This document shows, piece after piece, positions 1 through 64,000 of a stretch of 64,000 bases of DNA; within the stretch, counting starts at the first letter, position 1, and every line of letters starts with the position of its first letter. Origin of the DNA: Escherichia phage A4. Location: the sequence record ON286972, one strand, 5' to 3'. The notes under the pieces were generated by a model. The model was not told the origin of the DNA and searched no databases. It saw only the letters and a list, made by a program, of their open reading frames with translations. The translations under genes were made by a program, and so were the position numbers.

Positions 1-189
1 AAGAAATACTCTTCAGCAGTTCGTGCTCGTTCACAAGAAGAATATGAAACGTTCATTGAAAGTATTCATTATGAAACAATGACTCGTGTAGATGGAAGTA
101 CTTATGAAGTTCGCGTTACAGTACTGAAACCTGAAGTTAATCCTCTTGAGAATTTGAAACCAGTCTACTGCTGGGGAACCTCAAACTAA
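1..189 (+). CDS. 3' end of an upstream gene, 5'-truncated by the window edge
   Basis: Open frame from position 1 to TAA at 187-189, same strand as neighbours; contains two in-frame AGT-ACT/GTA-CTG motifs. Confidence 0.4.
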   Translation, partial: KKYSSAVRARSQEEYETFIESIHYETMTRVDGSTYEVRVTVLKPEVNPLENLKPVYCWGTSN

Positions 190-203
190 TACATAATAAA
201 AAA

Positions 204-229
204 GGTCGGGAATATTCTCGGCCTTTTTG
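204..229 (+). terminator. Rho-independent terminator
   Basis: Hairpin ggtcgggaa..ttctcggcc followed by T-run, directly after the stop at 189. Confidence 0.5.
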
Positions 230-242
230 TCTATGAGGCACT

Positions 243-1082
243 ATGAAATTAAATTTTATTATCAACTTTAATGTTAAAGAAACCGATCATTACGCATCAG
301 AAGATGACCGTGTTGCACCAGCTTCGTCTGAATACATCAGAAATGAAAATGTCCATATGCATGAAAATTATTTCGACTTTGGTAATTTTATTATCTACCG
401 TGGATTTAAGGATGTTGTATTCCGTTCCAGATATGAAGACTTTGAACATGCACTCATTGATGTACCGGATGAATTAGTATTCCAGTTCATGTTACTTGGT
501 ATTAAAGATTATGACTTTATAGTTTATAACCATTATACTAAGCGTATTATGATTGGTAATGATTCATATGATCTTACTTATTATTCCAGTACTGATGAAG
601 ATTTAGAAAATATTAAACGCCGTTCTGGTGGTATACGTAATTGTTCATCTTCAAACTCCAGTAGAATGAGTGAAAGGTTTTTTGATTTCAAAAATAGCAA
701 TAATAACGACTGTGAAGACGCGGACAATACTGAACATGTAATGTTTGAAATTGACCACAATAATGGATATAATGACTTCCTTAACGTTCTGAAGCCTTAT
801 ATCAATCATAAATTCGTCAAAGATGTAAATCTGGTGGCACGTGACTTACAGTACAGTGATCGTACTGGTGGTATGCCTGTACCAATGGATCGTGTATGTA
901 CGAACAATACAGTATTCAATGTCCCACGAGAAGATGTTGCATTTGTATTTCTGGCATTTTTGAATTCAGATGCACTATGGGACGATAATGAAAGACAATT
1001 TAGTTCAAGACATATTGAAATAATTCGTCAAAATACATTACTACTGTGGAAGAAATTTACTGAAAATACCCAGGACAAATAA
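243..1082 (+). CDS. Hypothetical protein (279 aa)
   Basis: Track ORF with ATG start; no recognisable motif. Confidence 0.6.
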   Translation: MKLNFIINFNVKETDHYASEDDRVAPASSEYIRNENVHMHENYFDFGNFIIYRGFKDVVFRSRYEDFEHALIDVPDELVFQFMLLGIKDYDFIVYNHYTKRIMIGNDSYDLTYYSSTDEDLENIKRRSGGIRNCSSSNSSRMSERFFDFKNSNNNDCEDADNTEHVMFEIDHNNGYNDFLNVLKPYINHKFVKDVNLVARDLQYSDRTGGMPVPMDRVCTNNTVFNVPREDVAFVFLAFLNSDALWDDNERQFSSRHIEIIRQNTLLLWKKFTENTQDK

Positions 1083-1090
1083 ATTCTTGG

Positions 1091-1099
1091 TGATATAAT
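1091..1099 (+). promoter_or_regulatory. Extended -10 element TGaTATAAT (candidate promoter for the downstream structured element)
   Basis: TGATATAAT about 85 nt upstream of the conserved block; no good -35. Confidence 0.35.
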
Positions 1100-1184
1100 G
1101 ATGAGTGGCAATATATCTTTGTCACTCTTTTTTTTTTAATCCTGAAAGGTTCCATATGGAAATGATTAAGAGCCTAATCCACTC

Positions 1185-1653
1185 GAAAATGTAGAGGGTA
1201 GATGAGTAGTCCTTTCAGTACGAACAGCAGATGAAACCCGTCAGATGTGGGCATATTATGAACCCCTCACGGCAATGCGGCTGTATAAAGAACTCCGATA
1301 AGCACACAGAGAGTTCCTAGATAGACATATAAGGATCGCACCTTACCAGATTTGCTAAGGGAGATTTCATTAGAAATTGCGGTCAACTATTTGTACAAGA
1401 TAGTTGCGTCCAAAATTTGGTGAAATCAAATACCAGTACTGTTCATATGGTACTCGTATTATGTGTCGGGATGTTTAAGACCGACGACCGTTGCTACAAG
1501 AACCGCGATAGAGAGAAACAGAGCAACCCGCTTTCGCCTCGTTAAGAGAATTCGTGATATGAAATATGTGAAGACCACCAGCGTCAAATTTTAATTCTTT
1601 CCCCCAGTGGGGGGATGAAATATGCTCTTCCAAACCTCGTCAATATTAATTAA
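1185..1653 (+). ncRNA. Candidate large structured non-coding RNA, copy 1 of 2
   Basis: No ORF of 60 aa or more; GC-enriched; conserved blocks shared with 61771-62334; hairpins with compensatory changes. Confidence 0.45.
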
Positions 1654-1776
1654 AACCATTTAGTACTATTAGAATTATTCAGAGCGTAGCGATGAATTAA
1701 TTCTACTGATGTTGATTGAGTGCTAACGAAATCAATATCGAGTACATTATTTGATGTTTCCTAAAAAGGAATAATA

Positions 1777-2319
1777 ATGCCTGTATTTTCAAAGAACAAA
1801 ACAACAGAGATCATTTATAAATCAAAAGAATTTGAAGTACTAGAAGAATTTGATAGAGATTCATTTGATGGATATAAAATAGTAAAAGAAAAAGGAACTA
1901 TCAATCATATTGTTGAGTACATGGGAGGTGTAGAACTAGCAAAAATCACTTGTAGACCTACAAAAAACCCAGTAATTTTTTCTGTTCGCTATGGACATTA
2001 CGGAGAAGAGCGATATAATTCTAATACAGTATCAAGGAAATTCCATGTTGTAGATGGGAAATTAGAAGGGGAATCCAGACAATATAGTGTTCTTGGACTT
2101 CCTTTGTCAGTGAAGTACTTCCATCAAGGACATGATGTTACTATTGAAATTATGGATTTTATTGGGTTCAATGGTACAGTAGATGACTTCAACTTCTATG
2201 TATTAGCAGAAGATGAAGCATTCAATATAATGATGAAGTACGGTTCTAGATTTAAATTTTTATATGAGTACAACCTGGACAGTAAACTGTTCGATAATAT
2301 CTTACAGAACTGTCTATAA
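1777..2319 (+). CDS. Hypothetical protein (180 aa)
   Basis: Track ORF, AAAGGA RBS-like sequence before ATG. Confidence 0.55.
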   Translation: MPVFSKNKTTEIIYKSKEFEVLEEFDRDSFDGYKIVKEKGTINHIVEYMGGVELAKITCRPTKNPVIFSVRYGHYGEERYNSNTVSRKFHVVDGKLEGESRQYSVLGLPLSVKYFHQGHDVTIEIMDFIGFNGTVDDFNFYVLAEDEAFNIMMKYGSRFKFLYEYNLDSKLFDNILQNCL

Positions 2320-2333
2320 TTAAAGGAAAATCA

Positions 2334-2948
2334 GTGATATATAATTTTGGTATTAATGACATTCCTGGCGACTCCATACCATCAAGTTTGGATTATCATA
2401 TATATGATAAATGGACTGGAATAATTAGGCGTTGCTATAGTCTTAAAAGAACTGATAAGAATTTATCATACATAAACACAACAGTTTGTGATGAATGGAA
2501 ATATTATTCCAATTTCAAAAAATGGTTTAAACTTCACTATATTGAGGGATATCAATTAGATAAAGATATAATTGGGGGAGATAAAGATATTTACTCACCT
2601 GAAACGTGTGCCTTTATACCTGGTTTAATTAACAGTTGTATAATTGACGGAAATAGAGGTAATAATTATATTGGTGTGTCGTATTTCAATGATGATAGGT
2701 GTTCCAAAAAATATAGACCTGCAATATGTAAATTTGGAAAACAAATACGAAACTTTGGGTTATTTCACACACCTGAAGAAGCTCATCAAGTATGGCAAAG
2801 GGAGAAAATAAAATATCTATATGAAATCATAGAAAAATACAGTTCTGTTGTCGATTTAAGAGTTATTAATGGAATAAAGCGTAGAATAGATATTTTACAA
2901 TATGATTTAGATAATGGTTTGATAACAGAAACAATAAGTAAAATTTAA
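2334..2948 (+). CDS. Putative DNA-binding protein with AP2-like C-terminal region, possibly homing-endonuclease related
   Basis: GTG start after AAAGGA; C-terminal YIGVS..FG.F.TPEEA pattern resembles AP2 domains seen in phage HNH/AP2 proteins. Confidence 0.4.
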   Translation: MIYNFGINDIPGDSIPSSLDYHIYDKWTGIIRRCYSLKRTDKNLSYINTTVCDEWKYYSNFKKWFKLHYIEGYQLDKDIIGGDKDIYSPETCAFIPGLINSCIIDGNRGNNYIGVSYFNDDRCSKKYRPAICKFGKQIRNFGLFHTPEEAHQVWQREKIKYLYEIIEKYSSVVDLRVINGIKRRIDILQYDLDNGLITETISKI

Positions 2949-2964
2949 TAATGGAGAAAGTATT

Positions 2965-3486
2965 ATGTCGAAGAAGGATGCTTCGAAAAAACATTCGGTA
3001 CACTTCAGTACTGGAAAAGATAACTGGACTACTCCAAAGGAATTCTTTGAAGATTTGGATGAAGTCTGGGGATTCACACTTGATGCAGCATGTGTTAAAG
3101 AAACTGCATTATGTGACAAGTTTTTTACACCGGAAGATGATAGTCTTTCACAGGATTGGGGAAACAATATCGTCTTTCTTAACCCACCATACAGCGACCT
3201 GAAACCTTGGCTATCTAAGGCAGTTGATGCTTATAATAATGGTGCAACAGTACTGATACTTGTTCCATCACGTACTGATACAATTGCATTTCAGGAATAT
3301 GCATCTAAGCTTTGTGACTGTATTTGTTTTATTAAAGGACGTTTAAAATTTGGCATCCCTGAAGAACCAGATAAAAAGACTGATAGTGCTCCATTCCCTA
3401 GCTGTTTAATAGTACTGGATAAGTACTTAACACCAGCTAAAATCAACTATCTTAAATCTCTCGGTCAGGTGATGAAGAATATATGA
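2965..3486 (+). CDS. Phage Dam-like DNA N6-adenine methyltransferase
   Basis: WTTP..F..LDEVWGFTLDAAC, FLNPPYS, PSRTDT and RLKF motifs typical of the phage N6A-methyltransferase family. Confidence 0.85.
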   Translation: MSKKDASKKHSVHFSTGKDNWTTPKEFFEDLDEVWGFTLDAACVKETALCDKFFTPEDDSLSQDWGNNIVFLNPPYSDLKPWLSKAVDAYNNGATVLILVPSRTDTIAFQEYASKLCDCICFIKGRLKFGIPEEPDKKTDSAPFPSCLIVLDKYLTPAKINYLKSLGQVMKNI

Positions 3487-4022
3487 AAGACACTTGTATA
3501 GTAACGTATGGACGTATAAATCCAGTGCATTTGGGACATGGGTTAATTTTTGATAAAGCCGTATCGATGAAAGAACAATACAATGCTGACTTGAAAATAT
3601 ACCTTAGTACTACACAAGATTGTATTAAGAATCCATTACCACCTGAATTGAAAATGTATTACACTGAGGGTTTCTATCCAAGAATTCAACACAACATCAG
3701 TACTGAAGATAATCTTTTTGATATTATGCAGGAATTGAATGGTAAGTACAGTGATGTTCTTTTCATATGTGGTTCAGACAGGATAGAAAACTTTCAAAAT
3801 GTACTTGACAGATACAATGGAAACTTGTATAATTTTCGTAATATAAAAGCAATCCAAGCTGGTATAGACCGAACCGTTAGCAAGTACAGTTCAACTGAAA
3901 TGCGTTCTTTTGCTAAGCGTGATGATTTTGAAAGCTTCAGTTCTTATCTACCAGGTGATGATAATGACTTGAAAATAAAACTTTTTAAAGATGTAATAAA
4001 ATACATGAGGAAAGAACCATGA
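3483..4022 (+). CDS. Nucleotidyltransferase of the NadD/NMNAT/PPAT class (possible NMN adenylyltransferase)
   Basis: N-terminal YGRINPVHLGH (HxGH motif) and C-terminal SSTEMR (ISSTxxR-like) motif. Confidence 0.55.
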   Translation: MKDTCIVTYGRINPVHLGHGLIFDKAVSMKEQYNADLKIYLSTTQDCIKNPLPPELKMYYTEGFYPRIQHNISTEDNLFDIMQELNGKYSDVLFICGSDRIENFQNVLDRYNGNLYNFRNIKAIQAGIDRTVSKYSSTEMRSFAKRDDFESFSSYLPGDDNDLKIKLFKDVIKYMRKEP

Positions 4023-4312
4023 CAGTACTCTTCAAAACTAACCCAGTACTATGGGAACAAAATGAAAGTTCAGGATATCGTAATATCCAAGTAGAATACA
4101 AAGGTAACACTATTGTATCGGTTGTTGCGAACAAAACCCTAGGTGAATGGACATGTCAAGTGGTTCCAATGGGTTATTCATATCGTCTGGATGAAGTTGA
4201 ATTTCTCGCTAATCTTTATTCACAAATGCAGTTCATTATGAACTTCCTTTGTACTGATACTGAACTTACACACGATGATGTAATCAACTTACTGGACAAT
4301 TTACATGTCTGA
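4019..4312 (+). CDS. Hypothetical protein (97 aa)
   Basis: Track ORF, ATGA start/stop overlap with upstream gene. Confidence 0.5.
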   Translation: MTVLFKTNPVLWEQNESSGYRNIQVEYKGNTIVSVVANKTLGEWTCQVVPMGYSYRLDEVEFLANLYSQMQFIMNFLCTDTELTHDDVINLLDNLHV

Positions 4313-4595
4313 AATAAATGATATCACTTCTATCATATTGGATGAGTGTATTTTAGGATCATACGAAACATTTTCAGTACTAGACGGTATAGAACTATGG
4401 CACATTAAATGCCGTGGTATCAATGGCTTCAGTACTGAATGCAAAAAACTCTTGACTTCGTACAGTACAGAAGGTAAACTGTGTACAGTGAGGTCATCAC
4501 CGAGTCTTTCATATACTGGATATATAATTTATCTTGGAAGTGATCATTTATTCTATCTCACCAAGGAGAACTATTTTGACAAATACAAACAGTAA
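4305..4595 (+). CDS. Hypothetical protein (96 aa)
   Basis: Track ORF overlapping the upstream stop. Confidence 0.5.
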   Translation: MSEINDITSIILDECILGSYETFSVLDGIELWHIKCRGINGFSTECKKLLTSYSTEGKLCTVRSSPSLSYTGYIIYLGSDHLFYLTKENYFDKYKQ

Positions 4596-5193
4596 TACTT
4601 ATTTTCGTTATCTACGCCTTGGGCTATCCCTTCGTCCAATTCGAGGTAAATGTGATTCTCTTGCTGATTTAGATTATGCATATTCCATTTATGATGATGG
4701 TGTACAGTATGTTCTGGGTGACTTCGGTGAGTTTGAAGAAACCAATGACAGTACTGGTATTATGGACGGCATTGAGAATCTAGATTGCATCGTAAACAGT
4801 TCAAGACATGATGTAATCAAAGAAATTCATAAATTTATTGAAACTAACACAGCAAAAACTACATGGTGTTTAGTAGGTACAGATCCACAAATGGCAATTG
4901 CTTTTGGTAATGAAGATGGATATGTAGCACAACTTATCATGGATTTTGCATCTAAAGAGAAATTTGAAGAATTCAAAGCAAAGATGGTTCAATCACTTCT
5001 TCAGATGGGTATCCCTGAAGATAAGATGCCAGAGATTCAAGATATTGAAGAATTTGTCTTAATTCCTTCAGATGAAAAATATGACGTATTATTCAGTACT
5101 CTGAACATTCCAGGTGTTATCGTTGAAAGCTTTGATGACGATGATGGTGAAATCTACATCGAACTGGATGATGATGACGACGACGATGAATAA
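4576..5193 (+). CDS. Acidic hypothetical protein with poly-Asp C-terminal tail
   Basis: Track ORF 4534-5193 trimmed to TTG at 4576, 6 nt after AAGGAGA; C-terminus DDDDGEIYIELDDDDDDDE. Confidence 0.45.
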   Translation: MTNTNSNTYFRYLRLGLSLRPIRGKCDSLADLDYAYSIYDDGVQYVLGDFGEFEETNDSTGIMDGIENLDCIVNSSRHDVIKEIHKFIETNTAKTTWCLVGTDPQMAIAFGNEDGYVAQLIMDFASKEKFEEFKAKMVQSLLQMGIPEDKMPEIQDIEEFVLIPSDEKYDVLFSTLNIPGVIVESFDDDDGEIYIELDDDDDDDE

Positions 5194-5198
5194 TAATT

Positions 5199-5227
5199 AT
5201 GCCCGACTTTGTTCGGGCATCTTTTTA
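5199..5227 (+). terminator. Rho-independent terminator
   Basis: Hairpin atgcccga/tcgggcat followed by CTTTTT. Confidence 0.5.
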
Positions 5228-5238
5228 AGGAAAAGTAA

Positions 5239-5511
5239 ATGGATTATCGAGTACTGAATAGAACATATAAAGCTTTATACAAAACATATATTGAAAGTAA
5301 AGTACATAATCCTATCATTTATAAAAATCCAGTTTATATTATATGGAATGAATATTTTACAATGATTCAAAATTACTTTTACGCTAACGAAATCTTTATA
5401 GATGGTGAAATGCGTAAGCTAACACGCGTTGATAGTATAGGTGGTGAAATTGTGTTATTCTATACTGATTCTATTATTGGACAACAATCTATAAATTTAG
5501 AGATATTATAA
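5239..5511 (+). CDS. Small paralog family protein (array 1, member 1)
   Basis: ~90 aa; shares N-terminal Y/F-rich helix and central hydrophobic motif with neighbours. Confidence 0.55.
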   Translation: MDYRVLNRTYKALYKTYIESKVHNPIIYKNPVYIIWNEYFTMIQNYFYANEIFIDGEMRKLTRVDSIGGEIVLFYTDSIIGQQSINLEIL

Positions 5512-5777
5512 TGAATTATAAGGATTTACATTTCACCTATAAACTAACATTTTATATGTATCGTTACGCTGATAACAACTTCATGGATAATGCATTTTAT
5601 CATCGTTTGTGGAGTGATTATATAAATTCTTTACGTGAACATTTTATAGGTACTATAATTCAATACGAAGGTAAAACAGTAAAAATATTTCAAGTTGATA
5701 GTTACAACGGGGATCTATGCTTCAAGGGTAGAGATTCTAGTGATGGATTACATGAGATTTATATCTATGAATTATAA
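5511..5777 (+). CDS. Small paralog family protein (array 1, member 2)
   Basis: MNYKDLHFTYKL... HFIGT motif; TAATG overlap with upstream gene. Confidence 0.6.
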   Translation: MNYKDLHFTYKLTFYMYRYADNNFMDNAFYHRLWSDYINSLREHFIGTIIQYEGKTVKIFQVDSYNGDLCFKGRDSSDGLHEIYIYEL

Positions 5778-6042
5778 GGATTTACAATTCACGTACAAAA
5801 TTCTTCATGAACAATATGAACGTGGTGAAGGAATATTAACTTACGATGAACGAGATTTTTTTCTTACATTGTGGTGTGAATATTTGGCAATGATTAACGA
5901 GATTTTTGTTGATAAAGAATATATGATTGACGACATGACTGTACGTATTATCAGAATTAAAAGTTATAATGGAAGTCTTGTTGGAATTTACTATAACAAT
6001 GAAAAGGCGAAAAGCGGATTTGTTGATTTGGAGTACCTATGA
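5767..6042 (+). CDS. Small paralog family protein (array 1, member 3)
   Basis: Track ORF 5695-6042 trimmed to internal ATG 5767 giving MNYKDLQFTYKIL, matching paralog N-termini. Confidence 0.55.
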   Translation: MNYKDLQFTYKILHEQYERGEGILTYDERDFFLTLWCEYLAMINEIFVDKEYMIDDMTVRIIRIKSYNGSLVGIYYNNEKAKSGFVDLEYL

Positions 6043-6302
6043 ACTATAATGATTTACAATTCACGTATCAACTTTTATATGATGATATGAATAACGAACT
6101 AGGTTTCTATTATGAAGCACATAATAAAATATGGTCAAATTATCTATCTGAGATACAACATCATTTTATAGGACTTCCAATACGTAGAAATAATAAAAAC
6201 TATCGTTGTACTGATGTAGTAAGTCATAGAGGTAGGTTGCGTTTAGAATTCTACCGCAGAGACGGGGACTTCATTGGTATAAATTTACTGGATTTTAAAT
6301 GA
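6039..6302 (+). CDS. Small paralog family protein (array 1, member 4)
   Basis: MNYNDLQFTYQLL... HFIGL motif. Confidence 0.6.
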   Translation: MNYNDLQFTYQLLYDDMNNELGFYYEAHNKIWSNYLSEIQHHFIGLPIRRNNKNYRCTDVVSHRGRLRLEFYRRDGDFIGINLLDFK

Positions 6303-6586
6303 TGAAAAACAACTTAAAGGAAATACAAGTATTTTATAGATTCTTATACTTGTCATATGTAACAGATGAGTACTATGAAAGTGTATATTATTTTTTATGG
6401 CAACATTACCGTACTATAGTAAGAGATTTATATATAGGAAAATCTATCATATCCAATGGTGAAAAATGTACCTGTACTGATGTCGTTAGTTTTAATGGTT
6501 CTTTAACACTGTGTTTCATATGCGATAATAATAGTGGGTCATTTTCATTAAACGTATATCAGTTAGAAGGAATAAATTTTGAATAA
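6299..6586 (+). CDS. Small paralog family protein (array 1, member 5)
   Basis: ...LYIGKSIISNG... motif; ATGA overlap. Confidence 0.55.
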   Translation: MMKNNLKEIQVFYRFLYLSYVTDEYYESVYYFLWQHYRTIVRDLYIGKSIISNGEKCTCTDVVSFNGSLTLCFICDNNSGSFSLNVYQLEGINFE

Positions 6587-6779
6587 GTGTCCATATTGTA
6601 ACAGTACTCAATTAGCTCGTTTCCGCTTAGATTCAGACTGGGCCACTGGTGCTGGGGATTTCTTTCCCATCAATGATGATGCGGAATACACTGAAGAACA
6701 GCACAAAGATTTTGATAAATCATGGCGACCAGACATTGAGTGCATTTATTGCCTTAATTGTGAGCGTGTACATGACTAA
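6579..6779 (+). CDS. Small zinc-ribbon protein
   Basis: CPYC ... CIYCLNC cysteine pairs; TTG start, so start uncertain. Confidence 0.4.
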   Translation: MNKCPYCNSTQLARFRLDSDWATGAGDFFPINDDAEYTEEQHKDFDKSWRPDIECIYCLNCERVHD

Positions 6780-7035
6780 AGCTGAACTAATAGTTCATAC
6801 ATATAAAATGATAGCCAGTACTGAGTTATCCTGTGGTGCAGATAATCCAGTACTGGACTATTTTATAGAATCTTTGAAAGAACATTATATTGGTAAATCA
6901 CTGATTCTTAATAATATTAATTTCACTGTAAAGGATGTAGCACCTGGAAAAAACGTACTAATAGTATGTGTTACTTCATCTGATAACCCAGTATACCCAA
7001 TAACAATAATTTTTGAGGTATTAGGTGATTTATGA
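6772..7035 (+). CDS. Small paralog family protein (array 1, member 6)
   Basis: Track ORF 6649-7035 trimmed to ATG 6772 (ATGACTAA overlap); contains HYIGKSLIL motif. Confidence 0.5.
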   Translation: MTKAELIVHTYKMIASTELSCGADNPVLDYFIESLKEHYIGKSLILNNINFTVKDVAPGKNVLIVCVTSSDNPVYPITIIFEVLGDL

Positions 7036-7322
7036 ATATCATTTTAATACAGAAAACATATGCTATATTGGTGAAAGATTATTCCATTACTTTCGATTCA
7101 CAAGAAAGTGCTCTACATAACCTATACAAAAACGTATCACAAGAATACAGAAATATGTTTTCTGACTTAGTAGTAGGAAGATATTTCAGTACTAGAAAAT
7201 ATCCAAAACTTCAAGTAGAAGATGTTTCTTTTTATTTCAATGGTCATATTACTATTCATAGTTTAGACCAAAATTCACCAACGTACTTAAACTTTTCATT
7301 CGATGAGGTAACCTTTTTATGA
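7032..7322 (+). CDS. Small paralog family protein (array 1, member 7)
   Basis: Same length class and motif spacing (LVVGRYF). Confidence 0.5.
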   Translation: MNIILIQKTYAILVKDYSITFDSQESALHNLYKNVSQEYRNMFSDLVVGRYFSTRKYPKLQVEDVSFYFNGHITIHSLDQNSPTYLNFSFDEVTFL

Positions 7323-7501
7323 GAACATTATTTTTTATCTGGAGTCTTTTTTCTCTTGCAGTACTGACAGTATGTGGGATTTGTTTCTTATCGACAATGA
7401 ATGTCTGGTACATTAATTTACTATTCCCATTCGTAGGTGTAGGTTTAGGATTTACTTTACATAGTGTATGTAAGGATTTCAATGACAAATCAAACAAATG
7501 A
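7319..7501 (+). CDS. Small membrane protein (60 aa)
   Basis: Two hydrophobic segments; ATGA overlap. Confidence 0.45.
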   Translation: MRTLFFIWSLFSLAVLTVCGICFLSTMNVWYINLLFPFVGVGLGFTLHSVCKDFNDKSNK

Positions 7502-7766
7502 AGTACTTATTGCTGAAACAATGAAGATGATTTATAGTATTACTACAGCACAGAATATGCCCTATCCCATTAAGTCTTTATTGAGGACCGTGTATCTTGT
7601 GACTGTGCAGGAATACTATAAATCCAAGCACAAAAGCATTATTAGTGTTCATCGTGATTATGAAAGGATTCGTATTTTGTACTGGAACAAGAACCGAGTA
7701 CGTTCTGAATGTGACCTTGCGGACTTCAAATTAGAGAATCTTTATTGTTATAAAGCGGGACAGTAG
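7482..7766 (+). CDS. Hypothetical protein
   Basis: Track ORF 7464-7766 trimmed to ATG 7482 (MTNQTNEV). Confidence 0.45.
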   Translation: MTNQTNEVLIAETMKMIYSITTAQNMPYPIKSLLRTVYLVTVQEYYKSKHKSIISVHRDYERIRILYWNKNRVRSECDLADFKLENLYCYKAGQ

Positions 7767-7824
7767 TATAAGTAGTGATATAATTGTTGGTATGGAATAA
7801 TAACTAACACAAGGAGCGTGTAGA

Positions 7825-8553
7825 GTGATTGACCGTATCAGATTTGCCAGCGAGTTAGCAAACCAATTAAACATTGCAAATTTCCAAATGCTAACATCCG
7901 TAATGGCAGAACATGCAACTGCATATTCAGTAAGTGGTGTCCAATGCGGACAAGAGAATTTACTAGCTGATGTATACAGTGAAGTGCAAGGTAAACAATA
8001 TTCAGTCAAAACATACAAGGATAAGTTTGTTAGTCTGTATATGAACGGCGATATTGAAGAAGAACGTAAGTTTACCGATTTTATTATTGAACGCCGTGTA
8101 TCAGGTGTGTCAAACCCGAATGCTGCAAGTGATGTAGTATTTGATGAAGTACTGAAAGATATATACGAAAATGAAGCAAAAAGTAAGAATCATTACAATG
8201 TACGTGAAACTAACACAGTGCTCTTGGGATATGATGAAGACGAATTTTTCTATTATTTCCGTATAACTGAAGTACCTTTTGATTATAAAAAACCACATAC
8301 CACATGTGCTCGTGAATTTACTGAAAAGAGTAAAAACTACAAAAAGCACGAAGGTAATCGTTGTAGCGTAAATGGTTATGATGAGAATGGTGTACACATT
8401 TATGAATGGGTGCACCCGAACTGTCAGACTTACACACGTTGCCTTAAAAAGAGATATAATTTAGAAGAACATGAGTCTTTCTACTTCAAAGTTAAGAAGC
8501 AAGATTATAACAGACCAGACGATTCTGAATTACTTGGTATGATTTACTTCTAA
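7825..8553 (+). CDS. Hypothetical protein (242 aa)
   Basis: GTG start 9 nt after AAGGAG. Confidence 0.55.
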   Translation: MIDRIRFASELANQLNIANFQMLTSVMAEHATAYSVSGVQCGQENLLADVYSEVQGKQYSVKTYKDKFVSLYMNGDIEEERKFTDFIIERRVSGVSNPNAASDVVFDEVLKDIYENEAKSKNHYNVRETNTVLLGYDEDEFFYYFRITEVPFDYKKPHTTCAREFTEKSKNYKKHEGNRCSVNGYDENGVHIYEWVHPNCQTYTRCLKKRYNLEEHESFYFKVKKQDYNRPDDSELLGMIYF

Positions 8554-8561
8554 GGTAAGTT

Positions 8562-8840
8562 ATGAATTTACAAAGAGATGTGTGGACATATGAATATCTT
8601 TTAGAACTTTATGGTGATATGTATATTAAAAATAAACCATACATAGACGATATAAGGGCTATGATAGATGATTTTTCTTCTGAGTTTATTCCACTTTATA
8701 CTAATAAAGAAGTTACACATAAATCAATGAATAAATCAGGTATCATTGATGAAATTGATTTTGATACACATGGTGTATATTTTTATATTATTTTCTCCAA
8801 TGATACTGTTGGTATATACACGTATAAAGAATTAAAATAA
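8562..8840 (+). CDS. Hypothetical protein (92 aa)
   Basis: Track ORF followed by terminator. Confidence 0.5.
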   Translation: MNLQRDVWTYEYLLELYGDMYIKNKPYIDDIRAMIDDFSSEFIPLYTNKEVTHKSMNKSGIIDEIDFDTHGVYFYIIFSNDTVGIYTYKELK

Positions 8841-8845
8841 GTACA

Positions 8846-8872
8846 GGCCAGCATGGATTGCTGGTCTTTTTT
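8846..8872 (+). terminator. Rho-independent terminator
   Basis: Hairpin ccagc-atggatt-gctgg followed by TCTTTTTT. Confidence 0.55.
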
Positions 8873-8883
8873 GTAGGTACATT

Positions 8884-9183
8884 ATGGACAAAATACAATT
8901 AGTTAGTAGTACGATAACAATGCTCGCAGATGCTGCCAGATGGAGCAGTGGTGGTTCCGTTAGTACTATGCTCAGTATACTCACGCAATACACCTATACC
9001 TGCAATGCAATGTTATATGGCAAGGAAGTTGAAATTGATGATCCCTATGGAATTCCCATATCATATGACCGAGGTGTAATAAAAAGGGTTACTATGAGAC
9101 TAACATATCATCCATATTTTGTAGTAGAACTTCCTGATGGAAAATTAAGAGAATATGTTGCTAAAAGGTTAAAACTAAAATGA
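8884..9183 (+). CDS. Hypothetical protein (99 aa)
   Basis: Track ORF. Confidence 0.5.
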   Translation: MDKIQLVSSTITMLADAARWSSGGSVSTMLSILTQYTYTCNAMLYGKEVEIDDPYGIPISYDRGVIKRVTMRLTYHPYFVVELPDGKLREYVAKRLKLK

Positions 9184-9758
9184 ATATTGTAGAATTAAGT
9201 ACTAAGCTGATTACTATGCGTAACGAGTGGTACAATTGGTATTATAACGGTACTGACATGGATTTTTCAAAATATCCATTTATGGAATCAGGATGTGATT
9301 CAAGATACCGCTGGTTGAGTAAAGATGATTCTGGTTTACATATTCGAGTTGATGATAGTGGTCAGGGAATTATAAAAGATTTACTTCAAGTTGAAGAACT
9401 CGTCCATGATGAGTGGTGTGATAATGATCCATACCTAGGAAATATAATTTATGTAACTGAAGATGATTGTATATTCGTCATTCAGCGTCATGGTGATTCT
9501 ATGTTTTATATAGCAGACAGCAGTACACCTGAAGGTGCAGCATCAGATGGTCTTATTCCTAAGATTAATATATTAGATTTTGGCTTACCTGAGCACTTCC
9601 AGATGAGTACTCTATTCGATATTCCACCGTTTGAGTTCTTTGAAGAATTTAAATTGTACTACAGTGATCTTCAGAAATTGAGTACCGAGAGTCGTATTGA
9701 AATAACTGTCAGGTACATGGACGGGGCAAAATTAACCGACACGGGGATAGAATTTTGA
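9180..9758 (+). CDS. Hypothetical protein (192 aa)
   Basis: Track ORF, ATGA overlap. Confidence 0.55.
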   Translation: MNIVELSTKLITMRNEWYNWYYNGTDMDFSKYPFMESGCDSRYRWLSKDDSGLHIRVDDSGQGIIKDLLQVEELVHDEWCDNDPYLGNIIYVTEDDCIFVIQRHGDSMFYIADSSTPEGAASDGLIPKINILDFGLPEHFQMSTLFDIPPFEFFEEFKLYYSDLQKLSTESRIEITVRYMDGAKLTDTGIEF

Positions 9759-10444
9759 TTAAAGATTTAGATAGAATTTTATATGTACTAAGGGGTGTAA
9801 TTACTTTACAACCACAGATTAACCGCATGGAGAGAGCCTTTGAATTAAAATCAAGAGAAACTCCATATTCACATATATCAAATGTAGTTGGATCATTCTG
9901 CTCTGAAGACTCTCCTTACGATATTTGTGTATGTGAAGTACAGCCCAGTAATGATCTTGGTTTTGCAATCTTCGATAAAAATCAAGTACTGGTCAGTATG
10001 TTTCAGTGTAATAATCCTTTCTGGAAAACATGCCTGTACCCTGATTGGGCTATGCTTGACCCTACGAATAGTAAGATTAAAGTATATGACTCTAAGAATG
10101 AAGAAGTTGTTATTGATTTAGATGAATCAATGACAGAGGAAGAACACTTCCAGCTTATGATGATGCGTGCAATGCCAGACTATGAAGCAATGATTAACAC
10201 CGTACAATACATTAAGGATACGATGAGATCATTGCGTACACATGAGTTTTGTCATCCAGTATCGTATGAACATTTGGATTTAGATTTCAGTACTATCAAG
10301 TTTAAAGATAGTGTTATTGAATATATCCAAGAGAACACTAAATTTGATTTTATTAGTACTATGATTAATAATCCTGATACAAATTTCAGGCATCAGTACA
10401 ATGAATCTTTGTCTGGTGGTCGAGATACCAGTTGGTGGAAATAA
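9755..10444 (+). CDS. Hypothetical protein (229 aa)
   Basis: Track ORF, overlap with upstream stop. Confidence 0.55.
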   Translation: MIKDLDRILYVLRGVITLQPQINRMERAFELKSRETPYSHISNVVGSFCSEDSPYDICVCEVQPSNDLGFAIFDKNQVLVSMFQCNNPFWKTCLYPDWAMLDPTNSKIKVYDSKNEEVVIDLDESMTEEEHFQLMMMRAMPDYEAMINTVQYIKDTMRSLRTHEFCHPVSYEHLDLDFSTIKFKDSVIEYIQENTKFDFISTMINNPDTNFRHQYNESLSGGRDTSWWK

Positions 10445-10445
10445 T

Positions 10446-10709
10446 ATGAATATCCAAGATAGATTGCAATTGTTGCACACACTTGAAGAAGCTGCTTTTG
10501 AACTTGTTAATAAAATTGCACAAGAACTCCCAAAAGGAACCAACGTTCGTGTTCGTGAAATGGATTATTTAACGGGAGAAATTGAAGAAAAAGTTCTAAC
10601 AGTGATCAAAGTAACATACTATGAATCAGAGTTATCAATTCAATGTAAGTCAGATAATGGTTACGTTTCCTACTATGGCACAGATGTAGATATAGAGGTA
10701 ATTAGATGA
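10446..10709 (+). CDS. Hypothetical protein
   Basis: Track ORF 10401-10709 trimmed to ATG 10446 just after the upstream stop. Confidence 0.45.
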   Translation: MNIQDRLQLLHTLEEAAFELVNKIAQELPKGTNVRVREMDYLTGEIEEKVLTVIKVTYYESELSIQCKSDNGYVSYYGTDVDIEVIR

Positions 10710-11851
10710 GTAATTTACGAGAAATATACAATGATTTAATGGAACTATGTGAATCTAATGATGCATTTTTCTATATAGATCACACAAGCCCTGGTGGTGG
10801 TTTATACCGTGTATTCACCTATCGTCTGGCATCTTATACCGATTTCACAAATAAAAATGCACTAGAAACTCGTGGTTCTATGTGGGAAATCGATTCCAAC
10901 GGAATTATGATTCGTTGTGCAGCACGTACAATGAAAAAGTTCTTCAATGCATATGAAAACCCGTACACAATGTTCAGTACTGATACGACATGTGATGATA
11001 TTGCAGTTGTAATGCCTAAACTTGATGGTTCTATCATCAGCACATTCCGTGATAACGATGGTGAAATCCGTTGCAAATCACACACTTCGTTATCTTCTGA
11101 CCATGCTATTAACAGTACTCGACTTTTGAACGAGAACCAAAATCTCTATCAATACATTGATGAAGCAGACCGTTTGGGCTATACTGTGAATCTGGAATAC
11201 ACAAGCCCAGAGTATCGAATTGTGTTACCATATCAGGTGGAACAGTTATTTGTTCTTAACGTTCGTCATCGTATTAGTGGTGAGTTGTTATGCGGTAAAG
11301 CACTACGTGATAAGTTTCCATGCCTTTCACAGTACAGTACTAATATGACAGGTAATGACATTCATCATACATTCCCGATTATGCCTACATTTAAAGAGTC
11401 AATCGATAAAGTACGTTCTATGATTGACATTGAAGGTTTTGTGTGTATAATGAAAGATGGTACAATGTGCAAAATCAAAACTGACTGGTATTGCTCTTTG
11501 CATTTAACAAAAGATTCCATTCTTATTGATTCCCATTTATATGAAGCTGTACTGACTGGTGCAAGTGATGACTTAAAACAATTGTTCAGTACTGATACAT
11601 ATGCAATGGATAAGATATTAAGAATGGAACAATTGGTATTTTCGTGCTATAATGCTTTACAAGATGAGGTAGAAAGCTTCGTCCATGCATACAAGCACTT
11701 AGAGCGAAAGGAATTCGCTCAAAAGGTTCAGCAAGATTTACCTAATGTATTGAACCGACAAGGCTTGGCCTTTGCGTTGTACAATGGCAAAAGTGTCGAT
11801 TATAAAGAGACTTTACTAAAGTACTACAAAGATGTACTAAAGGATTTTTAG
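10706..11851 (+). CDS. rnlA: RNA ligase 1 (T4 Rnl1-like)
   Basis: Extended similarity to recalled T4 RnlA: FFY.D..S..G...R.F.Y..AS, RG.MFE, KFFN..ENP, GYV..MKDG...KIK.DWY.SLH.TK, GASDDLK. Confidence 0.9.
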   Translation: MSNLREIYNDLMELCESNDAFFYIDHTSPGGGLYRVFTYRLASYTDFTNKNALETRGSMWEIDSNGIMIRCAARTMKKFFNAYENPYTMFSTDTTCDDIAVVMPKLDGSIISTFRDNDGEIRCKSHTSLSSDHAINSTRLLNENQNLYQYIDEADRLGYTVNLEYTSPEYRIVLPYQVEQLFVLNVRHRISGELLCGKALRDKFPCLSQYSTNMTGNDIHHTFPIMPTFKESIDKVRSMIDIEGFVCIMKDGTMCKIKTDWYCSLHLTKDSILIDSHLYEAVLTGASDDLKQLFSTDTYAMDKILRMEQLVFSCYNALQDEVESFVHAYKHLERKEFAQKVQQDLPNVLNRQGLAFALYNGKSVDYKETLLKYYKDVLKDF

Positions 11852-11880
11852 TACTAACTAGCCCAGCACAAGGAGAAGTG

Positions 11881-12135
11881 ATGGCTAAACCTAAGTATAA
11901 AAATGATGGTTCCCTTTCTCCTACTGAGTTCAGGAAAATACAACAAGAAATCGATGATTTACAGCACAAACGCTCAATGAAAGGTGTGAAGATTAGTAAG
12001 AAGCGAATCGAGAATACTTTTGGGTGTAGTAGTACTGAATATAAGAAGAAAAGGAAACCAAAGGATGTTAAGCCGAGAATACATGATGTAACTCGCTATA
12101 CATCGAAACGTGAAAATAAATTCGATCCACTATAA
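11881..12135 (+). CDS. Small basic protein (K/R-rich)
   Basis: ATG 5 nt after AAGGAG; track start GTG 11878 is adjacent. Confidence 0.5.
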   Translation: MAKPKYKNDGSLSPTEFRKIQQEIDDLQHKRSMKGVKISKKRIENTFGCSSTEYKKKRKPKDVKPRIHDVTRYTSKRENKFDPL

Positions 12136-12144
12136 GGAGTTCAT

Positions 12145-12381
12145 ATGAAAGTTGAAGTTCAGCATAGTATTGTTCAGGATATGTCAGTGGTTAAGTTTCT
12201 TTCTCTGAAAGATTACTTCAGATGTATCAAGTTCCTTGAAGAATCTCAATTACAGTGGACCCCCTTAAAGTACAGTTCATCCAATGACACTGCTAGTATT
12301 CGTTGTGATGAAGCTGTACTTGTAAAAATCTCCAAGCGATTTGGAGTTGGGAAATACAATGAAAAACAATCATTCAAGTGA
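12145..12381 (+). CDS. Hypothetical protein (78 aa)
   Basis: AAGGAG RBS, ATG start. Confidence 0.5.
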   Translation: MKVEVQHSIVQDMSVVKFLSLKDYFRCIKFLEESQLQWTPLKYSSSNDTASIRCDEAVLVKISKRFGVGKYNEKQSFK

Positions 12382-12613
12382 TTTGTTATATTATAAAGTA
12401 CTATCAGAATGTTTGACGGATATATTGTACCGTGAGAGTAATACTCTACGTGCAAAATATATTAACAAAAGAGTACGTTATAAATCATCTTATGATGGGA
12501 TGAATGTTTATGGTAAAATCACTAATGTATATGTAGATGATGATTTTACATTGAATATCATTGTCGATAATTGTATTGATATCTCAATTGATGATATTAT
12601 TGAGGTAATCTAA
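12359..12613 (+). CDS. Hypothetical protein
   Basis: Track ORF 12341-12613 trimmed to ATG 12359. Confidence 0.45.
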   Translation: MKNNHSSDLLYYKVLSECLTDILYRESNTLRAKYINKRVRYKSSYDGMNVYGKITNVYVDDDFTLNIIVDNCIDISIDDIIEVI

Positions 12614-12924
12614 TGAATAAAGCATTAAAAGAACTTAATAATTTAATGAATGCAGAAATTGAATTAACTAATACTATTTCTGAAATTGTTCATGATATGA
12701 TTACACAATACAAGAAATCACTCATTGGTAAGAAAGTTGAATGCTGGGATTACAACACTAAAACATGGTTCGAAACTATCATTAGTGATGTTAATGTTAA
12801 ATTTCATGTAGTTACTCATCACATTTCTGACGAGTGCTATGTAGAAGTAACTATAGGACACAACACGAGACATGAACGTTTTTCGTGGTACAATCTAAAG
12901 AATGTGAAATTTATTGAGGATTAA
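12613..12924 (+). CDS. Small paralog family-like protein
   Basis: Contains SLIGKKVECWDY motif shared with arrays 1 and 2. Confidence 0.5.
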   Translation: MNKALKELNNLMNAEIELTNTISEIVHDMITQYKKSLIGKKVECWDYNTKTWFETIISDVNVKFHVVTHHISDECYVEVTIGHNTRHERFSWYNLKNVKFIED

Positions 12925-13857
12925 ATGCCAACTATTACACTAACAGTTGGATTGCCAGGATGTGGTAAAACCACGTGGGCAGTGCAAGAAATTAAAAAAG
13001 CAAAGTCCAAGACTATCAACATCAATCGTGATGATATTCGAGAGTCTATGGCTGGGTCACATGATGCTTATAAATTCACTGATGCGAACGAGAAGTACGT
13101 AACTAATCAACAGTTCAGTGCAGCAAACGCAGCAGCAGCGAATGGATGGAACATTATTGTGTCCGATACGAACCTGAAACAAGGTTTTCGTGATGAATGG
13201 AAACGTTGGGCTAAAGATAATGGCTACGACTACAAAGAAAAGAACTTCTACGAAGATTTTGTACCGAATGAAGACCGTGGTGCAGATGTTCATGAATTCT
13301 TTAAGATTAAGGAATTCGTGAAGCTCTGTAAGAAACGCAACCTTCTTCGTGTGCGTTCAGTACAAGATGAAATCATTGACACTATGGCAGATACGTACTA
13401 TTATAGTAAGGCGATGCACATTGGTTACTATGGTAATGCACGTGAAGCTGCTATCATTGTTGATATCGACGGTACTCTTGCTCATAAGTGGGGACGTAAC
13501 CCGTTTGATGAAAGTACTGTCCTTCAGGATACACCAGATGAAGAAGTAATTCTGTCTGTCATTGCTGAGGCTGTTTTCCATAAGCGTAAGGTAATCGTCA
13601 TGAGTGGGCGTACTGAAGGGTGTCGTGCTGATACTGAACAGTGGCTTAAGAATTGGGGCATTCCCTACGATGTATTGTTAATGCGAGCTATCGATGATAA
13701 ACGTCCTGATGATGTTGTCAAATTCGAGTTGTATATGAATAACGTTGTTAATCATTACGATGTTAAGAAAGTATTTGATGACAGGGCCGCCGTTGTATTC
13801 ATGTGGCGTAAGCTACTAGGCTTGAAAGTATTTCAGGTGGAACCTGGACTATTTTGA
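12925..13857 (+). CDS. pseT: Polynucleotide 5'-kinase/3'-phosphatase (T4 Pnk-like)
   Basis: N-terminal P-loop GLPGCGKTTWA, NINRDD, and HAD-type phosphatase DIDGTLA with DDR..VV.MW; matches recalled T4 PseT. Confidence 0.9.
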   Translation: MPTITLTVGLPGCGKTTWAVQEIKKAKSKTININRDDIRESMAGSHDAYKFTDANEKYVTNQQFSAANAAAANGWNIIVSDTNLKQGFRDEWKRWAKDNGYDYKEKNFYEDFVPNEDRGADVHEFFKIKEFVKLCKKRNLLRVRSVQDEIIDTMADTYYYSKAMHIGYYGNAREAAIIVDIDGTLAHKWGRNPFDESTVLQDTPDEEVILSVIAEAVFHKRKVIVMSGRTEGCRADTEQWLKNWGIPYDVLLMRAIDDKRPDDVVKFELYMNNVVNHYDVKKVFDDRAAVVFMWRKLLGLKVFQVEPGLF

Positions 13858-13867
13858 TTATTACAAA

Positions 13868-13894
13868 GGGATCAGTACTGATCCCTTTTCTTTT
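13868..13894 (+). terminator. Rho-independent terminator
   Basis: Perfect hairpin gggatCAGTACTGatccc followed by TTTTCTTTT. Confidence 0.6.
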
Positions 13895-13909
13895 AATTTA
13901 GGTGATATA

Positions 13910-14170
13910 ATGGATAATAGTTATGATGTACATTTCAAACAATGCCAGTTGGTTTTACACTCCCTAATGGAAGAGTTGCGAATCAAGTACATAGGCAAAA
14001 TTGCTACATGTTTATCAACTGGAAGACGTGGGCAAATTGTAGAGATTTATTATTCTCCACTTAGTGATGAAATTAAAATAAAAGCTAAAATATTCCTAAC
14101 TGGATCTAACAATTTCTTGGGTGAACATATGGTAAAAATTATCTCTGAATTATCGATAACGGATGAATAA
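13910..14170 (+). CDS. Small paralog family protein (array 2)
   Basis: KYIGKIATC motif, ~86 aa. Confidence 0.55.
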   Translation: MDNSYDVHFKQCQLVLHSLMEELRIKYIGKIATCLSTGRRGQIVEIYYSPLSDEIKIKAKIFLTGSNNFLGEHMVKIISELSITDE

Positions 14171-14172
14171 AC

Positions 14173-14439
14173 ATGAATATTAATATAGATTTCCAATTTG
14201 TTAATTCACATATTCAAGTACTGAAAAATTTAGTAAAGCAACTATCAGAAAAATATAAAGATACATATGTTAAATGTGTTTATGATACAAGTGACTGGGA
14301 ACGCATTATTAAAATTGATTCAGTATATCTTGATACTAACAATAATATAGTTGTATCTGGCGTTGATATGTATGGGCATAGATACCAATTCACAACGCGA
14401 GCAACAATAACTACAGTGGATGGATATGAATACGAATGA
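14173..14439 (+). CDS. Small paralog family protein (array 2)
   Basis: Same size class and N-terminal helix pattern. Confidence 0.5.
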   Translation: MNINIDFQFVNSHIQVLKNLVKQLSEKYKDTYVKCVYDTSDWERIIKIDSVYLDTNNNIVVSGVDMYGHRYQFTTRATITTVDGYEYE

Positions 14440-14725
14440 ATTCCAAGCATTATTGAAAACATTATATCTTCTTAAAGAAGAATCTCTTGCAATGTATAAT
14501 GAAAAACAATACAAGTTTGAAGAACAACTCATTCATTTTCATGATGAATATCTTGCCTTTTTGAATAAAAAATACTCAAATGTTCAGTGCAAATATCGAG
14601 GTAGTGATGTTATTATTACCGAAATAGAATCAAGTACTTACGGATATCCATACCTTTGTTGCAAATATATCCCAAGTGATATAACATTTCGCTCAAGAAT
14701 ATATTCGAGGTTTATTTTTTCATGA
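14420..14725 (+). CDS. Small paralog family protein (array 2)
   Basis: Track ORF, overlaps upstream stop. Confidence 0.5.
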   Translation: MDMNTNEFQALLKTLYLLKEESLAMYNEKQYKFEEQLIHFHDEYLAFLNKKYSNVQCKYRGSDVIITEIESSTYGYPYLCCKYIPSDITFRSRIYSRFIFS

Positions 14726-15003
14726 ATAATGATTCATTGAAGTTTTTTTATTATCATTATCGTATTTTACGCAGTTTATATTTTTCAGAATCCGATGAAA
14801 GATTACTAACATCATTATCAGTACTGATGGATAATTACGAGAACGAATTGTCTAAATTGGTTTTTGGTGTCAATGTTCTAGATGATACCGATTTAACATG
14901 GACAATTATTGAAGTGGCGACCTGGAATGGTAATATTTTGTACAGGTGCGAACGAGCAGGTTTTTTATGGGATGCCACATATGACGAAATTAGAATTGTA
15001 TGA
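14722..15003 (+). CDS. Small paralog family protein (array 2)
   Basis: Track ORF, ATGA overlap. Confidence 0.5.
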   Translation: MNNDSLKFFYYHYRILRSLYFSESDERLLTSLSVLMDNYENELSKLVFGVNVLDDTDLTWTIIEVATWNGNILYRCERAGFLWDATYDEIRIV

Positions 15004-15280
15004 CAGGCAAGTGAAATTGATAAGAGATACTCGTCGTTTCTTTCATACTCAATTAGTAGATCCATGTTATGATATTTCCGATTTCCTTGAAACCTATCTC
15101 CTTGATCTAACTACACCACTGCTTAAAAAATACGTAGGCACAAAAGCTATATATCTTGGAAGAGAAGTTGAAATTACCAACATATCATATTCTTATGGGG
15201 CATACATGTATACGGCAAAATCTGATAATGGACAAAGATATTATGCAATACGATCAAGAGAACTTACGATTATTGGATAG
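14981..15280 (+). CDS. Small paralog family protein (array 2)
   Basis: Track ORF 14909-15280 trimmed to ATG 14981 (MTKLELYDRQ), contains YVGTKAIYLG. Confidence 0.45.
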   Translation: MTKLELYDRQVKLIRDTRRFFHTQLVDPCYDISDFLETYLLDLTTPLLKKYVGTKAIYLGREVEITNISYSYGAYMYTAKSDNGQRYYAIRSRELTIIG

Positions 15281-15572
15281 GCATCTTGCTATTCTTATCG
15301 ACCTTGTGATGGAAAGTGATGTAAAAATTTTTGAAAGTAGATTTCTTGAGGATTATAAAACTGAATTGCAAGAACTGTACAAAGGTAAAAAAGTATTACT
15401 TAGTACTGGTGACTATGGTAAAATTGAGTACGTGTATTATGAATGGAAAAAGGTTATATATTTTATAAAAACCAAAATAAAATACCAAAATAAAACAAGA
15501 ACCTATAAAGCATATTACGATTCAAATGAGATAGAGATTATATATGACCAACACGTTAATAACAAAAAGTGA
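15243..15572 (+). CDS. Small paralog family protein (array 2)
   Basis: Track ORF 15156-15572 trimmed to ATG 15243; contains LYKGKKVLLSTGDYG. Confidence 0.45.
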   Translation: MQYDQENLRLLDRHLAILIDLVMESDVKIFESRFLEDYKTELQELYKGKKVLLSTGDYGKIEYVYYEWKKVIYFIKTKIKYQNKTRTYKAYYDSNEIEIIYDQHVNNKK

Positions 15573-15867
15573 ATTAGATTATTTGAATTATATAAACAGA
15601 TACTTTCTGATTCTATATAATATACTTCTTGAAGAACAATGCACTAAATCAAACCATCAGTTATATAACTATATTAACTGTATAATTAGTGAAATATATG
15701 AATCATTGGAAAAGAGATTTAAGTACAGAACTATTAAGTGCGAAGATGATATTGTATATATTCATGGTGTTTTTGGTACAGGATATGGAATATTCGTTGA
15801 TTATAAAATACACCCATTTGATCCGTACATAGAAAATAGTATGTACATAGAAGAGATTGAACTATGA
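15544..15867 (+). CDS. Small paralog family protein (array 2)
   Basis: Track ORF. Confidence 0.5.
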   Translation: MTNTLITKSELDYLNYINRYFLILYNILLEEQCTKSNHQLYNYINCIISEIYESLEKRFKYRTIKCEDDIVYIHGVFGTGYGIFVDYKIHPFDPYIENSMYIEEIEL

Positions 15868-16181
15868 CACAAGAAGAATATAATAAATTAATAATGTACG
15901 AGAATCATTTTAATTATTGTCTGAAATGGTTATTGTACATTGATAACGTTGAGATGGATATGTACAGAAAAGAGGTGAATAAACGTGTTAAAGATTTCTA
16001 TTACGAATTGACTGATCTTTTTTATAATAATGTAGTATATGAAGCAAATACCAGTCGTGATTATGACCTTTATATCAAGCAAATATGGGGTACTGACTAC
16101 GGTCTGATGATTGATTGCAGTACTGGTCCTAATATAGACAGACCCAGTACTACATTGTATCTGGATGAGATTTTCATATGA
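15864..16181 (+). CDS. Small paralog family protein (array 2)
   Basis: Track ORF, ATGA overlap. Confidence 0.5.
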   Translation: MTQEEYNKLIMYENHFNYCLKWLLYIDNVEMDMYRKEVNKRVKDFYYELTDLFYNNVVYEANTSRDYDLYIKQIWGTDYGLMIDCSTGPNIDRPSTTLYLDEIFI

Positions 16182-16480
16182 ATGAACTATTACTTTGTCA
16201 TAAAACATACATTATGCTATTCAGAACGTGCCATGATATGCGAATTGAAGGTATACTAGACTACCCAACTATGATGATTAACTTCAGGGTGTTAATGGAT
16301 TCATATTCACAATCTGTCATTGATGCATTTGAAGGTAGAGAAATAAAGTTCAAAAATGCCAGGACAAATAATGAGCTATGTGATACAATTAAATCAGTGG
16401 GGATTTCGGTTCCAAATGTGTACGTAATCCCATTGATGTACGGAAGAGTAGTATCCACTAACGAAATTATTAGTATATGA
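16178..16480 (+). CDS. Small paralog family protein (array 2)
   Basis: Track ORF, ATGA overlap. Confidence 0.5.
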   Translation: MNELLLCHKTYIMLFRTCHDMRIEGILDYPTMMINFRVLMDSYSQSVIDAFEGREIKFKNARTNNELCDTIKSVGISVPNVYVIPLMYGRVVSTNEIISI

Positions 16481-16776
16481 TTAAAATATTATATGAAGCA
16501 GAAGAAACATATAAACTTCTGTGGGAAACTTTTATTTTTGACAAATACTATAATAGAACTGAATGGTTAGAGGTAAGTAAAATATATCTTCAAATTTTAA
16601 ATGATTATTTTTGTCCGTTCGTTGCTGAATGTAAAAATAATCCAATTGAAGAAATTAATATAATCGAAATAGTAGATGGGTTTGGTGCGTGGTTGATATA
16701 CCAAGACAACTATCACTTTTCTAATTATATCGAAGATATCGGTAAAATAATTGTAATTAAAGGAGTCATACTATGA
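16477..16776 (+). CDS. Small paralog family protein (array 2)
   Basis: Track ORF, ATGA overlap. Confidence 0.5.
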   Translation: MIKILYEAEETYKLLWETFIFDKYYNRTEWLEVSKIYLQILNDYFCPFVAECKNNPIEEINIIEIVDGFGAWLIYQDNYHFSNYIEDIGKIIVIKGVIL

Positions 16777-17378
16777 TTTATGCACTATACGTACTATACG
16801 TACTTGGTCTGGTTATTGGTTGGTTTTTGGCAAAATCTTACAACCGTAATGCACTGGCATACACAGTATTTGGTATTATTTTTACGCCAGTACTAGAACT
16901 AGGTTTACTCATTATTATGGGTCGCCGTGACATGACACCAGTCATTGACGATAATCGTGATAAAGCAGTACATGATGTACCCGTTTTTGAAGGATATACG
17001 CCAACTTTAACAGTTGATGACGTTTACATTGATGGTGCTGAAGAAGTTAAATCAGTTCAGGAAGAAGTTGAAGAAGTTCCAGTTAAAGAAGAACCACAAC
17101 CAAAAGCACCAACAACTAAAACAAAAGCAAAAACTTCTAAGAAAACGAAAGGTCGCAAGACTAGCACTAAAAATACCAAAAAAACCAGTACAACTCGCAA
17201 AAGCACTAAAACTGATAAGGAAGCATCTTCCAGTACTGATGATGGTACAAGCACTGTTCTACTGACAGCAGCAACAACTGCCGCAATTATCAGTACTTCA
17301 TCCTATAGCGACTCATCTTCCTCTTATGATAGTGGCTCTTGTGATAGTTCAAGCTCAAGTTCAGGAAGCTGTGATTAA
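16773..17378 (+). CDS. Membrane protein with low-complexity Lys/Thr/Ser-rich C-terminal region
   Basis: Two N-terminal hydrophobic helices, then KTKAKTSKKTKGRKTSTK and SSYSDSSSSYDSGSCDSSSSSSGSCD. Confidence 0.55.
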   Translation: MIYALYVLYVLGLVIGWFLAKSYNRNALAYTVFGIIFTPVLELGLLIIMGRRDMTPVIDDNRDKAVHDVPVFEGYTPTLTVDDVYIDGAEEVKSVQEEVEEVPVKEEPQPKAPTTKTKAKTSKKTKGRKTSTKNTKKTSTTRKSTKTDKEASSSTDDGTSTVLLTAATTAAIISTSSYSDSSSSYDSGSCDSSSSSSGSCD

Positions 17379-17722
17379 TGGTTCCGTTATCATCTGAACT
17401 AAGGTACTTCGAATCTCTCCTTGATCTTCAATCAGAATTCGTTAGTGCCTTAAAAAATAAATTAATAGGCAAAAAAGTAAAATTCACTCAAGAGTATATT
17501 GACCACATCAATAAGGCTAAGGAGGATGAAGTAGATTCTGACTGGATTTATTGTGATGATGAAGCTTCTCATATCAACGAAAATACAGTTATGTTTATTA
17601 CTTTGTTGCGAGTAAAGAATTCATCAATCTATGTTGATGTGGAATATGAAAATCCAAAAAGTTCTGAATGGTACGGATTCACTTACCGTTTAGATCGTTT
17701 AGAACTAATAGAAGAGGAATAA
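17378..17722 (+). CDS. Small paralog family-like protein
   Basis: KLIGKKVKF motif. Confidence 0.5.
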   Translation: MVPLSSELRYFESLLDLQSEFVSALKNKLIGKKVKFTQEYIDHINKAKEDEVDSDWIYCDDEASHINENTVMFITLLRVKNSSIYVDVEYENPKSSEWYGFTYRLDRLELIEEE

Positions 17723-17965
17723 ATGATTTTATTTTTTGCTTTGTATGGTGTAGGAGTACTGAGTACATTTTTGAGTACTTTTCTTATCATCAATTGGGGT
17801 TCTTTTAAAGATACCCCTACCACAATGATTAATATTAGTACCTGCTCTATGTTATCAGTACTGTGGCCTGTGTCGTTGGTGTATCTTTTCATTTCAATCT
17901 GTAAAGATTTTTACGATACACTAACAAAATTCAAGAAGAAGAAACATGACAAAGACGGAAATTGA
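17723..17965 (+). CDS. Small membrane protein (80 aa)
   Basis: Two hydrophobic segments. Confidence 0.5.
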   Translation: MILFFALYGVGVLSTFLSTFLIINWGSFKDTPTTMINISTCSMLSVLWPVSLVYLFISICKDFYDTLTKFKKKKHDKDGN

Positions 17966-18200
17966 ACAGTTAAAGATGTTACAATCGTTATCTGATGATT
18001 TTGTCCAACGTGCTAAGCACAAATATATTGGTCAAGAAATTCTTCTTAAACACTCCAGAGGTTGGCAAAAAATATGCATAAGAGATATGGGAACATATCA
18101 TGGTGATGTGCGATATTACGTAGATTGCTATGTTAATGACCAAATTGCCAATACTCAAGTTGTCACCTATGATAAAATTATATGGATTAAAGAACAATGA
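17946..18200 (+). CDS. Small paralog family-like protein
   Basis: KYIGQEILL motif. Confidence 0.5.
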   Translation: MTKTEIEQLKMLQSLSDDFVQRAKHKYIGQEILLKHSRGWQKICIRDMGTYHGDVRYYVDCYVNDQIANTQVVTYDKIIWIKEQ

Positions 18201-18940
18201 AACATTTCTTAGAAGTAACAGTTCCTGATGAAAAAGATTTGTATATAGTAGGAGACATTCACGGTAATGCAAAACTATGGGAACATACCAAGAAAGAATT
18301 TGGTATTACTCCTGAAGATTATGTATTCAGTTTAGGCGATTTAATTGACAGAGGTGAGCAAAGTGCTCACCTTTTGTTTGAGTTTTTATTCGCTGAGAAT
18401 CGATATATGATCATGGGCAATCATGAATCGATGTGTATTGATTCTGCAACTCATCGTGACTGGTATCATTGCTGGACACAGAATGGGGGCGATAAGTTCC
18501 TGGAAGAAGTTGGTGTATCAGGAGTGGAATTCTTCCGTCAGTACTTGGACCAGCTACCTATGATTATCCAAATCAATCACAGAGGACTCAAGATTGGTCT
18601 TGTACATGCAGGTGTAGATCTGAAGTACAATGACTGGAATAAGTTCATTACTGGGACAAAATCAATGTCCAGTGATACAATTGAGTCATGCCTATGGGAC
18701 AGAAAGACATTTGATTTCTGTAAAGCCAACAACGTCTTTAATGCATCACGTATTACCAACGTAGATTATGTACTTAGTGGGCATACTGCCGTGTTTGATC
18801 CCCTCATTTATGGTAACCGTATCTGGATTGACAGTCAGTTTCTTACTGGTGATTTGACTATTGCTACCCCACAAGGTGGTAAGATGCGTTATTTGCGTAA
18901 AGAAAAAGACGAATATTCATTTAGTCGATTCAAAAGGTAA
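18197..18940 (+). CDS. Ser/Thr protein phosphatase (PPP family, lambda-phosphatase-like)
   Basis: GDIHGN, GDLIDRG and GNHE metallophosphatase signature motifs. Confidence 0.8.
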   Translation: MKHFLEVTVPDEKDLYIVGDIHGNAKLWEHTKKEFGITPEDYVFSLGDLIDRGEQSAHLLFEFLFAENRYMIMGNHESMCIDSATHRDWYHCWTQNGGDKFLEEVGVSGVEFFRQYLDQLPMIIQINHRGLKIGLVHAGVDLKYNDWNKFITGTKSMSSDTIESCLWDRKTFDFCKANNVFNASRITNVDYVLSGHTAVFDPLIYGNRIWIDSQFLTGDLTIATPQGGKMRYLRKEKDEYSFSRFKR

Positions 18941-18945
18941 TTATT

Positions 18946-19224
18946 ATGCATGACATGATTGATAGTGCATTAACCGAATTTAACTTTTTTAAAAAATCAC
19001 TCGATGCAATAATCAATGATACCAACCAACAAATGAAAGACCATTTAAGTGATAAATTGGTTGGTCGTTGGGTTGAGCTACCATATATAGATGGAACTAC
19101 TGTTGGTGTGATTCATAGAATTGTAACAATTCATGAAGTGAAGGTGTATGTTGAAATTCTGGTTGACAATGAAACTAACAAATGTTTTGTACAATTAAGT
19201 ACTGAAGATTTAACTTTTTTATAA
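18946..19224 (+). CDS. Small paralog family-like protein
   Basis: KLVGRWVELPYIDG motif. Confidence 0.5.
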   Translation: MHDMIDSALTEFNFFKKSLDAIINDTNQQMKDHLSDKLVGRWVELPYIDGTTVGVIHRIVTIHEVKVYVEILVDNETNKCFVQLSTEDLTFL

Positions 19225-19233
19225 GGATATAAA

Positions 19234-19461
19234 ATGAAAGTAATTTATGTTCAGGTTGAAAAATATCAAACTGAAGATGGTCGCATTTTTGATTCAGCTA
19301 AACAAGCTGAGCATCATGAACGTATTATTTCTGGTGTTCGTCGCATTTGTCCTAAATGTAACGGAACACAACAAGTTCCCGATGAAGAATTTCGTCGCTA
19401 TTATGCATGTCCAGATTGTGATGGTAAAGGATATGTAGAAAAACAAGAGGTATGGAAGTGA
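19234..19461 (+). CDS. Small zinc-ribbon protein
   Basis: CPKCNG ... CPDCDGKG cysteine pairs. Confidence 0.5.
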   Translation: MKVIYVQVEKYQTEDGRIFDSAKQAEHHERIISGVRRICPKCNGTQQVPDEEFRRYYACPDCDGKGYVEKQEVWK

Positions 19462-19871
19462 AACTATATTGCTTAACAAACATGTACTGTCAGGGTGTTC
19501 AGGCTGGAGTTCAGGCATTTCATGCTGGTATTAAACTTGTCAAAGAGTATGAAGGTTCAGTATTCAGTACTCTAATCGATGAATGGTATAATGAGCACGA
19601 AACTATTGTAATCCTCAATGCTGGCAACCAAGATAAATTAACCACTCACTATGAGAATCTATCCAAACAGGGCAAGGTTCCATTTGCTAAATTCAATGAA
19701 CCAGGTTTGAACGATACCCTCACTAGTGTAGCAGTATTATGCACTGAAGAAATGATTGATGACATGGCACTGATGCGTACTAACGACCCAATGACTGATT
19801 TACAGCTATGTCACAAATACGGTCATATGTACGAAACACTAAAAGCTATGAGTACAATGAGGACTATTTGA
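19452..19871 (+). CDS. Hypothetical protein (139 aa)
   Basis: Track ORF. Confidence 0.5.
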   Translation: MEVKLYCLTNMYCQGVQAGVQAFHAGIKLVKEYEGSVFSTLIDEWYNEHETIVILNAGNQDKLTTHYENLSKQGKVPFAKFNEPGLNDTLTSVAVLCTEEMIDDMALMRTNDPMTDLQLCHKYGHMYETLKAMSTMRTI

Positions 19872-21067
19872 TGAATTTTCCTGAAAAGATTTTCGTCGCA
19901 AGACGTTTTGTTAGTGGGGATCAGGTTGACGGATATATTATCGACGCAACTAAAATGCACACTAAAGCATTTGAAACTAAGAAAGAACGTGTTGAGTACT
20001 GGGCAAGAACCAATAATATGCCGTCACTTACACTCGACAATGAACCGAAAAAAGGTTTCGCTATTGTTCAGAAATTGATTCACAGTGGTCGCGATACTTA
20101 TTTCGTTTGCCGTCACCCAGAAGGATTTGAGTTCAATATCACTGCAAACAATATGCTGGACTTAATCACACACAATGATATCGTTAATGGTGTATTCCAA
20201 GATGCTATGTTCTTTAATAATAATCTTGAACTCATTAATGGTAATACAAAAACATTTGCTAAGATGCAAGAGAAGCAAGAGAAAGCTGAAGAACGTAAAT
20301 GCGTTGTTGGTGAGTTGAAAGTTGGTGATGGATTCCTTTATAACAAAAAAGAGTACTACTATTGTGGTCGCGTTCATGCTCTTTGTTTGAAGAAAACTAA
20401 AGAATTCTCTTTACCTAACAAAAGTTCTTTCTATCATATGGTGTATTGTATCGCTGATGGTACATATGGTGTATGTGCAAGCCTTGACCGATACGAATTA
20501 ACACCCAGAGCACTCCATAACGTTAAAACAACAATGGAAGCTGAAATTGTTAAAGCAAATGCGTATTTCAATACGTACCGAATGCGAACTGAGAACGCAT
20601 TAGGTGAATGCAATAGACCAGTACTGATCAGTACTAAATCATTTAAAAGTACTGATATGAAAGTAAAATACACTGAAATCACTAAAGACGTTCTTGTTAA
20701 TGGTCGTTTCAATGAAAACGTATTATTCATGACTGAACAGAATGGTCAAAAATATCGTGTATTCTTTGGTATTTCAGATAACAACAGCAGAAATTCTTAT
20801 GGATATTATCGCCATGATTATTCTATAGCGTACAAGGGTGATTTTGAAAAATACTGCGGATACCCAGTAGAAGTTGATGCGAATGGTGTAATGTCAATGG
20901 ATGTTGATATCGATGAACATACATCTTTCAATACATGGCGTGGTTATAATTCACCTTTCTATCCACCAACCAAACGATACAGTAATAATACATCAGAATC
21001 TAATAAAAAACCTATGGTTCATATTAGCACTGACTGTCCTATTTTTTATGGAACCTATTATCTATAA
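19871..21067 (+). CDS. Hypothetical protein (398 aa)
   Basis: Track ORF 19808-21067 trimmed to ATG 19871 (TGATG overlap with upstream stop). Confidence 0.5.
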   Translation: MNFPEKIFVARRFVSGDQVDGYIIDATKMHTKAFETKKERVEYWARTNNMPSLTLDNEPKKGFAIVQKLIHSGRDTYFVCRHPEGFEFNITANNMLDLITHNDIVNGVFQDAMFFNNNLELINGNTKTFAKMQEKQEKAEERKCVVGELKVGDGFLYNKKEYYYCGRVHALCLKKTKEFSLPNKSSFYHMVYCIADGTYGVCASLDRYELTPRALHNVKTTMEAEIVKANAYFNTYRMRTENALGECNRPVLISTKSFKSTDMKVKYTEITKDVLVNGRFNENVLFMTEQNGQKYRVFFGISDNNSRNSYGYYRHDYSIAYKGDFEKYCGYPVEVDANGVMSMDVDIDEHTSFNTWRGYNSPFYPPTKRYSNNTSESNKKPMVHISTDCPIFYGTYYL

Positions 21068-21076
21068 GGGAATATA

Positions 21077-22495
21077 ATGAGCATTTTAGCAATTCTGGAA
21101 CAAATCAAAAAGACTTCAAGTACACTTGGTAAGAAAGCAATCCTTGAAGAAAACAAAAACAATGAAACACTCAAAAAAGTACTGAAATATACGCTAGACC
21201 CTACTATCGTAAGTGGCTATAAGAAGCTACCAGACGCTGCTGACGTGTATCAACATATGACGTTAGATGAAGCTATTGATAAGCTAGAATGCATCTATAA
21301 GCGTGGTGTGACGGGTAATACAGGGCGTGATTTCATTGCTTCAGTACTAGGTGCTGTTCCTGAAGATGACCAGGAAGTTCTCCGTAAAATGCTCACGAAG
21401 AACCTTGATTGTGGTATTCAGGAAAAGAACTGTAATGATGTATTCGGTAAAGGCTTCATTAAAGATGAACCTTATATGCGTTGTTCATTGATTGACAAGA
21501 AAACTGCTAAGAACATCAACTTCAAAGATTATGGTTATGCCGTTGCTGAAGTTAAGATGGATGGTCAGTACTTGAACCACGTTGTTATCAATGCATCATT
21601 AACATCCACTTCCCGTAATGGTAAGATTTATGACTTCCTCGGTTGTCGTGATGCTGAAATGGCTGGTCTTGCTCATCATATCCAACGTACAGATGAACGT
21701 TTCAGTAGTGGTGTAGTCTTTATGGGCGAGGGTTTAGTACTGGATACTGATGGGGAAACTATTCTTCCACGTACAACTGGTAACGGCATCATTCAGAAAG
21801 CTGGTAAGGATACTATCACCCAAAACGAAGCAATGCGTACTGTATTTGTACTATGGGATGTAGTGCCATACGATGCATATTGTGATGGTATCTGGGATGT
21901 AAAACGTAAGGAACGACGCGAGATTCTCGAAGGTGCAATCAATGCATTAGGTAGTGAATTCGTGCGTATGGTTGGATATCGTAAGGTGAAGGATCTCAAA
22001 GAAGCCTTTGCTTACAACTCTGAACTCATGAGTTCCGGTGAAGAAGGTTCAGTACTGAAATGTGAAGATGGTATCTGGAAATCTCATACTTCTCCTAAGC
22101 AGTTGAAAATGAAATTGAAAATGCAACTGGACTTGCGTATTGTTGGTTTCAATGAAGGTGAAGGTAAGCGTAAAGGTATGCTTGGTTCTTTACAACTGGA
22201 AAGTGCTTGTGGTACACTAAAAGTAAGCGTAGGAACAGGCATTAAAGAGAAAGATGCTGAATGGACATTTAAAACCATTTGGGAAAGAATGCAAGAACTC
22301 ATTGGTAAAGTTGTTACAATTGAGTGCAATGACGTAGTATATGATAAGCGTACTGGTGAACCGTCACTATTCTTACCAGTGTTTATTGAATTTAGATTTG
22401 ACAAAAACACTTGTGACGATTATACTCGTATCTTAGAAATTCGCGATAGTGCAGTTGAGGTCTTCTCAAACAGTATTATTGAATCACTTGGCTAA
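21077..22495 (+). CDS. ATP-dependent DNA ligase (T4 gp30-like)
   Basis: N-terminus KKAILEENKNNETLKK parallels recalled T4 ligase KQAILEKNKDNELLKR; motif I AEVKMDG (KxDG); similar length. Confidence 0.9.
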   Translation: MSILAILEQIKKTSSTLGKKAILEENKNNETLKKVLKYTLDPTIVSGYKKLPDAADVYQHMTLDEAIDKLECIYKRGVTGNTGRDFIASVLGAVPEDDQEVLRKMLTKNLDCGIQEKNCNDVFGKGFIKDEPYMRCSLIDKKTAKNINFKDYGYAVAEVKMDGQYLNHVVINASLTSTSRNGKIYDFLGCRDAEMAGLAHHIQRTDERFSSGVVFMGEGLVLDTDGETILPRTTGNGIIQKAGKDTITQNEAMRTVFVLWDVVPYDAYCDGIWDVKRKERREILEGAINALGSEFVRMVGYRKVKDLKEAFAYNSELMSSGEEGSVLKCEDGIWKSHTSPKQLKMKLKMQLDLRIVGFNEGEGKRKGMLGSLQLESACGTLKVSVGTGIKEKDAEWTFKTIWERMQELIGKVVTIECNDVVYDKRTGEPSLFLPVFIEFRFDKNTCDDYTRILEIRDSAVEVFSNSIIESLG

Positions 22496-22514
22496 ACATT
22501 TATTGGAGGTAATT

Positions 22515-23306
22515 ATGAAATTTGTCGTAACATCTGATGTGCACGGTGGCACTGATTACCTCCACAGTGGTGATTACAGTGACACAGTACTGATCATTGC
22601 TGGTGACTTTGATGAAGTTAAACGCAGCCGTTATCGTACTGGTATCGAATCACTGTGTAAGCAGTTCAAGAATGTAGTACTGGTTCCTGGCAACCACGAG
22701 TACTACGGTTCGAACATTTACAAAACGCATCAAGTACTGTCCGATATACAAGATGAGTTTCCTAATTTCATCTTTTTGCAAAACAAATTTGTATGGCTGG
22801 ATGGTGTTTTGCTCGTTGGGAGTACTCTGTGGACAGACTTTGACAAAGGTAATTCCATGACGAAGTTTGATGCTCGTCAGAAGATGAACGATTACAAACA
22901 CATCCGTCATGGAACAACATCCGAGCCTTGGCGTAAGAAACTGACACCAGAAGATACTGAGTTCATGCATCACAAAGATAAACAATTTATCAAAAATTCA
23001 GTTGACACAGTACGCTTAATGCAGGATAATGATTTCAAGGTCATCGTGATTACCCATCACGCACCGAGTTTTCAAAGTGTTTCACCAAAATATAAAAACG
23101 ATTCACTGAATGGTTGTTACTGTTCAGACATGGATCAGTACATTGAAGATTTGGGTGCTGATGTTTGGATTCATGGTCATGTTCATAGTAGCTTTGATTA
23201 CCACATCGGTAAGACACGTATCATTTGTAATCCAAGAGGTTACGAATCTTATAGTGGAGCTTGTGAGAATTTCGATTACAATCCTAAATTGGTATTCGAA
23301 ATCTAA
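22515..23306 (+). CDS. Calcineurin-like metallophosphoesterase
   Basis: Trimmed to ATG 22515 after GGAGG; SDVHGG, AGDFDE and GNHEYYG motifs. Confidence 0.7.
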   Translation: MKFVVTSDVHGGTDYLHSGDYSDTVLIIAGDFDEVKRSRYRTGIESLCKQFKNVVLVPGNHEYYGSNIYKTHQVLSDIQDEFPNFIFLQNKFVWLDGVLLVGSTLWTDFDKGNSMTKFDARQKMNDYKHIRHGTTSEPWRKKLTPEDTEFMHHKDKQFIKNSVDTVRLMQDNDFKVIVITHHAPSFQSVSPKYKNDSLNGCYCSDMDQYIEDLGADVWIHGHVHSSFDYHIGKTRIICNPRGYESYSGACENFDYNPKLVFEI

Positions 23307-23315
23307 GGGATTACT

Positions 23316-23711
23316 ATGATATATACATTGCATACAAAAGACAAAATGATCGTAATCAATGGAAGTGCTCGTATGTTCCAAAGATATGGTATGCGTCTGG
23401 TGACATATTGTGATAAAGTTCAATTCTATGATGATAAGAAAGGAATCAACTCAGTACTGAAAGATAGGTATCACTATAGTCGTGATATCCAGAGAGCAGA
23501 TGATTTGGATTCTTTTAGTGGTAAAGTGTACGTTGTTGTTTGTGATGATAGTAAAGGTGATGTGTTACCTTTCAGTACTTTTGCATGTAATATGTTCTTT
23601 AGAAATGAACTCCCTGATTCATTAAGAATGATTGAGGTTGATTTTGATACCATACCATGTGGAATTCGTTTAGAATTTCTTAACGCACTGGTATCAATTA
23701 GGGAGTACTGA
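23316..23711 (+). CDS. Hypothetical protein (131 aa)
   Basis: Track ORF. Confidence 0.5.
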   Translation: MIYTLHTKDKMIVINGSARMFQRYGMRLVTYCDKVQFYDDKKGINSVLKDRYHYSRDIQRADDLDSFSGKVYVVVCDDSKGDVLPFSTFACNMFFRNELPDSLRMIEVDFDTIPCGIRLEFLNALVSIREY

Positions 23712-24094
23712 TGAAAATTATTACTGTGTACACAATTGTATATAATAACGAAATCAAGTACGTGTTAAATGCAAACTTACACCACACTAGAGGTGAAACA
23801 AAGTTACAACAGAACAGTACTGAAATCTCTCACTACTGGCTGGATGATGATTCAGTTGAAGTGTATATTGATGGTCGTGCTGAATACTATGATGCAGTTT
23901 TCTTTGAAGATTTAGATAAATCGAACGAATTCTTCATTTATGTCAGTACTGACCAATATTATACGCATTCTTTGTTTGACATTACCAACACTTCTGTGTA
24001 TGATACATGTATGGTTAGGTTACTGAAGATAGACCCAACTCTGTACAACAAAGAAACAATTTACGGTTTACTAGATTTTACAAGAAAATTGTAG
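23711..24094 (+). CDS. Hypothetical protein (127 aa)
   Basis: Track ORF. Confidence 0.5.
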   Translation: MKIITVYTIVYNNEIKYVLNANLHHTRGETKLQQNSTEISHYWLDDDSVEVYIDGRAEYYDAVFFEDLDKSNEFFIYVSTDQYYTHSLFDITNTSVYDTCMVRLLKIDPTLYNKETIYGLLDFTRKL

Positions 24095-24119
24095 ACAAAT
24101 ACGAACACTGTGATATAAT
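24092..24119 (+). promoter_or_regulatory. Sigma70-like promoter with extended -10
   Basis: TAGACA, 16 nt spacer, TGaTATAAT, about 35 nt upstream of the ClpP start. Confidence 0.45.
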
Positions 24120-24154
24120 ACTCACATCAATGAAACAATAGAGGAAAATATACA

Positions 24155-24850
24155 ATGACTCAACAATTTATGTTTGGTGGTTATGCGAATGGTGAAACAA
24201 CTAACATTTCAATTCCATATGTAGTTGAAAAAGTTAATGGCAACGAACGTACTTATGATCTAGCATCTCGTATGATGCAAGACCGTATCATTTTCCTTGA
24301 TACTGATTTCAACGACCAGATGGCACATATCATCAAGCAACAATTGGTGTGGTTGGATTCTCAAGGTTCTGAACCAATTACTCTTTATATTTCCTCGCCG
24401 GGTGGTAGTGTTCATGCAGGTTTGGGTATTTCTGATATTGCTAAATCTTGTGTATCACCAATCCGCACAGTAGTGATGGGTTATGCAGCATCAATGGGTT
24501 GCTACACACAATCAGTAGTTGGTACTAAAGGTTATCGTCTTGGTGGTAAACGCTCGTACTTTATGTGTCACCAAGTAAGTTCTGGTACACAAGGTCTGAT
24601 CACTGATCAGAAAATTGCACTAAAACACTCTGATGCATTGAACACATTGCTGACGAAAGAAATCGCTGAAGCTGTAGGTGTTTCTCATGAAAAACTACTA
24701 GAAGATGCGGACCGCGATTTGTGGTTGAGTGCAGATGAAGCACTTGAGTATGGTGAACTTGGATTTATCGATGGTATTATCCTTGGTCCACGTAATGAAA
24801 AAGGTCAATACCTAGTTAAACGTCGCGGTGGTGTGGAAGAGTGGGTATAA
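24155..24850 (+). CDS. clpP: ClpP-family serine protease
   Basis: RIIFL, LYISSPGGSV, GYAASMG and HQ motifs align with E. coli ClpP catalytic regions. Confidence 0.8.
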   Translation: MTQQFMFGGYANGETTNISIPYVVEKVNGNERTYDLASRMMQDRIIFLDTDFNDQMAHIIKQQLVWLDSQGSEPITLYISSPGGSVHAGLGISDIAKSCVSPIRTVVMGYAASMGCYTQSVVGTKGYRLGGKRSYFMCHQVSSGTQGLITDQKIALKHSDALNTLLTKEIAEAVGVSHEKLLEDADRDLWLSADEALEYGELGFIDGIILGPRNEKGQYLVKRRGGVEEWV

Positions 24851-24876
24851 TTCAGTACTAAAACTTAAAATATATT

Positions 24877-24901
24877 ATGCCTCACTATGTGGGGCATTTT
24901 C
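24877..24901 (+). terminator. Probable terminator
   Basis: Hairpin atgcctcac/gtggggcat followed by TTTTCT. Confidence 0.35.
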
Positions 24902-24913
24902 TAAGGAGTTAAA

Positions 24914-25207
24914 ATGTCAAAGAAACTTGTACGAAACTCTAGCACTGAAGAAGTTGAAATTCTTGATGATTCGGAATTCATCAGTACTGCACTAGAGCAG
25001 ATCAGTACTCAAGCGTTAGCACTAAAAGACATTAAAGAATCAGAAGACCTACTGGTTGGTATGGCTGAAATTCTTGAATTGATGCAAGAAGTTCTTATGA
25101 AGAACAATATTAAACCAATTGATGCGGTGCAATATGCTGCAAATTTGCGAGCCGAACACGGTTCATTCAACGAGAAAAAAGCTGTCAGCACAGAAGATAA
25201 GGAATAA
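24914..25207 (+). CDS. Hypothetical acidic protein (97 aa)
   Basis: AAGGAG RBS, ATG. Confidence 0.5.
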   Translation: MSKKLVRNSSTEEVEILDDSEFISTALEQISTQALALKDIKESEDLLVGMAEILELMQEVLMKNNIKPIDAVQYAANLRAEHGSFNEKKAVSTEDKE

Positions 25208-25211
25208 TACA

Positions 25212-25658
25212 ATGGCTAATGAACAATACAAAGATGGTTATGATGCGTTTAAAAATAAACTAGTATTGTCACCAGAACAACTTAAAATGCAGCATCCAAT
25301 TTTCCGTCAAGGCTATCGTGCTGCACAAGCTGACGCAATGAAGAAAAACAATGTAACCTTCCCAACTACATTGTTTGATATTCCTAAACGTCCTGAAGTG
25401 TTTAAGGCTGATTGGACTGATATTATGGCAGCAACTAAACGACCACGTTTTGCAAAACTACATACCGACGAAGGTAAATGGCTGCTAATGGGTATCATGA
25501 AAGCTGTTGAAAAACGTGCACATACTATTGTCCGTTATCGTGATGTTGTTACTATGGTAGATGAAGCATTTGATATTGTACTTCAGTACGGCTACGATGA
25601 AGGTGTATTAACTGTTGAAGATTGTCAACAATATAACTATACACCGACCGAAAAGTGA
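25212..25658 (+). CDS. Hypothetical protein
   Basis: Track ORF 25119-25658 trimmed to ATG 25212 just after the upstream stop. Confidence 0.5.
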   Translation: MANEQYKDGYDAFKNKLVLSPEQLKMQHPIFRQGYRAAQADAMKKNNVTFPTTLFDIPKRPEVFKADWTDIMAATKRPRFAKLHTDEGKWLLMGIMKAVEKRAHTIVRYRDVVTMVDEAFDIVLQYGYDEGVLTVEDCQQYNYTPTEK

Positions 25659-25668
25659 TTAAATAAAT

Positions 25669-25690
25669 GGGAGTCATTGTACTCCCTTTT
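25669..25690 (+). terminator. Rho-independent terminator
   Basis: Hairpin gggagtcattgtactccc followed by TTTT. Confidence 0.55.
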
Positions 25691-25706
25691 CGCATAGGTA
25701 AATTAT

Positions 25707-26060
25707 ATGAGTAAAGTTTACATTTCTGTTGATATGGATTATTCATCTGATCCTATATGGACTTCTGAAACAGGAGACTATTGGATTAATGATGATCTTG
25801 ATGGATACAAAAAACTTTTTAGTGCAGGTTTAATGCATAGCTTGTATGTTTACCAGCAAATTTGGGAGGCATCCAATTGGAGTTCATATCTGTCACCATC
25901 GGATATGATAAATGTGGAAGCACCTGGGATGTTTATGATCCAACAAGCATCACATATATTAAGTCAAGCTTGTGCAGTACAAATAAAGAAGGAGTTTCCT
26001 GACTGGCACGTCTTTTATTGGTGCGACGCAAGTAACACTAGGAAGGAGGTAATACTTTAA
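25707..26060 (+). CDS. Hypothetical protein (117 aa)
   Basis: Track ORF. Confidence 0.5.
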   Translation: MSKVYISVDMDYSSDPIWTSETGDYWINDDLDGYKKLFSAGLMHSLYVYQQIWEASNWSSYLSPSDMINVEAPGMFMIQQASHILSQACAVQIKKEFPDWHVFYWCDASNTRKEVIL

Positions 26061-26569
26061 TGATCTTTAAAATCACTAAAGAAAGCAGTATTGAGTTCTC
26101 AAAAAATATGTTTTTAATAAATGAGTACGCAAAAAATATCAGTACTGAAGCAATAGAAATAACCAAGAAATGGTACGATAATTATTTGAATACAAGAAAA
26201 TGGTATCATAAAATTAATGATTACCAGTGGTTTCTTACTACTATAACTGAGGGAGATGGACTAGTATTAAGATATAATTGTATGAATTTTAATTACATTG
26301 GACTTGATTTCAATTCAACAATTGTTGGTATGGATATTAAAAAAATTAGAAAATTAACATCAATCAATACTAAGGAAATATATGAAGAATCGGGTAAAGT
26401 TTGGGAAGCTGTAACATTTATGATTAAGCACTCGTCATTTATGTATAGAAATTATGATATTAGTATGGATTTACAAAGTCGTAATATCCCATATACTTTA
26501 GATGAAAAACAATATCATCACATGAAAATGTGTGAAGAGATGGTTGAATCTTTAAAATTAAAGGAGTGA
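26060..26569 (+). CDS. Hypothetical protein (169 aa)
   Basis: AAGGAGG RBS. Confidence 0.5.
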   Translation: MIFKITKESSIEFSKNMFLINEYAKNISTEAIEITKKWYDNYLNTRKWYHKINDYQWFLTTITEGDGLVLRYNCMNFNYIGLDFNSTIVGMDIKKIRKLTSINTKEIYEESGKVWEAVTFMIKHSSFMYRNYDISMDLQSRNIPYTLDEKQYHHMKMCEEMVESLKLKE

Positions 26570-26570
26570 T

Positions 26571-27092
26571 ATGAACTATAATCAATTATCACAAGAAGAT
26601 ACTGATATTTGGCTAAAGAACGTAAACAATACGTTGGAACTTGTGCGACAATGTATTTCGGAAGCTGACCGTGTATCAGACGAAGCTAAAGAAAAAACAT
26701 ACAAACACTTTCACCGTAATATCTTCATGAAAATTTATGCACTTACTATGTATAATATGTACAAACCATCTGATATTTTTATTGGGTTGTATAGTGGGGC
26801 GATGTTCACATTAGGTGGGATTTTTTCAGATACTGGTCGTACATTAGAACAAAACGAAAAAGATGTTATCGTGGCAGTTGATAAGATTATGAATAAGGAA
26901 GTGGATTTCATTCTGGAAATCGTTCGTTGCTGGAATGTTTATAGCTCAAAACCATTTGACATTACACAGAAAGATATAGTAGACTATATGCGTATTTTAC
27001 GTACACATCAGATCTGTAAAGAACTATTAACCAATTTAGGGACATATGATGAAACATACAACGTGGTTGAAGATAGCCAGTGTCGTTGCTGA
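26571..27092 (+). CDS. Hypothetical protein (173 aa)
   Basis: Track ORF. Confidence 0.5.
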   Translation: MNYNQLSQEDTDIWLKNVNNTLELVRQCISEADRVSDEAKEKTYKHFHRNIFMKIYALTMYNMYKPSDIFIGLYSGAMFTLGGIFSDTGRTLEQNEKDVIVAVDKIMNKEVDFILEIVRCWNVYSSKPFDITQKDIVDYMRILRTHQICKELLTNLGTYDETYNVVEDSQCRC

Positions 27093-27528
27093 GGAAAGTA
27101 AGTGTCTTTCCCAGAAAGTAGGTTGTGTTATTGTAAAGAATAACCGAGTATTGAGTACTGGATATAACGGTACACCATCAAAGCAACCTAACTGTTGTGA
27201 TGTTAATAAACATCTCGTAAACAATGGTCAGTTTCAGGATTGGATTGATGAAGATGCAAAACACTTACATCACGAGTGGAGCAACATTCATGAGATCCAT
27301 GCGGAAATGAATGCATTACTATATAGTTCACCACAAGAACGTCAGGGTGCAACACTTTACACCACACTCCAACCGTGCTATACTTGTTCTAAGTTAATCG
27401 CTGGTAGTGGTATTTCTCGTGTAATTTACGAAAAATCGTATCCTCGCACTCCACCAGAAGCTATTAAAGTACTGGAAGATGCTGGGATTATTGTAAATTG
27501 TATCTATGATAATGGACTCAATAAATGA
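27046..27528 (+). CDS. cd: dCMP deaminase
   Basis: Zinc-binding HAEMNAL and PCYTC motifs; close parallel to recalled T4 Cd (LQIA..VS.ESKC.S.KVG.VI.KN.R..STGYNG). Confidence 0.9.
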   Translation: MMKHTTWLKIASVVAEESKCLSQKVGCVIVKNNRVLSTGYNGTPSKQPNCCDVNKHLVNNGQFQDWIDEDAKHLHHEWSNIHEIHAEMNALLYSSPQERQGATLYTTLQPCYTCSKLIAGSGISRVIYEKSYPRTPPEAIKVLEDAGIIVNCIYDNGLNK

Positions 27529-27785
27529 CAATGGTATATTTGTTTCTAGGTTGTATTGTTATATTTGTATTGTTTGCTATCTATTGTTTAGTTGATACTG
27601 ATTATTCAATGCGTGGTAATAAGAATTATCAAGTACGTTTTTCCCCGCATAATAACAAGTACTACATTGTGAATGTTAGCCACACTACTGGTCGTGAAAT
27701 GAAAGTAACTGGTAGATTTGGCTTTACAATTTACTATGATAACCAAATTGATGTTGATTATGTTGTTGAAAAGTTAAATAAATGA
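27525..27785 (+). CDS. Small membrane protein (86 aa)
   Basis: N-terminal hydrophobic helix. Confidence 0.45.
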   Translation: MTMVYLFLGCIVIFVLFAIYCLVDTDYSMRGNKNYQVRFSPHNNKYYIVNVSHTTGREMKVTGRFGFTIYYDNQIDVDYVVEKLNK

Positions 27786-27786
27786 G

Positions 27787-27812
27787 AAAAGGAGCCTATG
27801 GCTCCTTTTTTA
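27787..27812. terminator. Bidirectional terminator between convergent genes
   Basis: Hairpin ggagcc-tat-ggctcc flanked by A-run and T-run. Confidence 0.6.
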
Positions 27813-28187
27813 TTATGCTTTTTTACGTAGGATGTATTGTCCATTATGTAATTTAATTTTGTGAATCATGTACATAGTGCAAAACCCTTCAATACCTGCT
27901 TCTTCATCTTTCAATTTAATGAAGAAAGTATTATCTCTTAGGCTTTCTACAAGGCTTTCATCTGAATCTTCGAAATTCATGATATATGAATCTTTATTTC
28001 TATACACCATCTGAACATATTCATAAACCTTACCGCTTTCATCGATTAGATCATAAGTATGTGCTGAACGTTGTTTTAAAATATATAGTTTACCAAGAAT
28101 AGCTGCTCCATTAATTTTAGCACCAGTAATTTCGATACCATTAATAGAAAAAGGAAGTCTTCCGGTTAATGCAATTGGTTTACCCAT
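27813..28187 (-). CDS. Small protein paralogous to the N-terminal domain of the Ig-repeat protein
   Basis: Trimmed to the ATG with GGAG RBS; LPFSINGIEITGAKINGAAILGKLYILKQRSAHTYDLID resembles the N-terminus of 28245-30413. Confidence 0.5.
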   Translation of the reverse strand: MGKPIALTGRLPFSINGIEITGAKINGAAILGKLYILKQRSAHTYDLIDESGKVYEYVQMVYRNKDSYIMNFEDSDESLVESLRDNTFFIKLKDEEAGIEGFCTMYMIHKIKLHNGQYILRKKA

Positions 28188-28244
28188 TATTATACTTCTC
28201 CAAGTAAAGTGCATGATAATTTTCATGCACTATATTATTAAAAA

Positions 28245-30413
28245 TTAAGCACTGATTGTTACAGTTGCAGTATCAGTTTTATTGCCATTCGCAGTAGTCA
28301 CTGTAATGACTACAGTACCTTCTTCTAGAGCAGTTACTAATCCATCATCACTAATAGATACTTTAGTAGGTTCATCTGCACTATAAGTTACTGATTTGTT
28401 AGTTGCGTTAGCTGGAAGAACTTCTGGAACTAGTTGAACTGTTTTAGTACCTGATAGTGAAAGATCAGTGGCTTTAGGTGTTAAACCAACGCTGGATACT
28501 GGTACTGGAATATTAACAGTTACAGCACATTTTGCAGTTTTTGCACCATCAGTAGTTTTTACAGTGATATCAGCAGTACCGTTTGCAACAGCAGTGATTA
28601 AACCACTTGCACTAACAGTTGCGACCCCAGCAGCAGAAGTACTATAAGTTACTGCTTTGTTAGTTGCATTAGCTGGTAGTACAGTTGGTGTTAGTTGTTG
28701 AGTTGCACCAACAGATGTTAAAGTTGCTGTTGTTGGAGAAACAGAAACACTAGCTACAGGAACTGGGATTGACACAGTAATGACACCTTGACCTGTTTTA
28801 CCACTTCCATCAGCGGCAGTTGCGATAATGTTTGCAGTACCGTTAGTTAACGCAGTTACAACACCAGTACTAGCATCAACTTTCGCTACAGCAGGTGCAC
28901 TAGAAGACCATGTTACAGCTTTATTAGTTGCGTTAGCTGGAAGAACTTCAGCAGCCATTGCTTGAGTTGCGTTAACAGCAGTCAATGTTTTAGTTGCTGG
29001 AGTAACATTAATAGTTGTTACTGGAACTGGAATTGCTACAGTTACTGCACAAACTTTACTAAAGCCACCATCAGCAGTAGTAGCCGTGATATTAGCAGTG
29101 CCATTCGCTACCGCAGTGATTAAACCACTTGTACTAACGGTTGCAACACCAGCAGCAGAAGTTGCGTATGTTACTGCTTTGTTACGAGCATTAGCTGGTA
29201 GAACAGTTGCAGTTAATTGCTGTGTTGCACCAACAGAAGTTAATGAAGCGGTTGCAGGTGTTAGGTTAATACCAGTTACTGGAATCGTCACATCAATAAT
29301 TGATTGTGCGGTTTTTTCACCATCAATAGTTGTTACTGTAATAGTGGCAGTACCATTATTAACAGAAGTTACTAAACCGTCATCATCAACTTCTGCTACT
29401 GTAGGTGCAGAAGATTCATAACGAACTTCCTGATTTGATGCAGTTCTTGGTAGTACCGTTGCTGTTAATGGTTCATTTGCACCAATAGTAGTGAATGTAT
29501 ATGTTTCAGGTGTTAACGTAACACCAGTTACTGCTGTTTGAACTTTAATAGAAGAAGTATCAGTAAATGAACCATCTTCAGTTGTTGCAGTAATAGTAAC
29601 ATCACCATTGGATACACCTGTTACCAACCCAGAATCTTTATCAACTGTTGCAACGGATGGAGCAGATGAAGCCCATGTAACTTTCTTGTCTGTTGCTGAG
29701 GCCGGAGTAACTTCAGCTAACAATTGTTGAGTTGCCCCAACGTTTACAGTTGCAGTTTTAGGAGAAACGGTAACACCAGTAACACCAGTACTGACAACGA
29801 TAGAACACACATCTGTGAAATCACCATCGTGAGTTGTTACGGTTACATCAGCATTGCCATTTGCAAGTGCAGTTGCTAGACCTGTTTGAGCATCAACTTC
29901 AACGATTGTAGGAGCAGATGAAGAGTAGGTTACTGCCTTGTCTTTTGCATTAGATGGAACTACTTGGGCTGATAGTTGTTTTGTTGCACCAACTTTAAGA
30001 GATGCATCTTTGGGTGTAATTACAACACCAGTTACGGGGACATCAGCATTAACATAATCGCGTTTTACGATACGACCATTATTTAATTTAATAACACGAC
30101 CCATATAAAGCATAGTATATCCCATGCTAATACCATCATCAACATAGATCATGAATGAATTGTCTTGAACCATATTAATTGCGTCTGCTGGTTCAACAGA
30201 ATTTGGAATGTCGATACCACGAGTATCATACCAACGCATGGAAACTTTGTAATAGATATCACCATTATCATTGATGAGATCATACACGTTACCGGAACGT
30301 TGACGGTTAATATATAAAGTTTCGGTTAACACCTTACCATCGATTTTAGCGACGGAAACTTTAATACCACCAATACCAAAAGGCAATTTACCTTCACTAG
30401 ATATTGCTTTCAT
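28245..30413 (-). CDS. Virion-associated candidate with N-terminal domain plus seven Big_2 Ig-like repeats
   Basis: Seven ~85 aa repeats of VTPA..L.VGATQQL.A.VLPANATNKAVT..SSAP.VA.V...GL.TAV..G.A.IT..T.DG; late promoter upstream. Confidence 0.75.
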   Translation of the reverse strand: MKAISSEGKLPFGIGGIKVSVAKIDGKVLTETLYINRQRSGNVYDLINDNGDIYYKVSMRWYDTRGIDIPNSVEPADAINMVQDNSFMIYVDDGISMGYTMLYMGRVIKLNNGRIVKRDYVNADVPVTGVVITPKDASLKVGATKQLSAQVVPSNAKDKAVTYSSSAPTIVEVDAQTGLATALANGNADVTVTTHDGDFTDVCSIVVSTGVTGVTVSPKTATVNVGATQQLLAEVTPASATDKKVTWASSAPSVATVDKDSGLVTGVSNGDVTITATTEDGSFTDTSSIKVQTAVTGVTLTPETYTFTTIGANEPLTATVLPRTASNQEVRYESSAPTVAEVDDDGLVTSVNNGTATITVTTIDGEKTAQSIIDVTIPVTGINLTPATASLTSVGATQQLTATVLPANARNKAVTYATSAAGVATVSTSGLITAVANGTANITATTADGGFSKVCAVTVAIPVPVTTINVTPATKTLTAVNATQAMAAEVLPANATNKAVTWSSSAPAVAKVDASTGVVTALTNGTANIIATAADGSGKTGQGVITVSIPVPVASVSVSPTTATLTSVGATQQLTPTVLPANATNKAVTYSTSAAGVATVSASGLITAVANGTADITVKTTDGAKTAKCAVTVNIPVPVSSVGLTPKATDLSLSGTKTVQLVPEVLPANATNKSVTYSADEPTKVSISDDGLVTALEEGTVVITVTTANGNKTDTATVTISA
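28250..30050 (-). repeat. Tandem ~260 bp coding repeats (Big_2 domain units)
   Basis: Recurring gttactgctttgttagttgcattagctgg-like segments at ~260 bp periodicity. Confidence 0.6.
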
Positions 30414-30449
30414 ATACTTTCCTTTATAAATTGTATTGTAGTGTTATAT

Positions 30450-30457
30450 TATTTATA
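30450..30457 (-). promoter_or_regulatory. T4-type late promoter TATAAATA
   Basis: Plus-strand TATTTATA (TATAAATA on minus) about 37 nt upstream of the minus-strand start at 30413. Confidence 0.55.
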
Positions 30458-30481
30458 TTATACCAAAAGTATTTTAGGATT

Positions 30482-30504
30482 AAAAAAGGAGTCCGAAGAC
30501 TCCT
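30482..30504 (-). terminator. Rho-independent terminator (minus strand)
   Basis: Hairpin ggagtc-cgaa-gactcc with T-run on the minus strand, just downstream of the gene ending at 30517. Confidence 0.5.
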
Positions 30505-30516
30505 TAAAATATAAAG

Positions 30517-31020
30517 TTATTGGAAACGAGCATACGGTGGAAATCTGGTTTGGTCAGGCCAATCTTTCGGAGAGAAGTAAGCAGTGAATTGCATTTTATC
30601 ATTTGAATAAAGAACAAAATCATCTGGCTTTATTATAACTTTAGACAACGAATTTGGCTCCACGTTCGTTCTTCTGAAAATTATTTCACCATTATGTAAT
30701 TTTATTTTATTACTTTGATATTGAATACCAAAACCATACTTATTATTAATAGCATCAGCTTCTTTTATGCAAAATGTATTATTTGCTAAAGATTTAGCAA
30801 TTTCAGCATCGTCATCATCATACTACAATGTTGATTTATCTTTATTTCTACCTGTGATTTTTATCTTGAAATTTTCAGATATTAAATCATATGAATCGAA
30901 TGTTCTTTGTTTTATAACATACAATTCTTTAACAAATACTTGCCCTTCTATCTTTGCAGCAGTAACCTGCAATCCACCTATAACAAATGGAAATTGATCT
31001 AAGCCAGCTATTGGTTTCAT
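30517..31020 (-). pseudogene. Third N-domain paralog interrupted by a single in-frame TAG (nonsense allele or read-through gene)
   Basis: Track ORF 30823-31020 ends at TAG; the same frame continues 101 codons to TAA at 30517-30519 and stays similar to paralog 27813-28187. Confidence 0.45.
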
Positions 31021-31154
31021 AACATCTCCTTACCTTAAAAATGGGATTGTAAACTGCCTCCCAATATGATACCATAGTTCAAATGGTCAATTGGTAAATC
31101 AATGAACTTAACAAAAACACTTGATACTACAGTCATAATTGTTCAGTTTTGCAC

Positions 31155-31183
31155 TTGACATAATTGATCAATTATTGTACTAT
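31155..31183 (+). promoter_or_regulatory. Candidate sigma70-like promoter
   Basis: TTGACA, 17 nt spacer, TACTAT, about 35 nt upstream of 31219. Confidence 0.35.
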
Positions 31184-31218
31184 TATTTATGTTCCTTAAC
31201 TCAAATCCGAGGTAATCA

Positions 31219-31824
31219 ATGAAACGAATCTTGAAAGAGATTGTACAAACCGTTGTTTTAATCGCTGCATTAAACTTTCCGGCAGCGGCAGAAGTTTCAA
31301 AAAAATCATCAGTTTTTCTATTAAATGAACATGTTGTGTCAATTGATGGTGAACTAAATGATGAAACTGTACAAGAAGTGAAGAAGTTGTGGAAAGAAAC
31401 AAGATTTAAAATTTTAACAATTACATCACCTGGTGGAGATTTTGATGCAGGATTAGATTTGGGATTGTTTGTGGCTGCTAAAAAGTTAACTGTTTATGTC
31501 CCAAAGCAATGTAATTCGTCTTGTAGTCTGGTTTTTTTCTCTGCATCATCTGAACGTAGGGATATGAGTGATACCGCAGTGATGGGTTTACATAACATCT
31601 CACTAGTATCTACGAATGGTGCAGATCCAGATACGACATTCGTTTCAGTTAGACAGTTGATGGAGTTTACACATCAAGTCTCAACTAAAGTTGGGTATCT
31701 TTTTACACTGTACGCACATAACGGTATCCCCGCTGAAACACTCATTGATATCAGTACTAAACATGGTGAGGATATCGTTGTCTTACGAAGAACAGATCTA
31801 GTTAAATGGGGAATTATTCAATAA
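31219..31824 (+). CDS. Secreted ClpP/NfeD-like serine peptidase-fold protein
   Basis: N-terminal signal-like segment, then ILTITSPGGDFDAG resembling the ClpP-class SPGG motif. Confidence 0.45.
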   Translation: MKRILKEIVQTVVLIAALNFPAAAEVSKKSSVFLLNEHVVSIDGELNDETVQEVKKLWKETRFKILTITSPGGDFDAGLDLGLFVAAKKLTVYVPKQCNSSCSLVFFSASSERRDMSDTAVMGLHNISLVSTNGADPDTTFVSVRQLMEFTHQVSTKVGYLFTLYAHNGIPAETLIDISTKHGEDIVVLRRTDLVKWGIIQ

Positions 31825-31951
31825 AAGTTGTATTTTTTATGAAGCAATGATATAATCCTAATACTAATTCATGATTTTGGTTAAGGGTGGTGTACTGCCA
31901 CCCGATTTTAAGATATAATGGTTGCACATTAAACAACCAAGGAAACAAAAA

Positions 31952-32215
31952 ATGACAGAATTATCACATCTTCAAGGCTGGACAGAGTTCATCTTCTATG
32001 CTACTATAGTTACATATGGAATCATTGTTCTTTTATCAGTGATTATGGCAAATGATTTTAAGAGTGGTTTTCTTGAAGAAAATGGTGAGTTTTCTTCTAA
32101 AACTGAAAAGTACTTTTATTATTTCTTTAAAATTTCGTATACAATTTTACTCATAATTTTGGGTTTACTATTGTATTTCATGTACACAATCTTAGATGTA
32201 ATGCATCTTTTATAA
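31952..32215 (+). CDS. Small membrane protein
   Basis: Trimmed to ATG 31952 after AAGGAAA; two hydrophobic helices. Confidence 0.45.
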   Translation: MTELSHLQGWTEFIFYATIVTYGIIVLLSVIMANDFKSGFLEENGEFSSKTEKYFYYFFKISYTILLIILGLLLYFMYTILDVMHLL

Positions 32216-32226
32216 CGGAGATAACA

Positions 32227-32829
32227 ATGACTTGTATTATTGCTTACACTGATGGTAACACATCTTTTATCGCGGGTGACAAACTGGGTAGTAATGGTTT
32301 CACTAAAGCAATTCAAACTGAACCAAAAGTGTTTGAAAAAGAATTCATCAAAATCGATGAAAGTGGATTGAATCGCACCAAAGAAGTTATGGCAATGGGA
32401 TACACGTCGAGCTTCCGCATGGGACAATTGCTGACGTATAAACTTGATTTACCTGAACAGCAATCAAACCAAACATTCTCACAGTACTTAGTACTTGAGG
32501 TAATCCCACGTATTCGCACACTATTCAAAGAAGAATGGGGTGCTCGTGATACAACTCAAGATGTGGGTGGTGGTCAATTTATCATTCTTCATAATCATAC
32601 AATTTATGAAGTGCAAGAGGACTTTTCAGTACTCCAGCCTAAGACTCAAATTACGTCAGTAGGTAGTGGGACATATCATGCAATTGCAGCTATGCAAGCA
32701 TATATTGAAGTTCAAAAAGAAACAGGTGTTAAGATGGTTGATCGCACCGATTCTATCTTCAAAATTGTAAGTGATAATGTTACCAGCGTTAGTGCTGAGT
32801 ATGATTTACTAAGCTATCCTAAGCTGTAA
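32227..32829 (+). CDS. Ntn-hydrolase, HslV/proteasome-beta-like peptidase
   Basis: Thr2 after Met, IAGD and SVGSG..YA.AA motifs paralleling E. coli HslV. Confidence 0.5.
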   Translation: MTCIIAYTDGNTSFIAGDKLGSNGFTKAIQTEPKVFEKEFIKIDESGLNRTKEVMAMGYTSSFRMGQLLTYKLDLPEQQSNQTFSQYLVLEVIPRIRTLFKEEWGARDTTQDVGGGQFIILHNHTIYEVQEDFSVLQPKTQITSVGSGTYHAIAAMQAYIEVQKETGVKMVDRTDSIFKIVSDNVTSVSAEYDLLSYPKL

Positions 32830-32889
32830 TACAAAAAAGGGGATTCTTATAATCCCCTATATTAATTTAATAAGGAGAGTATTATAACT

Positions 32890-33102
32890 ATGATAACTAT
32901 CAATTACTTTTCACTATGCTTTGTTTATTTTGTTGTTGTATTTCTAGCAGTTGTAGCGTACAATAATATTAAATGTATATATAAAATTATCAAAAACAAA
33001 GAGAAATTCAATGGATGGATGATATATCACATTGTCATCTCGGTTGTGTGTATCTTATTTGTATACGATTTGAGTTCATTAGGTACAGTAGGTAAGCTAT
33101 GA
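32890..33102 (+). CDS. Small membrane protein (70 aa)
   Basis: Two hydrophobic helices; AAGGAG RBS. Confidence 0.45.
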   Translation: MITINYFSLCFVYFVVVFLAVVAYNNIKCIYKIIKNKEKFNGWMIYHIVISVVCILFVYDLSSLGTVGKL

Positions 33103-33851
33103 TTTCTGACTCTTTTATAAAAAATAAAGGTAATAAACGTGTATTGGTTATTTCCGGTGCAGGTCTATCCGTTGAAAGTGGGATGGAACCGTTTCGCATG
33201 GACGATGGCCTATGGGATCAATTTCAAATAAATGATGTATGTAACATTGCACGTCTTAGTACTAAGTATCATTTAGTACACACTTTCTATAATACATTAC
33301 GTGTTAAAATGAAAGATTGTGTTCCTAATGATATGCATTATTATATCAAATCTCTAGAAGATACATACGGTGATAACTTTTTACATATGACTTCGAATAT
33401 GGATGATCTCTATACTCGTATTGGTGGTAATGAATTAAAGTTACATGGTAATTTAAAAGAAGTTATTGAGAATTTTACAATTGGTGGTGACGATTATAGT
33501 ATTGTGGATTGTGGTTATGAACCGTACATTCCGAAAGAAGGTGTCTTTGCGAAACCAAACGTAGTGTTCATTGGTGAATATTATCGTTATGTTGATGGTG
33601 AAAAACTCCCAATATACGATGAGCGTAATTTAATATTGCAATCCTTAACAGAAGATGATACAGTTGTAGTCATTGGTAGCAGTGACACAGTACTGAAATG
33701 GTCACATCTGGTTGCTTGTTTACCATGCTTTAGTGTTAATATCAACATCAGAAAAAATGATAACGATTTCATGTTCAATGAAAAAATTATAAAACCAGCT
33801 ACAAAAGCGATTCCAGTACTGGAAACTATCATTAAGGATAGAATGAAATGA
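33099..33851 (+). CDS. Sir2-family (sirtuin-like) protein
   Basis: VLVISGAGLSVESG..PFR..DGLW and HMTSNMDDL...HG motifs match the sirtuin NAD-binding core; no Cys4 zinc module seen. Confidence 0.7.
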   Translation: MISDSFIKNKGNKRVLVISGAGLSVESGMEPFRMDDGLWDQFQINDVCNIARLSTKYHLVHTFYNTLRVKMKDCVPNDMHYYIKSLEDTYGDNFLHMTSNMDDLYTRIGGNELKLHGNLKEVIENFTIGGDDYSIVDCGYEPYIPKEGVFAKPNVVFIGEYYRYVDGEKLPIYDERNLILQSLTEDDTVVVIGSSDTVLKWSHLVACLPCFSVNINIRKNDNDFMFNEKIIKPATKAIPVLETIIKDRMK

Positions 33852-34396
33852 TTCGAGAAGTACCTCTAGGTGAGTATGGTAAACGAGCAAACTTTGTATT
33901 CTGTTACTTCTTTGCTCGAAATTGTAACCCATATAAAGGTTATGAATTAAATGATATCCCTGTTGTGAATCTGGTATTACTCCAGCTTCGTTGGGATGGT
34001 TTACTGGGTGGTTGTGGTGGAACAGTCGAAGATACCGATGCCACCTTAGAAGATGCACTATTCCGTGAAATTCAGGAAGAGATGGATTATAATATTTTCA
34101 TCGAACAACTGAAACCATTGAAAACTTACGAACTATATCCTGGAGCACATACCCATAGCTATAGTTATGAAGTTACTTACGAAGAATTGAATGCGATTCG
34201 CGACGGATACAGTACTGCTAAACATGCAAGTGCAGAAGTGGCTGGTGTTAATTTATGTCACATTTCTCGTTATTCAAAGGGACAAAACCGAGAAGCAGGA
34301 TATAATAATCTTATGACACAAAACTTCATAGGAACTGCTAAAATGGAATTAGAACATCTTGTTCAATCCGAGAATTTACTGATTAGTTACTTATAA
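33848..34396 (+). CDS. Nudix-like hydrolase
   Basis: GGTVEDTDATLEDALFREIQEEM approximates the Nudix box GX5EX7REUXEE. Confidence 0.45.
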   Translation: MIREVPLGEYGKRANFVFCYFFARNCNPYKGYELNDIPVVNLVLLQLRWDGLLGGCGGTVEDTDATLEDALFREIQEEMDYNIFIEQLKPLKTYELYPGAHTHSYSYEVTYEELNAIRDGYSTAKHASAEVAGVNLCHISRYSKGQNREAGYNNLMTQNFIGTAKMELEHLVQSENLLISYL

Positions 34397-34407
34397 GGTG
34401 AATTATA

Positions 34408-34740
34408 ATGTCTTACTCAATGTTTCTGGATGATATTCGTGATCCTGAAAAGTATTATCCAAATCAAAACATGGTTTTATGTCGTGATTATGAAAGTGCA
34501 TGTGCTTATGTAAATGAACATGGTTTACCACAATTTATTAGCTTCGATCATGACTTAGGTGATGTTGGGGAGGATGAAAAAACAGGGTATTCATTTGCAA
34601 AATTTCTAATTGATTATATGGTCGAAAACAATATCAGTACTGAATTCGATTATATCATCCATAGCAGTAATCCTGTAGGGAAGGTCAACATTGACACATA
34701 CTTACAGAATGGTTTTAGATTTTTGAGAGGGGACAATTGA
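34408..34740 (+). CDS. Hypothetical protein (110 aa)
   Basis: Track ORF. Confidence 0.5.
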   Translation: MSYSMFLDDIRDPEKYYPNQNMVLCRDYESACAYVNEHGLPQFISFDHDLGDVGEDEKTGYSFAKFLIDYMVENNISTEFDYIIHSSNPVGKVNIDTYLQNGFRFLRGDN

Positions 34741-35036
34741 CAAAACATCATATACAAAGCTTTATAATCACAAGTGTTATATTTCTTGTTGTGTTTTGGT
34801 TCTTCTATCATCAAGATCAAACCAAGCACAGAAATATATACTACCGTACTGCTGTTGTTACTGACATAGGGCAGTGTGAAGAAAATACATGTTCATTTAC
34901 TTATAAGACTGAAGATGGGTCTATTAAGTATGGAGCATCAAGTAAACCAGTTTCAGTTGGGCAAATTGTTTACAATGAATGCTGGACAGAAAAGGCTCGC
35001 GGTCACCGCTGCTACGTTGACTATGAGCCACAATAA
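34737..35036 (+). CDS. Small membrane-anchored protein
   Basis: TTG start overlapping the upstream stop; N-terminal hydrophobic helix. Confidence 0.4.
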   Translation: MTKHHIQSFIITSVIFLVVFWFFYHQDQTKHRNIYYRTAVVTDIGQCEENTCSFTYKTEDGSIKYGASSKPVSVGQIVYNECWTEKARGHRCYVDYEPQ

Positions 35037-35100
35037 GAAGTGTCTGAGTCTATAATCTACCGTAGAGCACAAGGATGTGCTCATAACTCAAGGATGTTTT

Positions 35101-36540
35101 ATGAAAAAATACACAATTGACACAAACGTACTACTATCCGATCCAAATGCAACTGTAGCATTTGATGGGGCAGCAGTGATTCTACCATTCACTGTTCTTG
35201 AAGAACTTGATTCAATCAAGAGCCGTAATGTTGACGTATCACGTGATGCACGTTTCGCAATCCGTAACATCGATGCAATTCTGAAAGATGCTACTCATGA
35301 AGAAATCAGCAGTACTGGTGTTAATATTGCCAATATCCACAAAAATATGGATGCATCCAGTAAGCTATTCGTTATGACGAATGAAGAAGCTGAAGCACTT
35401 ATTCGTATGGGCGGCAGTGAAGATAAAGTAGAAACTCTACTTAAAAGTACTGTACCAGATGACAAAATCATTCTAGTGGCTTTGGCATCACAATCAGTAC
35501 TGGTAACTCGCGACATTAACATGCGTATCAAAGCAATGAGCTACGGTGTTGAGGTACAAGATTACCGTCATGACGTTGCAATCGAAGATAGTGAGTTGAT
35601 TCATATTGGTCAGCACCACCTTGATATTGATTTCTGGAAAACATTCAGTGAAGTTAATAATGCTGAAATTAAATCCCAACAAGAAGGTCGCCGTCTATAT
35701 CACTATATTCCAACCGCATTGATTCAAGATGTTCTACCAGATAATCTATGTATTGGTGATTATCTATATGATAATGCTGATGTACTATTCGTATACGAAG
35801 GTCAATCTGCTATCGAAGAAGAAGACGGTTCACTAACACCTGAAGATATTTTGGTATTCCAGGATATTGGTCAAAGTATCGCTCTTCGTGCTAAAGTTTG
35901 GGATATTAAAGCAAAGAATATTCAACAGGCACTAGCAATTAACAGTATTCTTGACCCTGATGTACATTTGACAGTACTACTCGGTTCAGCAGGTACTGGT
36001 AAAACATTGATTACTGTTGCTACTTCACTCGAATTAGTGCTGGAAAAACGTAAATACGATCGTATAATCTTCTCCAAAACACAAGATTCTCAATTTGAAG
36101 AAATTGGTTTCTTGCCTGGTTCTGAAGCTGAGAAGGTCATCCCATTCTGTGGGGCTGCAATTGATGCACTAGAGTATCTACACAAAGACGATGCTAACCC
36201 ACAAGGTAGTATTGAAGAGATTCTCAAACGTAACGTAATGCAGTTTAAAGCATTGAACTTTATTCGTGGTCGTTCTTTTACTAATACAATTCTAATTGTT
36301 GATGAATTCCAGAACATCACCCCTGCACAGGCAAAAACTATTCTTACCCGTGCAGGTCAAAACTGTAAGGTTATCATTATGGGTAACTTAGCACAGATTG
36401 ATAGTAAGTTTATTAGTCCAGTTAATAGTGGTTTGACATATGTAACTGAAAAATTCAAAGATTGGGAAGGGTGTCGTATCATTGAATTGGAAGGTGTTGT
36501 ACGTTCTGCACTTGCAGAGTTTGCAGAAGAAAATATGTAA
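35101..36540 (+). CDS. phoH: PhoH-like ATPase with N-terminal PIN domain
   Basis: Trimmed to ATG 35101; PIN-like N-terminus (IDTNVLL), Walker A GSAGTGKT, Walker B-like ILIVDEFQN. Confidence 0.8.
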   Translation: MKKYTIDTNVLLSDPNATVAFDGAAVILPFTVLEELDSIKSRNVDVSRDARFAIRNIDAILKDATHEEISSTGVNIANIHKNMDASSKLFVMTNEEAEALIRMGGSEDKVETLLKSTVPDDKIILVALASQSVLVTRDINMRIKAMSYGVEVQDYRHDVAIEDSELIHIGQHHLDIDFWKTFSEVNNAEIKSQQEGRRLYHYIPTALIQDVLPDNLCIGDYLYDNADVLFVYEGQSAIEEEDGSLTPEDILVFQDIGQSIALRAKVWDIKAKNIQQALAINSILDPDVHLTVLLGSAGTGKTLITVATSLELVLEKRKYDRIIFSKTQDSQFEEIGFLPGSEAEKVIPFCGAAIDALEYLHKDDANPQGSIEEILKRNVMQFKALNFIRGRSFTNTILIVDEFQNITPAQAKTILTRAGQNCKVIIMGNLAQIDSKFISPVNSGLTYVTEKFKDWEGCRIIELEGVVRSALAEFAEENM

Positions 36541-36547
36541 TCTATTA

Positions 36548-36576
36548 TTGACATTAAATGTGTTCATTGCTATAAT
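36548..36576 (+). promoter_or_regulatory. Consensus sigma70 promoter
   Basis: TTGACA, 17 nt spacer, TATAAT, about 30 nt upstream of 36609. Confidence 0.65.
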
Positions 36577-36608
36577 GAACACACCATTATCGAAGAAGGA
36601 AGTAAATC

Positions 36609-36797
36609 ATGGCTAAACAACCTAAGAAAAAAGAACCAGAAGTTAAAGTTAAAAAAGTGAAAGTTATTCAATCCAAAGAACAACGCACTTATGAGCTACG
36701 TAAAGCTGAAACTTTAAGTGGGCTTCAGTCTCTACGTAAGCAAGGTGTACTAACACGTGCACAATATCGTGAACTGGTTGCACAAAAAGGTTTTTGA
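36609..36797 (+). CDS. Small lysine-rich protein (62 aa)
   Basis: Directly downstream of a consensus promoter; GAAGGAAG RBS. Confidence 0.55.
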   Translation: MAKQPKKKEPEVKVKKVKVIQSKEQRTYELRKAETLSGLQSLRKQGVLTRAQYRELVAQKGF

Positions 36798-36902
36798 TTT
36801 AACGCGTTTTTTTGGAGTTCTTAATAAATACTTTCATAAGAATAATAATACTTTTTATGAATTTAAAAAGAACTCCATGTGTTATTTCAGTAAGTTTTTC
36901 AT

Positions 36903-36928
36903 CCCTGTCAATTGGCAGGGATTTTTTA
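36903..36928 (+). terminator. Rho-independent terminator
   Basis: Hairpin ccctg-tcaattgg-caggg followed by ATTTTTTATT. Confidence 0.55.
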
Positions 36929-36941
36929 TTGGTGGTAAACT

Positions 36942-37688
36942 ATGGATCTTGAAAAACAAACCGAAGCAATCATCACCGAACTAATCAAAATTGGTTATAA
37001 ATGCCCATTTATCTATGGTTCGTGGAATACTTTTTGTTTGTATAAGTATGATGACAAATTACCAAATGATATTGATGTTATTAATATAGTACCAGAAGAG
37101 TTTGAAGAAGGTGAGTTCTCTGTAAAATTAGATTGTATTGATATACCTGTCAATATTGAATGTATGACTCTCAATCATCTTCGTGTCGAATTAATGCGTG
37201 GTGATGTTAAATACTATACCATCGGTTTTGGTACTATTGTACCGAAATGTGCAAATCATCTTTTGATGTACCTTGGTCATATCGGTTCGGTTATGATGAC
37301 ACGCCGTAACAGTGAGATTCGTAAAATTTGCAGTACTGCATCAGATAAAGCCTTTAATAAAGGAAAAAAGAAGTTGACAGTACTGGAAGATTACGATAAG
37401 ATGTTAGGACTAAAGAACATCTGGCATAGCATTCACTTCATCTATATCATTACGCATTATTACAATCTGTACAGATCTAACACTGAACATGAAATGAATA
37501 TTGCGTCGATGAAACAAGAGTTTGATGTGCTTGAAATGCTGAACATTCGCGACAACATCTATAAGATATATGATGAAACATATGGTGATTATCATGTAAA
37601 AGCACAAGCTGTTATTGATTACGCGAAACCGATTCGTAACAAACTGATGACTGAATTTAGAAAATTATACCCCAAGGAGGATGTATGA
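36942..37688 (+). CDS. Hypothetical protein (248 aa), possible minimal nucleotidyltransferase fold
   Basis: GS followed ~17 aa later by DID; weak evidence only. Confidence 0.45.
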   Translation: MDLEKQTEAIITELIKIGYKCPFIYGSWNTFCLYKYDDKLPNDIDVINIVPEEFEEGEFSVKLDCIDIPVNIECMTLNHLRVELMRGDVKYYTIGFGTIVPKCANHLLMYLGHIGSVMMTRRNSEIRKICSTASDKAFNKGKKKLTVLEDYDKMLGLKNIWHSIHFIYIITHYYNLYRSNTEHEMNIASMKQEFDVLEMLNIRDNIYKIYDETYGDYHVKAQAVIDYAKPIRNKLMTEFRKLYPKEDV

Positions 37689-37751
37689 AAGATACTTTCA
37701 GAGGTCGCATGACTTTCCATTAAGGAACTTTAACTTAATGGAGAAAATAAT

Positions 37752-38309
37752 ATGTTCTTTGACCAAACATTTACGTTGTACCATGATTCTGGAAAAGTAG
37801 AGATTGTTGATAATCTTCTACAATATATTGCTGACCACGAAGGGGTTGAACGATTTCACAGCAAAATGAAATTTGATTTATCCGAGTTCAACAAGAAGAA
37901 TCGTGAATCATTCTGGAAAAATCGTTTCTATTATGAAATGTATCCTGAAAAGTTTGTCAGTTATTATCTCTGTACTGAAAAAGGTTTACTTGTATCGCCT
38001 GATTTACTTATGGGTGAATACATGGTTCTCTATAATGAGTACTGGGAACATAAACGTAAGGCCCGTGACACCGAATGGCGACACAAACGCTCTTACATGT
38101 ACAAGCATAACCATTTTCGCTACAAACGTCCTAAGACCCAACAAGAGCGTCGTATGGCGTGTGCAGTACTGAAGGATGATGGTGAACCTGATATTCGTGG
38201 AAAACGCAAGATGCGTTCACTACCGACATATTGGGACGATTTTAGAACAAGACACAGTACTGGCTGGAAATACAGTACTAAACGTAAACATCAATACAAA
38301 GGGAGCTAA
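37752..38309 (+). CDS. Hypothetical basic protein (185 aa)
   Basis: GGAG RBS; K/R/H-rich C-terminal half. Confidence 0.5.
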   Translation: MFFDQTFTLYHDSGKVEIVDNLLQYIADHEGVERFHSKMKFDLSEFNKKNRESFWKNRFYYEMYPEKFVSYYLCTEKGLLVSPDLLMGEYMVLYNEYWEHKRKARDTEWRHKRSYMYKHNHFRYKRPKTQQERRMACAVLKDDGEPDIRGKRKMRSLPTYWDDFRTRHSTGWKYSTKRKHQYKGS

Positions 38310-38324
38310 TGCTCCCTATTTTTA
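38301..38324 (+). terminator. Rho-independent terminator overlapping the stop codon
   Basis: Hairpin gggagcTAAtgctccc followed by TATTTTTA. Confidence 0.55.
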
Positions 38325-38336
38325 TATAGGTATATT

Positions 38337-38666
38337 ATGAACAAAATTGACGTTGAAGTTGTTATTGGCTATATTGAAATTGAACAGTGTGGTATTGATA
38401 CATTTATTGACACTCTTAATAAGTACCGTGCAGAGTACAAGGGGCACATTAGTCTTTCACCAGACGGTGGTTACGGCGGGTTCGATGGATACAATGTAAT
38501 TTGGACACGAGAAGAAACGGATGAAGAATACAATATCCGTTTGCAGTTAGAATCACAACGTCGCGAAGAAATTGAACGTCAAGAAATGAAACATTTAATG
38601 AACAAGAAATCATTAAGTGCTGAAGAGAAATCTAAACTTCTAAAATATATCAAGGATTACATGTAA
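38337..38666 (+). CDS. Hypothetical protein (109 aa)
   Basis: Track ORF. Confidence 0.5.
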   Translation: MNKIDVEVVIGYIEIEQCGIDTFIDTLNKYRAEYKGHISLSPDGGYGGFDGYNVIWTREETDEEYNIRLQLESQRREEIERQEMKHLMNKKSLSAEEKSKLLKYIKDYM

Positions 38667-39316
38667 TGAAAAATGTAACTCAAGAAAAGATTCTGTATCA
38701 CGCTAAACATAACGGTTCTTTCAATATTATTAGTCGAGAATACGTTGGTCATATGGCTAAGTTGATTGATAATTTATTGGAATTTGATTTCCTGAAATGG
38801 GAAACTAATAATCTTTGGTATGAATACGCTGGACAGCAATGGGAAAGTGATTATGATAATGCAACACATTCATATACTATCACCAAAGCAGGTGAAGTTC
38901 GTTTAGCCATTATGCGTTGTGCATATGCTTACAAAAATCACAAAGGTGAAGAAAAACATACTCGCAGAAATGAAGAGCTATTGCTTCTCATGGAATCAGC
39001 GAAAGTTACAATGTATGATTTGTTCAACCATCCGCGTTGGTATGAAAATCTAACCAAAGCAGAGTACAAAGCGTTGCGTTACATTGATGAACAGACCAAA
39101 ACGCCAATTTTAGTAGATGATGTAAGTGACGGTGAACTAAGCCTCAAATGTGTATTTGACAATTCCAGTACTGAGAGCATTGCTGACATTTCAGTACAAA
39201 TGGCACTTAAAGCTATGGAACTATTCAAGACGCAATACCAAGGTACAAATGCCGATGAAATTGAACGTGAGTTCATTACACGCGTACAGATTGCATTAGC
39301 TAAGACCAAAACTTAA
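38666..39316 (+). CDS. Hypothetical protein (216 aa)
   Basis: Track ORF. Confidence 0.5.
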   Translation: MKNVTQEKILYHAKHNGSFNIISREYVGHMAKLIDNLLEFDFLKWETNNLWYEYAGQQWESDYDNATHSYTITKAGEVRLAIMRCAYAYKNHKGEEKHTRRNEELLLLMESAKVTMYDLFNHPRWYENLTKAEYKALRYIDEQTKTPILVDDVSDGELSLKCVFDNSSTESIADISVQMALKAMELFKTQYQGTNADEIEREFITRVQIALAKTKT

Positions 39317-39334
39317 AAACATTGGAAAATAATC

Positions 39335-39520
39335 ATGAAAAGACTTGCATATGTATTAGTATTAATGTTAATATCATCTTGTTCACTAATGGACTTTAAA
39401 TACAGTACACAATACTATTCAGTGTTTGAAGAAGCACCAGATAACTGTTTACTAGAAAGTAATCAGATGTATGTCATTAATGGTGAAACAAAATTACAAT
39501 ACATTTGCAAAGAGGATTAA
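39335..39520 (+). CDS. Small lipoprotein
   Basis: Signal peptide with lipobox-like LISSC. Confidence 0.5.
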   Translation: MKRLAYVLVLMLISSCSLMDFKYSTQYYSVFEEAPDNCLLESNQMYVINGETKLQYICKED

Positions 39521-39523
39521 TTC

Positions 39524-39757
39524 ATGAAAAAGATTATCATTTCTTGTTTAGTTGCTGGGGCAACCTTACTCGTAGGCTGTGCACCTAAAGTTAACGAGAT
39601 GGATGCAGAAATGATCCGTAAGGACTTAACTAAACTGAATCATAATGGCACACTCTATGCCTGTCATGAGATGCGTCACGGACAGGATCTAAATCTTATG
39701 TGTCGCAAAATTGTTAACCGCAAACGCTTAACAACAGTTCCAAAGGATGCTCAATGA
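39524..39757 (+). CDS. Small lipoprotein
   Basis: Signal peptide with lipobox-like LLVGC. Confidence 0.5.
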   Translation: MKKIIISCLVAGATLLVGCAPKVNEMDAEMIRKDLTKLNHNGTLYACHEMRHGQDLNLMCRKIVNRKRLTTVPKDAQ

Positions 39758-39779
39758 AAGACGTAATGGGATATAAACT

Positions 39780-40139
39780 ATGAGTGATTATGTTGCATTC
39801 CTACATCGTTTTGGTAAAGCTGAAGAAAAGCACATCATTCGTCTACCAGCTTATGGTGAGAAAGACTGGTACAAAAGTACTATCAGCGTAGGTGCATTCC
39901 GTGACCGTGAAGCTGAATTCTTTCTCGGTAAGCAACATGAACGAGCAGTACTTTGCTCCCTTTGGCGTTTAGACGAATGGGATGAAGAGAATGCAAGAAC
40001 TGCGGTATCAATGCTTAAAATTGTTGGCATTGCAAACTATCAGCACCCATATGATCTATTACCTACGTTTACCCATGCTTCATTGTTTGACTTTTATAAA
40101 GCAATCGGGTATGATTATAAAAAGAAACGTTATATCTGA
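39780..40139 (+). CDS. Hypothetical protein (119 aa)
   Basis: Track ORF. Confidence 0.5.
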   Translation: MSDYVAFLHRFGKAEEKHIIRLPAYGEKDWYKSTISVGAFRDREAEFFLGKQHERAVLCSLWRLDEWDEENARTAVSMLKIVGIANYQHPYDLLPTFTHASLFDFYKAIGYDYKKKRYI

Positions 40140-40149
40140 GGATCAATCC

Positions 40150-40953
40150 ATGTCGAATCCAATCTGTAAGCATTGTTCAAAAACTAAATTCTACCATGAA
40201 CCACATACATTGAAATGTCCTAAACCTTCTCGTTCTCTTCTCGTCACTTATGAAGATGTTAATGTATATGATGAAGTAGTTTCTGAACCAAACGTTTTAG
40301 TTATTCCAGAAATCAATCAAACCGTAAGTACATTACTAGATTGGAAAGAACAGATTACCAATGTAGATGATTTTGTTATTCCGTTACATGACAAACAATG
40401 GGTTTTTGATACGATTTATAAAAATGCCGATGTTGATTGTGAAGAAGAAGCAGATGACCTAAAATGTGCATTAAACAATTGTGATGGAACTGTCGTTTTA
40501 GGTAAACCGGATACTGCAAATGATGGAACTTATCTAATGTTTGGTATGAAAACCAATATCGGTGAACTTGAAGATGATTATTGCCTTCTTGATAATATTA
40601 CATTAATAGAATGGAGTAAGCTTTCTAATTTAGAATTGATTGAAATTGGCACTTTTGAAAGTCATATGGATATTGATGAAAGTAAGAATAAAGGTATTAA
40701 TGCCTTTATGTCTGAAGTTATTGGGCGTTCATTGTATAGTCCCGATTCCGTTGATATCAAAACGACTGCTGATTGTAAAGCATTCCTAAAGCAAGAATAT
40801 GATGTTGAAAAAGCAAAACGCATTAAAAAAGAAAAATGGGGTCAAATCGAATACCGCTTATTTGAATCAGATGAAGGTAGACATTACACCTTAGTATCGT
40901 ATAACGATAAACTAATTTCTCATTACGCTTTTGCATATAACGAAGACTACTAA
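40150..40953 (+). CDS. Hypothetical protein with N-terminal Cys/His cluster
   Basis: Track ORF 39982-40953 trimmed to ATG 40150; CKHCSKTKFYHEPHTLKC. Confidence 0.45.
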   Translation: MSNPICKHCSKTKFYHEPHTLKCPKPSRSLLVTYEDVNVYDEVVSEPNVLVIPEINQTVSTLLDWKEQITNVDDFVIPLHDKQWVFDTIYKNADVDCEEEADDLKCALNNCDGTVVLGKPDTANDGTYLMFGMKTNIGELEDDYCLLDNITLIEWSKLSNLELIEIGTFESHMDIDESKNKGINAFMSEVIGRSLYSPDSVDIKTTADCKAFLKQEYDVEKAKRIKKEKWGQIEYRLFESDEGRHYTLVSYNDKLISHYAFAYNEDY

Positions 40954-40959
40954 TAGTTC

Positions 40960-40986
40960 AGTACTGTCCATGTGGCAGTACTTTTT
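40960..40986 (+). terminator. Rho-independent terminator built from the CAGTACTG palindrome
   Basis: agtactg-tccatgtgg-cagtact followed by TTTTT. Confidence 0.5.
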
Positions 40987-40997
40987 ATGGAGACTAT

Positions 40998-41615
40998 ATG
41001 ACTACATCACAAAAGTACTGGTGGATTTTGGGACACCCTGAATTTATCAATAAAGACTACGTTGATGCTCGCATTGATGTTGAGCCACACGATGTATGTC
41101 CCATCACAAATCGAATTGAAGATTATCCGGCCCTGAATACAAAAACACAGTACTGGATCGAAATGCTAACTCCGTTTTTCGATGAAGACGAAGGGAAGTT
41201 CGTTCGTGGACATGAGTACGAGTTGGATTGTGGTGGTGATACATATGAAGAAGCAATTGATAATTTATACACCAAGATCCTAGAAAAGTACGGTGATTAC
41301 ACACAAGAAGAAGCGGAAGCTAAGTATGATGCTGTACATCAGCGTGTAGTGACGAAAAGTGCTTTTCCTTCATCAATGTTCCAACCAGAAGAACTTCGTA
41401 ACACATGGGAGAACTCAAAATTATCTGAAATTGAACGTGATTATATTCCAGGTGATATTGAAAACATTAAAGGTACAATAAAAGCCTTGAAAGAATTCCT
41501 CAAAACTTGTACAATAGAAGAACAAGAAGAGGCAAACAAACATTTACAATCCGAGGAATGTAAACTATGGGTGCTTGAGGAATCACTTAGAAAAGGCATA
41601 GACTACAACATATGA
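40998..41615 (+). CDS. Hypothetical acidic protein (205 aa)
   Basis: Track ORF. Confidence 0.5.
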   Translation: MTTSQKYWWILGHPEFINKDYVDARIDVEPHDVCPITNRIEDYPALNTKTQYWIEMLTPFFDEDEGKFVRGHEYELDCGGDTYEEAIDNLYTKILEKYGDYTQEEAEAKYDAVHQRVVTKSAFPSSMFQPEELRNTWENSKLSEIERDYIPGDIENIKGTIKALKEFLKTCTIEEQEEANKHLQSEECKLWVLEESLRKGIDYNI

Positions 41616-41980
41616 ACCCGAAATTGCTTAAACTGGTAGAAGAACTCCGTGAGATGCCGCCGATTGAACAAGTTGGCAATTACAAACGGTATAGAGTAAT
41701 TGCTCGTGCACTGGATAAGAAAGGTCGAGTACTGGCTACTCGTACCAACTCTTACACACAGACTCACCCTAAGCAGAAAGGCTTTGCAATTCGTGCGGGT
41801 CGCCCTCAAGGGGAATTTTTACACGCTGAAATTTCGTGTCTTCTTGCTGCTCGTGCTGAAGTACATACTCTTCTTATCGCTCGTGTAAGTAAAGATGGAA
41901 TTCCAGTTCCAGCAAAACCTTGTGAGATTTGTACATTAGCAATTCAGGAGTACGGGGTAAAAGAGATTATCCATACATGA
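41612..41980 (+). CDS. Small CDA-fold zinc deaminase-like protein
   Basis: HAE and PCEIC zinc-ligand motifs in a 122 aa protein, distinct from cd. Confidence 0.55.
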   Translation: MNPKLLKLVEELREMPPIEQVGNYKRYRVIARALDKKGRVLATRTNSYTQTHPKQKGFAIRAGRPQGEFLHAEISCLLAARAEVHTLLIARVSKDGIPVPAKPCEICTLAIQEYGVKEIIHT

Positions 41981-42198
41981 AAATTGAACGATATCAGCAC
42001 CATACTGTACTGTTTGGTGAATCAATAATGTACTATTATATTTTTGAGCCAAAACATTCGTTACAAATAACTATATACGAAAATGGTAAATTTAAAGATA
42101 CCAATTTCCCATTACATGAATTGGCATTATATTCCAGTACTGATCACTTTAAGCATTTAGTATTTGTATATTGTATTCCAAATGAAAACGAGGAATAA
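41977..42198 (+). CDS. Hypothetical protein
   Basis: Track ORF 41929-42198 trimmed to ATG 41977 (ATGA overlap). Confidence 0.4.
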   Translation: MKIERYQHHTVLFGESIMYYYIFEPKHSLQITIYENGKFKDTNFPLHELALYSSTDHFKHLVFVYCIPNENEE

Positions 42199-42200
42199 CT

Positions 42201-42611
42201 ATGTTAGAAGATGAGTTTCTAAAATTAAGTAGAAAGATATTTGATATACTAGGTGATGAAACAGATTTCAATCTAAGCGATAAAGATATCCCATTGGAAG
42301 ATGGTGGTTTCTTTTTCGCATTTGGATCTACGTATAATCTGGATATTTCAAAGCCTATCAGTGATGATAGTGATTATACTGCAACAACATATTTTGATTT
42401 CCAGCTTAATGGACACAAAGAGCGTTTACTAACGTACAGACGTAAAGGTAGTTTCAATAGAACCGAGATTACATTAATGGATTTTGAGAAACGCATCGAA
42501 CTCGCGAAGAAACATCCATTCATCAGTACTCATGCGTTTAATAGGCTAATCGATCTATTAGACAGTTATCCAGAGACAATACGAGGGTCATTACGTTTAA
42601 ATGCAGATTGA
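42201..42611 (+). CDS. Hypothetical protein (136 aa)
   Basis: Track ORF. Confidence 0.5.
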   Translation: MLEDEFLKLSRKIFDILGDETDFNLSDKDIPLEDGGFFFAFGSTYNLDISKPISDDSDYTATTYFDFQLNGHKERLLTYRRKGSFNRTEITLMDFEKRIELAKKHPFISTHAFNRLIDLLDSYPETIRGSLRLNAD

Positions 42612-42786
42612 AATTTTTAAAAAAGAATATGATGGTGAAAGTATCTGTGATATCCAACGTGATGTACATGAAGCGTTTAATTCCAGATTCAATCCATTAG
42701 TTGCTCAAATTCCACAAGATGAGTATGGATTCCAGGAAGGTACATTTACTGTAACTATTACATGGAGTCCAGATGAGACTAATTAA
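42601..42786 (+). CDS. Hypothetical protein (61 aa)
   Basis: Track ORF. Confidence 0.4.
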   Translation: MQIEIFKKEYDGESICDIQRDVHEAFNSRFNPLVAQIPQDEYGFQEGTFTVTITWSPDETN

Positions 42787-42865
42787 ACTATTCATTGGTT
42801 GCAGTGCAATTGCAATTTATATGTTATGCTAATCTGGTCAGTTGTTATTTTGTCTATTCTATAAA

Positions 42866-42890
42866 GCACCCAAGTGGTGCTTTTTGTGTT
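42866..42890 (+). terminator. Rho-independent terminator
   Basis: Hairpin gcacc-caagt-ggtgc followed by TTTTTGTGTTT. Confidence 0.55.
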
Positions 42891-43019
42891 TGTACAGTAC
42901 TTAATCAATTGCACTTTTCCTTGATTTAGGTCAAGAGAAAAAGGCCAATATGAGGCTATAATGCTCTTTGTTGAAGTTAAATAAATTCACCCAAACGAAT
43001 AACATACAAGGAATGTGAA

Positions 43020-44825
43020 ATGCAAATAGATAAATTATATACGGACGTAACTAACTTCCTCAACCAGAGTAACGCTGATTTAACAAACGAAAATGCAAAT
43101 AAAGACGCTAAATGTGTTAATACACATCGTGATTTATTGGCAGGTATTCTTTCTAAACATTATTCCCAAGATGTGATTCCTGATGAATTGATGAAGTGGC
43201 ATAATGAAGGTTACGGTCATATTCATGATTTAGACTATTACATTAGCCCATTAACAAACTGTTGTTTAGTTAATTATCCTGATATGCTTGCTAATGGCTT
43301 CATGATTGGTTGTGCCAAGATTGAAGAACCAAAAAGCTTTGGGGTAGCTTGTACAGTACTAACACAGATTGTTCAGGCTGTTGCAAGCTCACAGTACGGT
43401 GGTCAGTCGTTGGCTCACATTGACACTGGCCTTGCACCATATGTACAAAAGTCATGGAATAAACTTCTAGAAAAACAAAAGAAATACAATCTTAGTACTG
43501 AATTCATTGAAGATGAGTTGCGTAAGGAAGTTTATGACGGTTGTCAAACAATTCTATATCAAACAAACTCAATGATCAGTACTAATGGTCAGGCTGCGTT
43601 CATTTCTTTAAGTTTAGGATTAGGTACATCTAAATTTGAAAAACTAATCACTGAACAATATTTGAAAGTACATGAAAATGGACTAGGTAAAGATAAGATT
43701 ACTCCAGTATTCCCTAAAGTAATATTCTTTCTTCAGGATGGAATTAATATGAACAGTACTGATTGTAATTATGACTTAAAACAATTAGCTATGCGTTGTG
43801 CAGCTAAACGCATCTATCCTGATTTTGTATCAGTACCTTTGAATCAAAAAGTTACTGGAAGCACAACTATTCCTGTTACTCCGATGGGATGCAGAAGTTT
43901 CTTAGGGAAATGGGAAAATACACAAGGAGAAGAAAAATACAATGGTAGATTCAACCTTGGCGTTGTGTCTATCAACTTACCACTAATTGCTCTTGAGAGT
44001 GAGTCTGATGGTGATTTCTTTGATAAGATTGACGAGCACATGAATATTGCTTACAGAGCACAGATGAACCGTGTAGAACGTTTAAAAGGTACAAAGGCAA
44101 AACAAAACCCTATACTTTTCGCTGAAGGTGCGATTGCACGTCTTGATCCTGAAGACACTATTGACCATTTATTTTATAATGGTTATGCTAGTATCAGTAT
44201 TGGTTATGTTGGGTTATCTGAGTGTTCAGAGATCCTCACTGGTTCAATTAGTAAAGAGTTCTGTATGAGTATTTTGAACTACATGAAAGCAAAATGTGAT
44301 GAATTCAAAAAAGAGAGTAACATTGCATTTAGTCTTTACGGTACACCAGCAGAATCACTATGTTATAAATTTGCACGTTGTATTGAGGCAAAACATCCTT
44401 CAGTACTGAAACGTGACTTTATCACTAACTCATTCCATCAACCAGTATGGGTTGAAAGTACACCTTTTGCTAAATGGGATTATGAGGAAAACTTTGCTTA
44501 TCTAAGCAATGGTGGTAATATTAGCTATGTCGAAACACCAAATCTAGCTAATAATATACAAGCACTAGAAACATTAATAAATTTTGCTTATACTAAAATT
44601 CCATATTTTGGTATTAATCAGAAGGTCGATAAGTGTTTTGAATGTGATTTTGAGGGTGAATTTAGTGTAGATAAAAATGGTTTCCATTGTCCGGTATGTG
44701 ACAACCGCAATGAACGCACAATGTCGGTTATTCGCAGAGTATCAGGATATCTTAGTGCACCAAATAGTCGCCCGTTCAATAAAGGTAAACAAGCTGAAGT
44801 TATTCAACGTATACAACACATGTAA
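43020..44825 (+). CDS. nrdD: Anaerobic ribonucleoside-triphosphate reductase
   Basis: 601 aa; C-terminal Cys cluster CPVCDNRNERT and glycyl-radical motif RRVSGYL; uninterrupted. Confidence 0.9.
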   Translation: MQIDKLYTDVTNFLNQSNADLTNENANKDAKCVNTHRDLLAGILSKHYSQDVIPDELMKWHNEGYGHIHDLDYYISPLTNCCLVNYPDMLANGFMIGCAKIEEPKSFGVACTVLTQIVQAVASSQYGGQSLAHIDTGLAPYVQKSWNKLLEKQKKYNLSTEFIEDELRKEVYDGCQTILYQTNSMISTNGQAAFISLSLGLGTSKFEKLITEQYLKVHENGLGKDKITPVFPKVIFFLQDGINMNSTDCNYDLKQLAMRCAAKRIYPDFVSVPLNQKVTGSTTIPVTPMGCRSFLGKWENTQGEEKYNGRFNLGVVSINLPLIALESESDGDFFDKIDEHMNIAYRAQMNRVERLKGTKAKQNPILFAEGAIARLDPEDTIDHLFYNGYASISIGYVGLSECSEILTGSISKEFCMSILNYMKAKCDEFKKESNIAFSLYGTPAESLCYKFARCIEAKHPSVLKRDFITNSFHQPVWVESTPFAKWDYEENFAYLSNGGNISYVETPNLANNIQALETLINFAYTKIPYFGINQKVDKCFECDFEGEFSVDKNGFHCPVCDNRNERTMSVIRRVSGYLSAPNSRPFNKGKQAEVIQRIQHM

Positions 44826-44834
44826 GGAGATATT

Positions 44835-45197
44835 ATGTCAATTCAAGGTAAACAAGTCATGTCTGGTGAGCACCGTGGAACTATCATGCTAATAGAAAAT
44901 GATATTGCACGTATTATTGTATCAAAGACCTTTTCTGAAGATGATGAAGTACTTTTGAGTACTTTTGATGGTGAGGTACTGCGTGATGTGGAAATTCAAC
45001 ACGCACCGAATATTGAAGGTGGGCAGCACTTGAATGTAAATGTTCTATCTAAAGAACAACTCATTGATGCACAAAATAATCCAGAAAAGTATCCGCAACT
45101 TACAATTCGTGTTAGTGGTTATGCAGTTCGTTTCAATTCACTAACAAAAGAACAACAAGATGATGTAATCAATCGTACTTTTACTAAAGGTCTATGA
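44835..45197 (+). CDS. grcA: Autonomous glycyl-radical cofactor (GrcA/YfiD-like)
   Basis: [11 protein letters not shown] and [35 protein letters not shown] are near-identical to recalled E. coli GrcA/PFL C-terminus. Confidence 0.85.
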
Positions 45198-45529
45198 TGG
45201 ACTTAAAACCAATTGTAGTTAACAAATATAAAGAACCATATGATGTGTATATTGGTCGTGGGTCTAAATGGGGAAATCCATTTACCCACATTAATGACAA
45301 ACAAACAAAGGCAGAGTTTATAGTTCCGACACGAGAAGAGTCGATTGAGAAGTTCAGAGAGTATCTTATCCAAAGAATTGAAAATGGTGAGGTTACTATC
45401 GAAGAACTACTTGAATTGGCTGGGAAGCGTCTTGGGTGCTTTTGTAAGCCAAAATCATGTCATGGTGATGTTCTTGTAGAAATAGTGAGTGCAATATTAG
45501 ATGAATTACCAGACGATAATCAAGGATGA
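45194..45529 (+). CDS. DUF4326-like protein
   Basis: [15 protein letters not shown] and [13 protein letters not shown] motifs recalled as typical of that family. Confidence 0.55.
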
Positions 45530-45980
45530 TTTAGTTAATGGGGAGGGAGTTAGATGCTCCCTTTTTGTTTCAGGGTGTAGCCACGGATGTGAAGAATGCT
45601 TCAACGAAAAAGCATGGGATTATCGCAGTGGTTCAGAATTCAGTACTGAAACAGTTGAAATCATCCTGAATGAACTTAACAAGCCATATGTACAAGGATT
45701 ATCCCTTTTAGGTGGTGATCCATTGATGCCAAAGAATATCAGTACTGTTATTGAGTTATGTAAAGTAGTAAAAGAAAAATATCCAAATAAAGATATTTGG
45801 TGCTGGAGTGGTTATACTTTAGAGGAAATAATAAATAATCATGCCTCCGCAATACTAGAGTACATTGATGTATTAGTTGATGGTAAATTTATTCTTGAAG
45901 AAAAGAATTTAGAATTACCATTTAGAGGCTCTAATAATCAACGTATTCTTCGTAAAGGAGTAGATTATGCGTTATCTTGA
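45501..45980 (+). CDS. nrdG: Anaerobic ribonucleotide reductase activating protein (radical SAM)
   Basis: [24 protein letters not shown] (CxxxCxxC) and GGDPL; parallels recalled T4 NrdG N-terminus. Confidence 0.85.
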   Translation: MNYQTIIKDDLVNGEGVRCSLFVSGCSHGCEECFNEKAWDYRSGSEFSTETVEIILNELNKPYVQGLSLLGGDPLMPKNISTVIELCKVVKEKYPNKDIWCWSGYTLEEIINNHASAILEYIDVLVDGKFILEEKNLELPFRGSNNQRILRKGVDYALS

Positions 45981-46125
45981 TATTATTTCTGAAAAGATAC
46001 AGAAACGTGGAAATGAGTGGGTTGTTACTGACCACACAGGGAAGAAAGTTCTCGGTCGTCACCCAACCAGAAAAGAAGCACTTAAACAATTAAGAGCAGT
46101 TGAATTTTCTAAACACGGCGGTTAA
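45967..46125 (+). CDS. Small hypothetical protein (52 aa), below the ORF-track cutoff
   Basis: ATG 6 nt after AAGGAG; MRYLDIISEKIQKRGNEWVVTDHTGKKVLGRHPTRKEALKQLRAVEFSKHGG. Confidence 0.4.
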   Translation: MRYLDIISEKIQKRGNEWVVTDHTGKKVLGRHPTRKEALKQLRAVEFSKHGG

Positions 46126-46133
46126 TATGAAGA

Positions 46134-46157
46134 AGCACCCTTTGGGTGCTTTTTTTA
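46134..46157 (+). terminator. Rho-independent terminator
   Basis: Hairpin agcaccc-ttt-gggtgct followed by TTTTTTT. Confidence 0.6.
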
Positions 46158-46164
46158 TACTATT

Positions 46165-46172
46165 ATAAATAC
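46165..46172 (+). promoter_or_regulatory. T4-type late promoter TATAAATA
   Basis: Exact TATAAATA about 30 nt upstream of the 894 aa gene. Confidence 0.55.
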
Positions 46173-46202
46173 ACTATGGATATCTAGATAAAAGGGATAT
46201 AT

Positions 46203-48887
46203 ATGGCAAAGAAAATATATGGTGGCATTGATGTTACACATAATGTAACAGTCAAAGGTAAGAGAAGTGTTCAGAGCATCAATGATAACGTATTTGATGA
46301 AAATGGCAATCTCACAATAGATGCATATACACAAGATGATATGCTGGAAATGGTTGGTATGTTACCCATTTCTCGTTATGGTACACAAAACTATCTACCT
46401 GCTGGTGTCAATGGTACAACAGTTGGTTCTTCAGAAAATACTAAATCCAGAAATACAAAATTATTTTTGGAAGATGATAACACTTTAGTAATGCTACGTC
46501 CTGGTACAAATGGGAGTACACAAGGGGTTTATTATAGTTATATGACCCAGGCGGTTGGTACAACAAATACAAGTCGTATGGTTAATACTACTCGTGCATA
46601 TAAACCAAATTATTTTGGTGATTATTATGCATACCATTTATATTCATGTAGTGATGATATTACATGTGGTATGGCAAGTAATGGTTCAATTAATAAACTT
46701 TTTGTATCCGTTAATAATGGCACAATGAACGATGCAATGCATACCGGAATTTTAATTGATGACTATGCTTCAGTTAGGCCAATTGGTGAAGTACAATTTG
46801 TTATTCGTGCAGAAGATGGTGCATTATACTTTTTCAGTTTAGATACACCAAGCAATACTCTTAAAATATCAGTGGTTAAAGTTACTTTTAGTCCAAGTAA
46901 TAACCCAGGTGGTGGTACTTATAGTGTTACTAGAATTACTGGTTGGGCCACAAGAACTTTTTATAATGCAATGGTATATGATGACAATATTGTTCCAACT
47001 ATGAAAATAAATTCAACAAATACCAATGATAATCCATACGTTTTAATTCCAAGTGGTATTATTGGGTTTGGTATTTATATGACAGACCCAGATTTATATG
47101 TTGCACAGAAATCAGGTACAACTACATTTAAATTTAGATTATGTGGCGATATGTGGATGACTAACGGCAGATATGATATACGACCACAACACAGTTTTAG
47201 TATGACTTTTGATATTGCTACTAAGCAATGTGCATTGGATAATATGACAACTACTACACCAGTTGCTGTTTATGATAATGGTACAAGCATGAATGAATCT
47301 GGTCCATGTTTAACAACTGACCCGTTTTATCTTCACGCAGGTGGACGTAACATTTTCAGTAATTATTGCTATGTTCCATCAACTGGGGATGCGTTTTGCT
47401 CATTTTCACCAAACCTTGCAGAAGCATTGAATATATCATATGCAAAATACCCACCCAAATCATTATTTGATTTAATGGATGTTAGAAGTGTATCGGCAAC
47501 TGATTTTATTAATGGTGTCGTATCACCAAGATTTGGTTCAGCAGTTGGTTCATTCCAAGTGGGTGTGGAGTTATTACCAAATAACAGTACTAAGCAATAT
47601 TCAAGACGTTCAGGTGATGGTCGTTTTTATCCATCCTATGCTGTACATAAAGCTACCCCGAACTTTACATTTAAGTCTCTAGACTATGGTAATGTTCTTG
47701 GCTATGAACCAACACCAGACCGAGCGTTTATAACTACACCAGAATCTAGAATTTTTATAAGTTCAATTTCTGGTTCAACGGTAACGACTAATGGTGGTGT
47801 TTTGGTGGCTGATAATAGAACATCAACGCCAATTAGTTTTGATTATAAAGGTAATGTACTGAATAATGGTACAATCAGTATGTCACAAGATATAATGAAT
47901 TCCATTAGAAATTCCGAATTTGCTAAAGTTGCTAGTTCATGGAATATATCACCAGCATCAATAAAAACATTATCTGTATTTGTTCCACAACAAACTGATA
48001 TTCCTGTTTTTGGTGTTCTTGCAGCATCTACTACAGCCCGTGGTCTATATATTCGAGTTGTTGAATTGAATGTCAATACAAGAACTGGTGATATTACAAC
48101 ATGGTCGTTCAAACGTTTAGTACATGAAAGTGTTCAAGCTGGGGATTACAAAACAGATACCGCATATCATCTTGATAGTGGAAGTATTGGTATTACTATA
48201 TATGATGCGGGTTCTTTCTACTTCATTGGTGGTGGTATTCCTGGTTTCTTTAATACAGTTGGTAATACAAACTCTCCATTTTTCCGTGCTACAGTGGATA
48301 AAGCGACAGCCCAATTTAATAATTTCCATATAGCTGGTGCACGTCCGATCTATGCATTAGATGGTCAACCATTCGCTTTACCTAACATTGGGTTTGGTAT
48401 TCTTCAAAGTATAGATAATAATAACAAAACAATTTTTAGAACATATGGTACAACATTAGCGGATTATAATGCATGGACTGATAAAGGAAATCCATTTATA
48501 TGTCTTGTTTCCCAAGATGTTGCTCAAGGTTTTATTATATACTTCACCGAAGAGACACCAGTACTGATATCCGGTAAACACTATACATTACCAATATCAA
48601 ATATAGATTTAACAACTGTGAAAGCAAATCCTGCCAATACTACATTTTATGTGTATATTAAATTAGTACAGGGTATTGCAAACTATCATATATCAACAAC
48701 TGAATTAGCTGAAACTCATTCAATATTCTGGATTGGTACAGTGAAAACTGATAATTTACAAATAACCGAAATTAATATAGAAAAACGTTCTCGTTTAGAC
48801 CTGTTTGGTTCATCATTCAACGCTGCCGGAAGTTCCTTCCCAGTAAGTTCTGGGTTCCCTTCAAGTTCTGGTAATGTGAATTGGTAA
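46203..48887 (+). CDS. Large late (structural, fibre-like candidate) protein, paralog A
   Basis: 894 aa behind a late promoter; N- and C-terminal regions similar to 49499-52240. Confidence 0.6.
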   Translation: MAKKIYGGIDVTHNVTVKGKRSVQSINDNVFDENGNLTIDAYTQDDMLEMVGMLPISRYGTQNYLPAGVNGTTVGSSENTKSRNTKLFLEDDNTLVMLRPGTNGSTQGVYYSYMTQAVGTTNTSRMVNTTRAYKPNYFGDYYAYHLYSCSDDITCGMASNGSINKLFVSVNNGTMNDAMHTGILIDDYASVRPIGEVQFVIRAEDGALYFFSLDTPSNTLKISVVKVTFSPSNNPGGGTYSVTRITGWATRTFYNAMVYDDNIVPTMKINSTNTNDNPYVLIPSGIIGFGIYMTDPDLYVAQKSGTTTFKFRLCGDMWMTNGRYDIRPQHSFSMTFDIATKQCALDNMTTTTPVAVYDNGTSMNESGPCLTTDPFYLHAGGRNIFSNYCYVPSTGDAFCSFSPNLAEALNISYAKYPPKSLFDLMDVRSVSATDFINGVVSPRFGSAVGSFQVGVELLPNNSTKQYSRRSGDGRFYPSYAVHKATPNFTFKSLDYGNVLGYEPTPDRAFITTPESRIFISSISGSTVTTNGGVLVADNRTSTPISFDYKGNVLNNGTISMSQDIMNSIRNSEFAKVASSWNISPASIKTLSVFVPQQTDIPVFGVLAASTTARGLYIRVVELNVNTRTGDITTWSFKRLVHESVQAGDYKTDTAYHLDSGSIGITIYDAGSFYFIGGGIPGFFNTVGNTNSPFFRATVDKATAQFNNFHIAGARPIYALDGQPFALPNIGFGILQSIDNNNKTIFRTYGTTLADYNAWTDKGNPFICLVSQDVAQGFIIYFTEETPVLISGKHYTLPISNIDLTTVKANPANTTFYVYIKLVQGIANYHISTTELAETHSIFWIGTVKTDNLQITEINIEKRSRLDLFGSSFNAAGSSFPVSSGFPSSSGNVNW

Positions 48888-48897
48888 TGGAGATAAT

Positions 48898-49488
48898 ATG
48901 GCTTATAAATTTAGATCTGATGTGGAAGCGTATGCTTCCGTTAAATCACAAGGAAAAAATACTGGGACCACGATAACTGATCGTTCTGGTAATGTGTATC
49001 AAGCTGATGCTAATGGGAATGTTGATGTACCACTCATGAGTACAGATGATGTGAATTACATTACCAGTTCCTTTCCGTTATCACAATTTGGTTCACTTTA
49101 CAGTACTGAACCATTGGGTATTTCTGCTGCTGGTTTCAATTTAACTTTCAGTAAAGAATTACCATTGTTCATGGCGGGAGCGGTTTATACCCTCCCTGCT
49201 AAAACAATAACGGACCCAGGAGTTACTGGAACTAATATTGAAACACATTATGTATATGTTATATTAGATGTTGGGGTAGCTGACTACCTCATTTCTAAAA
49301 CTCAACGCCCTGAAAGTAGTGTTAATATGTACATAGGACAACTGACAGTTTTCCCAGATGGCATTACAGGGGTCAGTATAAATAAAGTGTCAAGATTTGA
49401 CGACTTCAGAGTAAGTGCTACAAAAATTGGTTCAGCTATCCCTATCAGTTCTGGTACACCAGATGTGAATAGTGGGACAGAATGGTAA
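48898..49488 (+). CDS. Short protein carrying the C-terminal module of the large late paralogs
   Basis: 196 aa; C-terminus aligns with the last ~100 aa of both flanking large proteins and ends in W. Confidence 0.55.
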   Translation: MAYKFRSDVEAYASVKSQGKNTGTTITDRSGNVYQADANGNVDVPLMSTDDVNYITSSFPLSQFGSLYSTEPLGISAAGFNLTFSKELPLFMAGAVYTLPAKTITDPGVTGTNIETHYVYVILDVGVADYLISKTQRPESSVNMYIGQLTVFPDGITGVSINKVSRFDDFRVSATKIGSAIPISSGTPDVNSGTEW

Positions 49489-49498
49489 AGGAATATAT

Positions 49499-52240
49499 AT
49501 GGCTTCGAGACGAATTATAGGAAACGCAGAAATACTAGGGAATTTGAAAATTAATGGAAAGTATGCATTACGTTCCTTTAATGGATTCCCTGCTGATTCT
49601 GCTGGTAATATCACTTACCAATATTATGACAAAGCGGAAGTGGATCAAATGTTTGATATGCTTCCTGTTTCAAGGGTAGGTGATCAAGATTACCTACCGA
49701 TGAGTATTAACGGTACATTTGAAGGTGCTTCTTCCTTTTCATTTGCAAAAATAATGCAACCTTGTATCATTGAAAATGATGGTACTGGTGTAATTTTACG
49801 TGCAGGTACAAATGGAAGTTCTTATGGTTTCTATTATGCTTATATAAAAAATATAAGAGATATAGAAACATTAACTCAAGATAATATAATTACAACCAAC
49901 ACGATGTATAGACCTTCTGTGCTACCAAGTACTGATTACATTTATGAATTTTATGGGTCAAATGCATATGAATTACTATTTTGGGAATCAACTGATAGAG
50001 CATCATACTACCTTACATTAACAAATGAAACATTAAATGAATCAGCACACAAACATTGCAGAATTCCAAAAACAGCAATAACAAATAAACCAATCTATGC
50101 ACACATCGTAAATGATTCAGTTTATATATGGTGTATGGATTCAAGTGTATTGAGTAGTGTTCGCGGGTGTGCATTTATCATATACACAGTACCTTTAACT
50201 GCATTTAATACTGGTTCAGTTTCGACAGTAACACAGATTAGTGGTTATTCAGGAAGAACTATAAGAAATGTAACATACACTGCATCTAATAATATTCGTG
50301 TTTATGATAGTTATTCAGCGTTGGGTTCAGGTGGTGATGCACTAATAGCATATGATAATGGTGTTTCCAGAATAGATTATTGGGAAAATAACGCATTTAA
50401 TACCCAAGCAGTTCTTAGTCCAGATGGTACAAAAATAAGAGTAGCGATATATCCAGGGTTTCGTGTCTTAACCGCAACAAAAACATCTGGTGTATATGCA
50501 CTTGGTATCAGCTTTACATATGATATCAGTACTAAAACAATGACACTTGACGGTTCTGAACGTGGTCCAATCAGAGTATCAGCTAATGCATCAACTGGTA
50601 GTATAACAGTGAGTAACCCGTTTTCAATCAATATGGAAAACTTTACAGGGTTTTATGATGGTGCACTTGGTAACTATGGTTCAATCTGTCAAACTTCTGA
50701 TGGTTTTGTTTTCACTACCAAAGCAAGATGGTCATCCATGCCGACCTATGCAGTACAAACATACAAAGTTTCTGGTACACCTTATGATAGTTGGGTTGCT
50801 AAAACACGTACTGGTAGTAATTTAAAACGCGTAGAAGTAATGCCCGTTTATGGTTCACCTGTAGGTGAAAACTTAATAGGTGTTCGTTTCGTTGATAAAC
50901 GTAAGATACTTGTTGCATGTTCTGGTACTGCTGATGGAATTTCTTATGGTTATGATAGTACAGTTTTTACTGAAATAGGTGAGAATCCAACTTATAGTTA
51001 TAAAAACTTGGAACAAAATACCACAATGAATGGTTTTGCACCATCAGGTAATAGACACTATTTAAGTACTGATTACAAATATGCAGGTATGGTAACATTG
51101 GTTGATGCCAATGGAAATGTCAGCACTTATGGATCTTCTTTAATAGAAGGTATCGATAAACCAGCTTATGGAAAATTCGACCCTGTTACAATGGACTTTA
51201 ACAGTGATAGATATGAAATTTCAGGAACTACATTATCAGGTATAGGTTATAATGCCGTTGCTAAAGCTGGATTGACTGGAATAACTGAACATAAAACTGT
51301 TTTTTATTATGTACCTGATACTACATATTCTAAATCTATTGCAGTCACTTCTGCACTAAACGGTACTACCAACGTGTGTTATATTATTTTTTCCGAAATA
51401 TCATGTAGTGCACTGGGTACAAGTGGTACTATAATTTTACGTGGTATTAGTGTTGATACAGCAAGATATACATCAATCACGAATACATTCCAAATTTCAC
51501 CAAATGAAATGATCAAACGTTGGGCTGGTATGACTGTTGCTAAGTTTAGTGGTTTTAACTACTTAGGTGTGAACATTTTATATGGCATTGATACCCCAGG
51601 TTGGACTCGTTATCCTAACATGATTGCTAAAGTGAAAAATGGTATTATTTCAAGTCAACGATATATGGAAACAACTTATATTTCAAACGCACAATTTGAT
51701 ATAGGTACAATTCCAGGGATTGGGTTTGGATATTACCAAATGAACAAAAACGATTATCAAACTAAATCAGTTTTTGCTGTATGTGGTACTACTGAAGCAG
51801 ATATGGATAAACTAATATCTGGTAATGAAACGATATCACAGTACTTAGTTGTTGCTTCACAGGATGTGGCACAAGGGTTCAACGTGTACTTTTCACAAGA
51901 AGTACCAGTTTTCTTGGGTGGAAAGTTTGCAAAGATACCACCGACTATGATAGACTTATCTACCATAAGTACTACACCAGATAATTCAACATTCTACATA
52001 TATGCGGTTATGGATAGAGGTACATCTACAGCTTCGTATCAGATATCACTATATCAATTATCAGAAACTATGACATCAACCTACATTGGTAAGATAGTAA
52101 CTGATGCTAATGGTATTGCATCAATCGAGTCTGAAAAAGTGTCCAGATTCTTGCTATACCGCCCAAGTACCTACAATCGTGGTTCTGCTATCCCAGCTAG
52201 TTCTGGGTTACCATCACAATCTGGTACTCGTTGGAGTTAA
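49499..52240 (+). CDS. Large late (structural, fibre-like candidate) protein, paralog B
   Basis: Track ORF 49472-52240 trimmed to ATG 49499; shares MLP.SR.G.Q.YLP, LRAGTNGS and DVAQGF..YF motifs with paralog A. Confidence 0.6.
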   Translation: MASRRIIGNAEILGNLKINGKYALRSFNGFPADSAGNITYQYYDKAEVDQMFDMLPVSRVGDQDYLPMSINGTFEGASSFSFAKIMQPCIIENDGTGVILRAGTNGSSYGFYYAYIKNIRDIETLTQDNIITTNTMYRPSVLPSTDYIYEFYGSNAYELLFWESTDRASYYLTLTNETLNESAHKHCRIPKTAITNKPIYAHIVNDSVYIWCMDSSVLSSVRGCAFIIYTVPLTAFNTGSVSTVTQISGYSGRTIRNVTYTASNNIRVYDSYSALGSGGDALIAYDNGVSRIDYWENNAFNTQAVLSPDGTKIRVAIYPGFRVLTATKTSGVYALGISFTYDISTKTMTLDGSERGPIRVSANASTGSITVSNPFSINMENFTGFYDGALGNYGSICQTSDGFVFTTKARWSSMPTYAVQTYKVSGTPYDSWVAKTRTGSNLKRVEVMPVYGSPVGENLIGVRFVDKRKILVACSGTADGISYGYDSTVFTEIGENPTYSYKNLEQNTTMNGFAPSGNRHYLSTDYKYAGMVTLVDANGNVSTYGSSLIEGIDKPAYGKFDPVTMDFNSDRYEISGTTLSGIGYNAVAKAGLTGITEHKTVFYYVPDTTYSKSIAVTSALNGTTNVCYIIFSEISCSALGTSGTIILRGISVDTARYTSITNTFQISPNEMIKRWAGMTVAKFSGFNYLGVNILYGIDTPGWTRYPNMIAKVKNGIISSQRYMETTYISNAQFDIGTIPGIGFGYYQMNKNDYQTKSVFAVCGTTEADMDKLISGNETISQYLVVASQDVAQGFNVYFSQEVPVFLGGKFAKIPPTMIDLSTISTTPDNSTFYIYAVMDRGTSTASYQISLYQLSETMTSTYIGKIVTDANGIASIESEKVSRFLLYRPSTYNRGSAIPASSGLPSQSGTRWS

Positions 52241-52247
52241 AAAATTA

Positions 52248-52276
52248 AGCCTGTCTATTGACAGGCTTTTCTTTTA
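52248..52276 (+). terminator. Rho-independent terminator
   Basis: Hairpin agcctgtc-tatt-gacaggct followed by TTTCTTTTAT. Confidence 0.6.
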
Positions 52277-52286
52277 TCCGTATAAT
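52258..52286 (+). promoter_or_regulatory. Consensus sigma70 promoter overlapping the terminator hairpin
   Basis: TTGACA (inside the hairpin), 17 nt spacer, TATAAT, about 20 nt upstream of 52309. Confidence 0.6.
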
Positions 52287-52308
52287 GCTAAAAAACTAGG
52301 AGGAAACT

Positions 52309-52869
52309 ATGGTACAATCACGTTTTAGACCACCGCTGTCACCAGCACAGTTACAACGTTTAAAAGAAAAAGAGCAGCACTTTCAGAATACCCTAGTAGT
52401 TCGTTTGCTATGCAAAAGTGTAACTCTTAAAGATTTTGTGAAAACCGATAATGATCGTAAATCACTTATCGAACTTAAGTACAAGTTAAGTAAGCATAAA
52501 CTATATGGATTACTGGCAGAATACACCCAAAATCCATTCAGTGATCGTTGGTCTATGGTTCAAAAAAAACTGTGGGGTGGTGATGAAGAATTCATACTAC
52601 GCGATTTAAAAAATGCAATCATGTTTAAGGTTGAGTATACACCAGCAGGGATTGAACACAGAACCGAAGAAACTATCATTCAATCAAGAGATTTGTCATG
52701 TGTTGTTTCTTCAAACTTCGGTGTTCATTATGATATGCTTGATGATGATGAGTTAATGATTCTGTTCCATGTCATTATTGGTGCTGAAGATATTAAAGAA
52801 AAGTTATCACAAATTGAAGAAGAACAGCGTAAATTCAAAATCCAAAAGAGAATAACTGATTTATATTAA
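52309..52869 (+). CDS. Early paralog triplet, member 1
   Basis: ~170-186 aa; shares TD.DR...I..K..LS.H N-terminal motif with the next two genes. Confidence 0.55.
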   Translation: MVQSRFRPPLSPAQLQRLKEKEQHFQNTLVVRLLCKSVTLKDFVKTDNDRKSLIELKYKLSKHKLYGLLAEYTQNPFSDRWSMVQKKLWGGDEEFILRDLKNAIMFKVEYTPAGIEHRTEETIIQSRDLSCVVSSNFGVHYDMLDDDELMILFHVIIGAEDIKEKLSQIEEEQRKFKIQKRITDLY

Positions 52870-52878
52870 GAGGTTACT

Positions 52879-53379
52879 ATGTTTTTCAAAAAGAAAAATA
52901 ATGATCACAAAAGAGAAAATGTAGAGTGGTGTACATTAATTCTTCCAGTACTGATGAAAAGCTATTCTTTAAAAGAAATTATCCGTACTGATGAAGATCG
53001 TAGAACTATACTTAAAATTAAAGAAATGTTAAGTTCTCATTCTCTAATGAAACTAATCACAGACCTAGTTAAAGAACCATACGGTGAACGTTGGTTATAT
53101 GAACCAGTATTCATATATGGTAATCATATCAACCGTGTAAAATTGTTTGATACCGAAACTAAGGTTGATTTTAATGCAGTAACATATTCATCTAAAGATT
53201 ATGATGAAAAACATACATTTGTTTATATTAACGGAGATGCGAATATTCTACCTAAACATGAACAAATGTTTTTGTTTCATTTACTCGTTGCACTTCGTGA
53301 GCTTGAAACAAAGTACAAGAAGTTAGAATACGAGCAGCATAAACTTAATGAATTTAATAAATTAAAAGGATTATACTAA
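52879..53379 (+). CDS. Early paralog triplet, member 2
   Basis: LKEIIRTDEDRRTILKIKEMLSSH. Confidence 0.55.
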   Translation: MFFKKKNNDHKRENVEWCTLILPVLMKSYSLKEIIRTDEDRRTILKIKEMLSSHSLMKLITDLVKEPYGERWLYEPVFIYGNHINRVKLFDTETKVDFNAVTYSSKDYDEKHTFVYINGDANILPKHEQMFLFHLLVALRELETKYKKLEYEQHKLNEFNKLKGLY

Positions 53380-53882
53380 TGTTCTTCGGTAAACATAAAG
53401 TAAAAGATGATGGTATTCTTCAGTACTTAGTTGCGTTGATTTTAAACAAAAGTACTTTATTAGTACCTAATATTAAATCAGACAAAGATCGCAGAGAAAT
53501 TATTCAAAACAAATATCTTCTTTCAAAATGTGATCCTGTTATCTATGCATTTTGTAAGTACTGTTCAAAAAACTTGTTCAGTATTCATGTAGATTTTGAA
53601 AGACACGAGAGTAGAACAGATTCTAGGATCAACGTGTATATAATTAATGATTTAAATCGAGGGAATCGAGGGTTCATGTTCTGGATGGACGGACGTGATA
53701 TACGTGTGCGTATTAAAATGTCGGTTGGGTGGAAGGATTTTTCAACTTCTGTATCTGATTATCTTGTACTTCACGCACTATATAACAGTATTACTAACGT
53801 GAAAGATATCGACAAGAAAATTCAGGAACAAAAAGAACTGGATGATGCAAAGAACGAATACTTACAATATTACAGGAGTTAA
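53379..53882 (+). CDS. Early paralog triplet, member 3
   Basis: IKSDKDRREIIQNKYLLSK; ATGA-type overlap. Confidence 0.55.
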   Translation: MFFGKHKVKDDGILQYLVALILNKSTLLVPNIKSDKDRREIIQNKYLLSKCDPVIYAFCKYCSKNLFSIHVDFERHESRTDSRINVYIINDLNRGNRGFMFWMDGRDIRVRIKMSVGWKDFSTSVSDYLVLHALYNSITNVKDIDKKIQEQKELDDAKNEYLQYYRS

Positions 53883-53885
53883 TAT

Positions 53886-54287
53886 ATGGATCTTGATGAT
53901 GTGTATAGCACCATAAGACAGATGGATTCGTATAAAAAAGTATATAGTGGTTACAAGAGTGATAAACAATTTTATGGAATCGGGGAGTATGATGTAATAT
54001 CATTCGAATACGATGATACTGGTGAAAGTTCCATTAATATTGTTTGCCCTCGTGACCGTGAAAATAACTTCATGTACGTTGAAATCAATAATGATGGTTT
54101 ACACTTTACTAAAATATTAAATGGTGGCAAACAATCTATTTCTCTGGATTTATCCGAAGAAGAAAAGTTCTTTCAAGAAGATACTATAATCAATCTTGGT
54201 TTTAGTTTATCAGAATACAAAGTTCTTCATAAAGATTTCATGAAGTACTATAATGGGTTTCTTAAGGAGCTAACATTACATCTATGA
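53886..54287 (+). CDS. Hypothetical protein (133 aa)
   Basis: Track ORF. Confidence 0.5.
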   Translation: MDLDDVYSTIRQMDSYKKVYSGYKSDKQFYGIGEYDVISFEYDDTGESSINIVCPRDRENNFMYVEINNDGLHFTKILNGGKQSISLDLSEEEKFFQEDTIINLGFSLSEYKVLHKDFMKYYNGFLKELTLHL

Positions 54288-55525
54288 ATAATAACAAATT
54301 TCTTGAACAAACAATTGTGAAGCACTTAGCAGGTTCACAAGCGTATGGAACCAGTACACCTGAAAGTGATACGGATTATCGTGGTATTTTTCTTGCTAAC
54401 AAAGAATTCATCCTTACGCCTTTTTATAATGTAAAGGAAGTTTCTGATTCAAGAGAAGAAGATACTAAATTCTATGAACTAAACCAGTACTTAAGACTAT
54501 ACACAGAGGCTAACCCAAATATCCTTGAATCACTATGGGTCGATCCTGAACACATCGTAGAAAGTACTGAGATCTATGATTATCTACGCACTTTCAATCA
54601 ACAATTGCTTAGCTCAAAGATTGCACACTCTTATACTGGTTATGCCTATAATCAGGTTAAGCGTATGTCTAATCACCACGGGTGGATGGATAAAGAGCGT
54701 ATTGCTGAAAAACGTCTAAATGAAATCTTAGAAGATTTTCCAGTAGATGAAACTTTAGCATGGATGTATGAAAACTTCCCACACTATTTGGTAGAACGTT
54801 TAGATACTTCTAAACTACATCCATTTAATGCTAAGAAAATAGATTTTGAAAAATACATGCGTGATACTTCATTGCAGTTAGTTTCAACTAATCCGTTGAA
54901 ACAGTATCATTTTGTACGTTTAGTACATAATTACAGTACTGATAAAGTACTAGACCGTGATTTCAACTTATTGGATTATAACAATGGGTACGAATTAATT
55001 CATTACGGTGAAAATATCTTTGGTGTTATTATCAATCCTAATGAAAGTACAGTTAACGCGGATGGTTCTTTACGTTATTTCAACAAAGAACGCAGTACTG
55101 AAGAATTGAAAGTACGACCTGAACTCATTGTTAAATTCAATGAAAAAGAATACAGTGAGAACAGTGAGAACCGTAAAAGTTATCACAAATGGAAAGAGAA
55201 TCGTAATGCTAAACGTGCAATTCTTGAATCCAAACACGGCTACGATTGCAAACATGCTATGCATACGATCAGACTTTTGAATACAGCCGAAGAAGCATTA
55301 CAAAGCGGTATTATTCTGGTGAAACGTCCTGATGCTGATATGCTAATGGATATTCGCAACGGTAAGTGGAAATATGAAGAAGTCATGGAGTACTTTAACG
55401 ATAAGGTAAAATATATTCGTGAAGTACTTTATCCTAAGTCAGTACTCCCGAAGAAACCAGATATTGCATTAGCTGCGAAAGTACTGTTAGATATTCGCGA
55501 AATGCAGTGGTACGGTAAGAAATAG
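54284..55525 (+). CDS. Pol-beta-superfamily nucleotidyltransferase-domain protein
   Basis: N-terminal LAGSQAYGTSTPESDTDYRGIF (GS...D.D nucleotidyltransferase signature). Confidence 0.5.
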   Translation: MNNNKFLEQTIVKHLAGSQAYGTSTPESDTDYRGIFLANKEFILTPFYNVKEVSDSREEDTKFYELNQYLRLYTEANPNILESLWVDPEHIVESTEIYDYLRTFNQQLLSSKIAHSYTGYAYNQVKRMSNHHGWMDKERIAEKRLNEILEDFPVDETLAWMYENFPHYLVERLDTSKLHPFNAKKIDFEKYMRDTSLQLVSTNPLKQYHFVRLVHNYSTDKVLDRDFNLLDYNNGYELIHYGENIFGVIINPNESTVNADGSLRYFNKERSTEELKVRPELIVKFNEKEYSENSENRKSYHKWKENRNAKRAILESKHGYDCKHAMHTIRLLNTAEEALQSGIILVKRPDADMLMDIRNGKWKYEEVMEYFNDKVKYIREVLYPKSVLPKKPDIALAAKVLLDIREMQWYGKK

Positions 55526-55609
55526 TATTATTGAATATTGGTCTAAATGGGTCTAAAAAATCCACTTAGACCAATAAATACCCAATAATAACTAATTTAA
55601 GGATGGATT

Positions 55610-56239
55610 ATGGCTATTTCCTTTTACACCACAATGGAAGTTACTGGTGTTGTTAAATTCTCGAAAGCTGAATTTAAAAAACCAATATTAACATTTGATA
55701 CATCGTCTTTTAATATTATCAGAACACACGAAATTTCTGGTGCAGATAATCATTTAAGTAATTCAGTGATTACAACACTAGGAACAGATAGCAACCAATC
55801 GTTACAGATTGCTGCGTGGGCTGGGATGACAGAGACTAATAACGGTGTTAAAATACAAGCACGCACAACAAATGACACAAACAGTACTGAATGGGTTACA
55901 TTATATGATAGCTCCAACAGTACTGTGACAGTATTACCACAAGCTGATAGTTACGATATAGATACCAGTACTGGTAATAAAGTTTTTAATTTAACTCTAA
56001 ACAAACCAAACACTACAATTAATATCCTTCCTAATGCTAAAACTCAAGTATATGATTGCACTGTTATCATAGAACAAGGCACAGGTTCAAATCTTGTAAG
56101 CTGGAGTTCTAATGTGAAATGGTCATTCAATCGTCAAGTTCTTCTTTCATATGAACAATCCCAAAAAGATATAATTTCCCTAGAAACCTATGATGGTGGT
56201 ATTACATGGTACGGTGCTCTTATTCGAGCAGGGGTATAA
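55610..56239 (+). CDS. Hypothetical protein (209 aa), Ser/Thr/Asn-rich
   Basis: AAGGATGG RBS. Confidence 0.5.
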   Translation: MAISFYTTMEVTGVVKFSKAEFKKPILTFDTSSFNIIRTHEISGADNHLSNSVITTLGTDSNQSLQIAAWAGMTETNNGVKIQARTTNDTNSTEWVTLYDSSNSTVTVLPQADSYDIDTSTGNKVFNLTLNKPNTTINILPNAKTQVYDCTVIIEQGTGSNLVSWSSNVKWSFNRQVLLSYEQSQKDIISLETYDGGITWYGALIRAGV

Positions 56240-56240
56240 A

Positions 56241-59024
56241 ATGACAAAATATAACATAGATAACGTTATACAATTACTTTATGGTCATCATAGATTTTTA
56301 GAAAGAAATACAGGTGATACAGTAGATCCAACAAAACAGCATTACGTAATAAACGATCAAGGTGTATTAGCAAATAACCGTCATTTTATTAATTTCAGTG
56401 CAATGGAAGGTCAACCAAATGGTGACGGGACAACTGAGGGTCAAAGTCTTTTGATCATTGGTTATATCTATGCTTATCTTGCAACTAATGATGAAATGTT
56501 TTTGGATAAAGCTAAGTATTATTGGGACGCATATCACAAATATTTTTATGCTAATAGACAGTTTCCAGATCCACCACGTCCATTACAATGTAACTGGATT
56601 GTGAATGCTAAAGAACCAATACTCGCCAACTGGCCTTTGTCAGATGATGATTGGCCTACTCACGGTGGATTCAAAGGCGTAGAATTTAATTTCATAGATG
56701 GTCAATGTCGTATTCCACATGATGAGCCGTATTATGGACAATTCCTTGATAAAGTTACTTTTGCATTCAAAGGTGCACTTGCATGGAATCAGATTAACGC
56801 GTCAGTACAGGCAATATTACCAGATGGTAGTACTGACTGGGATAACCCTGGTGAACAATATGATGTTGATTGGGTAATTGATTACTTAGGACGTAAAGTA
56901 GATTATAATGGGGATATTATCAGTACTGGACACTATGAGTCAGAAAAAGGAACAGTACAGGTAAAAGACAGAACATTAAATGGTGTTTATAAATTAAACT
57001 TCGCTAATAGACAACCTGTTGAATTTGGTGGTACGTACATCGCACGTAATCAGATGCAACACAACCGTCCATTACATGTTCCTATTACTCTTGACTTTGC
57101 TGATAACGCATCTGATGCTGAATTATGGTTCAGTGATGCTTCTTACTTGTTATATAAAATAACAAAGGAAAGAAAACATTATCTTGGATGGAAATGTTCT
57201 TTACTTACTTGTTATGCATATGGTGACATTGATGCATTTGATAAATTCTTCAGACAAAGTACTAAAGTATCTTCGCCATTTACTGATGGTATTTCATATG
57301 ATTATTTTTATCCAAGTGATGCGATTGCTACATATTCCCGCAACGTTGATGGTTATATCAGAATACGTCAGGAACAAAGTGCACAAAGTACTCTTGAACA
57401 GCAAGCAATATGGTTCAGACTAAATTCTGATTCGAAATTGGTTGTTGATTATGGTGGAATATGTGATGATGGTTCTCCATTAACATTTAAGCCAGTACTT
57501 GACTTATCAAAAACAAAAAGTGATAATGATGCTATAAGATACCGTTGTGGTTTACCACTGAGTACCAGTACTGAAATTAAACACTCTGAAACTCCATTAA
57601 GTGTTTTTGTCCGTGAGAAGAAAGATGATGGTAGCTCTTATATTATGGCTGACAGCCGTTCAGTTGTTGATTATGGGGGAGCCGTATATAAAATGGAATA
57701 TAGTACTGATATTCTTGGTTCCAGAGTTGATACTATATGCGATATCAGTACTGGTGAAGACGGTGGTATAGTTGTAGGATTTTGGTTATTAGATTCAGAA
57801 AAAGCACCTATTAATTCTTTTACATATCGTTCATATGAAGATGATTTTAATATCAGAATCGAAGATGATAATGGATGGCGTTGGTGGTGGATGATTCCTG
57901 CAACACATGGTGAATGGACCACAATAGAATTGAAACCAGAGGATTTACATCTTTCTGGATATCAGCCAAATCACAGCGATGATCCTGACCCAGAAGCCCC
58001 AGTATATAGTGAATTGGAAGATTTCACTCTATTACCCGATACAACACCAATCAATGGAACTGCTAAAATCCAATGGTATTGTATAAATGATATTCCACCA
58101 CTATATACATCCGAAAATGGCGATGACTATACAATGACATTCTCTATTACTGTTTCTGGAACAGCAGCATATTCGGCGTATTTGGGGGATTGTGTAATTA
58201 AAGATTATGAATTAAATTCGTTACGTTACACTCCTGGTACTATTCCATTTTCAAATATTACTGATCCATATGCAAATCAGTACGGTGGGTGGCGTGGACT
58301 ACCATATCCTGGATACCAATACCCAGTAATTTACTGCTTTAAAGACGAACCAGTAGACCATACAAGAATGGGTAATATGTTGGATTTTATGAAAGATTCA
58401 CAAGAATGGTTTACAAACCAATTCGGTACAGTTGGTCCTTGTGCACAGGCATATGTATGGAACCGCTGGGACAACCTCAAATATGGTGAACCTGATACGT
58501 TTACAATGTTACACTGGGGTGATGAAGCATGGAGTGGATATGAACCACGTGCATTCTTTGGTGCGGCTCGTTGCTGGCAAGAATTAGCAGAGCGTGGTGA
58601 AGAACCACCAGTTGAATTGGTTGAGTTCTGTGAGAACTGGATTAACTTTTTAATTCAATTCCAGGATGAAAATGAAGGTCGTTCACCAACAATCTTTAAT
58701 AAAGATGGAACAGTTGAAGGCCCAGCATGGGATTTCACAGGACATATGTGTGGATTGTGGTTGGCAGGTGGTAGTGCATGTGGCTTAGCTGGGTGCAAGA
58801 TTGAACGCTTACCAGAAATGGTTGACAGATTGGTTGATGAATTGCAAAATAACTATGTAATAACAAAACCAGGTTCACCGATGAACGGCTCATGGAGTCC
58901 AGCAGTTCGAGAAGATTCAGACAATGGGATGTTCTTTGGATTTTGGGCTGGTGAAATCATGCGTGGTCTTGGTTTGTACTCAATGTACAGACTGAACTCA
59001 CACAATCGTTATAGTGAATTATAA
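56241..59024 (+). CDS. Large hypothetical protein (927 aa)
   Basis: Track ORF 56190-59024 trimmed to ATG 56241 immediately after the upstream stop. Confidence 0.55.
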   Translation: MTKYNIDNVIQLLYGHHRFLERNTGDTVDPTKQHYVINDQGVLANNRHFINFSAMEGQPNGDGTTEGQSLLIIGYIYAYLATNDEMFLDKAKYYWDAYHKYFYANRQFPDPPRPLQCNWIVNAKEPILANWPLSDDDWPTHGGFKGVEFNFIDGQCRIPHDEPYYGQFLDKVTFAFKGALAWNQINASVQAILPDGSTDWDNPGEQYDVDWVIDYLGRKVDYNGDIISTGHYESEKGTVQVKDRTLNGVYKLNFANRQPVEFGGTYIARNQMQHNRPLHVPITLDFADNASDAELWFSDASYLLYKITKERKHYLGWKCSLLTCYAYGDIDAFDKFFRQSTKVSSPFTDGISYDYFYPSDAIATYSRNVDGYIRIRQEQSAQSTLEQQAIWFRLNSDSKLVVDYGGICDDGSPLTFKPVLDLSKTKSDNDAIRYRCGLPLSTSTEIKHSETPLSVFVREKKDDGSSYIMADSRSVVDYGGAVYKMEYSTDILGSRVDTICDISTGEDGGIVVGFWLLDSEKAPINSFTYRSYEDDFNIRIEDDNGWRWWWMIPATHGEWTTIELKPEDLHLSGYQPNHSDDPDPEAPVYSELEDFTLLPDTTPINGTAKIQWYCINDIPPLYTSENGDDYTMTFSITVSGTAAYSAYLGDCVIKDYELNSLRYTPGTIPFSNITDPYANQYGGWRGLPYPGYQYPVIYCFKDEPVDHTRMGNMLDFMKDSQEWFTNQFGTVGPCAQAYVWNRWDNLKYGEPDTFTMLHWGDEAWSGYEPRAFFGAARCWQELAERGEEPPVELVEFCENWINFLIQFQDENEGRSPTIFNKDGTVEGPAWDFTGHMCGLWLAGGSACGLAGCKIERLPEMVDRLVDELQNNYVITKPGSPMNGSWSPAVREDSDNGMFFGFWAGEIMRGLGLYSMYRLNSHNRYSEL

Positions 59025-59055
59025 GTTGACAACCAACAAACAGTGATATAAACTA

Positions 59056-59087
59056 AGAGAACTTCATGAGAGGTTCTCTTTTTTTTA
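59056..59087 (+). terminator. Rho-independent terminator
   Basis: Hairpin agagaac..gttctct followed by TTTTTTTT. Confidence 0.55.
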
Positions 59088-59099
59088 TAAGGTGAAAAA

Positions 59100-59525
59100 A
59101 TGCTAAACGAACAAATCAAAGACGCACTACGTGTACTGAATCGCGAAGTTAGCCGTATCCATAAAAGTACTGATCGTTATAAAGTAATGCATGAAATTAA
59201 ACTAGAATTAGAAGCTATCAATAAGGGTGAATGGTTCCTTGAACCAGAATACCGTACACGTGAACCATCTGACGTTGAAAAAGCAATTGCAAAATTCATT
59301 TCTGGTCGTTATAGTGATGTATCAGAGAAAGATGTACTGATGAATTTACATTTAACCTCCTTAGAAATTGAAGAAAAATTCAAATTTGATTCACTGGACT
59401 GGGTAGAAATGATCATGGAACTTGAAGATGAATTTAAGGTTGAGATCGAAGATAAGTATGAATCAGGTGATACCAGAATCGTACATCTCGTAGCACATGT
59501 ACAAACAATGATCGATAAACGATAA
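59100..59525 (+). CDS. Hypothetical acidic protein (141 aa)
   Basis: Track ORF. Confidence 0.5.
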   Translation: MLNEQIKDALRVLNREVSRIHKSTDRYKVMHEIKLELEAINKGEWFLEPEYRTREPSDVEKAIAKFISGRYSDVSEKDVLMNLHLTSLEIEEKFKFDSLDWVEMIMELEDEFKVEIEDKYESGDTRIVHLVAHVQTMIDKR

Positions 59526-59570
59526 TTTTCAGCACTCTAAATAATATCATCATCTATAGGAGATATTATT

Positions 59571-59945
59571 ATGAGTGTACTAGATATTATTGTTTCAAAA
59601 GTACTGATACCGTTCTGGAAACCAATTGCGTTTGTTCTCCTGATGGCATCATGTACTTTTGGAGGCTGGAAGGCTAATACTTTTTATACTGGGTATAAAG
59701 AAAGTATTGAATTAAAAATAGAGAAGAAAGTAGATGCGGCTTTAAGTAAAATTGAAAGCCAAAATACCAAAAACTATGTAGAAACTAAACAGATAATGCA
59801 AAATAATGCAAAGGTAATAGAAACTAAAGTACCAGTTATTATTGAGCGTGAAGTGTATAGAAATGTATGTTTAGATGAAGAAGGGGTAAAACTTTTGAAT
59901 GATCTAAAACAAAATTCACTTGCAGCTAGAGAGAAATTTAAATGA
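59571..59945 (+). CDS. Candidate i-spanin (type II membrane protein)
   Basis: N-terminal transmembrane helix then predicted coiled-coil periplasmic region; followed by overlapping lipoprotein gene. Confidence 0.4.
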   Translation: MSVLDIIVSKVLIPFWKPIAFVLLMASCTFGGWKANTFYTGYKESIELKIEKKVDAALSKIESQNTKNYVETKQIMQNNAKVIETKVPVIIEREVYRNVCLDEEGVKLLNDLKQNSLAAREKFK

Positions 59946-60256
59946 AATACATATTAACATTCTTGATTACTTTTATGTTTATCACTGGGTGTTCTAATAA
60001 GGTTCCAGTTCAAGCGTCACCAATAATCACCCAGGAAATATTATTAGAACGATGCGAAGAAGATACACCAATTCCTAAAAAAATTGTTGTTGACTCACAT
60101 GGTAATAGAGGATATGCTGGTGATGAAATTCTTAACGTTCTGACGCGTTGGGATTCCATGTACAATGATTGTGCACTGAGATATGATGCACTAATTGATA
60201 CAATTCGCAAACTCCAAGACCAAAATATTCGTGTTAACATAAAAGTTAAGGAATAG
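59942..60256 (+). CDS. Candidate o-spanin (outer-membrane lipoprotein)
   Basis: Signal peptide with lipobox ITGC; ATGA overlap with the upstream membrane protein gene. Confidence 0.4.
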   Translation: MKYILTFLITFMFITGCSNKVPVQASPIITQEILLERCEEDTPIPKKIVVDSHGNRGYAGDEILNVLTRWDSMYNDCALRYDALIDTIRKLQDQNIRVNIKVKE

Positions 60257-60257
60257 T

Positions 60258-60869
60258 ATGTCTAAATATCATGTTTATTATGTAACCAAATTGAGTTTAC
60301 TAGATGAACTCAATCATACTAGTACCAAAATGAAACGTTATACTTATAATGGTATTACTTTCAGATACTTTCCACAAAAAGTACTAACATTCGTTAAGAA
60401 TTGTAAGTGCATTGCTTGTGGCATCGAGGCTACAGAAGTTCGAATCGAACGTTCCAACTGTAGTGATCCGGTATATGGTAAACCGCATTTAAATGTGTAT
60501 GCAGTATGTGGTCTTTATGAAGTTATGATGACTGTAGATCATAATCATCTTGCATCTAAAGGTGGTGCTGATTTGGAGTCAAACTTTAATACAATGTGTG
60601 CGAGATGTAATCAGTTGCGTTCAAATAAAACTGAAACGGTTGATGAATTCCTTGAGAAAGTCAAAAACCGAAATCTACTTGAAGAACATATGAATCGTTA
60701 TTTCAATAAGATTGAGAAGGAAAGTAAACGTCCTACACCAGAAATGCTCGAAGAACGTAGATTGCGTCAAGAGCTATGGGATAACGATCATCTGTGGCAT
60801 GTTCGTGAGTACGGGCGACACATGAAAGCATTAAAAAAGGCACAAAAGCTGTTGGATAAACATGAGTAA
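60258..60869 (+). CDS. HNH endonuclease
   Basis: CKCIACG ... VDHNHLASKGG ... NTMCARCN: HNH motif with flanking zinc-binding Cys pairs. Confidence 0.75.
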   Translation: MSKYHVYYVTKLSLLDELNHTSTKMKRYTYNGITFRYFPQKVLTFVKNCKCIACGIEATEVRIERSNCSDPVYGKPHLNVYAVCGLYEVMMTVDHNHLASKGGADLESNFNTMCARCNQLRSNKTETVDEFLEKVKNRNLLEEHMNRYFNKIEKESKRPTPEMLEERRLRQELWDNDHLWHVREYGRHMKALKKAQKLLDKHE

Positions 60870-60882
60870 TATGTTATAATAG

Positions 60883-60908
60883 GGACTTGAGAAATCAAGT
60901 CCTTTTTT
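60883..60908 (+). terminator. Rho-independent terminator
   Basis: Hairpin ggacttga-gaaa-tcaagtcc followed by TTTTTT. Confidence 0.6.
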
Positions 60909-60922
60909 AATGGAGAAAATAA

Positions 60923-61279
60923 ATGAAATCAAAAATCTTTTTACCACAGTTAATGTGGCATCTTGCAGAGTTAGATGAAGATGATGTGTATACAGACTAT
61001 GGTGCATGGGATGACAGTACTGAAACCGTTGGTCCAGATGTGCAGTACAAAATCATTTGCAATGAAAGTAAAGGGCATAGACGATTTACTGAAGAATTTG
61101 ATCTTGTTTTTCTTGACATAAACGAGAACAAGTATTATCATTGTACGTATGAACGAGGTTTAACAGAATATCGACCACAACGACCATTCGAGTATGAAAC
61201 GGATGGTGTTAAGTGCAATGAAGTTTCTGTTACCAGAGAAGAAATTATCACTTATAGAACTTTGTGGAAATATGTGTAA
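60923..61279 (+). CDS. Hypothetical protein (118 aa)
   Basis: GGAG RBS. Confidence 0.5.
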   Translation: MKSKIFLPQLMWHLAELDEDDVYTDYGAWDDSTETVGPDVQYKIICNESKGHRRFTEEFDLVFLDINENKYYHCTYERGLTEYRPQRPFEYETDGVKCNEVSVTREEIITYRTLWKYV

Positions 61280-61677
61280 TGCTTAAAGATTTAGATTTTT
61301 CAAACTTAGAAATTGTTAGTGCTGTGAAAAATATCTCTGACATGGGAGACGAAAAGACAGTACTGTTAACTATTACATTTGTCAAAGAAGAAGATAGTTA
61401 TTTACATCTTACAGGTATTGAAGAACTAATTCATAAAACTAATCTACAAGATAATAGGAAGTATATTAAGCTTCAGGCTTCCTATACGAAAAAAACGTCA
61501 AATTTTGTAGACCTAAATAGTGTAGTCAAGGTGGTATTCAATCACCCTGAACAAAAGTACAGAAATGTGTCACGCAATGAGACAGATGCCAGTACTCTAC
61601 AGCTTCTTCAGGATATTGAGTTCATTGAAACAGTATTTGAACGAAGCAGCAAAGAATTGAAAAAAGTTTATATGTAA
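61279..61677 (+). CDS. Hypothetical protein
   Basis: Track ORF 61264-61677 trimmed to ATG 61279 (TAATG overlap). Confidence 0.45.
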   Translation: MLKDLDFSNLEIVSAVKNISDMGDEKTVLLTITFVKEEDSYLHLTGIEELIHKTNLQDNRKYIKLQASYTKKTSNFVDLNSVVKVVFNHPEQKYRNVSRNETDASTLQLLQDIEFIETVFERSSKELKKVYM

Positions 61678-61698
61678 TTGGGACAATACTTTATATTG

Positions 61699-61707
61699 TG
61701 CTATAAT
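61699..61707 (+). promoter_or_regulatory. Extended -10 element TGcTATAAT (candidate promoter for structured element copy 2)
   Basis: TGCTATAAT about 65 nt upstream of the conserved block; weak -35. Confidence 0.35.
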
Positions 61708-61770
61708 TATATTGTAATGGAAAATGTCAGTGGACGTTTTAACAACGGACAAGAAGAACCTACTTCTCTT

Positions 61771-62334
61771 GAAAATGTAAAGGATAGATGAGCCTTCCCA
61801 CTGAGGCGATGAGCAAAAGAAACCCGTTAGTACCATCCAAGTGCATTCATACAAACGCGAAATAAGACACGGATCACACGGCGACACGGCTCAATAAAGA
61901 ACTCCGATAAGCATACAGAGAGTTCCTCGATAGATGTATAAGGATCGCACCTTACCAGATTTGCTAAGGGAGTTTTACTTAAAACAAGCGGTCAATTTTT
62001 CTACGGGAAAGTTGCACCCAAAATTTGAGTAAAACGAGTACTGAATTGATCGAATAGTTCCAGTACTTTAGTGCAGGGGATGAAAATACCTGCGACCGTT
62101 GCATATGACTGCGATAGAGAGAAACAGAGCAACCCGCTTTCGTTCTCCAAAAATTGGACACCCTTGATCCGTCCAAAATATGGAGAAATTCGCAATTCGA
62201 TAAATTCCGATGCCATCAGCGTCAAAATCAAGAACCTTAATTGGTTCTTTTTTAATATCATTCCCCTGCGGGGGGATGAAAATGTCCTCAACAAATCCCG
62301 TCAATCTTTAAAAGTACAATACAATATTAATTAA
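61771..62334 (+). ncRNA. Candidate large structured non-coding RNA, copy 2 of 2
   Basis: Shares ordered conserved blocks with 1185-1653; embedded track ORFs are not conserved in copy 1. Confidence 0.45.
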
Positions 62335-62397
62335 TATGAATGAGTGAGTTATCGTAGATAACGAAACGAATTCTTGAGTTACGAGAGAACGAAGTGA

Positions 62398-62814
62398 ATG
62401 AGTAACGCAACGAATATTAAAAATTCATCTGATTTAACCAAAGAATTGTTTAAAAAGTTTTTTGAGTATCAAATCAATGAAGAGCATGGAATTAAACAGA
62501 ATTACATAAGTACAATAAAAACCAATAATATCCGAACTGAAATCTATGATAGTGTAATCGAATTTATTAATGCATTGAGTACTGAAAGACCTATAGTAGT
62601 TTTGTTTTTTAAACGAGATTATCCAGTACAAGTCAACAGGAATGTTCATTTCATTACAGAAAATGATTTAAGTACTTACACAACGAGTTCTCTTAGGAAT
62701 TGTATACTGATAGTATGTGATGACTCCGAGTATTATAGTAAAGTTGTATGGGATAGAAGACGTAATTCAGTAATAAGAGATATGAATCCCGAATTTACAT
62801 TTCTGATCAAATAA
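62398..62814 (+). CDS. Hypothetical protein (138 aa)
   Basis: Track ORF. Confidence 0.5.
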   Translation: MSNATNIKNSSDLTKELFKKFFEYQINEEHGIKQNYISTIKTNNIRTEIYDSVIEFINALSTERPIVVLFFKRDYPVQVNRNVHFITENDLSTYTTSSLRNCILIVCDDSEYYSKVVWDRRRNSVIRDMNPEFTFLIK

Positions 62815-62825
62815 ATAGACATAGA

Positions 62826-63287
62826 ATGACTCCCTGGAGAGATTTTATGGAAAATATTAACGACTTGCGACATGTTATGGACTTCATTGGCTGTACTGAA
62901 GAAGACAGTGCTTATGATGAAGTACTATTGACATTTATTGAAAACAGCATTATACTACCAGCAATTGCACATAGCTGGCATTTACAAAGTAAACACTACA
63001 CAAAACATCTACAATTAGATGAGTTGTATAAAGAGTTACCAGAATATGTCGATGCGTTCATTGAAGGCATTATGAACACTCGTGGTGCTTTACAAATTGG
63101 TACTGGACACAGTTATAAGTTCACACCAATTGAACAGTGTATTCCGATTCTTGAAGAATACTGTGAACAATGTAAGTACGTTCATGCTATGCTTGAAGAA
63201 GCTGAAGACTATGGCAGTACTAATACCCTTGAAGATATAATGAGTTTCATTGAGGGTACTTTATATAAACTTAAGTATCTTGAATAA
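62826..63287 (+). CDS. Hypothetical acidic protein (153 aa)
   Basis: Track ORF. Confidence 0.5.
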   Translation: MTPWRDFMENINDLRHVMDFIGCTEEDSAYDEVLLTFIENSIILPAIAHSWHLQSKHYTKHLQLDELYKELPEYVDAFIEGIMNTRGALQIGTGHSYKFTPIEQCIPILEEYCEQCKYVHAMLEEAEDYGSTNTLEDIMSFIEGTLYKLKYLE

Positions 63288-63296
63288 TATAAACAT

Positions 63297-63326
63297 GGAG
63301 AGTCATTTTGACTCTCCTTTTCTTTT
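63297..63326 (+). terminator. Rho-independent terminator
   Basis: Hairpin ggagagtc-atttt-gactctcc followed by TTTTCTTTT. Confidence 0.6.
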
Positions 63327-63341
63327 ACTATAAAAAAGAGG

Positions 63342-63701
63342 TTGACTATGAGTGATTATCGCATAACAGCAGGTCTTATTGCACGTTTAGTAGATCCAGT
63401 ACCACGAGAAGATTGGGAATCTATCACTGACCGTCTGTTTCAAGCAGATGTAAACCTTCATATTTCTTATGATGGTATGCTAGTATATAGTACTGATAAA
63501 GATGTTACAATGTACGAGTTTGATATTCTCATTGGAGAACCAAGTGACAGTACAGAATTCAGTACTAAATGTGAACGAGAAGGTCTTTGCATTGATACTT
63601 CTTCTATTAAGCCTTATGTATCTTTATGGTATGATGGTGCTGATAGTCCAATGTCAACTACTGAAATCGGTGATTTCCTGAATGCAAATCAAAAAAATTA
63701 A
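63342..63701 (+). CDS. Hypothetical protein (119 aa)
   Basis: GAGG RBS. Confidence 0.5.
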   Translation: MTMSDYRITAGLIARLVDPVPREDWESITDRLFQADVNLHISYDGMLVYSTDKDVTMYEFDILIGEPSDSTEFSTKCEREGLCIDTSSIKPYVSLWYDGADSPMSTTEIGDFLNANQKN

Positions 63702-63750
63702 ATTCCATCAGCATTGCTCAATTCATGAATGTGATGACTGTGGTATGTGT

Positions 63751-64000
63751 ATGAGTGATATTTTTACAGTTTCCTGTAAAGGATTCAAATTCACACATGG
63801 TGAACCTGCGTATTGTTATGGTACAGAAGAAGGTGATATTGAAGTAGTACTGAAAGAGTTGTTCCAGTACTTGCAAAGTGCAGGGCATGATGTTACAATG
63901 CCCACATATTATGAAGATGAATATGACACTCATGTGGAAGAAAACATTTACTATAATCAATTCGTTTATGGTAATGGTTTTATCACATACCTTCACGAGA
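63751..64000 (+). CDS. 5' part of a gene running off the window end
   Basis: ATG 63751 (MSDIFTVSCKGFKF...) open to the window edge; absent from the track because it has no stop. Confidence 0.35.
   Translation, partial: MSDIFTVSCKGFKFTHGEPAYCYGTEEGDIEVVLKELFQYLQSAGHDVTMPTYYEDEYDTHVEENIYYNQFVYGNGFITYLHE

What the first reader, a model, noticed from the sequence alone, without database searches (positions are those of the whole stretch)
44835..45197. GrcA/YfiD-like stand-alone glycyl-radical protein between nrdD and nrdG
The 120 aa product is near-identical over its C-terminal ~60 residues to the E. coli GrcA glycyl-radical module ([43 protein letters not shown]), as recalled from memory. It sits between the anaerobic RNR catalytic subunit and its activase, with a DUF4326-like gene (45194-45529) also inserted. 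In E. coli GrcA restores activity to oxygen-cleaved pyruvate formate-lyase; a phage copy here suggests the phage supplies a spare radical domain for host PFL, or possibly for its own NrdD, during infection.
Basis: partly seen in the sequence, partly recalled or inferred. Interest (0 to 1): 0.6.

Follow-up and report, generated by a model that had tools for sequence, protein, structure and literature searches.

The report
Phage spare part for pyruvate formate-lyase
A giant phage of enteric bacteria carries, inside its anaerobic ribonucleotide-reductase operon, a small copy of the radical-bearing tail of the host enzyme pyruvate formate-lyase; T4 has a tested relative, so the gene itself is ordinary and only its place in the operon is mildly interesting.

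Summary
Window 44835-45197 (+) encodes a 120-aa stand-alone glycyl-radical protein. Its last 60 residues are 48/60 identical to both E. coli GrcA and the PflB C-terminus, and the RVSGYAV loop (Gly95) is intact. It lies between an intact nrdD and nrdG, followed by a DUF4326 gene, in a tightly packed unit flanked by two terminator-like hairpins with T-runs.

The window is not T4-like. It comes from a ~350-kb jumbo phage of the Asteriusvirus/RaK2-like group.

The family is known. About 1,580 phage records carry a homologue, and T4 Y06I (gene vs.6) was shown in 2001 to be activated by PFL activase and to restore oxygen-cleaved PFL. Orthologues at this same position are already annotated in published jumbo phages.

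The module is PFL-type, not NrdD-type: 14/36 identity to the phage's own NrdD tail, and no zinc ribbon. Repair of NrdD is therefore unlikely.

The modestly new point is linkage. grcA sits in the nrdD/nrdG cluster across several jumbo-phage genera and, in a different order, in Aeromonas T4-like phages. It was linked in none of about 24 bacterial grcA loci. The NrdD carries the residues of formate-using enzymes, and PFL makes formate. I infer that the phage protects its reductant supply. Interest is low to moderate.

The parts
42863..42893 (+). Intrinsic-terminator-like hairpin (AAAGCACC / GGTGCTTT) with a T-rich tail. It closes the upstream unit and marks the left boundary of the nrd unit.
   Evidence: Terminator scan; sequence read directly.
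43020..44825 (+). nrdD: class III (anaerobic) ribonucleotide reductase catalytic subunit, 601 aa. It is intact and has its own glycyl-radical site (Gly576 in RRVSGYLS), a Cys4 zinc ribbon, and a finger loop with Met289-Gly-Cys291.
   Evidence: Pfam NRDD 8e-163. NCBIfam PRK09263 767.9 bits, above the 657 cut-off. Residue mapping onto E. coli NrdD: N174/C175, M382/C384, G681 and C644/647/662/665 are all conserved.
44824..44829 (+). Shine-Dalgarno sequence AAGGAG for grcA, 5 nt upstream of the ATG and overlapping the nrdD stop codon.
   Evidence: Read directly from the sequence.
44835..45197 (+). grcA-like gene: a 120-aa stand-alone glycyl-radical protein of the phage Y06I/Vs.6 family. Residues 54-120 correspond to the PFL-type glycyl-radical domain; residues 1-53 form a phage-type N-terminal half.
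   Evidence: Pfam Gly_radical 1.9e-17. PDB hits PflB 4.6e-30 and YfiD 5.7e-30. PHROG 1209 173 bits over the full length. AF2 model with YfiD 6owr and PFL as best fold matches. dN/dS below 1 in both halves.
45117..45119 (+). Codon GGT for Gly95, the predicted radical glycine. It is equivalent to PflB Gly734 within RVSGYAV.
   Evidence: Alignment A1; invariant in all 10 sequences and in all 48 of alignment A3.
45194..45529 (+). DUF4326 gene, 111 aa. Its start overlaps the grcA stop (ATGA). It is a homologue of T4 NrdA.1 according to the annotation of phage Muenster. Function unknown.
   Evidence: Pfam DUF4326 5.4e-25; PHROG 464; Muenster annotation note.
45501..45980 (+). nrdG: radical-SAM activase of class III RNR, 159 aa. 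It overlaps the end of the DUF4326 gene by 29 nt.
   Evidence: TIGR02491 201.4 bits, above the 126.1 cut-off. 66/149 identities to E. coli NrdG, but only a 48-residue local match to PflA.
45967..46125 (+). Small ORF (52 aa) that overlaps the nrdG end. It is the last gene before the terminator. Function unknown.
   Evidence: ORF list; PHROG 3684, 1.4e-17.
46133..46158 (+). Terminator-like hairpin (AAGCACCC TTT GGGTGCTT) followed on the + strand by TTTTT; taken as the right boundary of the unit. The scan itself reported this hairpin on the - strand only.
   Evidence: Sequence read directly. The hairpin itself was found by the scan.

Best explanation

Proposed mechanism:
1. Host pyruvate formate-lyase (PflB, probably also TdcE) loses its C-terminal radical loop through oxygen cleavage at Gly734.
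2. The phage protein's C-terminal 67 residues copy PFL residues ~693-759: a beta strand, the RVSGYAV glycine loop and the C-terminal helix. This part inserts into the damaged barrel.
3. A radical-SAM activase converts Gly95 to a glycyl radical. The activase is most probably host PflA, because neither this window nor the related lytic phages encode a PflA.
4. PFL activity is restored.

Why the gene is in this operon (inference): PFL makes acetyl-CoA (hence ATP) and formate. This phage's NrdD carries the Asn-Cys and Met-x-Cys residues of the formate-using E. coli and T4 enzymes. Keeping host PFL alive during micro-aerobic infection would therefore secure the reductant for phage dNTP synthesis. 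That would explain why grcA is co-transcribed with nrdD and nrdG.

Status of each step:
- Shown here: homology, an intact glycine loop, operon anatomy, long-term conservation and purifying selection.
- Shown elsewhere for T4 Y06I and E. coli YfiD: activation by PFL activase and rescue of cleaved PFL.
- Inferred: that this protein does the same, which activase is used, and the formate rationale.
For: (1) PFL-type module. phmmer gives E=4.6e-30 to PflB (query 28-119 against PflB 669-758) and 5.7e-30 to YfiD. The last 60 residues are 48/60 identical to both, and 42 of those 60 columns are invariant, including RVSGYAV. The AF2 model's best fold matches are YfiD 6owr and then PFL 2pfl.

(2) Member of the phage family that includes the characterised T4 protein. 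PHROG 1209 matches at full length with 173 bits. Identity to a T4-like Vs.6 is 62.9% over 116 residues. That gene lies next to Pfam 'Phage_T4_Y06J', which identifies it as Y06I. The rescue of cleaved PFL by Y06I and YfiD after PFL-AE activation is reported in PMC8683613, citing Wagner 2001.

(3) A real, selected gene:
- It has its own SD, and its start and stop overlap the neighbouring genes.
- dN/dS is 0.08-0.58 in the N-terminal half and 0.08-0.18 in the C-terminal half across four jumbo-phage genera or groups.
- Third-codon positions versus E. coli pflB/grcA are essentially randomised (21-25 of 60 identical; GC3 0.15), while the protein stays 80% identical. This indicates long residence in the phage under selection to remain PFL-compatible.

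(4) No phage PFL core or PflA. tblastn of the window finds only the module and NrdG. Only 31 phage records hold a PflA homologue, and none of the 25 listed is a jumbo, T4-like or T5-like phage (6 more were not shown). By contrast, 1,584 records hold GrcA.

(5) Linkage to nrdDG is conserved and recurrent:
- ph0011 and Muenster: nrdD-grcA-DUF4326-nrdG.
- Munch: nrdD-grcA-nrdG between annotated terminators.
- Serratia phage BF: grcA between nrdD and nrdG.
- Aeromonas T4-like Aswh_1 and two 221-235-kb IMG/VR contigs: nrdD-nrdG-grcA.
- GrcA identity across genera tracks NrdD and NrdG identity.
- About 24 bacterial stand-alone grcA loci: none has nrdD or nrdG within 6 kb.

(6) Formate link. The window NrdD keeps N80/C81, M289-G-C291 and G576. 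E. coli and T4 NrdD use formate and have the Cys-Met pair (PMC4493059; PMC4390871). The functional connection 'PFL makes formate, class III RNR consumes it' is stated in PMC4390871.
Against: - No experiment exists on this protein or on any jumbo-phage orthologue.
- It scores below NCBI's curated cut-off for the bacterial GrcA equivalog (TIGR04365: 127.8 versus 170 bits). Its N-terminal half differs from YfiD.
- In YfiD the N-terminal half is disordered and matters for binding cleaved PFL and for activation (PMC8683613). Here AF2 predicts an ordered beta domain (pLDDT 84-89), so recognition could differ.
- The formate rationale rests on gene linkage only. In most phages that carry the gene (T4-like and T5-like coliphages) grcA is not next to nrdDG. 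PBECO4-type Asteriusvirus phages lack it at this site.
- Linkage could simply reflect shared timing of expression or chance insertion.
Confidence: 0.75

Rival explanations
1. Spare part for the phage's own NrdD. After oxygen cleaves NrdD at its glycine, the small protein replaces the lost C-terminal radical loop and is re-activated by the adjacent NrdG.
For: The gene lies between nrdD and nrdG. The glycine motifs are alike: NrdD RRVSGYL and GrcA IRVSGYA. The GRE field has speculated that spare parts for other glycyl radical enzymes may exist (PMC8683613).
Against: - Outside the RVSGY loop there is no similarity. The best local alignment to the NrdD tail is 14/36 (score 42), against 59/93 (score 290) to PflB.
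- The NrdD glycine loop is preceded by a Cys4 zinc ribbon (C539/542/557/560), which the small protein lacks.
- Conservation is to PFL-specific residues over about 90 residues.
- The homologous T4 protein works on PFL.
- A 2026 review states that formate lyases are the only GRE class with identified spare parts (PMC13450708).
Confidence: 0.04
2. Same PFL-repair role, but the radical is installed by the phage activase NrdG rather than host PflA. The operon would then be a self-contained radical kit, with one activase serving two enzyme families.
For: grcA is co-transcribed with nrdG and, in Munch, directly abuts it. The glycine-loop heptamers of NrdD and GrcA are nearly the same. No listed GrcA-carrying lytic phage encodes a PflA.
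Against: NrdG is a typical 159-aa NrdG, with 66/149 identities to E. coli NrdG and only a 48-residue local match to PflA. T4 Y06I and YfiD were activated by PFL-AE. YfiD activation occurs on the cleaved-PFL complex and depends on PFL residues 696-733, which points to a PFL-specific activase. In T4- and T5-like phages grcA is far from nrdG.
Confidence: 0.13
3. Decoy or inhibitor. The protein occupies host PFL or titrates host PflA in order to shut down or redirect host fermentation, rather than to repair PFL.
For: Phages often encode mimics of host protein parts. The phage-type N-terminal half differs from YfiD and is predicted to be folded.
Against: The radical glycine and the whole loop are invariant in 48 homologues, and a barrel-blocking decoy would not need them. 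The T4 homologue restores activity. The C-terminal half is under strong purifying selection.
Confidence: 0.05
4. Functionless remnant of a captured 3' end of host pflB or grcA.
For: It corresponds to only the last ~95 residues of PflB.
Against: It has its own SD and an intact ORF in every genus examined, and dN/dS is well below 1. Codon usage is fully phage-like (GC3 0.15). The N-terminal extension is conserved and phage-specific.
Confidence: 0.01

Closest known systems
Bacteriophage T4 Y06I (gene vs.6), a phage autonomous glycyl radical cofactor
   Same: Same phage family (PHROG 1209, full-length match). 62.9% identity over 116 residues to a T4-like Vs.6. Same length (120 aa), the same N-terminal 'G.H.GTI...ARIIVSKTF' region, and the same glycine loop.
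   Different: - Genomic place: vs.6 lies between vs.7 and vs.5, far from nrdD/nrdG. Here the gene is inside the nrdD-nrdG unit.
- The 3' 180 nt of T4-like vs.6 are 177/180 identical in DNA to E. coli grcA. The window gene has fully phage-like codons and is equidistant (48/60) from GrcA and PflB.
E. coli GrcA (YfiD), PDB 6OWR
   Same: Stand-alone protein of ~120-127 aa. The C-terminal domain is 48/60 identical. It is the best structural match. The alignment extends back to residue 21 of the query.
   Different: - It scores below the TIGR04365 equivalog cut-off (127.8 versus 170 bits).
- The N-terminal half is only weakly similar and is predicted to be ordered, whereas YfiD residues 1-60 are disordered.
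- Bacterial grcA is not linked to nrdDG (0 of ~24 loci).
C-terminal glycyl-radical domain of pyruvate formate-lyase PflB (residues ~669-760) and of TdcE
   Same: 59/93 identities to PflB and 53/93 to TdcE. It shares the PflB-type 'SLTKEQQ' signature.
   Different: No PFL barrel is encoded. tblastn of the window with full-length PflB finds only this module.
Glycyl-radical domain of class III RNR (NrdD)
   Same: The RVSGY core of the glycine loop; both are glycyl-radical sites activated by radical-SAM enzymes.
   Different: 14/36 identities only; no zinc ribbon; a different C-terminal helix.
Short bacterial variants GrcA2 and GrcA3 (NCBIfam NF008341, NF038360; ~80 aa)
   Same: They match the C-terminal 60 residues (87.5 and 111.6 bits).
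   Different: Both scores are below the cut-offs (145 and 158 bits). Those proteins lack the ~55-residue N-terminal half present here.

Membership tests
GrcA/YfiD autonomous glycyl radical cofactor (broad sense, InterPro IPR011140-type) | A small stand-alone protein, not the 3' end of a full-length PFL gene | tested here: met
   120-aa ORF with its own SD, directly flanked by nrdD and a DUF4326 gene. No PFL barrel is encoded anywhere in the window.
GrcA/YfiD autonomous glycyl radical cofactor (broad sense, InterPro IPR011140-type) | A C-terminal ~67 residues homologous to PFL 693-759, with the RVSGYAV loop and the radical glycine | tested here: met
   Pfam Gly_radical 1.9e-17; PflB 4.6e-30; Gly95 and the loop are invariant; fold match to 6owr and 2pfl.
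GrcA/YfiD autonomous glycyl radical cofactor (broad sense, InterPro IPR011140-type) | Glycyl radical installed by PFL activase; restores activity to oxygen-cleaved PFL | not testable with these tools
   Shown for YfiD and T4 Y06I only (PMC8683613, citing Wagner 2001).
Bacterial GrcA equivalog (NCBIfam TIGR04365 'spare_glycyl') | Whole-protein score at or above the curated cut-off (170 bits) | tested here: not met
   127.8 bits, E=2.9e-37. It is a homologue but lies outside the curated bacterial equivalog.
Bacterial GrcA equivalog (NCBIfam TIGR04365 'spare_glycyl') | A disordered N-terminal half (YfiD 1-60) that mediates binding to cleaved PFL | tested here: inconclusive
   Weak sequence similarity from query residue 21. 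AF2 predicts an ordered beta structure for residues 1-52 (pLDDT 84-89). The prediction is unverified.
Phage Y06I/Vs.6 family (PHROG 1209) | Full-length match to the phage family profile, including the N-terminal half | tested here: met
   173.4 bits; residues 4-119 against profile positions 2-120 of 121. 62.9% identity to a T4-like Vs.6.
NrdD glycyl-radical domain (as a candidate NrdD spare part) | Similarity to the NrdD C-terminus beyond the glycine loop, including the Cys4 zinc ribbon | tested here: not met
   14/36 identities. There are no CxxC pairs in the 120-aa protein, whereas NrdD has C539/C542/C557/C560.
Formate-dependent class III RNR (E. coli/T4 type), for the neighbouring nrdD | Asn-Cys on the bottom face and a Met-x-Cys finger loop, with no third cysteine | tested here: met
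   N80/C81 and M289-G-C291 align to E. coli N174/C175 and M382-G-C384. Residue roles are taken from PMC4493059 and PMC4390871. Actual use of formate was not tested.

The most novel reading that the evidence does not exclude
In jumbo phages, and independently in Aeromonas T4-like phages, grcA has been recruited into the nrdD-nrdG operon as a working unit. The phage activase NrdG would install the radical on both NrdD and the PFL-type spare part. The repaired host PFL would then supply the formate that the phage NrdD consumes. This would be the first activase shown to serve two glycyl-radical enzyme families, and the first viral operon that couples enzyme repair to reductant supply for dNTP synthesis.
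Probability: 0.12. Interest if true: 0.6.

Novelty: new member of a known kind. Interest (0 to 1): 0.22.

Why it matters
As a gene it adds little. Phage GrcA homologues are common, and one has been characterised biochemically.

The point worth keeping is the conserved linkage with the anaerobic ribonucleotide reductase, which is absent from bacteria. It suggests that phages infecting gut enterobacteria protect host PFL, at least in part, to keep formate flowing to their own class III RNR during oxygen fluctuations.

This gives a simple, testable link between an 'auxiliary metabolic' repair protein and phage DNA precursor supply. It also provides a natural system for asking whether an NrdG can activate a PFL-type glycine loop.

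Tried and rejected
(1) NrdD-GrcA read-through fusion. In the window, nrdD and grcA are in the same frame, separated by TAA plus three codons. Coordinates show the same frame in Munch but different frames in ph0011 and Muenster. The shared frame is therefore chance.

(2) A phage-encoded PflA or PFL core. None is present in the window. None of the listed PflA-positive phage records is a jumbo, T4-like or T5-like phage.

(3) Sigma-70 promoter scan of 41500-46400. It found fewer sites than the shuffled controls (13 versus 20.7). A perfect TATAAT at 42957-42962 lacks a -35 element, so no promoter is claimed.

(4) Lead that PBECO4-type phages carry a second grcA elsewhere (P0060, listed with a 353-kb contig). 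The places shown are ordinary T4-like vs.6 loci. Whether PBECO4-type genomes hold a copy elsewhere remains untested.

(5) Linkage of grcA to nrdDG in bacteria. There was none among ~24 stand-alone loci drawn from 80 genome loci.

(6) Recent capture from the host. This is rejected for the window gene: third-position identity to E. coli genes is at random level and GC3 is 0.15. It does hold for T4-like vs.6.

(7) The original paper on formate as the NrdD reductant (PMC41046) is not held. Reviews were used instead.

(8) Fold of the N-terminal half. Only weak KOW/SH3-like matches were found (E~0.15), so none is claimed.

Full report
**What is there**

The ORF at 44835-45197 (+) exists as described and encodes 120 residues.
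- A strong Shine-Dalgarno sequence (AAGGAG, 44824-44829) lies 5 nt upstream and overlaps the nrdD stop codon.
- The grcA stop overlaps the start of the next gene (ATGA at 45194-45197).
- That gene in turn overlaps nrdG by 29 nt.
- A 52-codon ORF overlaps the end of nrdG.
- A terminator-like hairpin with a T-run lies upstream at 42863-42893. A second hairpin at 46133-46158 is followed by a T-run on the + strand when read directly, although the scan reported it on the - strand.

The anatomy is therefore a compact five-gene unit: nrdD (43020-44825), grcA, DUF4326 gene (45194-45529), nrdG (45501-45980) and orf52 (45967-46125). No convincing sigma-70 promoter was found.

**Identity of the protein**

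The similarity is far beyond chance.
- Pfam Gly_radical E=1.9e-17.
- phmmer against PDB: E=4.6e-30 to E. coli PflB (query 28-119 against PflB 669-758) and 5.7e-30 to E. coli GrcA/YfiD.

I fetched the real E. coli K-12 genes and compared them directly.
- The last 60 residues are 48/60 identical to GrcA, 48/60 to PflB and 45/60 to TdcE.
- In a 10-sequence alignment, 42 of these 60 columns are invariant, including R92-V-S-G95-Y-A-V98.
- Gly95 is invariant in 48 homologues.
- An AlphaFold2 model (mean pLDDT 79.6) has the YfiD NMR structure, then PFL crystal structures, as its best matches in the PDB.

'Near-identical' means 80%.

**Which phage**

The window is not T4-like. Its nearest relatives are ~350-kb jumbo phages.
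- Escherichia phage ph0011 (Asteriusvirus): 82.6% nt identity over the nrd region.
- UE-S1, Klebsiella K64-1, RaK2 and Muenster (Alcyoneusvirus), and PBECO4-type phages also match.
- A 24-kb piece is only ~80% identical over ~55% of its length to anything in the collection.

**How known is it**

About 1,584 phage records carry a homologue: T4-like, T5-like and jumbo phages of enterobacteria, Aeromonas and Vibrio. Many are annotated 'autonomous glycyl radical cofactor' or, loosely, 'pyruvate formate-lyase'.
- The protein matches PHROG 1209 over its full length (173 bits).
- It is 62.9% identical to a T4-like Vs.6.
- That gene sits beside Pfam 'Phage_T4_Y06J', which identifies it as T4 Y06I.
- According to Andorfer et al. 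2021 (PMC8683613), citing Wagner et al. 2001, both YfiD and T4 Y06I receive a glycyl radical from PFL activase and restore activity to oxygen-cleaved PFL.
- A 2026 review says formate lyases remain the only glycyl radical enzymes with identified spare parts (PMC13450708).

One formal membership test fails. The bacterial GrcA equivalog model TIGR04365 scores 127.8 bits against a cut-off of 170. The reason is the phage-type N-terminal half.

**PFL or NrdD as the target?**

The module is PFL-type.
- Its best local alignment to the phage's own NrdD tail is 14/36 identities (score 42). Against PflB it is 59/93 (score 290).
- NrdD here is complete. It aligns with E. coli NrdD at N174/C175 (N80/C81), M382-G-C384 (M289-G-C291), G681 (G576) and the four zinc-ribbon cysteines.
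- The small protein has no such ribbon.

Repair of NrdD is therefore unlikely (about 0.04).

**A real and old phage gene**

The third-codon positions of its conserved half are at random-level identity to E. coli pflB and grcA (21-25 of 60), and GC3 is 0.15 in a 35% GC genome. The protein nevertheless stays 80% identical.

dN/dS between four jumbo-phage lineages is 0.08-0.18 for the C-terminal half and 0.08-0.58 for the N-terminal half.

This is the signature of long residence under selection to stay compatible with a host partner. That partner must come from the host.
- The window encodes no PFL barrel and no PflA.
- Only 31 phage records hold a PflA homologue. The 25 listed are small records, metagenomic fragments or bacterial contigs rather than lytic jumbo, T4-like or T5-like phages; 6 more were not shown.

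**Synteny**

Gene order around grcA differs between lineages.

| Lineage | Gene order |
|---|---|
| ph0011, Muenster | nrdD-grcA-DUF4326-nrdG |
| Salmonella phage Munch | nrdD-grcA-nrdG, between annotated terminators |
| Serratia phage BF | nrdD-three ORFs-grcA-ORF-nrdG |
| PBECO4-type slurp01 | nrdD-DUF4326-nrdG, no grcA |
| Aeromonas T4-like Aswh_1 | nrdD-nrdG-grcA |
| T4-like coliphages | vs.6 unlinked to nrd genes |
| T5-like phages | in the tRNA region, unlinked |

- GrcA identity to the window across genera (90, 73.5, 75 and 66.7%) tracks NrdD (90.8, 72.7, 72.5, 72.8%) and NrdG (84.9, 80.8, 79.5, 70.5%). This fits vertical co-inheritance.
- slurp01 NrdD is 89% identical to the window protein, yet grcA is absent there. 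The most economical reading is a loss in that lineage.
- In a sample of 80 IMG/VR loci, five have nrdD and nrdG within 6 kb: three jumbo phages and two contigs of 221 and 235 kb.
- In bacteria, none of about 24 stand-alone grcA loci has nrdD or nrdG within 6 kb.

Linkage is thus phage-specific. It is conserved over genus-level divergence and appears in at least two different gene orders.

**Mechanism proposed**

The shown parts are the homology, the anatomy and the conservation. The remainder is inference from the T4 and E. coli work.
1. The C-terminal domain replaces the cleaved glycyl-radical loop of host PFL.
2. Gly95 is activated, most probably by host PflA. NrdG is a possibility, at about 0.13.
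3. PFL resumes making acetyl-CoA and formate.

E. coli and T4 NrdD use formate as reductant and share the Cys-Met pair (PMC4493059; PMC4390871). The link 'PFL produces what class III RNR consumes' is recognised (PMC4390871). The operon placement is therefore best explained as securing reductant, and energy, for anaerobic dNTP synthesis when oxygen intrudes. I found no paper that makes this point for phages. My library search is limited, however.

**Caveats**

- In YfiD the N-terminal half is disordered and is needed for efficient binding and activation. Here it is phage-specific and predicted to be ordered, so recognition of damaged PFL may differ.
- Most GrcA-bearing phages do not link the gene to nrdDG.
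- The protein has never been tested.

**Verdict**

The main interpretation is right but already established for T4. The NrdD alternative and the T4-like framing are not supported. This is a new member of a known kind, and the only modestly novel aspect is its operon context. Interest 0.22.

Noticed in passing
L005:3007-3369 (T4-like phage ime09 vs.6) and L010:4001-4363, compared with E. coli K-12 grcA (L007:3067-3450, minus strand): T4-like vs.6 is a chimera. Its 3' 180 nt, from the EGGQHLN codons to the stop, are 177/180 identical in DNA to E. coli grcA (58/60 third positions). Both boundaries are sharp, and the 5' half is unrelated at the DNA level. This suggests recent recombination or gene conversion with the host gene, unlike the fully phage-like window gene.
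   Followed up: partly
Alignment A1; L004:3905-4273 (T5-like phage VSe12): C-terminal signatures differ by phage lineage and each mirrors a different host paralogue. Jumbo phages have SLTKEQQ like PflB. T4-like phages have SLTPEQQR like GrcA. T5-like and Aeromonas phages have ALTREQQ like TdcE (T5-like: 51/60 to TdcE against 48/60 to PflB or GrcA). The signal is weak but suggestive of separate origins or separate targets.
   Followed up: partly
window 45194-45529: A DUF4326 gene is embedded in the nrd operon. According to the Muenster annotation it is a homologue of T4 NrdA.1, which sits next to the aerobic RNR gene. It is absent from Munch, and a different ORF occupies the position in Serratia phage BF. 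The Aravind group predicts a rhodanese-phosphatase-like enzyme acting on ADP-ribose-derived phosphates (PMC9503650, PMC7824862). Its repeated association with RNR genes is unexplained.
   Followed up: partly
L003:1697-4285 (Escherichia phage slurp01, PBECO4-type) compared with window 43020-45980: There is a presence/absence polymorphism of grcA within Asteriusvirus-like phages. slurp01 has nrdD (89% aa identity to the window) followed after 8 nt by the DUF4326 gene, with no grcA. DNA homology with the window resumes exactly at the DUF4326 start codon. I did not check whether these phages hold a copy elsewhere.
   Followed up: partly
L016:1033-3700 (Aeromonas phage Aswh_1); L088 and L094 (IMG/VR contigs of 221 and 235 kb): In large Aeromonas T4-like phages the order is nrdD-nrdG-grcA, followed by thioredoxin and glutaredoxin genes. 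This is a second and apparently independent linkage of grcA to the class III RNR genes.
   Followed up: partly
window 44835-44990 (residues 1-52 of the protein): AlphaFold2 predicts a confident small beta domain for the N-terminal half (pLDDT 84-89), with only weak KOW/SH3-like matches in the PDB (E about 0.15). The corresponding half of E. coli YfiD is disordered in solution. The half is conserved between jumbo and T4-like phages (G.H.GTI...ARIIVSKTF).
   Followed up: partly
window 44823-44837: nrdD and grcA are in the same reading frame, separated by TAA GGA GAT ATT. Stop-codon read-through would therefore fuse them. The frame relation is not conserved (same in Munch, different in ph0011 and Muenster), so it is probably chance.
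   Followed up: yes
window 45967-46125 and 41612-41980: A conserved 52-aa ORF (PHROG 3684, function unknown) closes the nrd unit just before the terminator. A dCMP/cytidine-deaminase-like gene (Pfam 5.1e-07) lies about 1 kb upstream of nrdD. The neighbourhood is therefore a nucleotide-metabolism block.
   Followed up: no

What the first reader, a model, noticed from the sequence alone, without database searches (positions are those of the whole stretch)
46203..52240. Late-gene cassette of two ~900 aa paralogs plus a short protein sharing one C-terminal module
Behind a TATAAATA late promoter, proteins of 894 and 913 aa share N-terminal motifs (MLP.SR.G.Q.YLP, LRAGTNGS) and a C-terminal ~100 aa module (..FY.Y......Y.IS...L.E....YIG......I..I...KVSRF.....S........SSG.P..SG..W). 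The intervening 196 aa protein consists of little more than that module. This resembles duplicated receptor-binding or fibre proteins with a common anchoring or chaperone-like C-terminus.
Basis: partly seen in the sequence, partly recalled or inferred. Interest (0 to 1): 0.5.

Follow-up and report, generated by a model that had tools for sequence, protein, structure and literature searches.

The report
Jumbo-phage tail-fibre paralog trio
Three neighbouring late genes of a giant E. coli phage encode related virus-particle proteins, two large and one cut down to its two ends, that most likely form a host-recognition fibre; this is an uncharacterised family of a familiar kind.

Summary
A (46203-48887, 894 aa) and C (49499-52240, 913 aa) are full-length paralogs (26% identity, E 9e-56). 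B (48898-49488, 196 aa) shares their C-terminal ~125 aa (36-40% identity) and also their N-terminal ~65 aa.

The window is an Asteriusvirus-type jumbo coliphage. The trio is one late transcription unit, bounded by terminators. TATAAATA lies about 40 nt upstream of the A gene in four Asteriusviruses.

Orthologs of A and C were found by mass spectrometry in virions (phAPEC6 gp323c; JP4_233 and JP4_235). The same body plus C-terminal module is fused to the phiKZ gp131-type baseplate-fibre N-domain in Erwinia phage RAY gp19 and Pseudomonas phage EL ORF114/115. It also lies in the fibre cluster of phage Goslar.

AlphaFold models give a beta-propeller-type body. The shared module resembles the shoulder domain of phage receptor-binding proteins and TssK. 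B is the ortholog of a full-length middle paralog (CBB_148) that lost its body.

Best reading: peripheral tail-fibre or receptor-binding subunits whose shared ends are assembly or docking modules, possibly a hetero-oligomer. No Pfam family and no solved structure exist. Receptor binding, location on the virion and stoichiometry are untested.

The parts
46133..46151 (+). Intrinsic-terminator-like hairpin (AAGCACCC-ttt-GGGTGCTT plus a T run) that closes the upstream nrdD/nrdG unit
   Evidence: The same hairpin precedes the A orthologs in ph0011, phAPEC6, CBB, fHe-Yen9-04 and XbC2.
46164..46171 (+). T4-type late-promoter-like element TATAAATA, 31 nt upstream of the start of A
   Evidence: only 4 copies in 64 kb against 11 expected. 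The motif starts 39-42 nt before the ATG of the A ortholog in the window, ph0011, EJP2 and phAPEC6. It reads (A/C)ATAAATA in CBB, fHe-Yen9-04 and XbC2. RaK2-like phages encode a gp55-type late sigma factor, annotated in RaK2.
46203..48887 (+). Gene A, 894 aa: N-terminal shared segment (aa 1-76), beta-propeller-type body (about aa 86-765), shoulder-like module (about aa 766-862), conserved tail (aa 863-894)
   Evidence: AF2 model pLDDT 83.5. PHROG 3573, E 1e-198. Orthologs phAPEC6 gp323c and JP4_233 were detected in virions.
48498..48884 (+). C-terminal shared module plus tail of A
48898..49488 (+). Gene B, 196 aa: shared N-terminal segment with FPLSQFG motif (aa 1-70), shoulder-like module (aa 71-165), conserved tail (aa 166-196). 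It is an internally deleted ortholog of the full-length middle paralog CBB_148.
49499..52240 (+). Gene C, 913 aa: same architecture as A. The module plus tail is at about aa 784-912 (51848-52234).
   Evidence: PHROG 3573, E 9e-207. Ortholog JP4_235 was detected in virions.
52247..52268 (+). Intrinsic-terminator-like hairpin that closes the cassette
   Evidence: Conserved downstream of the C orthologs in ph0011, EJP2, phAPEC6 and CBB.
52258..52286 (+). Perfect sigma-70-type promoter (TTGACA, 17 nt spacer, TATAAT) for the next, unrelated genes. Its -35 hexamer lies inside the terminator hairpin. It marks the 3' border of the late cassette.
   Evidence: 12 of 12 matches. Conserved in the relatives.

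Best explanation
A, B and C are low-copy virion proteins of an Asteriusvirus-type jumbo coliphage. They are transcribed late as one unit and most likely form a peripheral tail (baseplate) fibre or receptor-binding assembly.

Each protein has a short N-terminal segment shared by all three (about 50 aa plus the LPxSxxG motif). This segment is probably the lineage-specific adaptor to the virion or to partner chains. Each also has a C-terminal beta-sandwich resembling the 'shoulder' domain by which phage receptor-binding proteins and T6SS TssK trimerise and dock onto adaptor arms, followed by a conserved tail. A and C carry different beta-propeller-type bodies between these ends. The bodies are the probable glycan-binding or glycan-cleaving, host-range-determining parts.

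B is the middle paralog that lost its body and kept only the two assembly ends. My preferred sub-model is that the three chains co-assemble, most simply 1:1:1, through the shared ends. B would then be a body-less structural subunit, by analogy with the phiKZ fibre base built from single copies of the paralogs gp133, gp134 and gp135.

Shown: paralogy, transcription-unit anatomy, virion presence of the A and C orthologs, homology to fibre proteins of chimalliviruses, predicted folds, purifying selection, and the cassette as a divergence and exchange hot spot.

Inferred: location on the baseplate, receptor binding, the trimerising or docking role of the module, and hetero-oligomer stoichiometry.
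For: - Paralogy and module sharing.
- One late unit: terminator, then TATAAATA, then three genes separated by 10-nt spacers, then a terminator. This layout is conserved in relatives.
- Virion mass spectrometry. phAPEC6 gp323c, the 98.6-kDa gene directly after nrdG, gave 4 unique peptides. JP4_233 (A ortholog) and JP4_235 (C ortholog) gave 2 unique peptides each, with similar abundances of 1.8e6 and 2.3e6.
- Link to fibres. RAY gp19 and EL ORF114/115 consist of a phiKZ gp131-like N-domain (E 2e-20 to 1e-7 against gp131) followed from about residue 270 by the A/C-type body and module (E down to 2e-42). The phiKZ atlas places gp131-type N-domains at the fibre attachment sites under gp130 (PMC13250141). 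Goslar_26 is a full-length homolog lying among gp131-like and Peptidase_S74-bearing fibre genes.
- B is orthologous to CBB_148 at both ends: residues 1-121 match CBB_148 1-119 (E 2e-14) and residues 79-196 match 798-916 (E 1e-21). dN/dS is 0.27.
- Trios of tandem paralogs follow nrdG in CBB, fHe-Yen9-04 and XbC2. Body-less members recur: RAY gp18, Goslar_28 and B-like clusters of 193-194 aa.
- The cassette is far more divergent than its flanks against phAPEC6: A 52%, B 41% and C 50% amino-acid identity, versus 81-92% for the flanking genes. Against ph0011 it is less divergent than the flank at synonymous sites (dS 0.15-0.38 versus 1.4). The cassette is therefore mosaic, as host-range modules typically are.
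Against: - No direct evidence exists for position on the virion, for receptor binding or for oligomeric state.
- MS coverage is low (2-6%), and B orthologs have never been detected. B was not found in JP4 and is not annotated in phAPEC6.
- In known systems the shoulder domain is N-terminal and lies next to the baseplate. Here it is C-terminal. In RAY gp19 and EL ORF114/115 it would lie distal to the gp131-type anchor, so its role may be to dock a further component rather than to anchor.
- phiKZ gp131-135 themselves lack both the body and the module.
- The cassette lies among nucleotide-metabolism genes, not in the main structural block.
- The hetero-oligomer idea rests only on recurrence of trios and on analogy.
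Confidence: 0.6

Rival explanations
1. A, B and C are three independent homotrimeric fibres or spikes that compete for, or occupy, different equivalent docking sites. A and C would give the phage two receptor specificities. The B homotrimer would be a headless plug or regulator of site occupancy.
For: Most phage receptor-binding proteins and all known shoulder-domain proteins (p2 RBP, TssK) are homotrimers; this is established knowledge, and the fold link comes. A and C have clearly different bodies (26% identity). Multi-RBP branched systems are known in RaK2-type phages; the CBB paper lists the RaK2 fibre and spike genes.
Against: A headless homotrimer that blocks sites would be hard to keep under purifying selection, yet B has dN/dS 0.27 and an intact ORF in 57 records. 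Strict co-occurrence argues for interdependence: A and C each cover at least 80% of the query in 77 records, and trios recur in several genera. The abundances of the A and C orthologs in JP4 are nearly equal, which is weak evidence.
Confidence: 0.25
2. The proteins are components, for example the small terminal knobs or the anchors, of the unassigned 'hairy' whiskers seen on the tail sheath and capsid of phAPEC6, CBB and 121Q, rather than of baseplate fibres.
For: The whisker proteins of phAPEC6 and CBB are unassigned. The whiskers end in tiny globular structures (PMC7247149 and PMC5259590). The A ortholog is a virion protein of unknown position. The cassette lies outside the main tail and baseplate gene block.
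Against: The homologous body and module are fused to baseplate-fibre N-domains in RAY and EL and lie in the fibre cluster of Goslar. GAP32, for which no whiskers were reported, has all three paralogs. MS signals are low, whereas whiskers are numerous. A propeller-rich globular protein of 900 aa cannot itself make a thin filament of 119 nm.
Confidence: 0.1
3. The shared C-terminal unit is an intramolecular chaperone or assembly domain that is removed after folding, as with the Peptidase_S74 domains of endosialidases and some tail fibres. B would be a trans-acting assembly chaperone.
For: A conserved C-terminus with variable upstream parts is the pattern seen for C-terminal chaperone domains. 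A neighbouring Goslar fibre gene (Goslar_25) carries Peptidase_S74. B orthologs have not been seen in virions.
Against: There is no Pfam or NCBIfam hit to S74 or to any chaperone family. The module's fold matches shoulder domains, not S74. In RAY gp20 the module is internal, at residues 874-1001 of 1151. B also keeps the N-terminal segment, which a pure chaperone would not need.
Confidence: 0.05

Closest known systems
phiKZ tail-fibre paralog cluster gp131-gp135 (hetero-hexameric fibre base; gp131 C-domain PDB 4GBF), and the equivalent clusters in Erwinia phage RAY (gp17-20), Pseudomonas phage EL (ORF113-116) and E. coli phage Goslar (gp25-29)
   Same: Tandem late paralogs with shared terminal domains and different distal parts. 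A beta-propeller distal domain occurs in gp131. Single-copy paralogs co-assemble in one fibre (PMC13250141). RAY gp19/gp20, EL ORF114/115 and Goslar_26 contain true homologs of the A/C body and module. Short body-less members exist in these clusters too (RAY gp18, Goslar_28, phiKZ gp132).
   Different: A, B and C lack the gp131-type N-domain and are not next to a gp130-like gene. phiKZ gp131-135 lack the LPxSxxG motif and the C-terminal module. The gp131 propeller was not among the listed fold matches. The Asteriusvirus baseplate is T4-like rather than phiKZ-like; this last point is inferred from the annotations of phAPEC6 and RaK2.
Shoulder domain of siphophage receptor-binding proteins (lactococcal phage p2 ORF18, PDB 2WZP; SPP1 gp22, 2XC8) and of T6SS TssK (5Y0E, 5M30)
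   Different: There is no sequence similarity. The domain is C-terminal here and N-terminal there. It is followed by a conserved Gly/Ser/Pro-rich tail ending in Trp. Trimerisation and adaptor binding are untested.
Beta-propeller receptor-binding proteins of phages (Staphylococcus phage phi11 Gp45, PDB 5EFV) and propeller lectins and glycosidases (AAL, GH130, GH43, sialidases)
   Different: The matches are generic (TM below 0.35, 4-12% identity). No catalytic motif or sugar-binding site could be assigned, so neither binding nor enzymatic function is established.
PHROG 3573, 7449 and 26864 (unknown function)
   Same: A and C match PHROG 3573 end to end (E 1e-198 and 9e-207). B matches PHROG 26864 end to end (E 2e-43).
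   Different: These families carry no functional annotation. The link to fibres, the fold of the module and the origin of B by deletion are not recorded there.

Membership tests
PHROG 3573 / A-C family of jumbo-phage proteins | Full-length profile match | tested here: met
   A E 1.4e-198 (residues 1-894) and C E 8.9e-207 (residues 28-912). A profile of 32 members finds 548 clusters at 50% identity (E <= 1e-3), 240 of them at E <= 1e-30.
phiKZ gp131-type tail-fibre paralogs | gp131-like N-terminal domain (about 250 aa, PFDPxG...NxIxGE start) that docks under gp130 | tested here: not met
   No BLASTP match of A, B or C to gp131-135 or to the N-domains of RAY, EL or Goslar proteins. Homology starts only after that domain, with A residue ~52 aligning to RAY gp19 residue 274.
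phiKZ gp131-type tail-fibre paralogs | Gene cluster adjacent to a divergently transcribed gp130-like gene | tested here: not met
   The cassette follows nrdD/nrdG and a 52-aa ORF. The gp130-like arrangement is seen in phiKZ, Goslar, RAY and EL.
phiKZ gp131-type tail-fibre paralogs | Location at the baseplate periphery of the virion | not testable with these tools
   Only presence in virions is documented (MS).
RBP / TssK shoulder-domain fold | Beta-sandwich fold similar to the p2 ORF18 shoulder, SPP1 gp22 and the TssK N-domain | tested here: met
RBP / TssK shoulder-domain fold | N-terminal position, proximal to the baseplate | tested here: not met
   The module is C-terminal in A, B and C and in most homologs.
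RBP / TssK shoulder-domain fold | Trimerisation and binding of an adaptor arm | not testable with these tools
   Only monomer prediction was available. Both termini are disordered in the monomer models, which is compatible with partner-dependent folding but proves nothing.
Peptidase_S74 intramolecular chaperone C-terminal domains | Pfam PF13884 match with its catalytic Ser-Lys dyad region | tested here: not met
   No Pfam hit at E <= 1 apart from a sub-threshold DUF5484 match in the N-terminus of A. The fold hits are not S74.
T4-type late transcription unit | TATAAATA element shortly upstream of the first gene, and a phage gp55-type sigma factor | tested here: inconclusive
   The motif is present and conserved in position in four Asteriusviruses, with an ATAAATA core in three further genera. 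A gp55-like sigma factor is annotated in RaK2, and the phAPEC6 paper reports a phage sigma factor. I did not search for the sigma gene of this phage, and no transcript data were examined.
Virion structural protein | Detection in purified particles | tested here: met
   Taken from the literature for orthologs, not for this phage. phAPEC6 gp323c gave 4 unique peptides and 5.6% coverage. JP4_233 and JP4_235 gave 2 unique peptides each. The B ortholog was not detected.

The most novel reading that the evidence does not exclude
The trio forms an obligate heterotrimeric (A:B:C) fibre unit. In it a body-less paralog supplies only the N-terminal and shoulder-like interfaces. This would exemplify a general rule in jumbo phages: tandem triplets of paralogs (CBB_147-149; RAY gp18-20; Goslar 26-28; phiKZ gp133-135) build asymmetric, multi-specific receptor-binding heads, with shoulder-type domains used at the distal end as a docking hub rather than as the baseplate anchor.
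Probability: 0.25. Interest if true: 0.6.

Novelty: new variant of a known kind. Interest (0 to 1): 0.42.

Why it matters
Asteriusvirus and RaK2-like jumbo phages are being isolated as therapy candidates, yet their host-recognition apparatus is largely unassigned. This trio is a swappable hot spot of divergence. Amino-acid identity to phAPEC6 is 41-52%, against 81-92% in the flanking genes, and one allele is shared with ph0011. That makes it a prime candidate for a host-range determinant.

The analysis ties an unannotated family (no Pfam entry; PHROGs of unknown function; about 550 clusters at 50% identity) to the tail fibres of chimalliviruses. It also identifies a shoulder-like docking module in an unusual C-terminal position. 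Finally, it gives a concrete, testable reason why a 196-aa remnant gene is conserved.

If the hetero-oligomer model holds, it would extend the recent phiKZ finding of fibres built from several paralogs to a second, unrelated baseplate type.

Tried and rejected
- Pfam, NCBIfam and PHROGs give no function. The 'T5orf172' note on the ph0011 ortholog is not reproduced by Pfam.
- PDB sequence searches with A, with C and with a 32-sequence profile found nothing usable.
- Direct homology of A, B and C to phiKZ gp131-135 was tested and not found.
- A second TATAAATA inside B (49377-49384) looked like an internal promoter for C. It is only a coding coincidence: it is shared with ph0011 but absent from EJP2 and phAPEC6.
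- CBB_148 and CBB_149 are labelled 'structural protein', but they are absent from the CBB mass-spectrometry table, so I do not use them as MS evidence.
- The RAY and Deimos-Minion MS data come from crude lysates. They show expression only.
- I tried to check whether RaK2 lacks the trio, but the 49 kb fetched was the wrong region. Presence or absence in Alcyoneusvirus remains untested.
- The word-indexed protein searches with B and with the module profile returned few sequences (6 and 19), so the B alignment for AF2 was shallow.
- A search for a published assignment of these proteins found none.
Full report
**Observation**

They are separated by 10-nt spacers that carry ribosome-binding sites, and they lie in three different reading frames. 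A and C align over their whole length, with 26% identity and E 9e-56. B residues 77-196 match the C-termini of C (40%, E 1e-21) and of A (36%, E 5e-18).

B also shares the N-terminal ~65 aa. BLASTP against A gives E 6e-5, and B matches positions 5-62 of the A-family profile. So B is 'both ends without the middle', not just the C-terminal module. No other ORF in the 64-kb window carries the module.

**Transcription unit**

A terminator-like hairpin at 46133-46151 closes the upstream nrdD/nrdG genes. TATAAATA follows at 46164-46171. The octamer is under-represented in the window, with 4 copies against 11 expected. In the window, ph0011, EJP2 and phAPEC6 it starts 39-42 nt before the ATG of the A ortholog. 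In CBB, fHe-Yen9-04 and XbC2 the same position holds an ATAAATA core.

A second hairpin at 52247-52268 ends the cassette. It overlaps a perfect sigma-70-type promoter, TTGACA-17-TATAAT, at 52258-52286 that serves the next genes. This arrangement is also conserved. RaK2-like phages encode a T4 gp55-type late sigma factor, as annotated in RaK2. The reading 'stand-alone late operon embedded among early or metabolic genes' is therefore well supported by sequence, though no transcript data were examined.

**Which phage this is**

The region is 91.6% identical in DNA to Escherichia phage ph0011, an Asteriusvirus of 348 kb. It has no other near-identical DNA match in the phage collection. The synteny nrdD, nrdG, ~900-aa gene, ~196-aa gene, ~915-aa gene is shared with EJP2, phAPEC6, 121Q, PBECO4 and JP4.

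In Mimasvirus (CBB, XbC2) and Eneladusvirus (fHe-Yen9-04) the same position holds three full-length paralogs of about 900 aa. Local all-against-all BLASTP shows A = CBB_147 and C = CBB_149. B matches the middle paralog CBB_148 at both ends: B 1-121 aligns with CBB_148 1-119 (E 2e-14), and B 79-196 aligns with 798-916 (E 1e-21). The body of CBB_148 is homologous to that of C (30% identity, E 2e-101). The full-length state is therefore ancestral, and B arose by internal deletion of about 700 residues.

B is not a decaying remnant. An intact ORF of 195-196 aa with at least 80% query coverage is present in 57 phage records. Its dN/dS is 0.27 against both a close and a distant ortholog.

**Virion association**

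The phAPEC6 gene directly after nrdG, gp323c (98.6 kDa), is the A ortholog. It is listed in the ESI-MS/MS proteome of purified virions with 4 unique peptides and 5.6% coverage (PMC7247149). The B and C orthologs are intact in the phAPEC6 genome but not annotated there, so they could not have been scored.

In the JP4 virion LC-MS/MS table, both JP4_233 (A ortholog, 898 aa) and JP4_235 (C ortholog, 909 aa) are present. Each has 2 unique peptides, and their abundances are similar (1.8e6 and 2.3e6). The B ortholog is absent from that table (PMC12648861, supplement 2). The refutation criterion 'absent from virions' is therefore not met for A and C. They appear to be low-copy components.

**Link to tail fibres**

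tblastn finds full-length relatives in Agricanvirus and Goslarvirus, and relatives with only the C-terminal module in many phiKZ-like phages. Some of these are annotated as tail, minor tail or tail-fibre proteins.

RAY gp19 and EL ORF114/115 have an N-terminal ~260 aa homologous to phiKZ gp131, gp133, gp134 and gp135 (for example gp131 against RAY gp19, E 2e-20). From about residue 270 onward they contain the A/C-type sequence, beginning with the same LPxSxxG...GSFEGAS motif and ending with the module (A against RAY gp19, E 2e-42; A against RAY gp20, E 5e-62).

In phiKZ, cryo-EM places six gp131-like N-domains at each fibre-attachment site under gp130: three from gp131 and one each from gp133, gp134 and gp135 (PMC13250141). 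The gene order 'gp130-like on the minus strand, then fibre paralogs on the plus strand' is shared by phiKZ, Goslar, RAY and EL. Goslar_26 is a full-length homolog of A and C that sits between gp131-like genes, one of which carries Peptidase_S74.

The A/C body plus module is thus the distal part of baseplate fibres in chimalliviruses. In the RaK2-like lineage the same unit carries a different, short N-terminal adaptor. phiKZ itself lacks the body and the module, so A, B and C are not members of the gp131 family proper.

**Predicted structures**

The AF2 model of A, built from a 32-sequence alignment, has mean pLDDT 83.5 and pTM 0.79. It is all-beta. Residues 1-61 and 863-894 are disordered in the monomer.

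- IglD and Mtd

**Evolutionary behaviour**

Against phAPEC6 the flanking genes are 81-92% identical in protein (nrdD 89%, DUF4326 92%, nrdG 81%, nucleotidyltransferase 87%). A, B and C are only 52%, 41% and 50% identical. Against ph0011 the pattern reverses at synonymous sites: dS is 0.15-0.38 for the cassette and 1.4 for nrdD. The cassette therefore has a history different from its flanks, meaning it has been exchanged. It also exists in at least two deeply divergent allelic types within one genus. That is the behaviour expected of host-range determinants. All three genes are under purifying selection (dN/dS 0.17-0.37).

The family is large. A profile search of 1.84 billion representative proteins finds 548 clusters (240 at E <= 1e-30). 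Most are 870-1000 aa. Some are about 1150 aa with the body starting near residue 270, which are the gp131N fusions. Some are much longer, and a few are B-like proteins of 193-194 aa.

**Mechanism**

The parsimonious model is as follows. The shared N-terminal segment and the shared shoulder-like module with its tail are the assembly interfaces. The propeller bodies of A and C are the variable, host-facing parts. B persists because the assembly needs a third chain that contributes only the interfaces.

Three observations support co-assembly:
- Module-bearing paralogs recur in sets of three across lineages: A/B/C, CBB_147-149, fHe-Yen9-04 g137-139, XbC2_139-141, RAY gp18-20, and Goslar 26/28 plus marginally 27.
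- Body-less members recur: B, RAY gp18 and Goslar_28.
- phiKZ provides a precedent, with single copies of three paralogs in one fibre base.

This is inference; oligomeric state could not be computed here. The main rival is three independent homotrimers. The 'whisker' and 'cleavable chaperone' readings are less likely, for the reasons given under the rival explanations.

**Verdict**

The feature is an uncharacterised but widespread family of jumbo-phage fibre or RBP proteins. It has two uncommon traits: a shoulder-like domain at the C-terminus, and a conserved body-less paralog. It is a variant of a familiar kind of system rather than something categorically new, and its interest is moderate.

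Noticed in passing
window 52309-53882: Three tandem small paralogous genes of 186, 166 and 167 aa (d166 against d186 E 6e-15; d167 against d186 E 2e-5), directly behind a perfect sigma-70 promoter. They are only 33-40% identical to their counterparts in ph0011 and phAPEC6, although the next genes are 60-87% identical. They are absent from EJP2. This is a second hypervariable early gene set of unknown function.
   Followed up: partly
window 52247-52286: The terminator hairpin of the late cassette contains the -35 hexamer (TTGACA) of the next promoter in its loop and descending stem, with TATAAT 17 nt downstream. This compact terminator-promoter overlap is conserved in ph0011, EJP2 and phAPEC6 and, in a looser form, in CBB.
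   Followed up: partly
window 44835-45197: A 120-aa ORF between nrdD and nrdG ends with a glycyl-radical-type motif ([11 protein letters not shown]). It is annotated 'pyruvate formate-lyase' in ph0011 and fHe-Yen9-04. It looks like a GrcA/YfiD-type spare glycyl-radical domain beside the anaerobic ribonucleotide reductase. It has no tblastn match in the stretches of EJP2 and phAPEC6 that were fetched.
   Followed up: partly
window 45967-46125: A 52-aa ORF (MRYLDIISEKIQKRGNEWVV...) lies between nrdG and the terminator that precedes gene A. Small ORFs occupy the same position in CBB (CBB_146), fHe-Yen9-04 (g136) and XbC2 (XbC2_138, labelled 'putative minor tail protein'). I did not test whether they are homologous.
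   Followed up: no
L003 (phAPEC6 MK817115) 239585-242912 in record coordinates: The intact B and C orthologs are not annotated in the phAPEC6 GenBank record. Only a 37-aa 'gp322c' is called inside C. The published virion proteome therefore could not have scored them.
   Followed up: yes
   Followed up: partly
window 46203-46320 (A residues 12-38): A sub-threshold Pfam match to DUF5484 (E 0.015, 15.4 bits against a cut-off of 27) in the shared N-terminal segment. It could be a lead to the adaptor's relatives or simply noise.
   Followed up: no

What the first reader, a model, noticed from the sequence alone, without database searches (positions are those of the whole stretch)
52248..53882. Triplicated early gene family behind a terminator-embedded consensus promoter
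Three consecutive ~165-185 aa paralogs (shared N-terminal TD.DR..I...K..LS.H motif) follow a perfect TTGACA-17-TATAAT promoter whose -35 lies inside the terminator hairpin that ends the late cassette. This is a compact late-to-early boundary with an expanded early family of unknown function.
Basis: seen in the sequence. Interest (0 to 1): 0.4.

Follow-up and report, generated by a model that had tools for sequence, protein, structure and literature searches.

The report
Terminator-embedded early promoter plus orphan paralog trio
In a 355-kb E. coli jumbo phage (A4), a terminator hairpin that contains a host-type promoter separates a virion-protein operon from an operon that begins with three anciently diverged copies of a small protein of unknown function; the DNA element is of a kind already described in T4-like phages, so the finding is real but mostly ordinary.

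Summary
A 9-bp terminator hairpin (52247-52268) contains the -35 of a perfect TTGACA-17-TATAAT promoter (52258-52286). A strong SD follows, then three tandem ORFs (186, 166 and 167 aa) that are real but very diverged paralogs.

The window is Escherichia phage A4, a RaK2/121Q-like jumbo phage. The hairpin-plus-promoter arrangement is conserved at the same gene junction in 11 genomes from about five groups. The spacer is always 17 bp and the stem shows compensatory changes. RaK2 and Muenster keep both parts but about 50 nt apart. This matches the PeSL composite promoter/terminator cassettes of T4-like phages, which include a subclass where the stem-loop overlaps the -35.

The upstream genes are virion structural proteins; the CBB_149 ortholog was detected by mass spectrometry, and a T4-type late motif sits at 46164. 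The late-to-early boundary is therefore well supported in silico but not shown experimentally.

The "triplication" is ancient. Orthologs of each copy exist in 121Q (gp502-504), and the clade carries 2-4 copies at this locus. The family (phrog_18641/phrog_7868) is restricted to this clade, with 44 matches (one of them spurious) among 1.84 billion 50%-identity cluster representatives. It has no Pfam, PDB or defence-database match. A confident AF2 model has no structural neighbour outside the family. Biochemical function remains unknown.

The parts
46129..46155 (+). Intrinsic terminator hairpin after nrdG. It marks the left edge of the late structural cassette.
   Evidence: It is also the left junction of the cassette shared at about 91% nt identity with phage ph0011.
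46164..46171 (+). T4-type late promoter motif TATAAATA, 32 nt upstream of the ATG at 46203.
   Evidence: The motif is under-represented in the window (4 found, about 11 expected). Its late function is inferred from the T4/CBB consensus.
46203..52240 (+). Late cassette of three related virion structural genes: 894 aa, 196 aa and 922 aa (phrog_3573/phrog_26864).
   Evidence: The 922-aa protein is the ortholog of CBB_149, listed as a structural protein in the CBB paper's annotation table.
52239..52246 (+). A/T-rich tract AAAAAATT, about -55 to -47 from the predicted start. It is UP-element-like and also forms the upstream A-tract of the hairpin.
   Evidence: Read from the sequence. CBB RpoD-like promoters carry the same AAAAA prefix.
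52247..52268 (+). Terminator stem-loop with a 9-bp stem and loop TATT, followed by the T-tract TTCTTTT.
   Evidence: In 7 aligned homologous sequences, 100% of cells pair and 4 of 9 pairs show changes on both sides.
52258..52286 (+). Sigma70-type promoter TTGACA-17-TATAAT. The -35 lies inside the loop and 3' arm of the hairpin. Predicted start about 52292-52294.
   Evidence: The 17-bp spacing is conserved in 11 genomes. Activity not tested.
52298..52303 (+). Shine-Dalgarno AGGAGG, 5 nt before the ATG of ORF1.
52309..52869 (+). ORF1, 186 aa. Family type A (phrog_18641), ortholog of 121Q gp502.
52879..53379 (+). ORF2, 166 aa. Family type A (phrog_18641), ortholog of 121Q gp503. This is the protein modelled with AF2.
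53379..53882 (+). ORF3, 167 aa (A4_500). Family type B (phrog_7868), ortholog of 121Q gp504 and RaK2 ORF002. Its start overlaps the ORF2 stop (TAATG).
53886..54287 (+). Fourth cistron, 133 aa, acidic (phrog_22376). Not a family member.
54284..55525 (+). RlaP-like (RNA-repair-associated Pol-beta superfamily) nucleotidyltransferase. A conserved downstream member of the operon.
   Evidence: Synteny.

Best explanation
The element at 52239-52303 is a PeSL-type composite regulatory cassette. It combines an intrinsic terminator stem-loop with a near-consensus host sigma70 promoter whose -35 hexamer lies in the loop and 3' arm of that stem-loop.

**How it most likely works**
- As RNA, the hairpin and its U-tract stop transcripts coming from the upstream late operon, which encodes virion structural proteins (894, 196 and 922 aa).
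- As double-stranded DNA, the same bases plus the T-rich spacer and TATAAT recruit E. coli Esigma70, probably helped by the upstream A-tract. Transcription should start at about 52293.
- The resulting polycistronic mRNA carries ORF1-ORF2-ORF3, a 133-aa protein and an RlaP-like nucleotidyltransferase.
- The cassette therefore insulates an early or host-RNAP-dependent operon from late read-through.

**The three proteins**
- ORF1-3 are ancient paralogs that have not been lost. Type A and type B split before the RaK2-like clade radiated. Type A then duplicated in the A4/Asteriusvirus ancestor.
- They are soluble proteins of about 20 kDa. The predicted architecture is a conserved four-helix N-terminal region carrying nearly all invariant residues, a length-variable four-stranded beta region, and a 40-residue C-terminal helix ending in an invariant Tyr.
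- My working inference, at low confidence, is that they are early accessory proteins. They would bind host or nucleic-acid-related targets, possibly acting together, in an operon with an RNA-repair or counter-defence flavour.

**What is shown and what is inferred**
- Shown: sequence features, conservation, covariation, paralogy and orthology, clade restriction, absence of known homologs.
- Inferred: promoter and terminator activity, early timing, any biochemical function.
For: - Promoter and hairpin geometry, with statistics.
- The same junction in A4, L008, 121Q, JNE01, Munch, fENko-Kae01, CBB, GAP32, fHe-Yen9-04, pEa_SNUABM_12 and Serratia BF carries TTGAC[A/G/C] inside a terminator hairpin, with a -10-like hexamer exactly 17 bp downstream, although the stem sequences differ.
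- The stem covaries: 100% of cells pair, 4 of 9 pairs change on both sides, and 0 of 500 shuffles reach the score.
- RaK2 and Muenster keep a separate TTGACA-17-TAAAAT promoter.
- PeSLs with promoter and terminator activity shown by reporter assays, including a subclass overlapping the -35, are described in PMC2839356 and PMC4122927.
- The upstream genes are structural and carry a late motif.
- Downstream operon content: RlaP NTase; Thg1, DUF4326 and an N4-cytosine methyltransferase interleaved with family members in CBB, GAP32 and Eneladusvirus.
- Family facts.
- AF2 model pLDDT 85.7, pTM 0.76.
- CBB_150 and CBB_153 carry no structural flag in the CBB annotation table.
Against: - No transcript data exist for A4 or any close relative in the searched literature, so timing and promoter use are untested.
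- The CBB authors' MEME-based promoter list, as far as it was shown, does not include the site upstream of CBB_150.
- The family always sits just downstream of fibre-like structural genes, which is also the typical position of fibre-assembly chaperones.
- No homology, structural match or defence-database hit supports any specific function.
- Stem-loop sequences of the composite elements in this window are not similar to one another, unlike classical PeSLs.
Confidence: 0.65

Rival explanations
1. ORF1-3 are assembly chaperones for the fibre-like structural proteins encoded just upstream. On this view the promoter match is secondary, or only supplements late read-through.
For: - Size (about 165-190 aa) and position immediately 3' of large fibre-like genes resemble tail-fibre assembly genes (general knowledge of T4 gp38, lambda and Mu Tfa).
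- The association with upstream fibre or structural genes holds in every genome examined, including RaK2, where the upstream genes are different tail-fibre proteins.
- A4, 121Q and Munch have three phrog_3573-type genes and three small paralogs.
Against: - A strong, covarying terminator separates them from the structural genes, and a sigma70 promoter is conserved in all lineages.
- The family is absent from other jumbo phages that carry phrog_3573 homologs, such as Ea35-70-like phages and Goslar.
- RaK2 has the family but no phrog_3573 homolog at this locus: its ORF533 and ORF534 are unrelated and tblastn returned one Klebsiella record, fENko-Kae01.
- In CBB, GAP32 and Eneladusvirus the copies are interleaved with Thg1, DUF4326 and a DNA methyltransferase rather than morphogenesis genes.
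- No Pfam tail-assembly family is hit.
Confidence: 0.12
2. The promoter is real but not early-specific. It would be a constitutive or middle-class promoter, still used when late transcription is on. The hairpin would then mainly prevent promoter occlusion by upstream transcription.
For: - The operon contains maintenance-type functions: an RlaP NTase, and further downstream an ACP-like protein and an Rz-like spanin.
- Nothing is known about sigma70 shut-off in this clade. The clade encodes a gp55-like late sigma factor.
Against: - Near-consensus sigma70 promoters with an upstream A-tract are the hallmark of immediate-early transcription in T4-like phages. They are the class assigned to presumed early regions in CBB.
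Confidence: 0.15
3. The TTGACA/TATAAT match is fortuitous, and the hairpin is only a terminator.
For: - AT-rich genomes produce many promoter-like matches. In 45-64 kb, 87 were found against 92 expected at the loose threshold.
- GAC in a stem only requires GTC opposite it.
Against: - The match is 12/12 and intergenic, against 0.17 perfect sites expected per window.
- TTGAC plus a -10-like hexamer at exactly 17 bp recurs in 11 genomes with different stems. In Eneladusvirus the hexamer moves into the loop.
- RaK2 retains a stand-alone promoter.
Confidence: 0.05

Closest known systems
PeSL (promoter-early stem-loop) composite promoter/terminator cassettes of T4-like phages RB49/phi1, PST and nt-1 (Arbiol et al. 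2010, PMC2839356; Comeau et al. 2014, PMC4122927)
   Same: - The layout matches: an AT-rich stretch containing the upstream stop codon, a stable stem-loop acting as terminator, a near-perfect TTGACA-N17-TATAAT promoter, then the SD and start codon of the downstream gene.
- A described subclass has the stem-loop overlapping the -35.
- Other subclasses also occur in this window: a stem-loop over the -10 at 36548, and stem-loops just after the -10 at 59026 and 60853.
- The cassettes are associated with gene-content plasticity and mosaic junctions nearby.
   Different: - The host phage is a RaK2/121Q-like jumbo phage rather than a T4-like myovirus of the kind in which PeSLs were described.
- Stem sequences of the elements in this window are not a conserved repeat (no G4...C4 type motif), so recombination between copies is not evident.
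- This copy marks a conserved late-to-early junction kept across genera, rather than flanking a variable ORFan.
- Promoter and terminator activity and recombination were not tested here.
PHROG families phrog_18641 and phrog_7868 (unknown function); 121Q gp502-504, RaK2 ORF001/002, CBB_150/153/155/156
   Same: ORF1 and ORF2 match phrog_18641 (E = 5e-33 and 9e-24). ORF3 matches phrog_7868 (E = 2e-27). Each also cross-matches the other family. The proteins are syntenic orthologs.
   Different: Nothing differs. These are the same uncharacterized family, and no member has a reported function.
Tail-fibre assembly chaperones (T4 gp38/gp57A, lambda and Mu Tfa type)
   Same: Small proteins encoded directly downstream of fibre-like structural genes.
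   Different: - There is no sequence or structural similarity.
- A terminator separates them from the structural genes, and they have their own sigma70 promoter.
- They are interleaved with nucleic-acid enzymes in related phages.

Membership tests
PeSL composite promoter/terminator cassette | Near-consensus sigma70 early promoter (TTGACA-N17-TATAAT) | tested here: met
   A 12/12 match at 52258-52286.
PeSL composite promoter/terminator cassette | Stable stem-loop adjacent to or overlapping the promoter boxes | tested here: met
   A 9-bp stem at 52247-52268 overlaps the -35. It folds at -18.9 kcal/mol with z = -3.4, and the stem covaries.
PeSL composite promoter/terminator cassette | AT-rich region with the upstream stop codon 5' of the -35, and the SD and start codon of the next gene at the 3' end | tested here: met
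   TAA at 52238-52240 lies within AAAAAATT. AGGAGG is at 52298-52303 and the ATG at 52309.
PeSL composite promoter/terminator cassette | Demonstrated promoter and terminator activity | not testable with these tools
   Needs reporter fusions, in vitro transcription or 5'/3' end mapping.
PeSL composite promoter/terminator cassette | Many sequence-similar copies dispersed in the genome, enriched in plastic regions next to ORFans | tested here: inconclusive
   Four other composite elements lie in the 64-kb window (36548, 59026, 60853, 63297). Their stems are unrelated in sequence, and only this window of the 355-kb genome was available.
PeSL composite promoter/terminator cassette | Mediates recombinational module shuffling | tested here: inconclusive
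   In ph0011 the A4-type late cassette (about 91% nt identity) is bounded on the left at the 46129 hairpin and on the right about 50-70 nt upstream of this hairpin. Lineage-specific insertions lie downstream. This is suggestive, but the junctions are not inside the element.
PeSL composite promoter/terminator cassette | Resides in a T4-like myovirus, the group in which PeSLs were described | tested here: not met
   The phage is Escherichia phage A4, a relative of Asteriusvirus and RaK2. It is filed as the same kind of element in a new host lineage, not as a member of the RB49 or PST repeat families.
phrog_18641 / phrog_7868 protein family | Significant full-length match to the family profile | tested here: met
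   E = 5e-33, 9e-24 and 2e-27. A custom HMM gives E of about 1e-45 for all three.
Tail-fibre assembly chaperone families | Sequence or profile similarity to known Tfa, gp38 or gp57 families | tested here: not met
   No Pfam, NCBIfam or PDB hit for any of 41 family members. Foldseek against PDB gives a best E of 0.04 and TM of 0.27.
Known anti-defence or defence proteins (PADLOC) | Profile match | tested here: not met
   No hit at E <= 0.1.

The most novel reading that the evidence does not exclude
The two or three co-translated paralogs assemble through their long C-terminal helices into a hetero-oligomeric early complex with a previously unseen fold. The complex would act on host RNA or tRNA, or on defence pathways, together with the adjacent RlaP-like nucleotidyltransferase (and Thg1, DUF4326 and a methyltransferase in sister genera). 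This would define a new jumbo-phage counter-defence or RNA-maintenance module. The conserved N-terminal K-S...D..R...KY.LSK cluster plus the C-terminal Tyr would form its active or binding site.
Probability: 0.12. Interest if true: 0.55.

Novelty: new member of a known kind. Interest (0 to 1): 0.28.

Why it matters
The result gives a precise, testable transcription-unit boundary in a poorly studied group of jumbo coliphages. Those phages include candidates for therapy, such as the 121Q, PBECO4 and RaK2 relatives.

It also shows that PeSL-like composite promoter/terminator cassettes extend beyond classical T4-like phages. Here one is kept for long evolutionary periods at a conserved late-to-early junction.

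Finally, it flags a clade-restricted protein family with an apparently novel fold, always present in 2-4 copies. That family is a sensible target for early-gene functional screens. None of this overturns current understanding.

Tried and rejected
- **Function by sequence homology.** Pfam, NCBIfam and PADLOC on the three proteins gave nothing. Pfam on all 41 family members gave only scattered single hits at the level expected by chance. A PDB profile search gave nothing below E = 0.38.
- **Function by structure.** The first AF2 model (ORF1, 8-sequence alignment) was poor, with pLDDT 59.6, and its Foldseek matches were meaningless. The second model (ORF2, 41 sequences) was good, with pLDDT 85.7. 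It has no PDB neighbour (best E = 0.04, TM 0.27). In BFVD it matches only family members from related jumbo phages.
- **Fourth cistron as a paralog.** The 133-aa protein is not a fourth paralog: hhalign probability is 0.3%.
- **Recent tandem duplication.** Rejected. There is no DNA-level repeat, and each copy has its own ortholog in other genera.
- **Word-indexed protein searches.** These returned only near-identical proteins. The search for related loci could not use the divergent alignments.
- **Spurious hit.** P0011 (1157 aa, 14 repeats) in the exhaustive search is a repetitive false positive.
- **Literature.** No transcriptomics for phAPEC6, Asteriusvirus or Sharanji was found.
- **Rfam.** No family matches anywhere in the window.
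- **A general design of all terminators?** Among about 24 terminator-like hairpins in the window, only this one carries a strong embedded promoter.
Full report
**Source and context**

ORF3 is 100% identical to hypothetical protein A4_500 of Escherichia phage A4, found on a 355,528-bp contig. tblastn places the three ORFs at only 27-40% amino-acid identity to syntenic genes of Asteriusvirus (121Q gp502-504, PBECO4, phAPEC6 and others). The Klebsiella RaK2 group has two copies, ORF001 and ORF002, at the very start of its deposited genome.

The neighbourhood is conserved. In order it contains:
- nrdD and nrdG;
- three related large or truncated proteins (894, 196 and 922 aa; phrog_3573/26864);
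- the small paralogs;
- a 133-aa acidic protein;
- an RlaP-like nucleotidyltransferase (PF10127, E = 2e-17);
- then, in A4 and 121Q only, two tail-fibre genes;
- an ACP-like protein, an Rz-like spanin and an HNH endonuclease.

**Observation check**

The hairpin AAGCCTGTC-TATT-GACAGGCTT lies at 52247-52268. AAAAAATT precedes it and TTCTTTTAT follows it. As RNA it folds at -18.9 kcal/mol, z = -3.4.

TTGACA (52258-52263) occupies the last two loop bases and the first four bases of the 3' arm. After a 17-bp spacer comes TATAAT (52281-52286). This is the only 12/12 site in 45-64 kb.

Four perfect sites occur in the window against 0.17 expected. Only two of them, 36548 and 52258, are intergenic. AGGAGG at 52298-52303 precedes the ATG at 52309.

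The three ORFs are real paralogs. BLASTP gives 1e-15, 3e-6 and 5e-3. Each matches both phrog_18641 and phrog_7868. A family HMM scores all three at about 1e-45. No nucleotide-level repeat remains.

**Is the composite element functional? Comparative evidence**

I extracted the intergenic region between the last structural gene and the first family member from 12 genomes. Eleven of them have TTGAC[A/G/C] inside a terminator-type hairpin, followed at exactly 17 bp by a -10-like hexamer (TATAAT, TATACT, TATTAT, TACACT or TACAAT). These eleven are:
- A4 and the metagenomic relative L008;
- 121Q and JNE01;
- Salmonella phage Munch and Klebsiella phage fENko-Kae01;
- Pectobacterium phage CBB and Cronobacter phage GAP32;
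- Yersinia phage fHe-Yen9-04, Erwinia phage pEa_SNUABM_12 and Serratia phage BF.

The stems differ between lineages. In Eneladusvirus the hexamer has moved into the loop (AAGCCCCT-TGAC-AGGGGCTT).

I aligned seven sequences that share the same register. All 63 cells pair, and 4 of 9 pairs show changes on both sides. The covariation score is 0.53 against 0.22 in shuffles (0 of 500 reach it), and the signal collapses when the partners are slid. The three pairs fixed by GAC/GTC never vary.

Mimasvirus and Eneladusvirus add a second tandem TTGACA-17 promoter about 65 nt downstream. RaK2 and Muenster are the informative exception. Their terminator has an unrelated sequence without TTGAC, and a free-standing TTGACA-17-TAAAAT sits about 50 nt downstream.

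Both a terminator and a sigma70 promoter are therefore selected at this junction. Their fusion is the commoner solution.

**Late upstream, early downstream**

The 922-aa protein is 36% identical over its full length (E = 9e-173) to CBB_149. The CBB paper's annotation table names CBB_148 and CBB_149 'Structural protein' and flags them 'Yes', whereas CBB_150 and CBB_153 (family members) carry no flag. I read the flag as mass-spectrometry detection; the column header was not shown.

A terminator (46129-46155) follows nrdG. Next comes TATAAATA (46164-46171), 32 nt before the first structural gene. The motif is otherwise depleted in the window, with 4 found against about 11 expected.

The CBB and GAP32 literature assigns ATAAATA-type motifs to late structural genes and RpoD-like promoters with an A-rich prefix to presumed early regions. 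AATAAATA also precedes the tail-fibre gene at 55610.

Early timing of ORF1-3 is thus a reasonable inference from promoter class. I found no transcript data for this clade.

**What it is in terms of known elements**

Arbiol et al. 2010 and Comeau et al. 2014 described PeSLs in T4-like phages. These are composite cassettes made of the following parts:
- an AT-rich stretch that includes the upstream stop codon;
- a stem-loop that terminates transcription;
- a near-perfect TTGACA-N17-TATAAT promoter;
- the SD and start codon of the next gene.

The authors demonstrated promoter and terminator activities. They distinguished five subclasses by stem-loop position, explicitly including overlap with the -35 or the -10.

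The A4 element fits this description. The window also holds other subclasses:
- 36548-36583, where the stem-loop spans the -10;
- 59026-59080, where the promoter is followed immediately by a stem-loop. In 121Q the promoter at this position is perfect;
- 60853-60904;
- 63297-63335, with TTGACT in the hairpin.

There are differences from classical PeSLs:
- The stems are not a conserved repeat.
- The phage is a RaK2-like jumbo phage.
- This copy marks a deeply conserved junction rather than a variable ORFan.

There is a hint of module exchange. Phage ph0011, otherwise 121Q-like (88% nt to 121Q downstream), carries the A4-type structural cassette at about 91% nt identity. The left junction is at the 46129 hairpin, and the right junction lies about 50-70 nt upstream of the 52247 hairpin.

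**The protein family**

An exhaustive HMMER scan of 1.84 billion proteins (one representative per 50%-identity cluster) found 44 proteins at E <= 1e-3. All are 115-209 aa except one spurious repetitive hit.

tblastn with distant members shows that the family spans the whole RaK2-like clade: CBB, GAP32, Yersinia, Erwinia and Serratia phages, and Munch. It is always at this locus. Copy number is 2 in RaK2, 3 in A4, 121Q, JNE01 and Munch, and 4 in CBB and fHe-Yen9-04.

A neighbour-joining tree separates type A (ORF1, ORF2, gp502, gp503, RaK2_001, Munch_172) from type B (ORF3, gp504, RaK2_002, Munch_174, CBB_153). The ORF1/ORF2 duplication falls in the ancestor of A4 and Asteriusvirus. The 'triplication' is therefore old, and all copies have been retained.

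An AF2 model of ORF2 built on a 41-sequence alignment is confident, with pLDDT 85.7 and pTM 0.76. It shows four N-terminal helices, a four-stranded beta meander and a 40-residue C-terminal helix. It has no PDB neighbour. In BFVD it matches only family members.

Nearly all conserved residues lie in the helical N-terminal part: L25, K27, S28, L31, D38, R41, K48, Y49, S52 and K53. A C-terminal Tyr is also conserved. The beta region varies from 48 to 88 residues in length.

The proteins are soluble and neutral to basic, with pI 7.8-9.1. ORF2 and ORF3 overlap as TAATG, which suggests translational coupling.

There is no Pfam, NCBIfam, PADLOC or PDB hit.

**Mechanism and rivals**

The best-supported account has three parts:
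- The hairpin ends late structural transcripts.
- The same DNA recruits host Esigma70 to start an operon encoding ORF1-3, the 133-aa protein and the RlaP-like NTase.
- The paralogs are non-redundant early accessory proteins, possibly acting together.

In sister genera the copies are interleaved with a Thg1-like tRNA-His guanylyltransferase, DUF4326 and an N4-cytosine methyltransferase. That points to nucleic-acid or counter-defence roles rather than morphogenesis.

The main rival is fibre-assembly chaperones. Position and size favour it. Four points argue against it:
- the conserved terminator and promoter separate the family from the structural genes;
- the family is absent from other phages with phrog_3573 homologs;
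- the family is present in RaK2, which has no phrog_3573 homolog at this locus;
- CBB_150 and CBB_153 carry no structural flag in the CBB annotation table.

A constitutive or middle-class promoter, or a fortuitous match, are lesser alternatives.

**Verdict**

The regulatory element belongs to a described kind (PeSL). The gene family is an ancient, clade-specific orphan rather than a recent expansion. Interest is modest.

Noticed in passing
window 46125-52200 (compare L016 = ph0011 591-6680): The whole late structural cassette is about 91% nt identical to Escherichia phage ph0011. The flanks are only about 66-81% identical, and ph0011 is 121Q-like (88%) from just before the hairpin onward. This looks like a cassette swap. 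Its left junction is at the 46129 terminator and its right junction about 50-70 nt upstream of the 52247 hairpin.
   Followed up: partly
window 59026-59080 (121Q: L001 13732-13795): TTGACA-17-TAAACT is followed immediately by an 11-bp terminator hairpin, after the 944-aa tail-fibre gene. In 121Q the same position has a perfect TTGACA-17-TATAAT followed by the hairpin. A start inside the 5' arm would let promoter-derived transcripts escape termination.
   Followed up: partly
window 36548-36583: This is the second intergenic perfect sigma70 promoter (TTGACA-17-TATAAT). Its -10 lies in the loop of an 8-bp hairpin, GTGTTCAT-TGCTATA-ATGAACAC, which corresponds to the PeSL subclass that overlaps the -10.
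   Followed up: no
window 60853-60904 and 63297-63335: Two further promoter-like plus hairpin composites. The first is TGGATA-16-TATAAT followed by a 10-bp hairpin. The second is hairpin GGAGAGTCA-TTT-TGACTCTCC containing TTGACT, followed by CTTTTCTTTTAC and TATAAA.
   Followed up: no
window 55610-59024 versus L008 7180-7192: The two tail-fibre genes that follow the nucleotidyltransferase in A4 and 121Q are absent in the 70%-identical metagenomic relative L008, and also in RaK2, Munch and CBB. They look like a late module, with an AATAAATA motif at about 55574, inserted into an otherwise sigma70-driven operon.
   Followed up: partly
window 49472-49499: The 922-aa ORF is listed from GTG 49472 and overlaps the 196-aa gene. 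Its alignment to CBB_149 begins at residue 12, so the true start is probably the ATG at 49499 (M-ASRRIIG).
   Followed up: no
window 48898-49488: The 196-aa protein is homologous to the C-terminal portion of the flanking 894-aa and 922-aa proteins (phrog_26864/phrog_3573). It is a stand-alone C-terminal module kept in 121Q, Munch and L008.
   Followed up: no
window 3805-3833 and 11424-11451: Two perfect TTGACA-N16/17-TATAAT sites lie inside ORFs (3483-4022 and 10706-11851). They could be internal promoters or chance matches.
   Followed up: no
L009 (CBB) 4473-7925; L011, L012, L013, L014: In Mimasvirus and Eneladusvirus the family has four copies. They are interleaved with a Thg1-like tRNA-His guanylyltransferase and a DUF4326 protein and are followed by an N4-cytosine DNA methyltransferase. 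Two tandem sigma70 promoters precede the first copy.
   Followed up: partly
window 36901-36922: The terminator hairpin ATCCCTGTC-AATT-GGCAGGGAT closely resembles the 52247 hairpin core (CCTGTC-TATT-GACAGG). It carries TTGGCA and only a weak -10 (TAAACT) that overlaps the next start codon.
   Followed up: no
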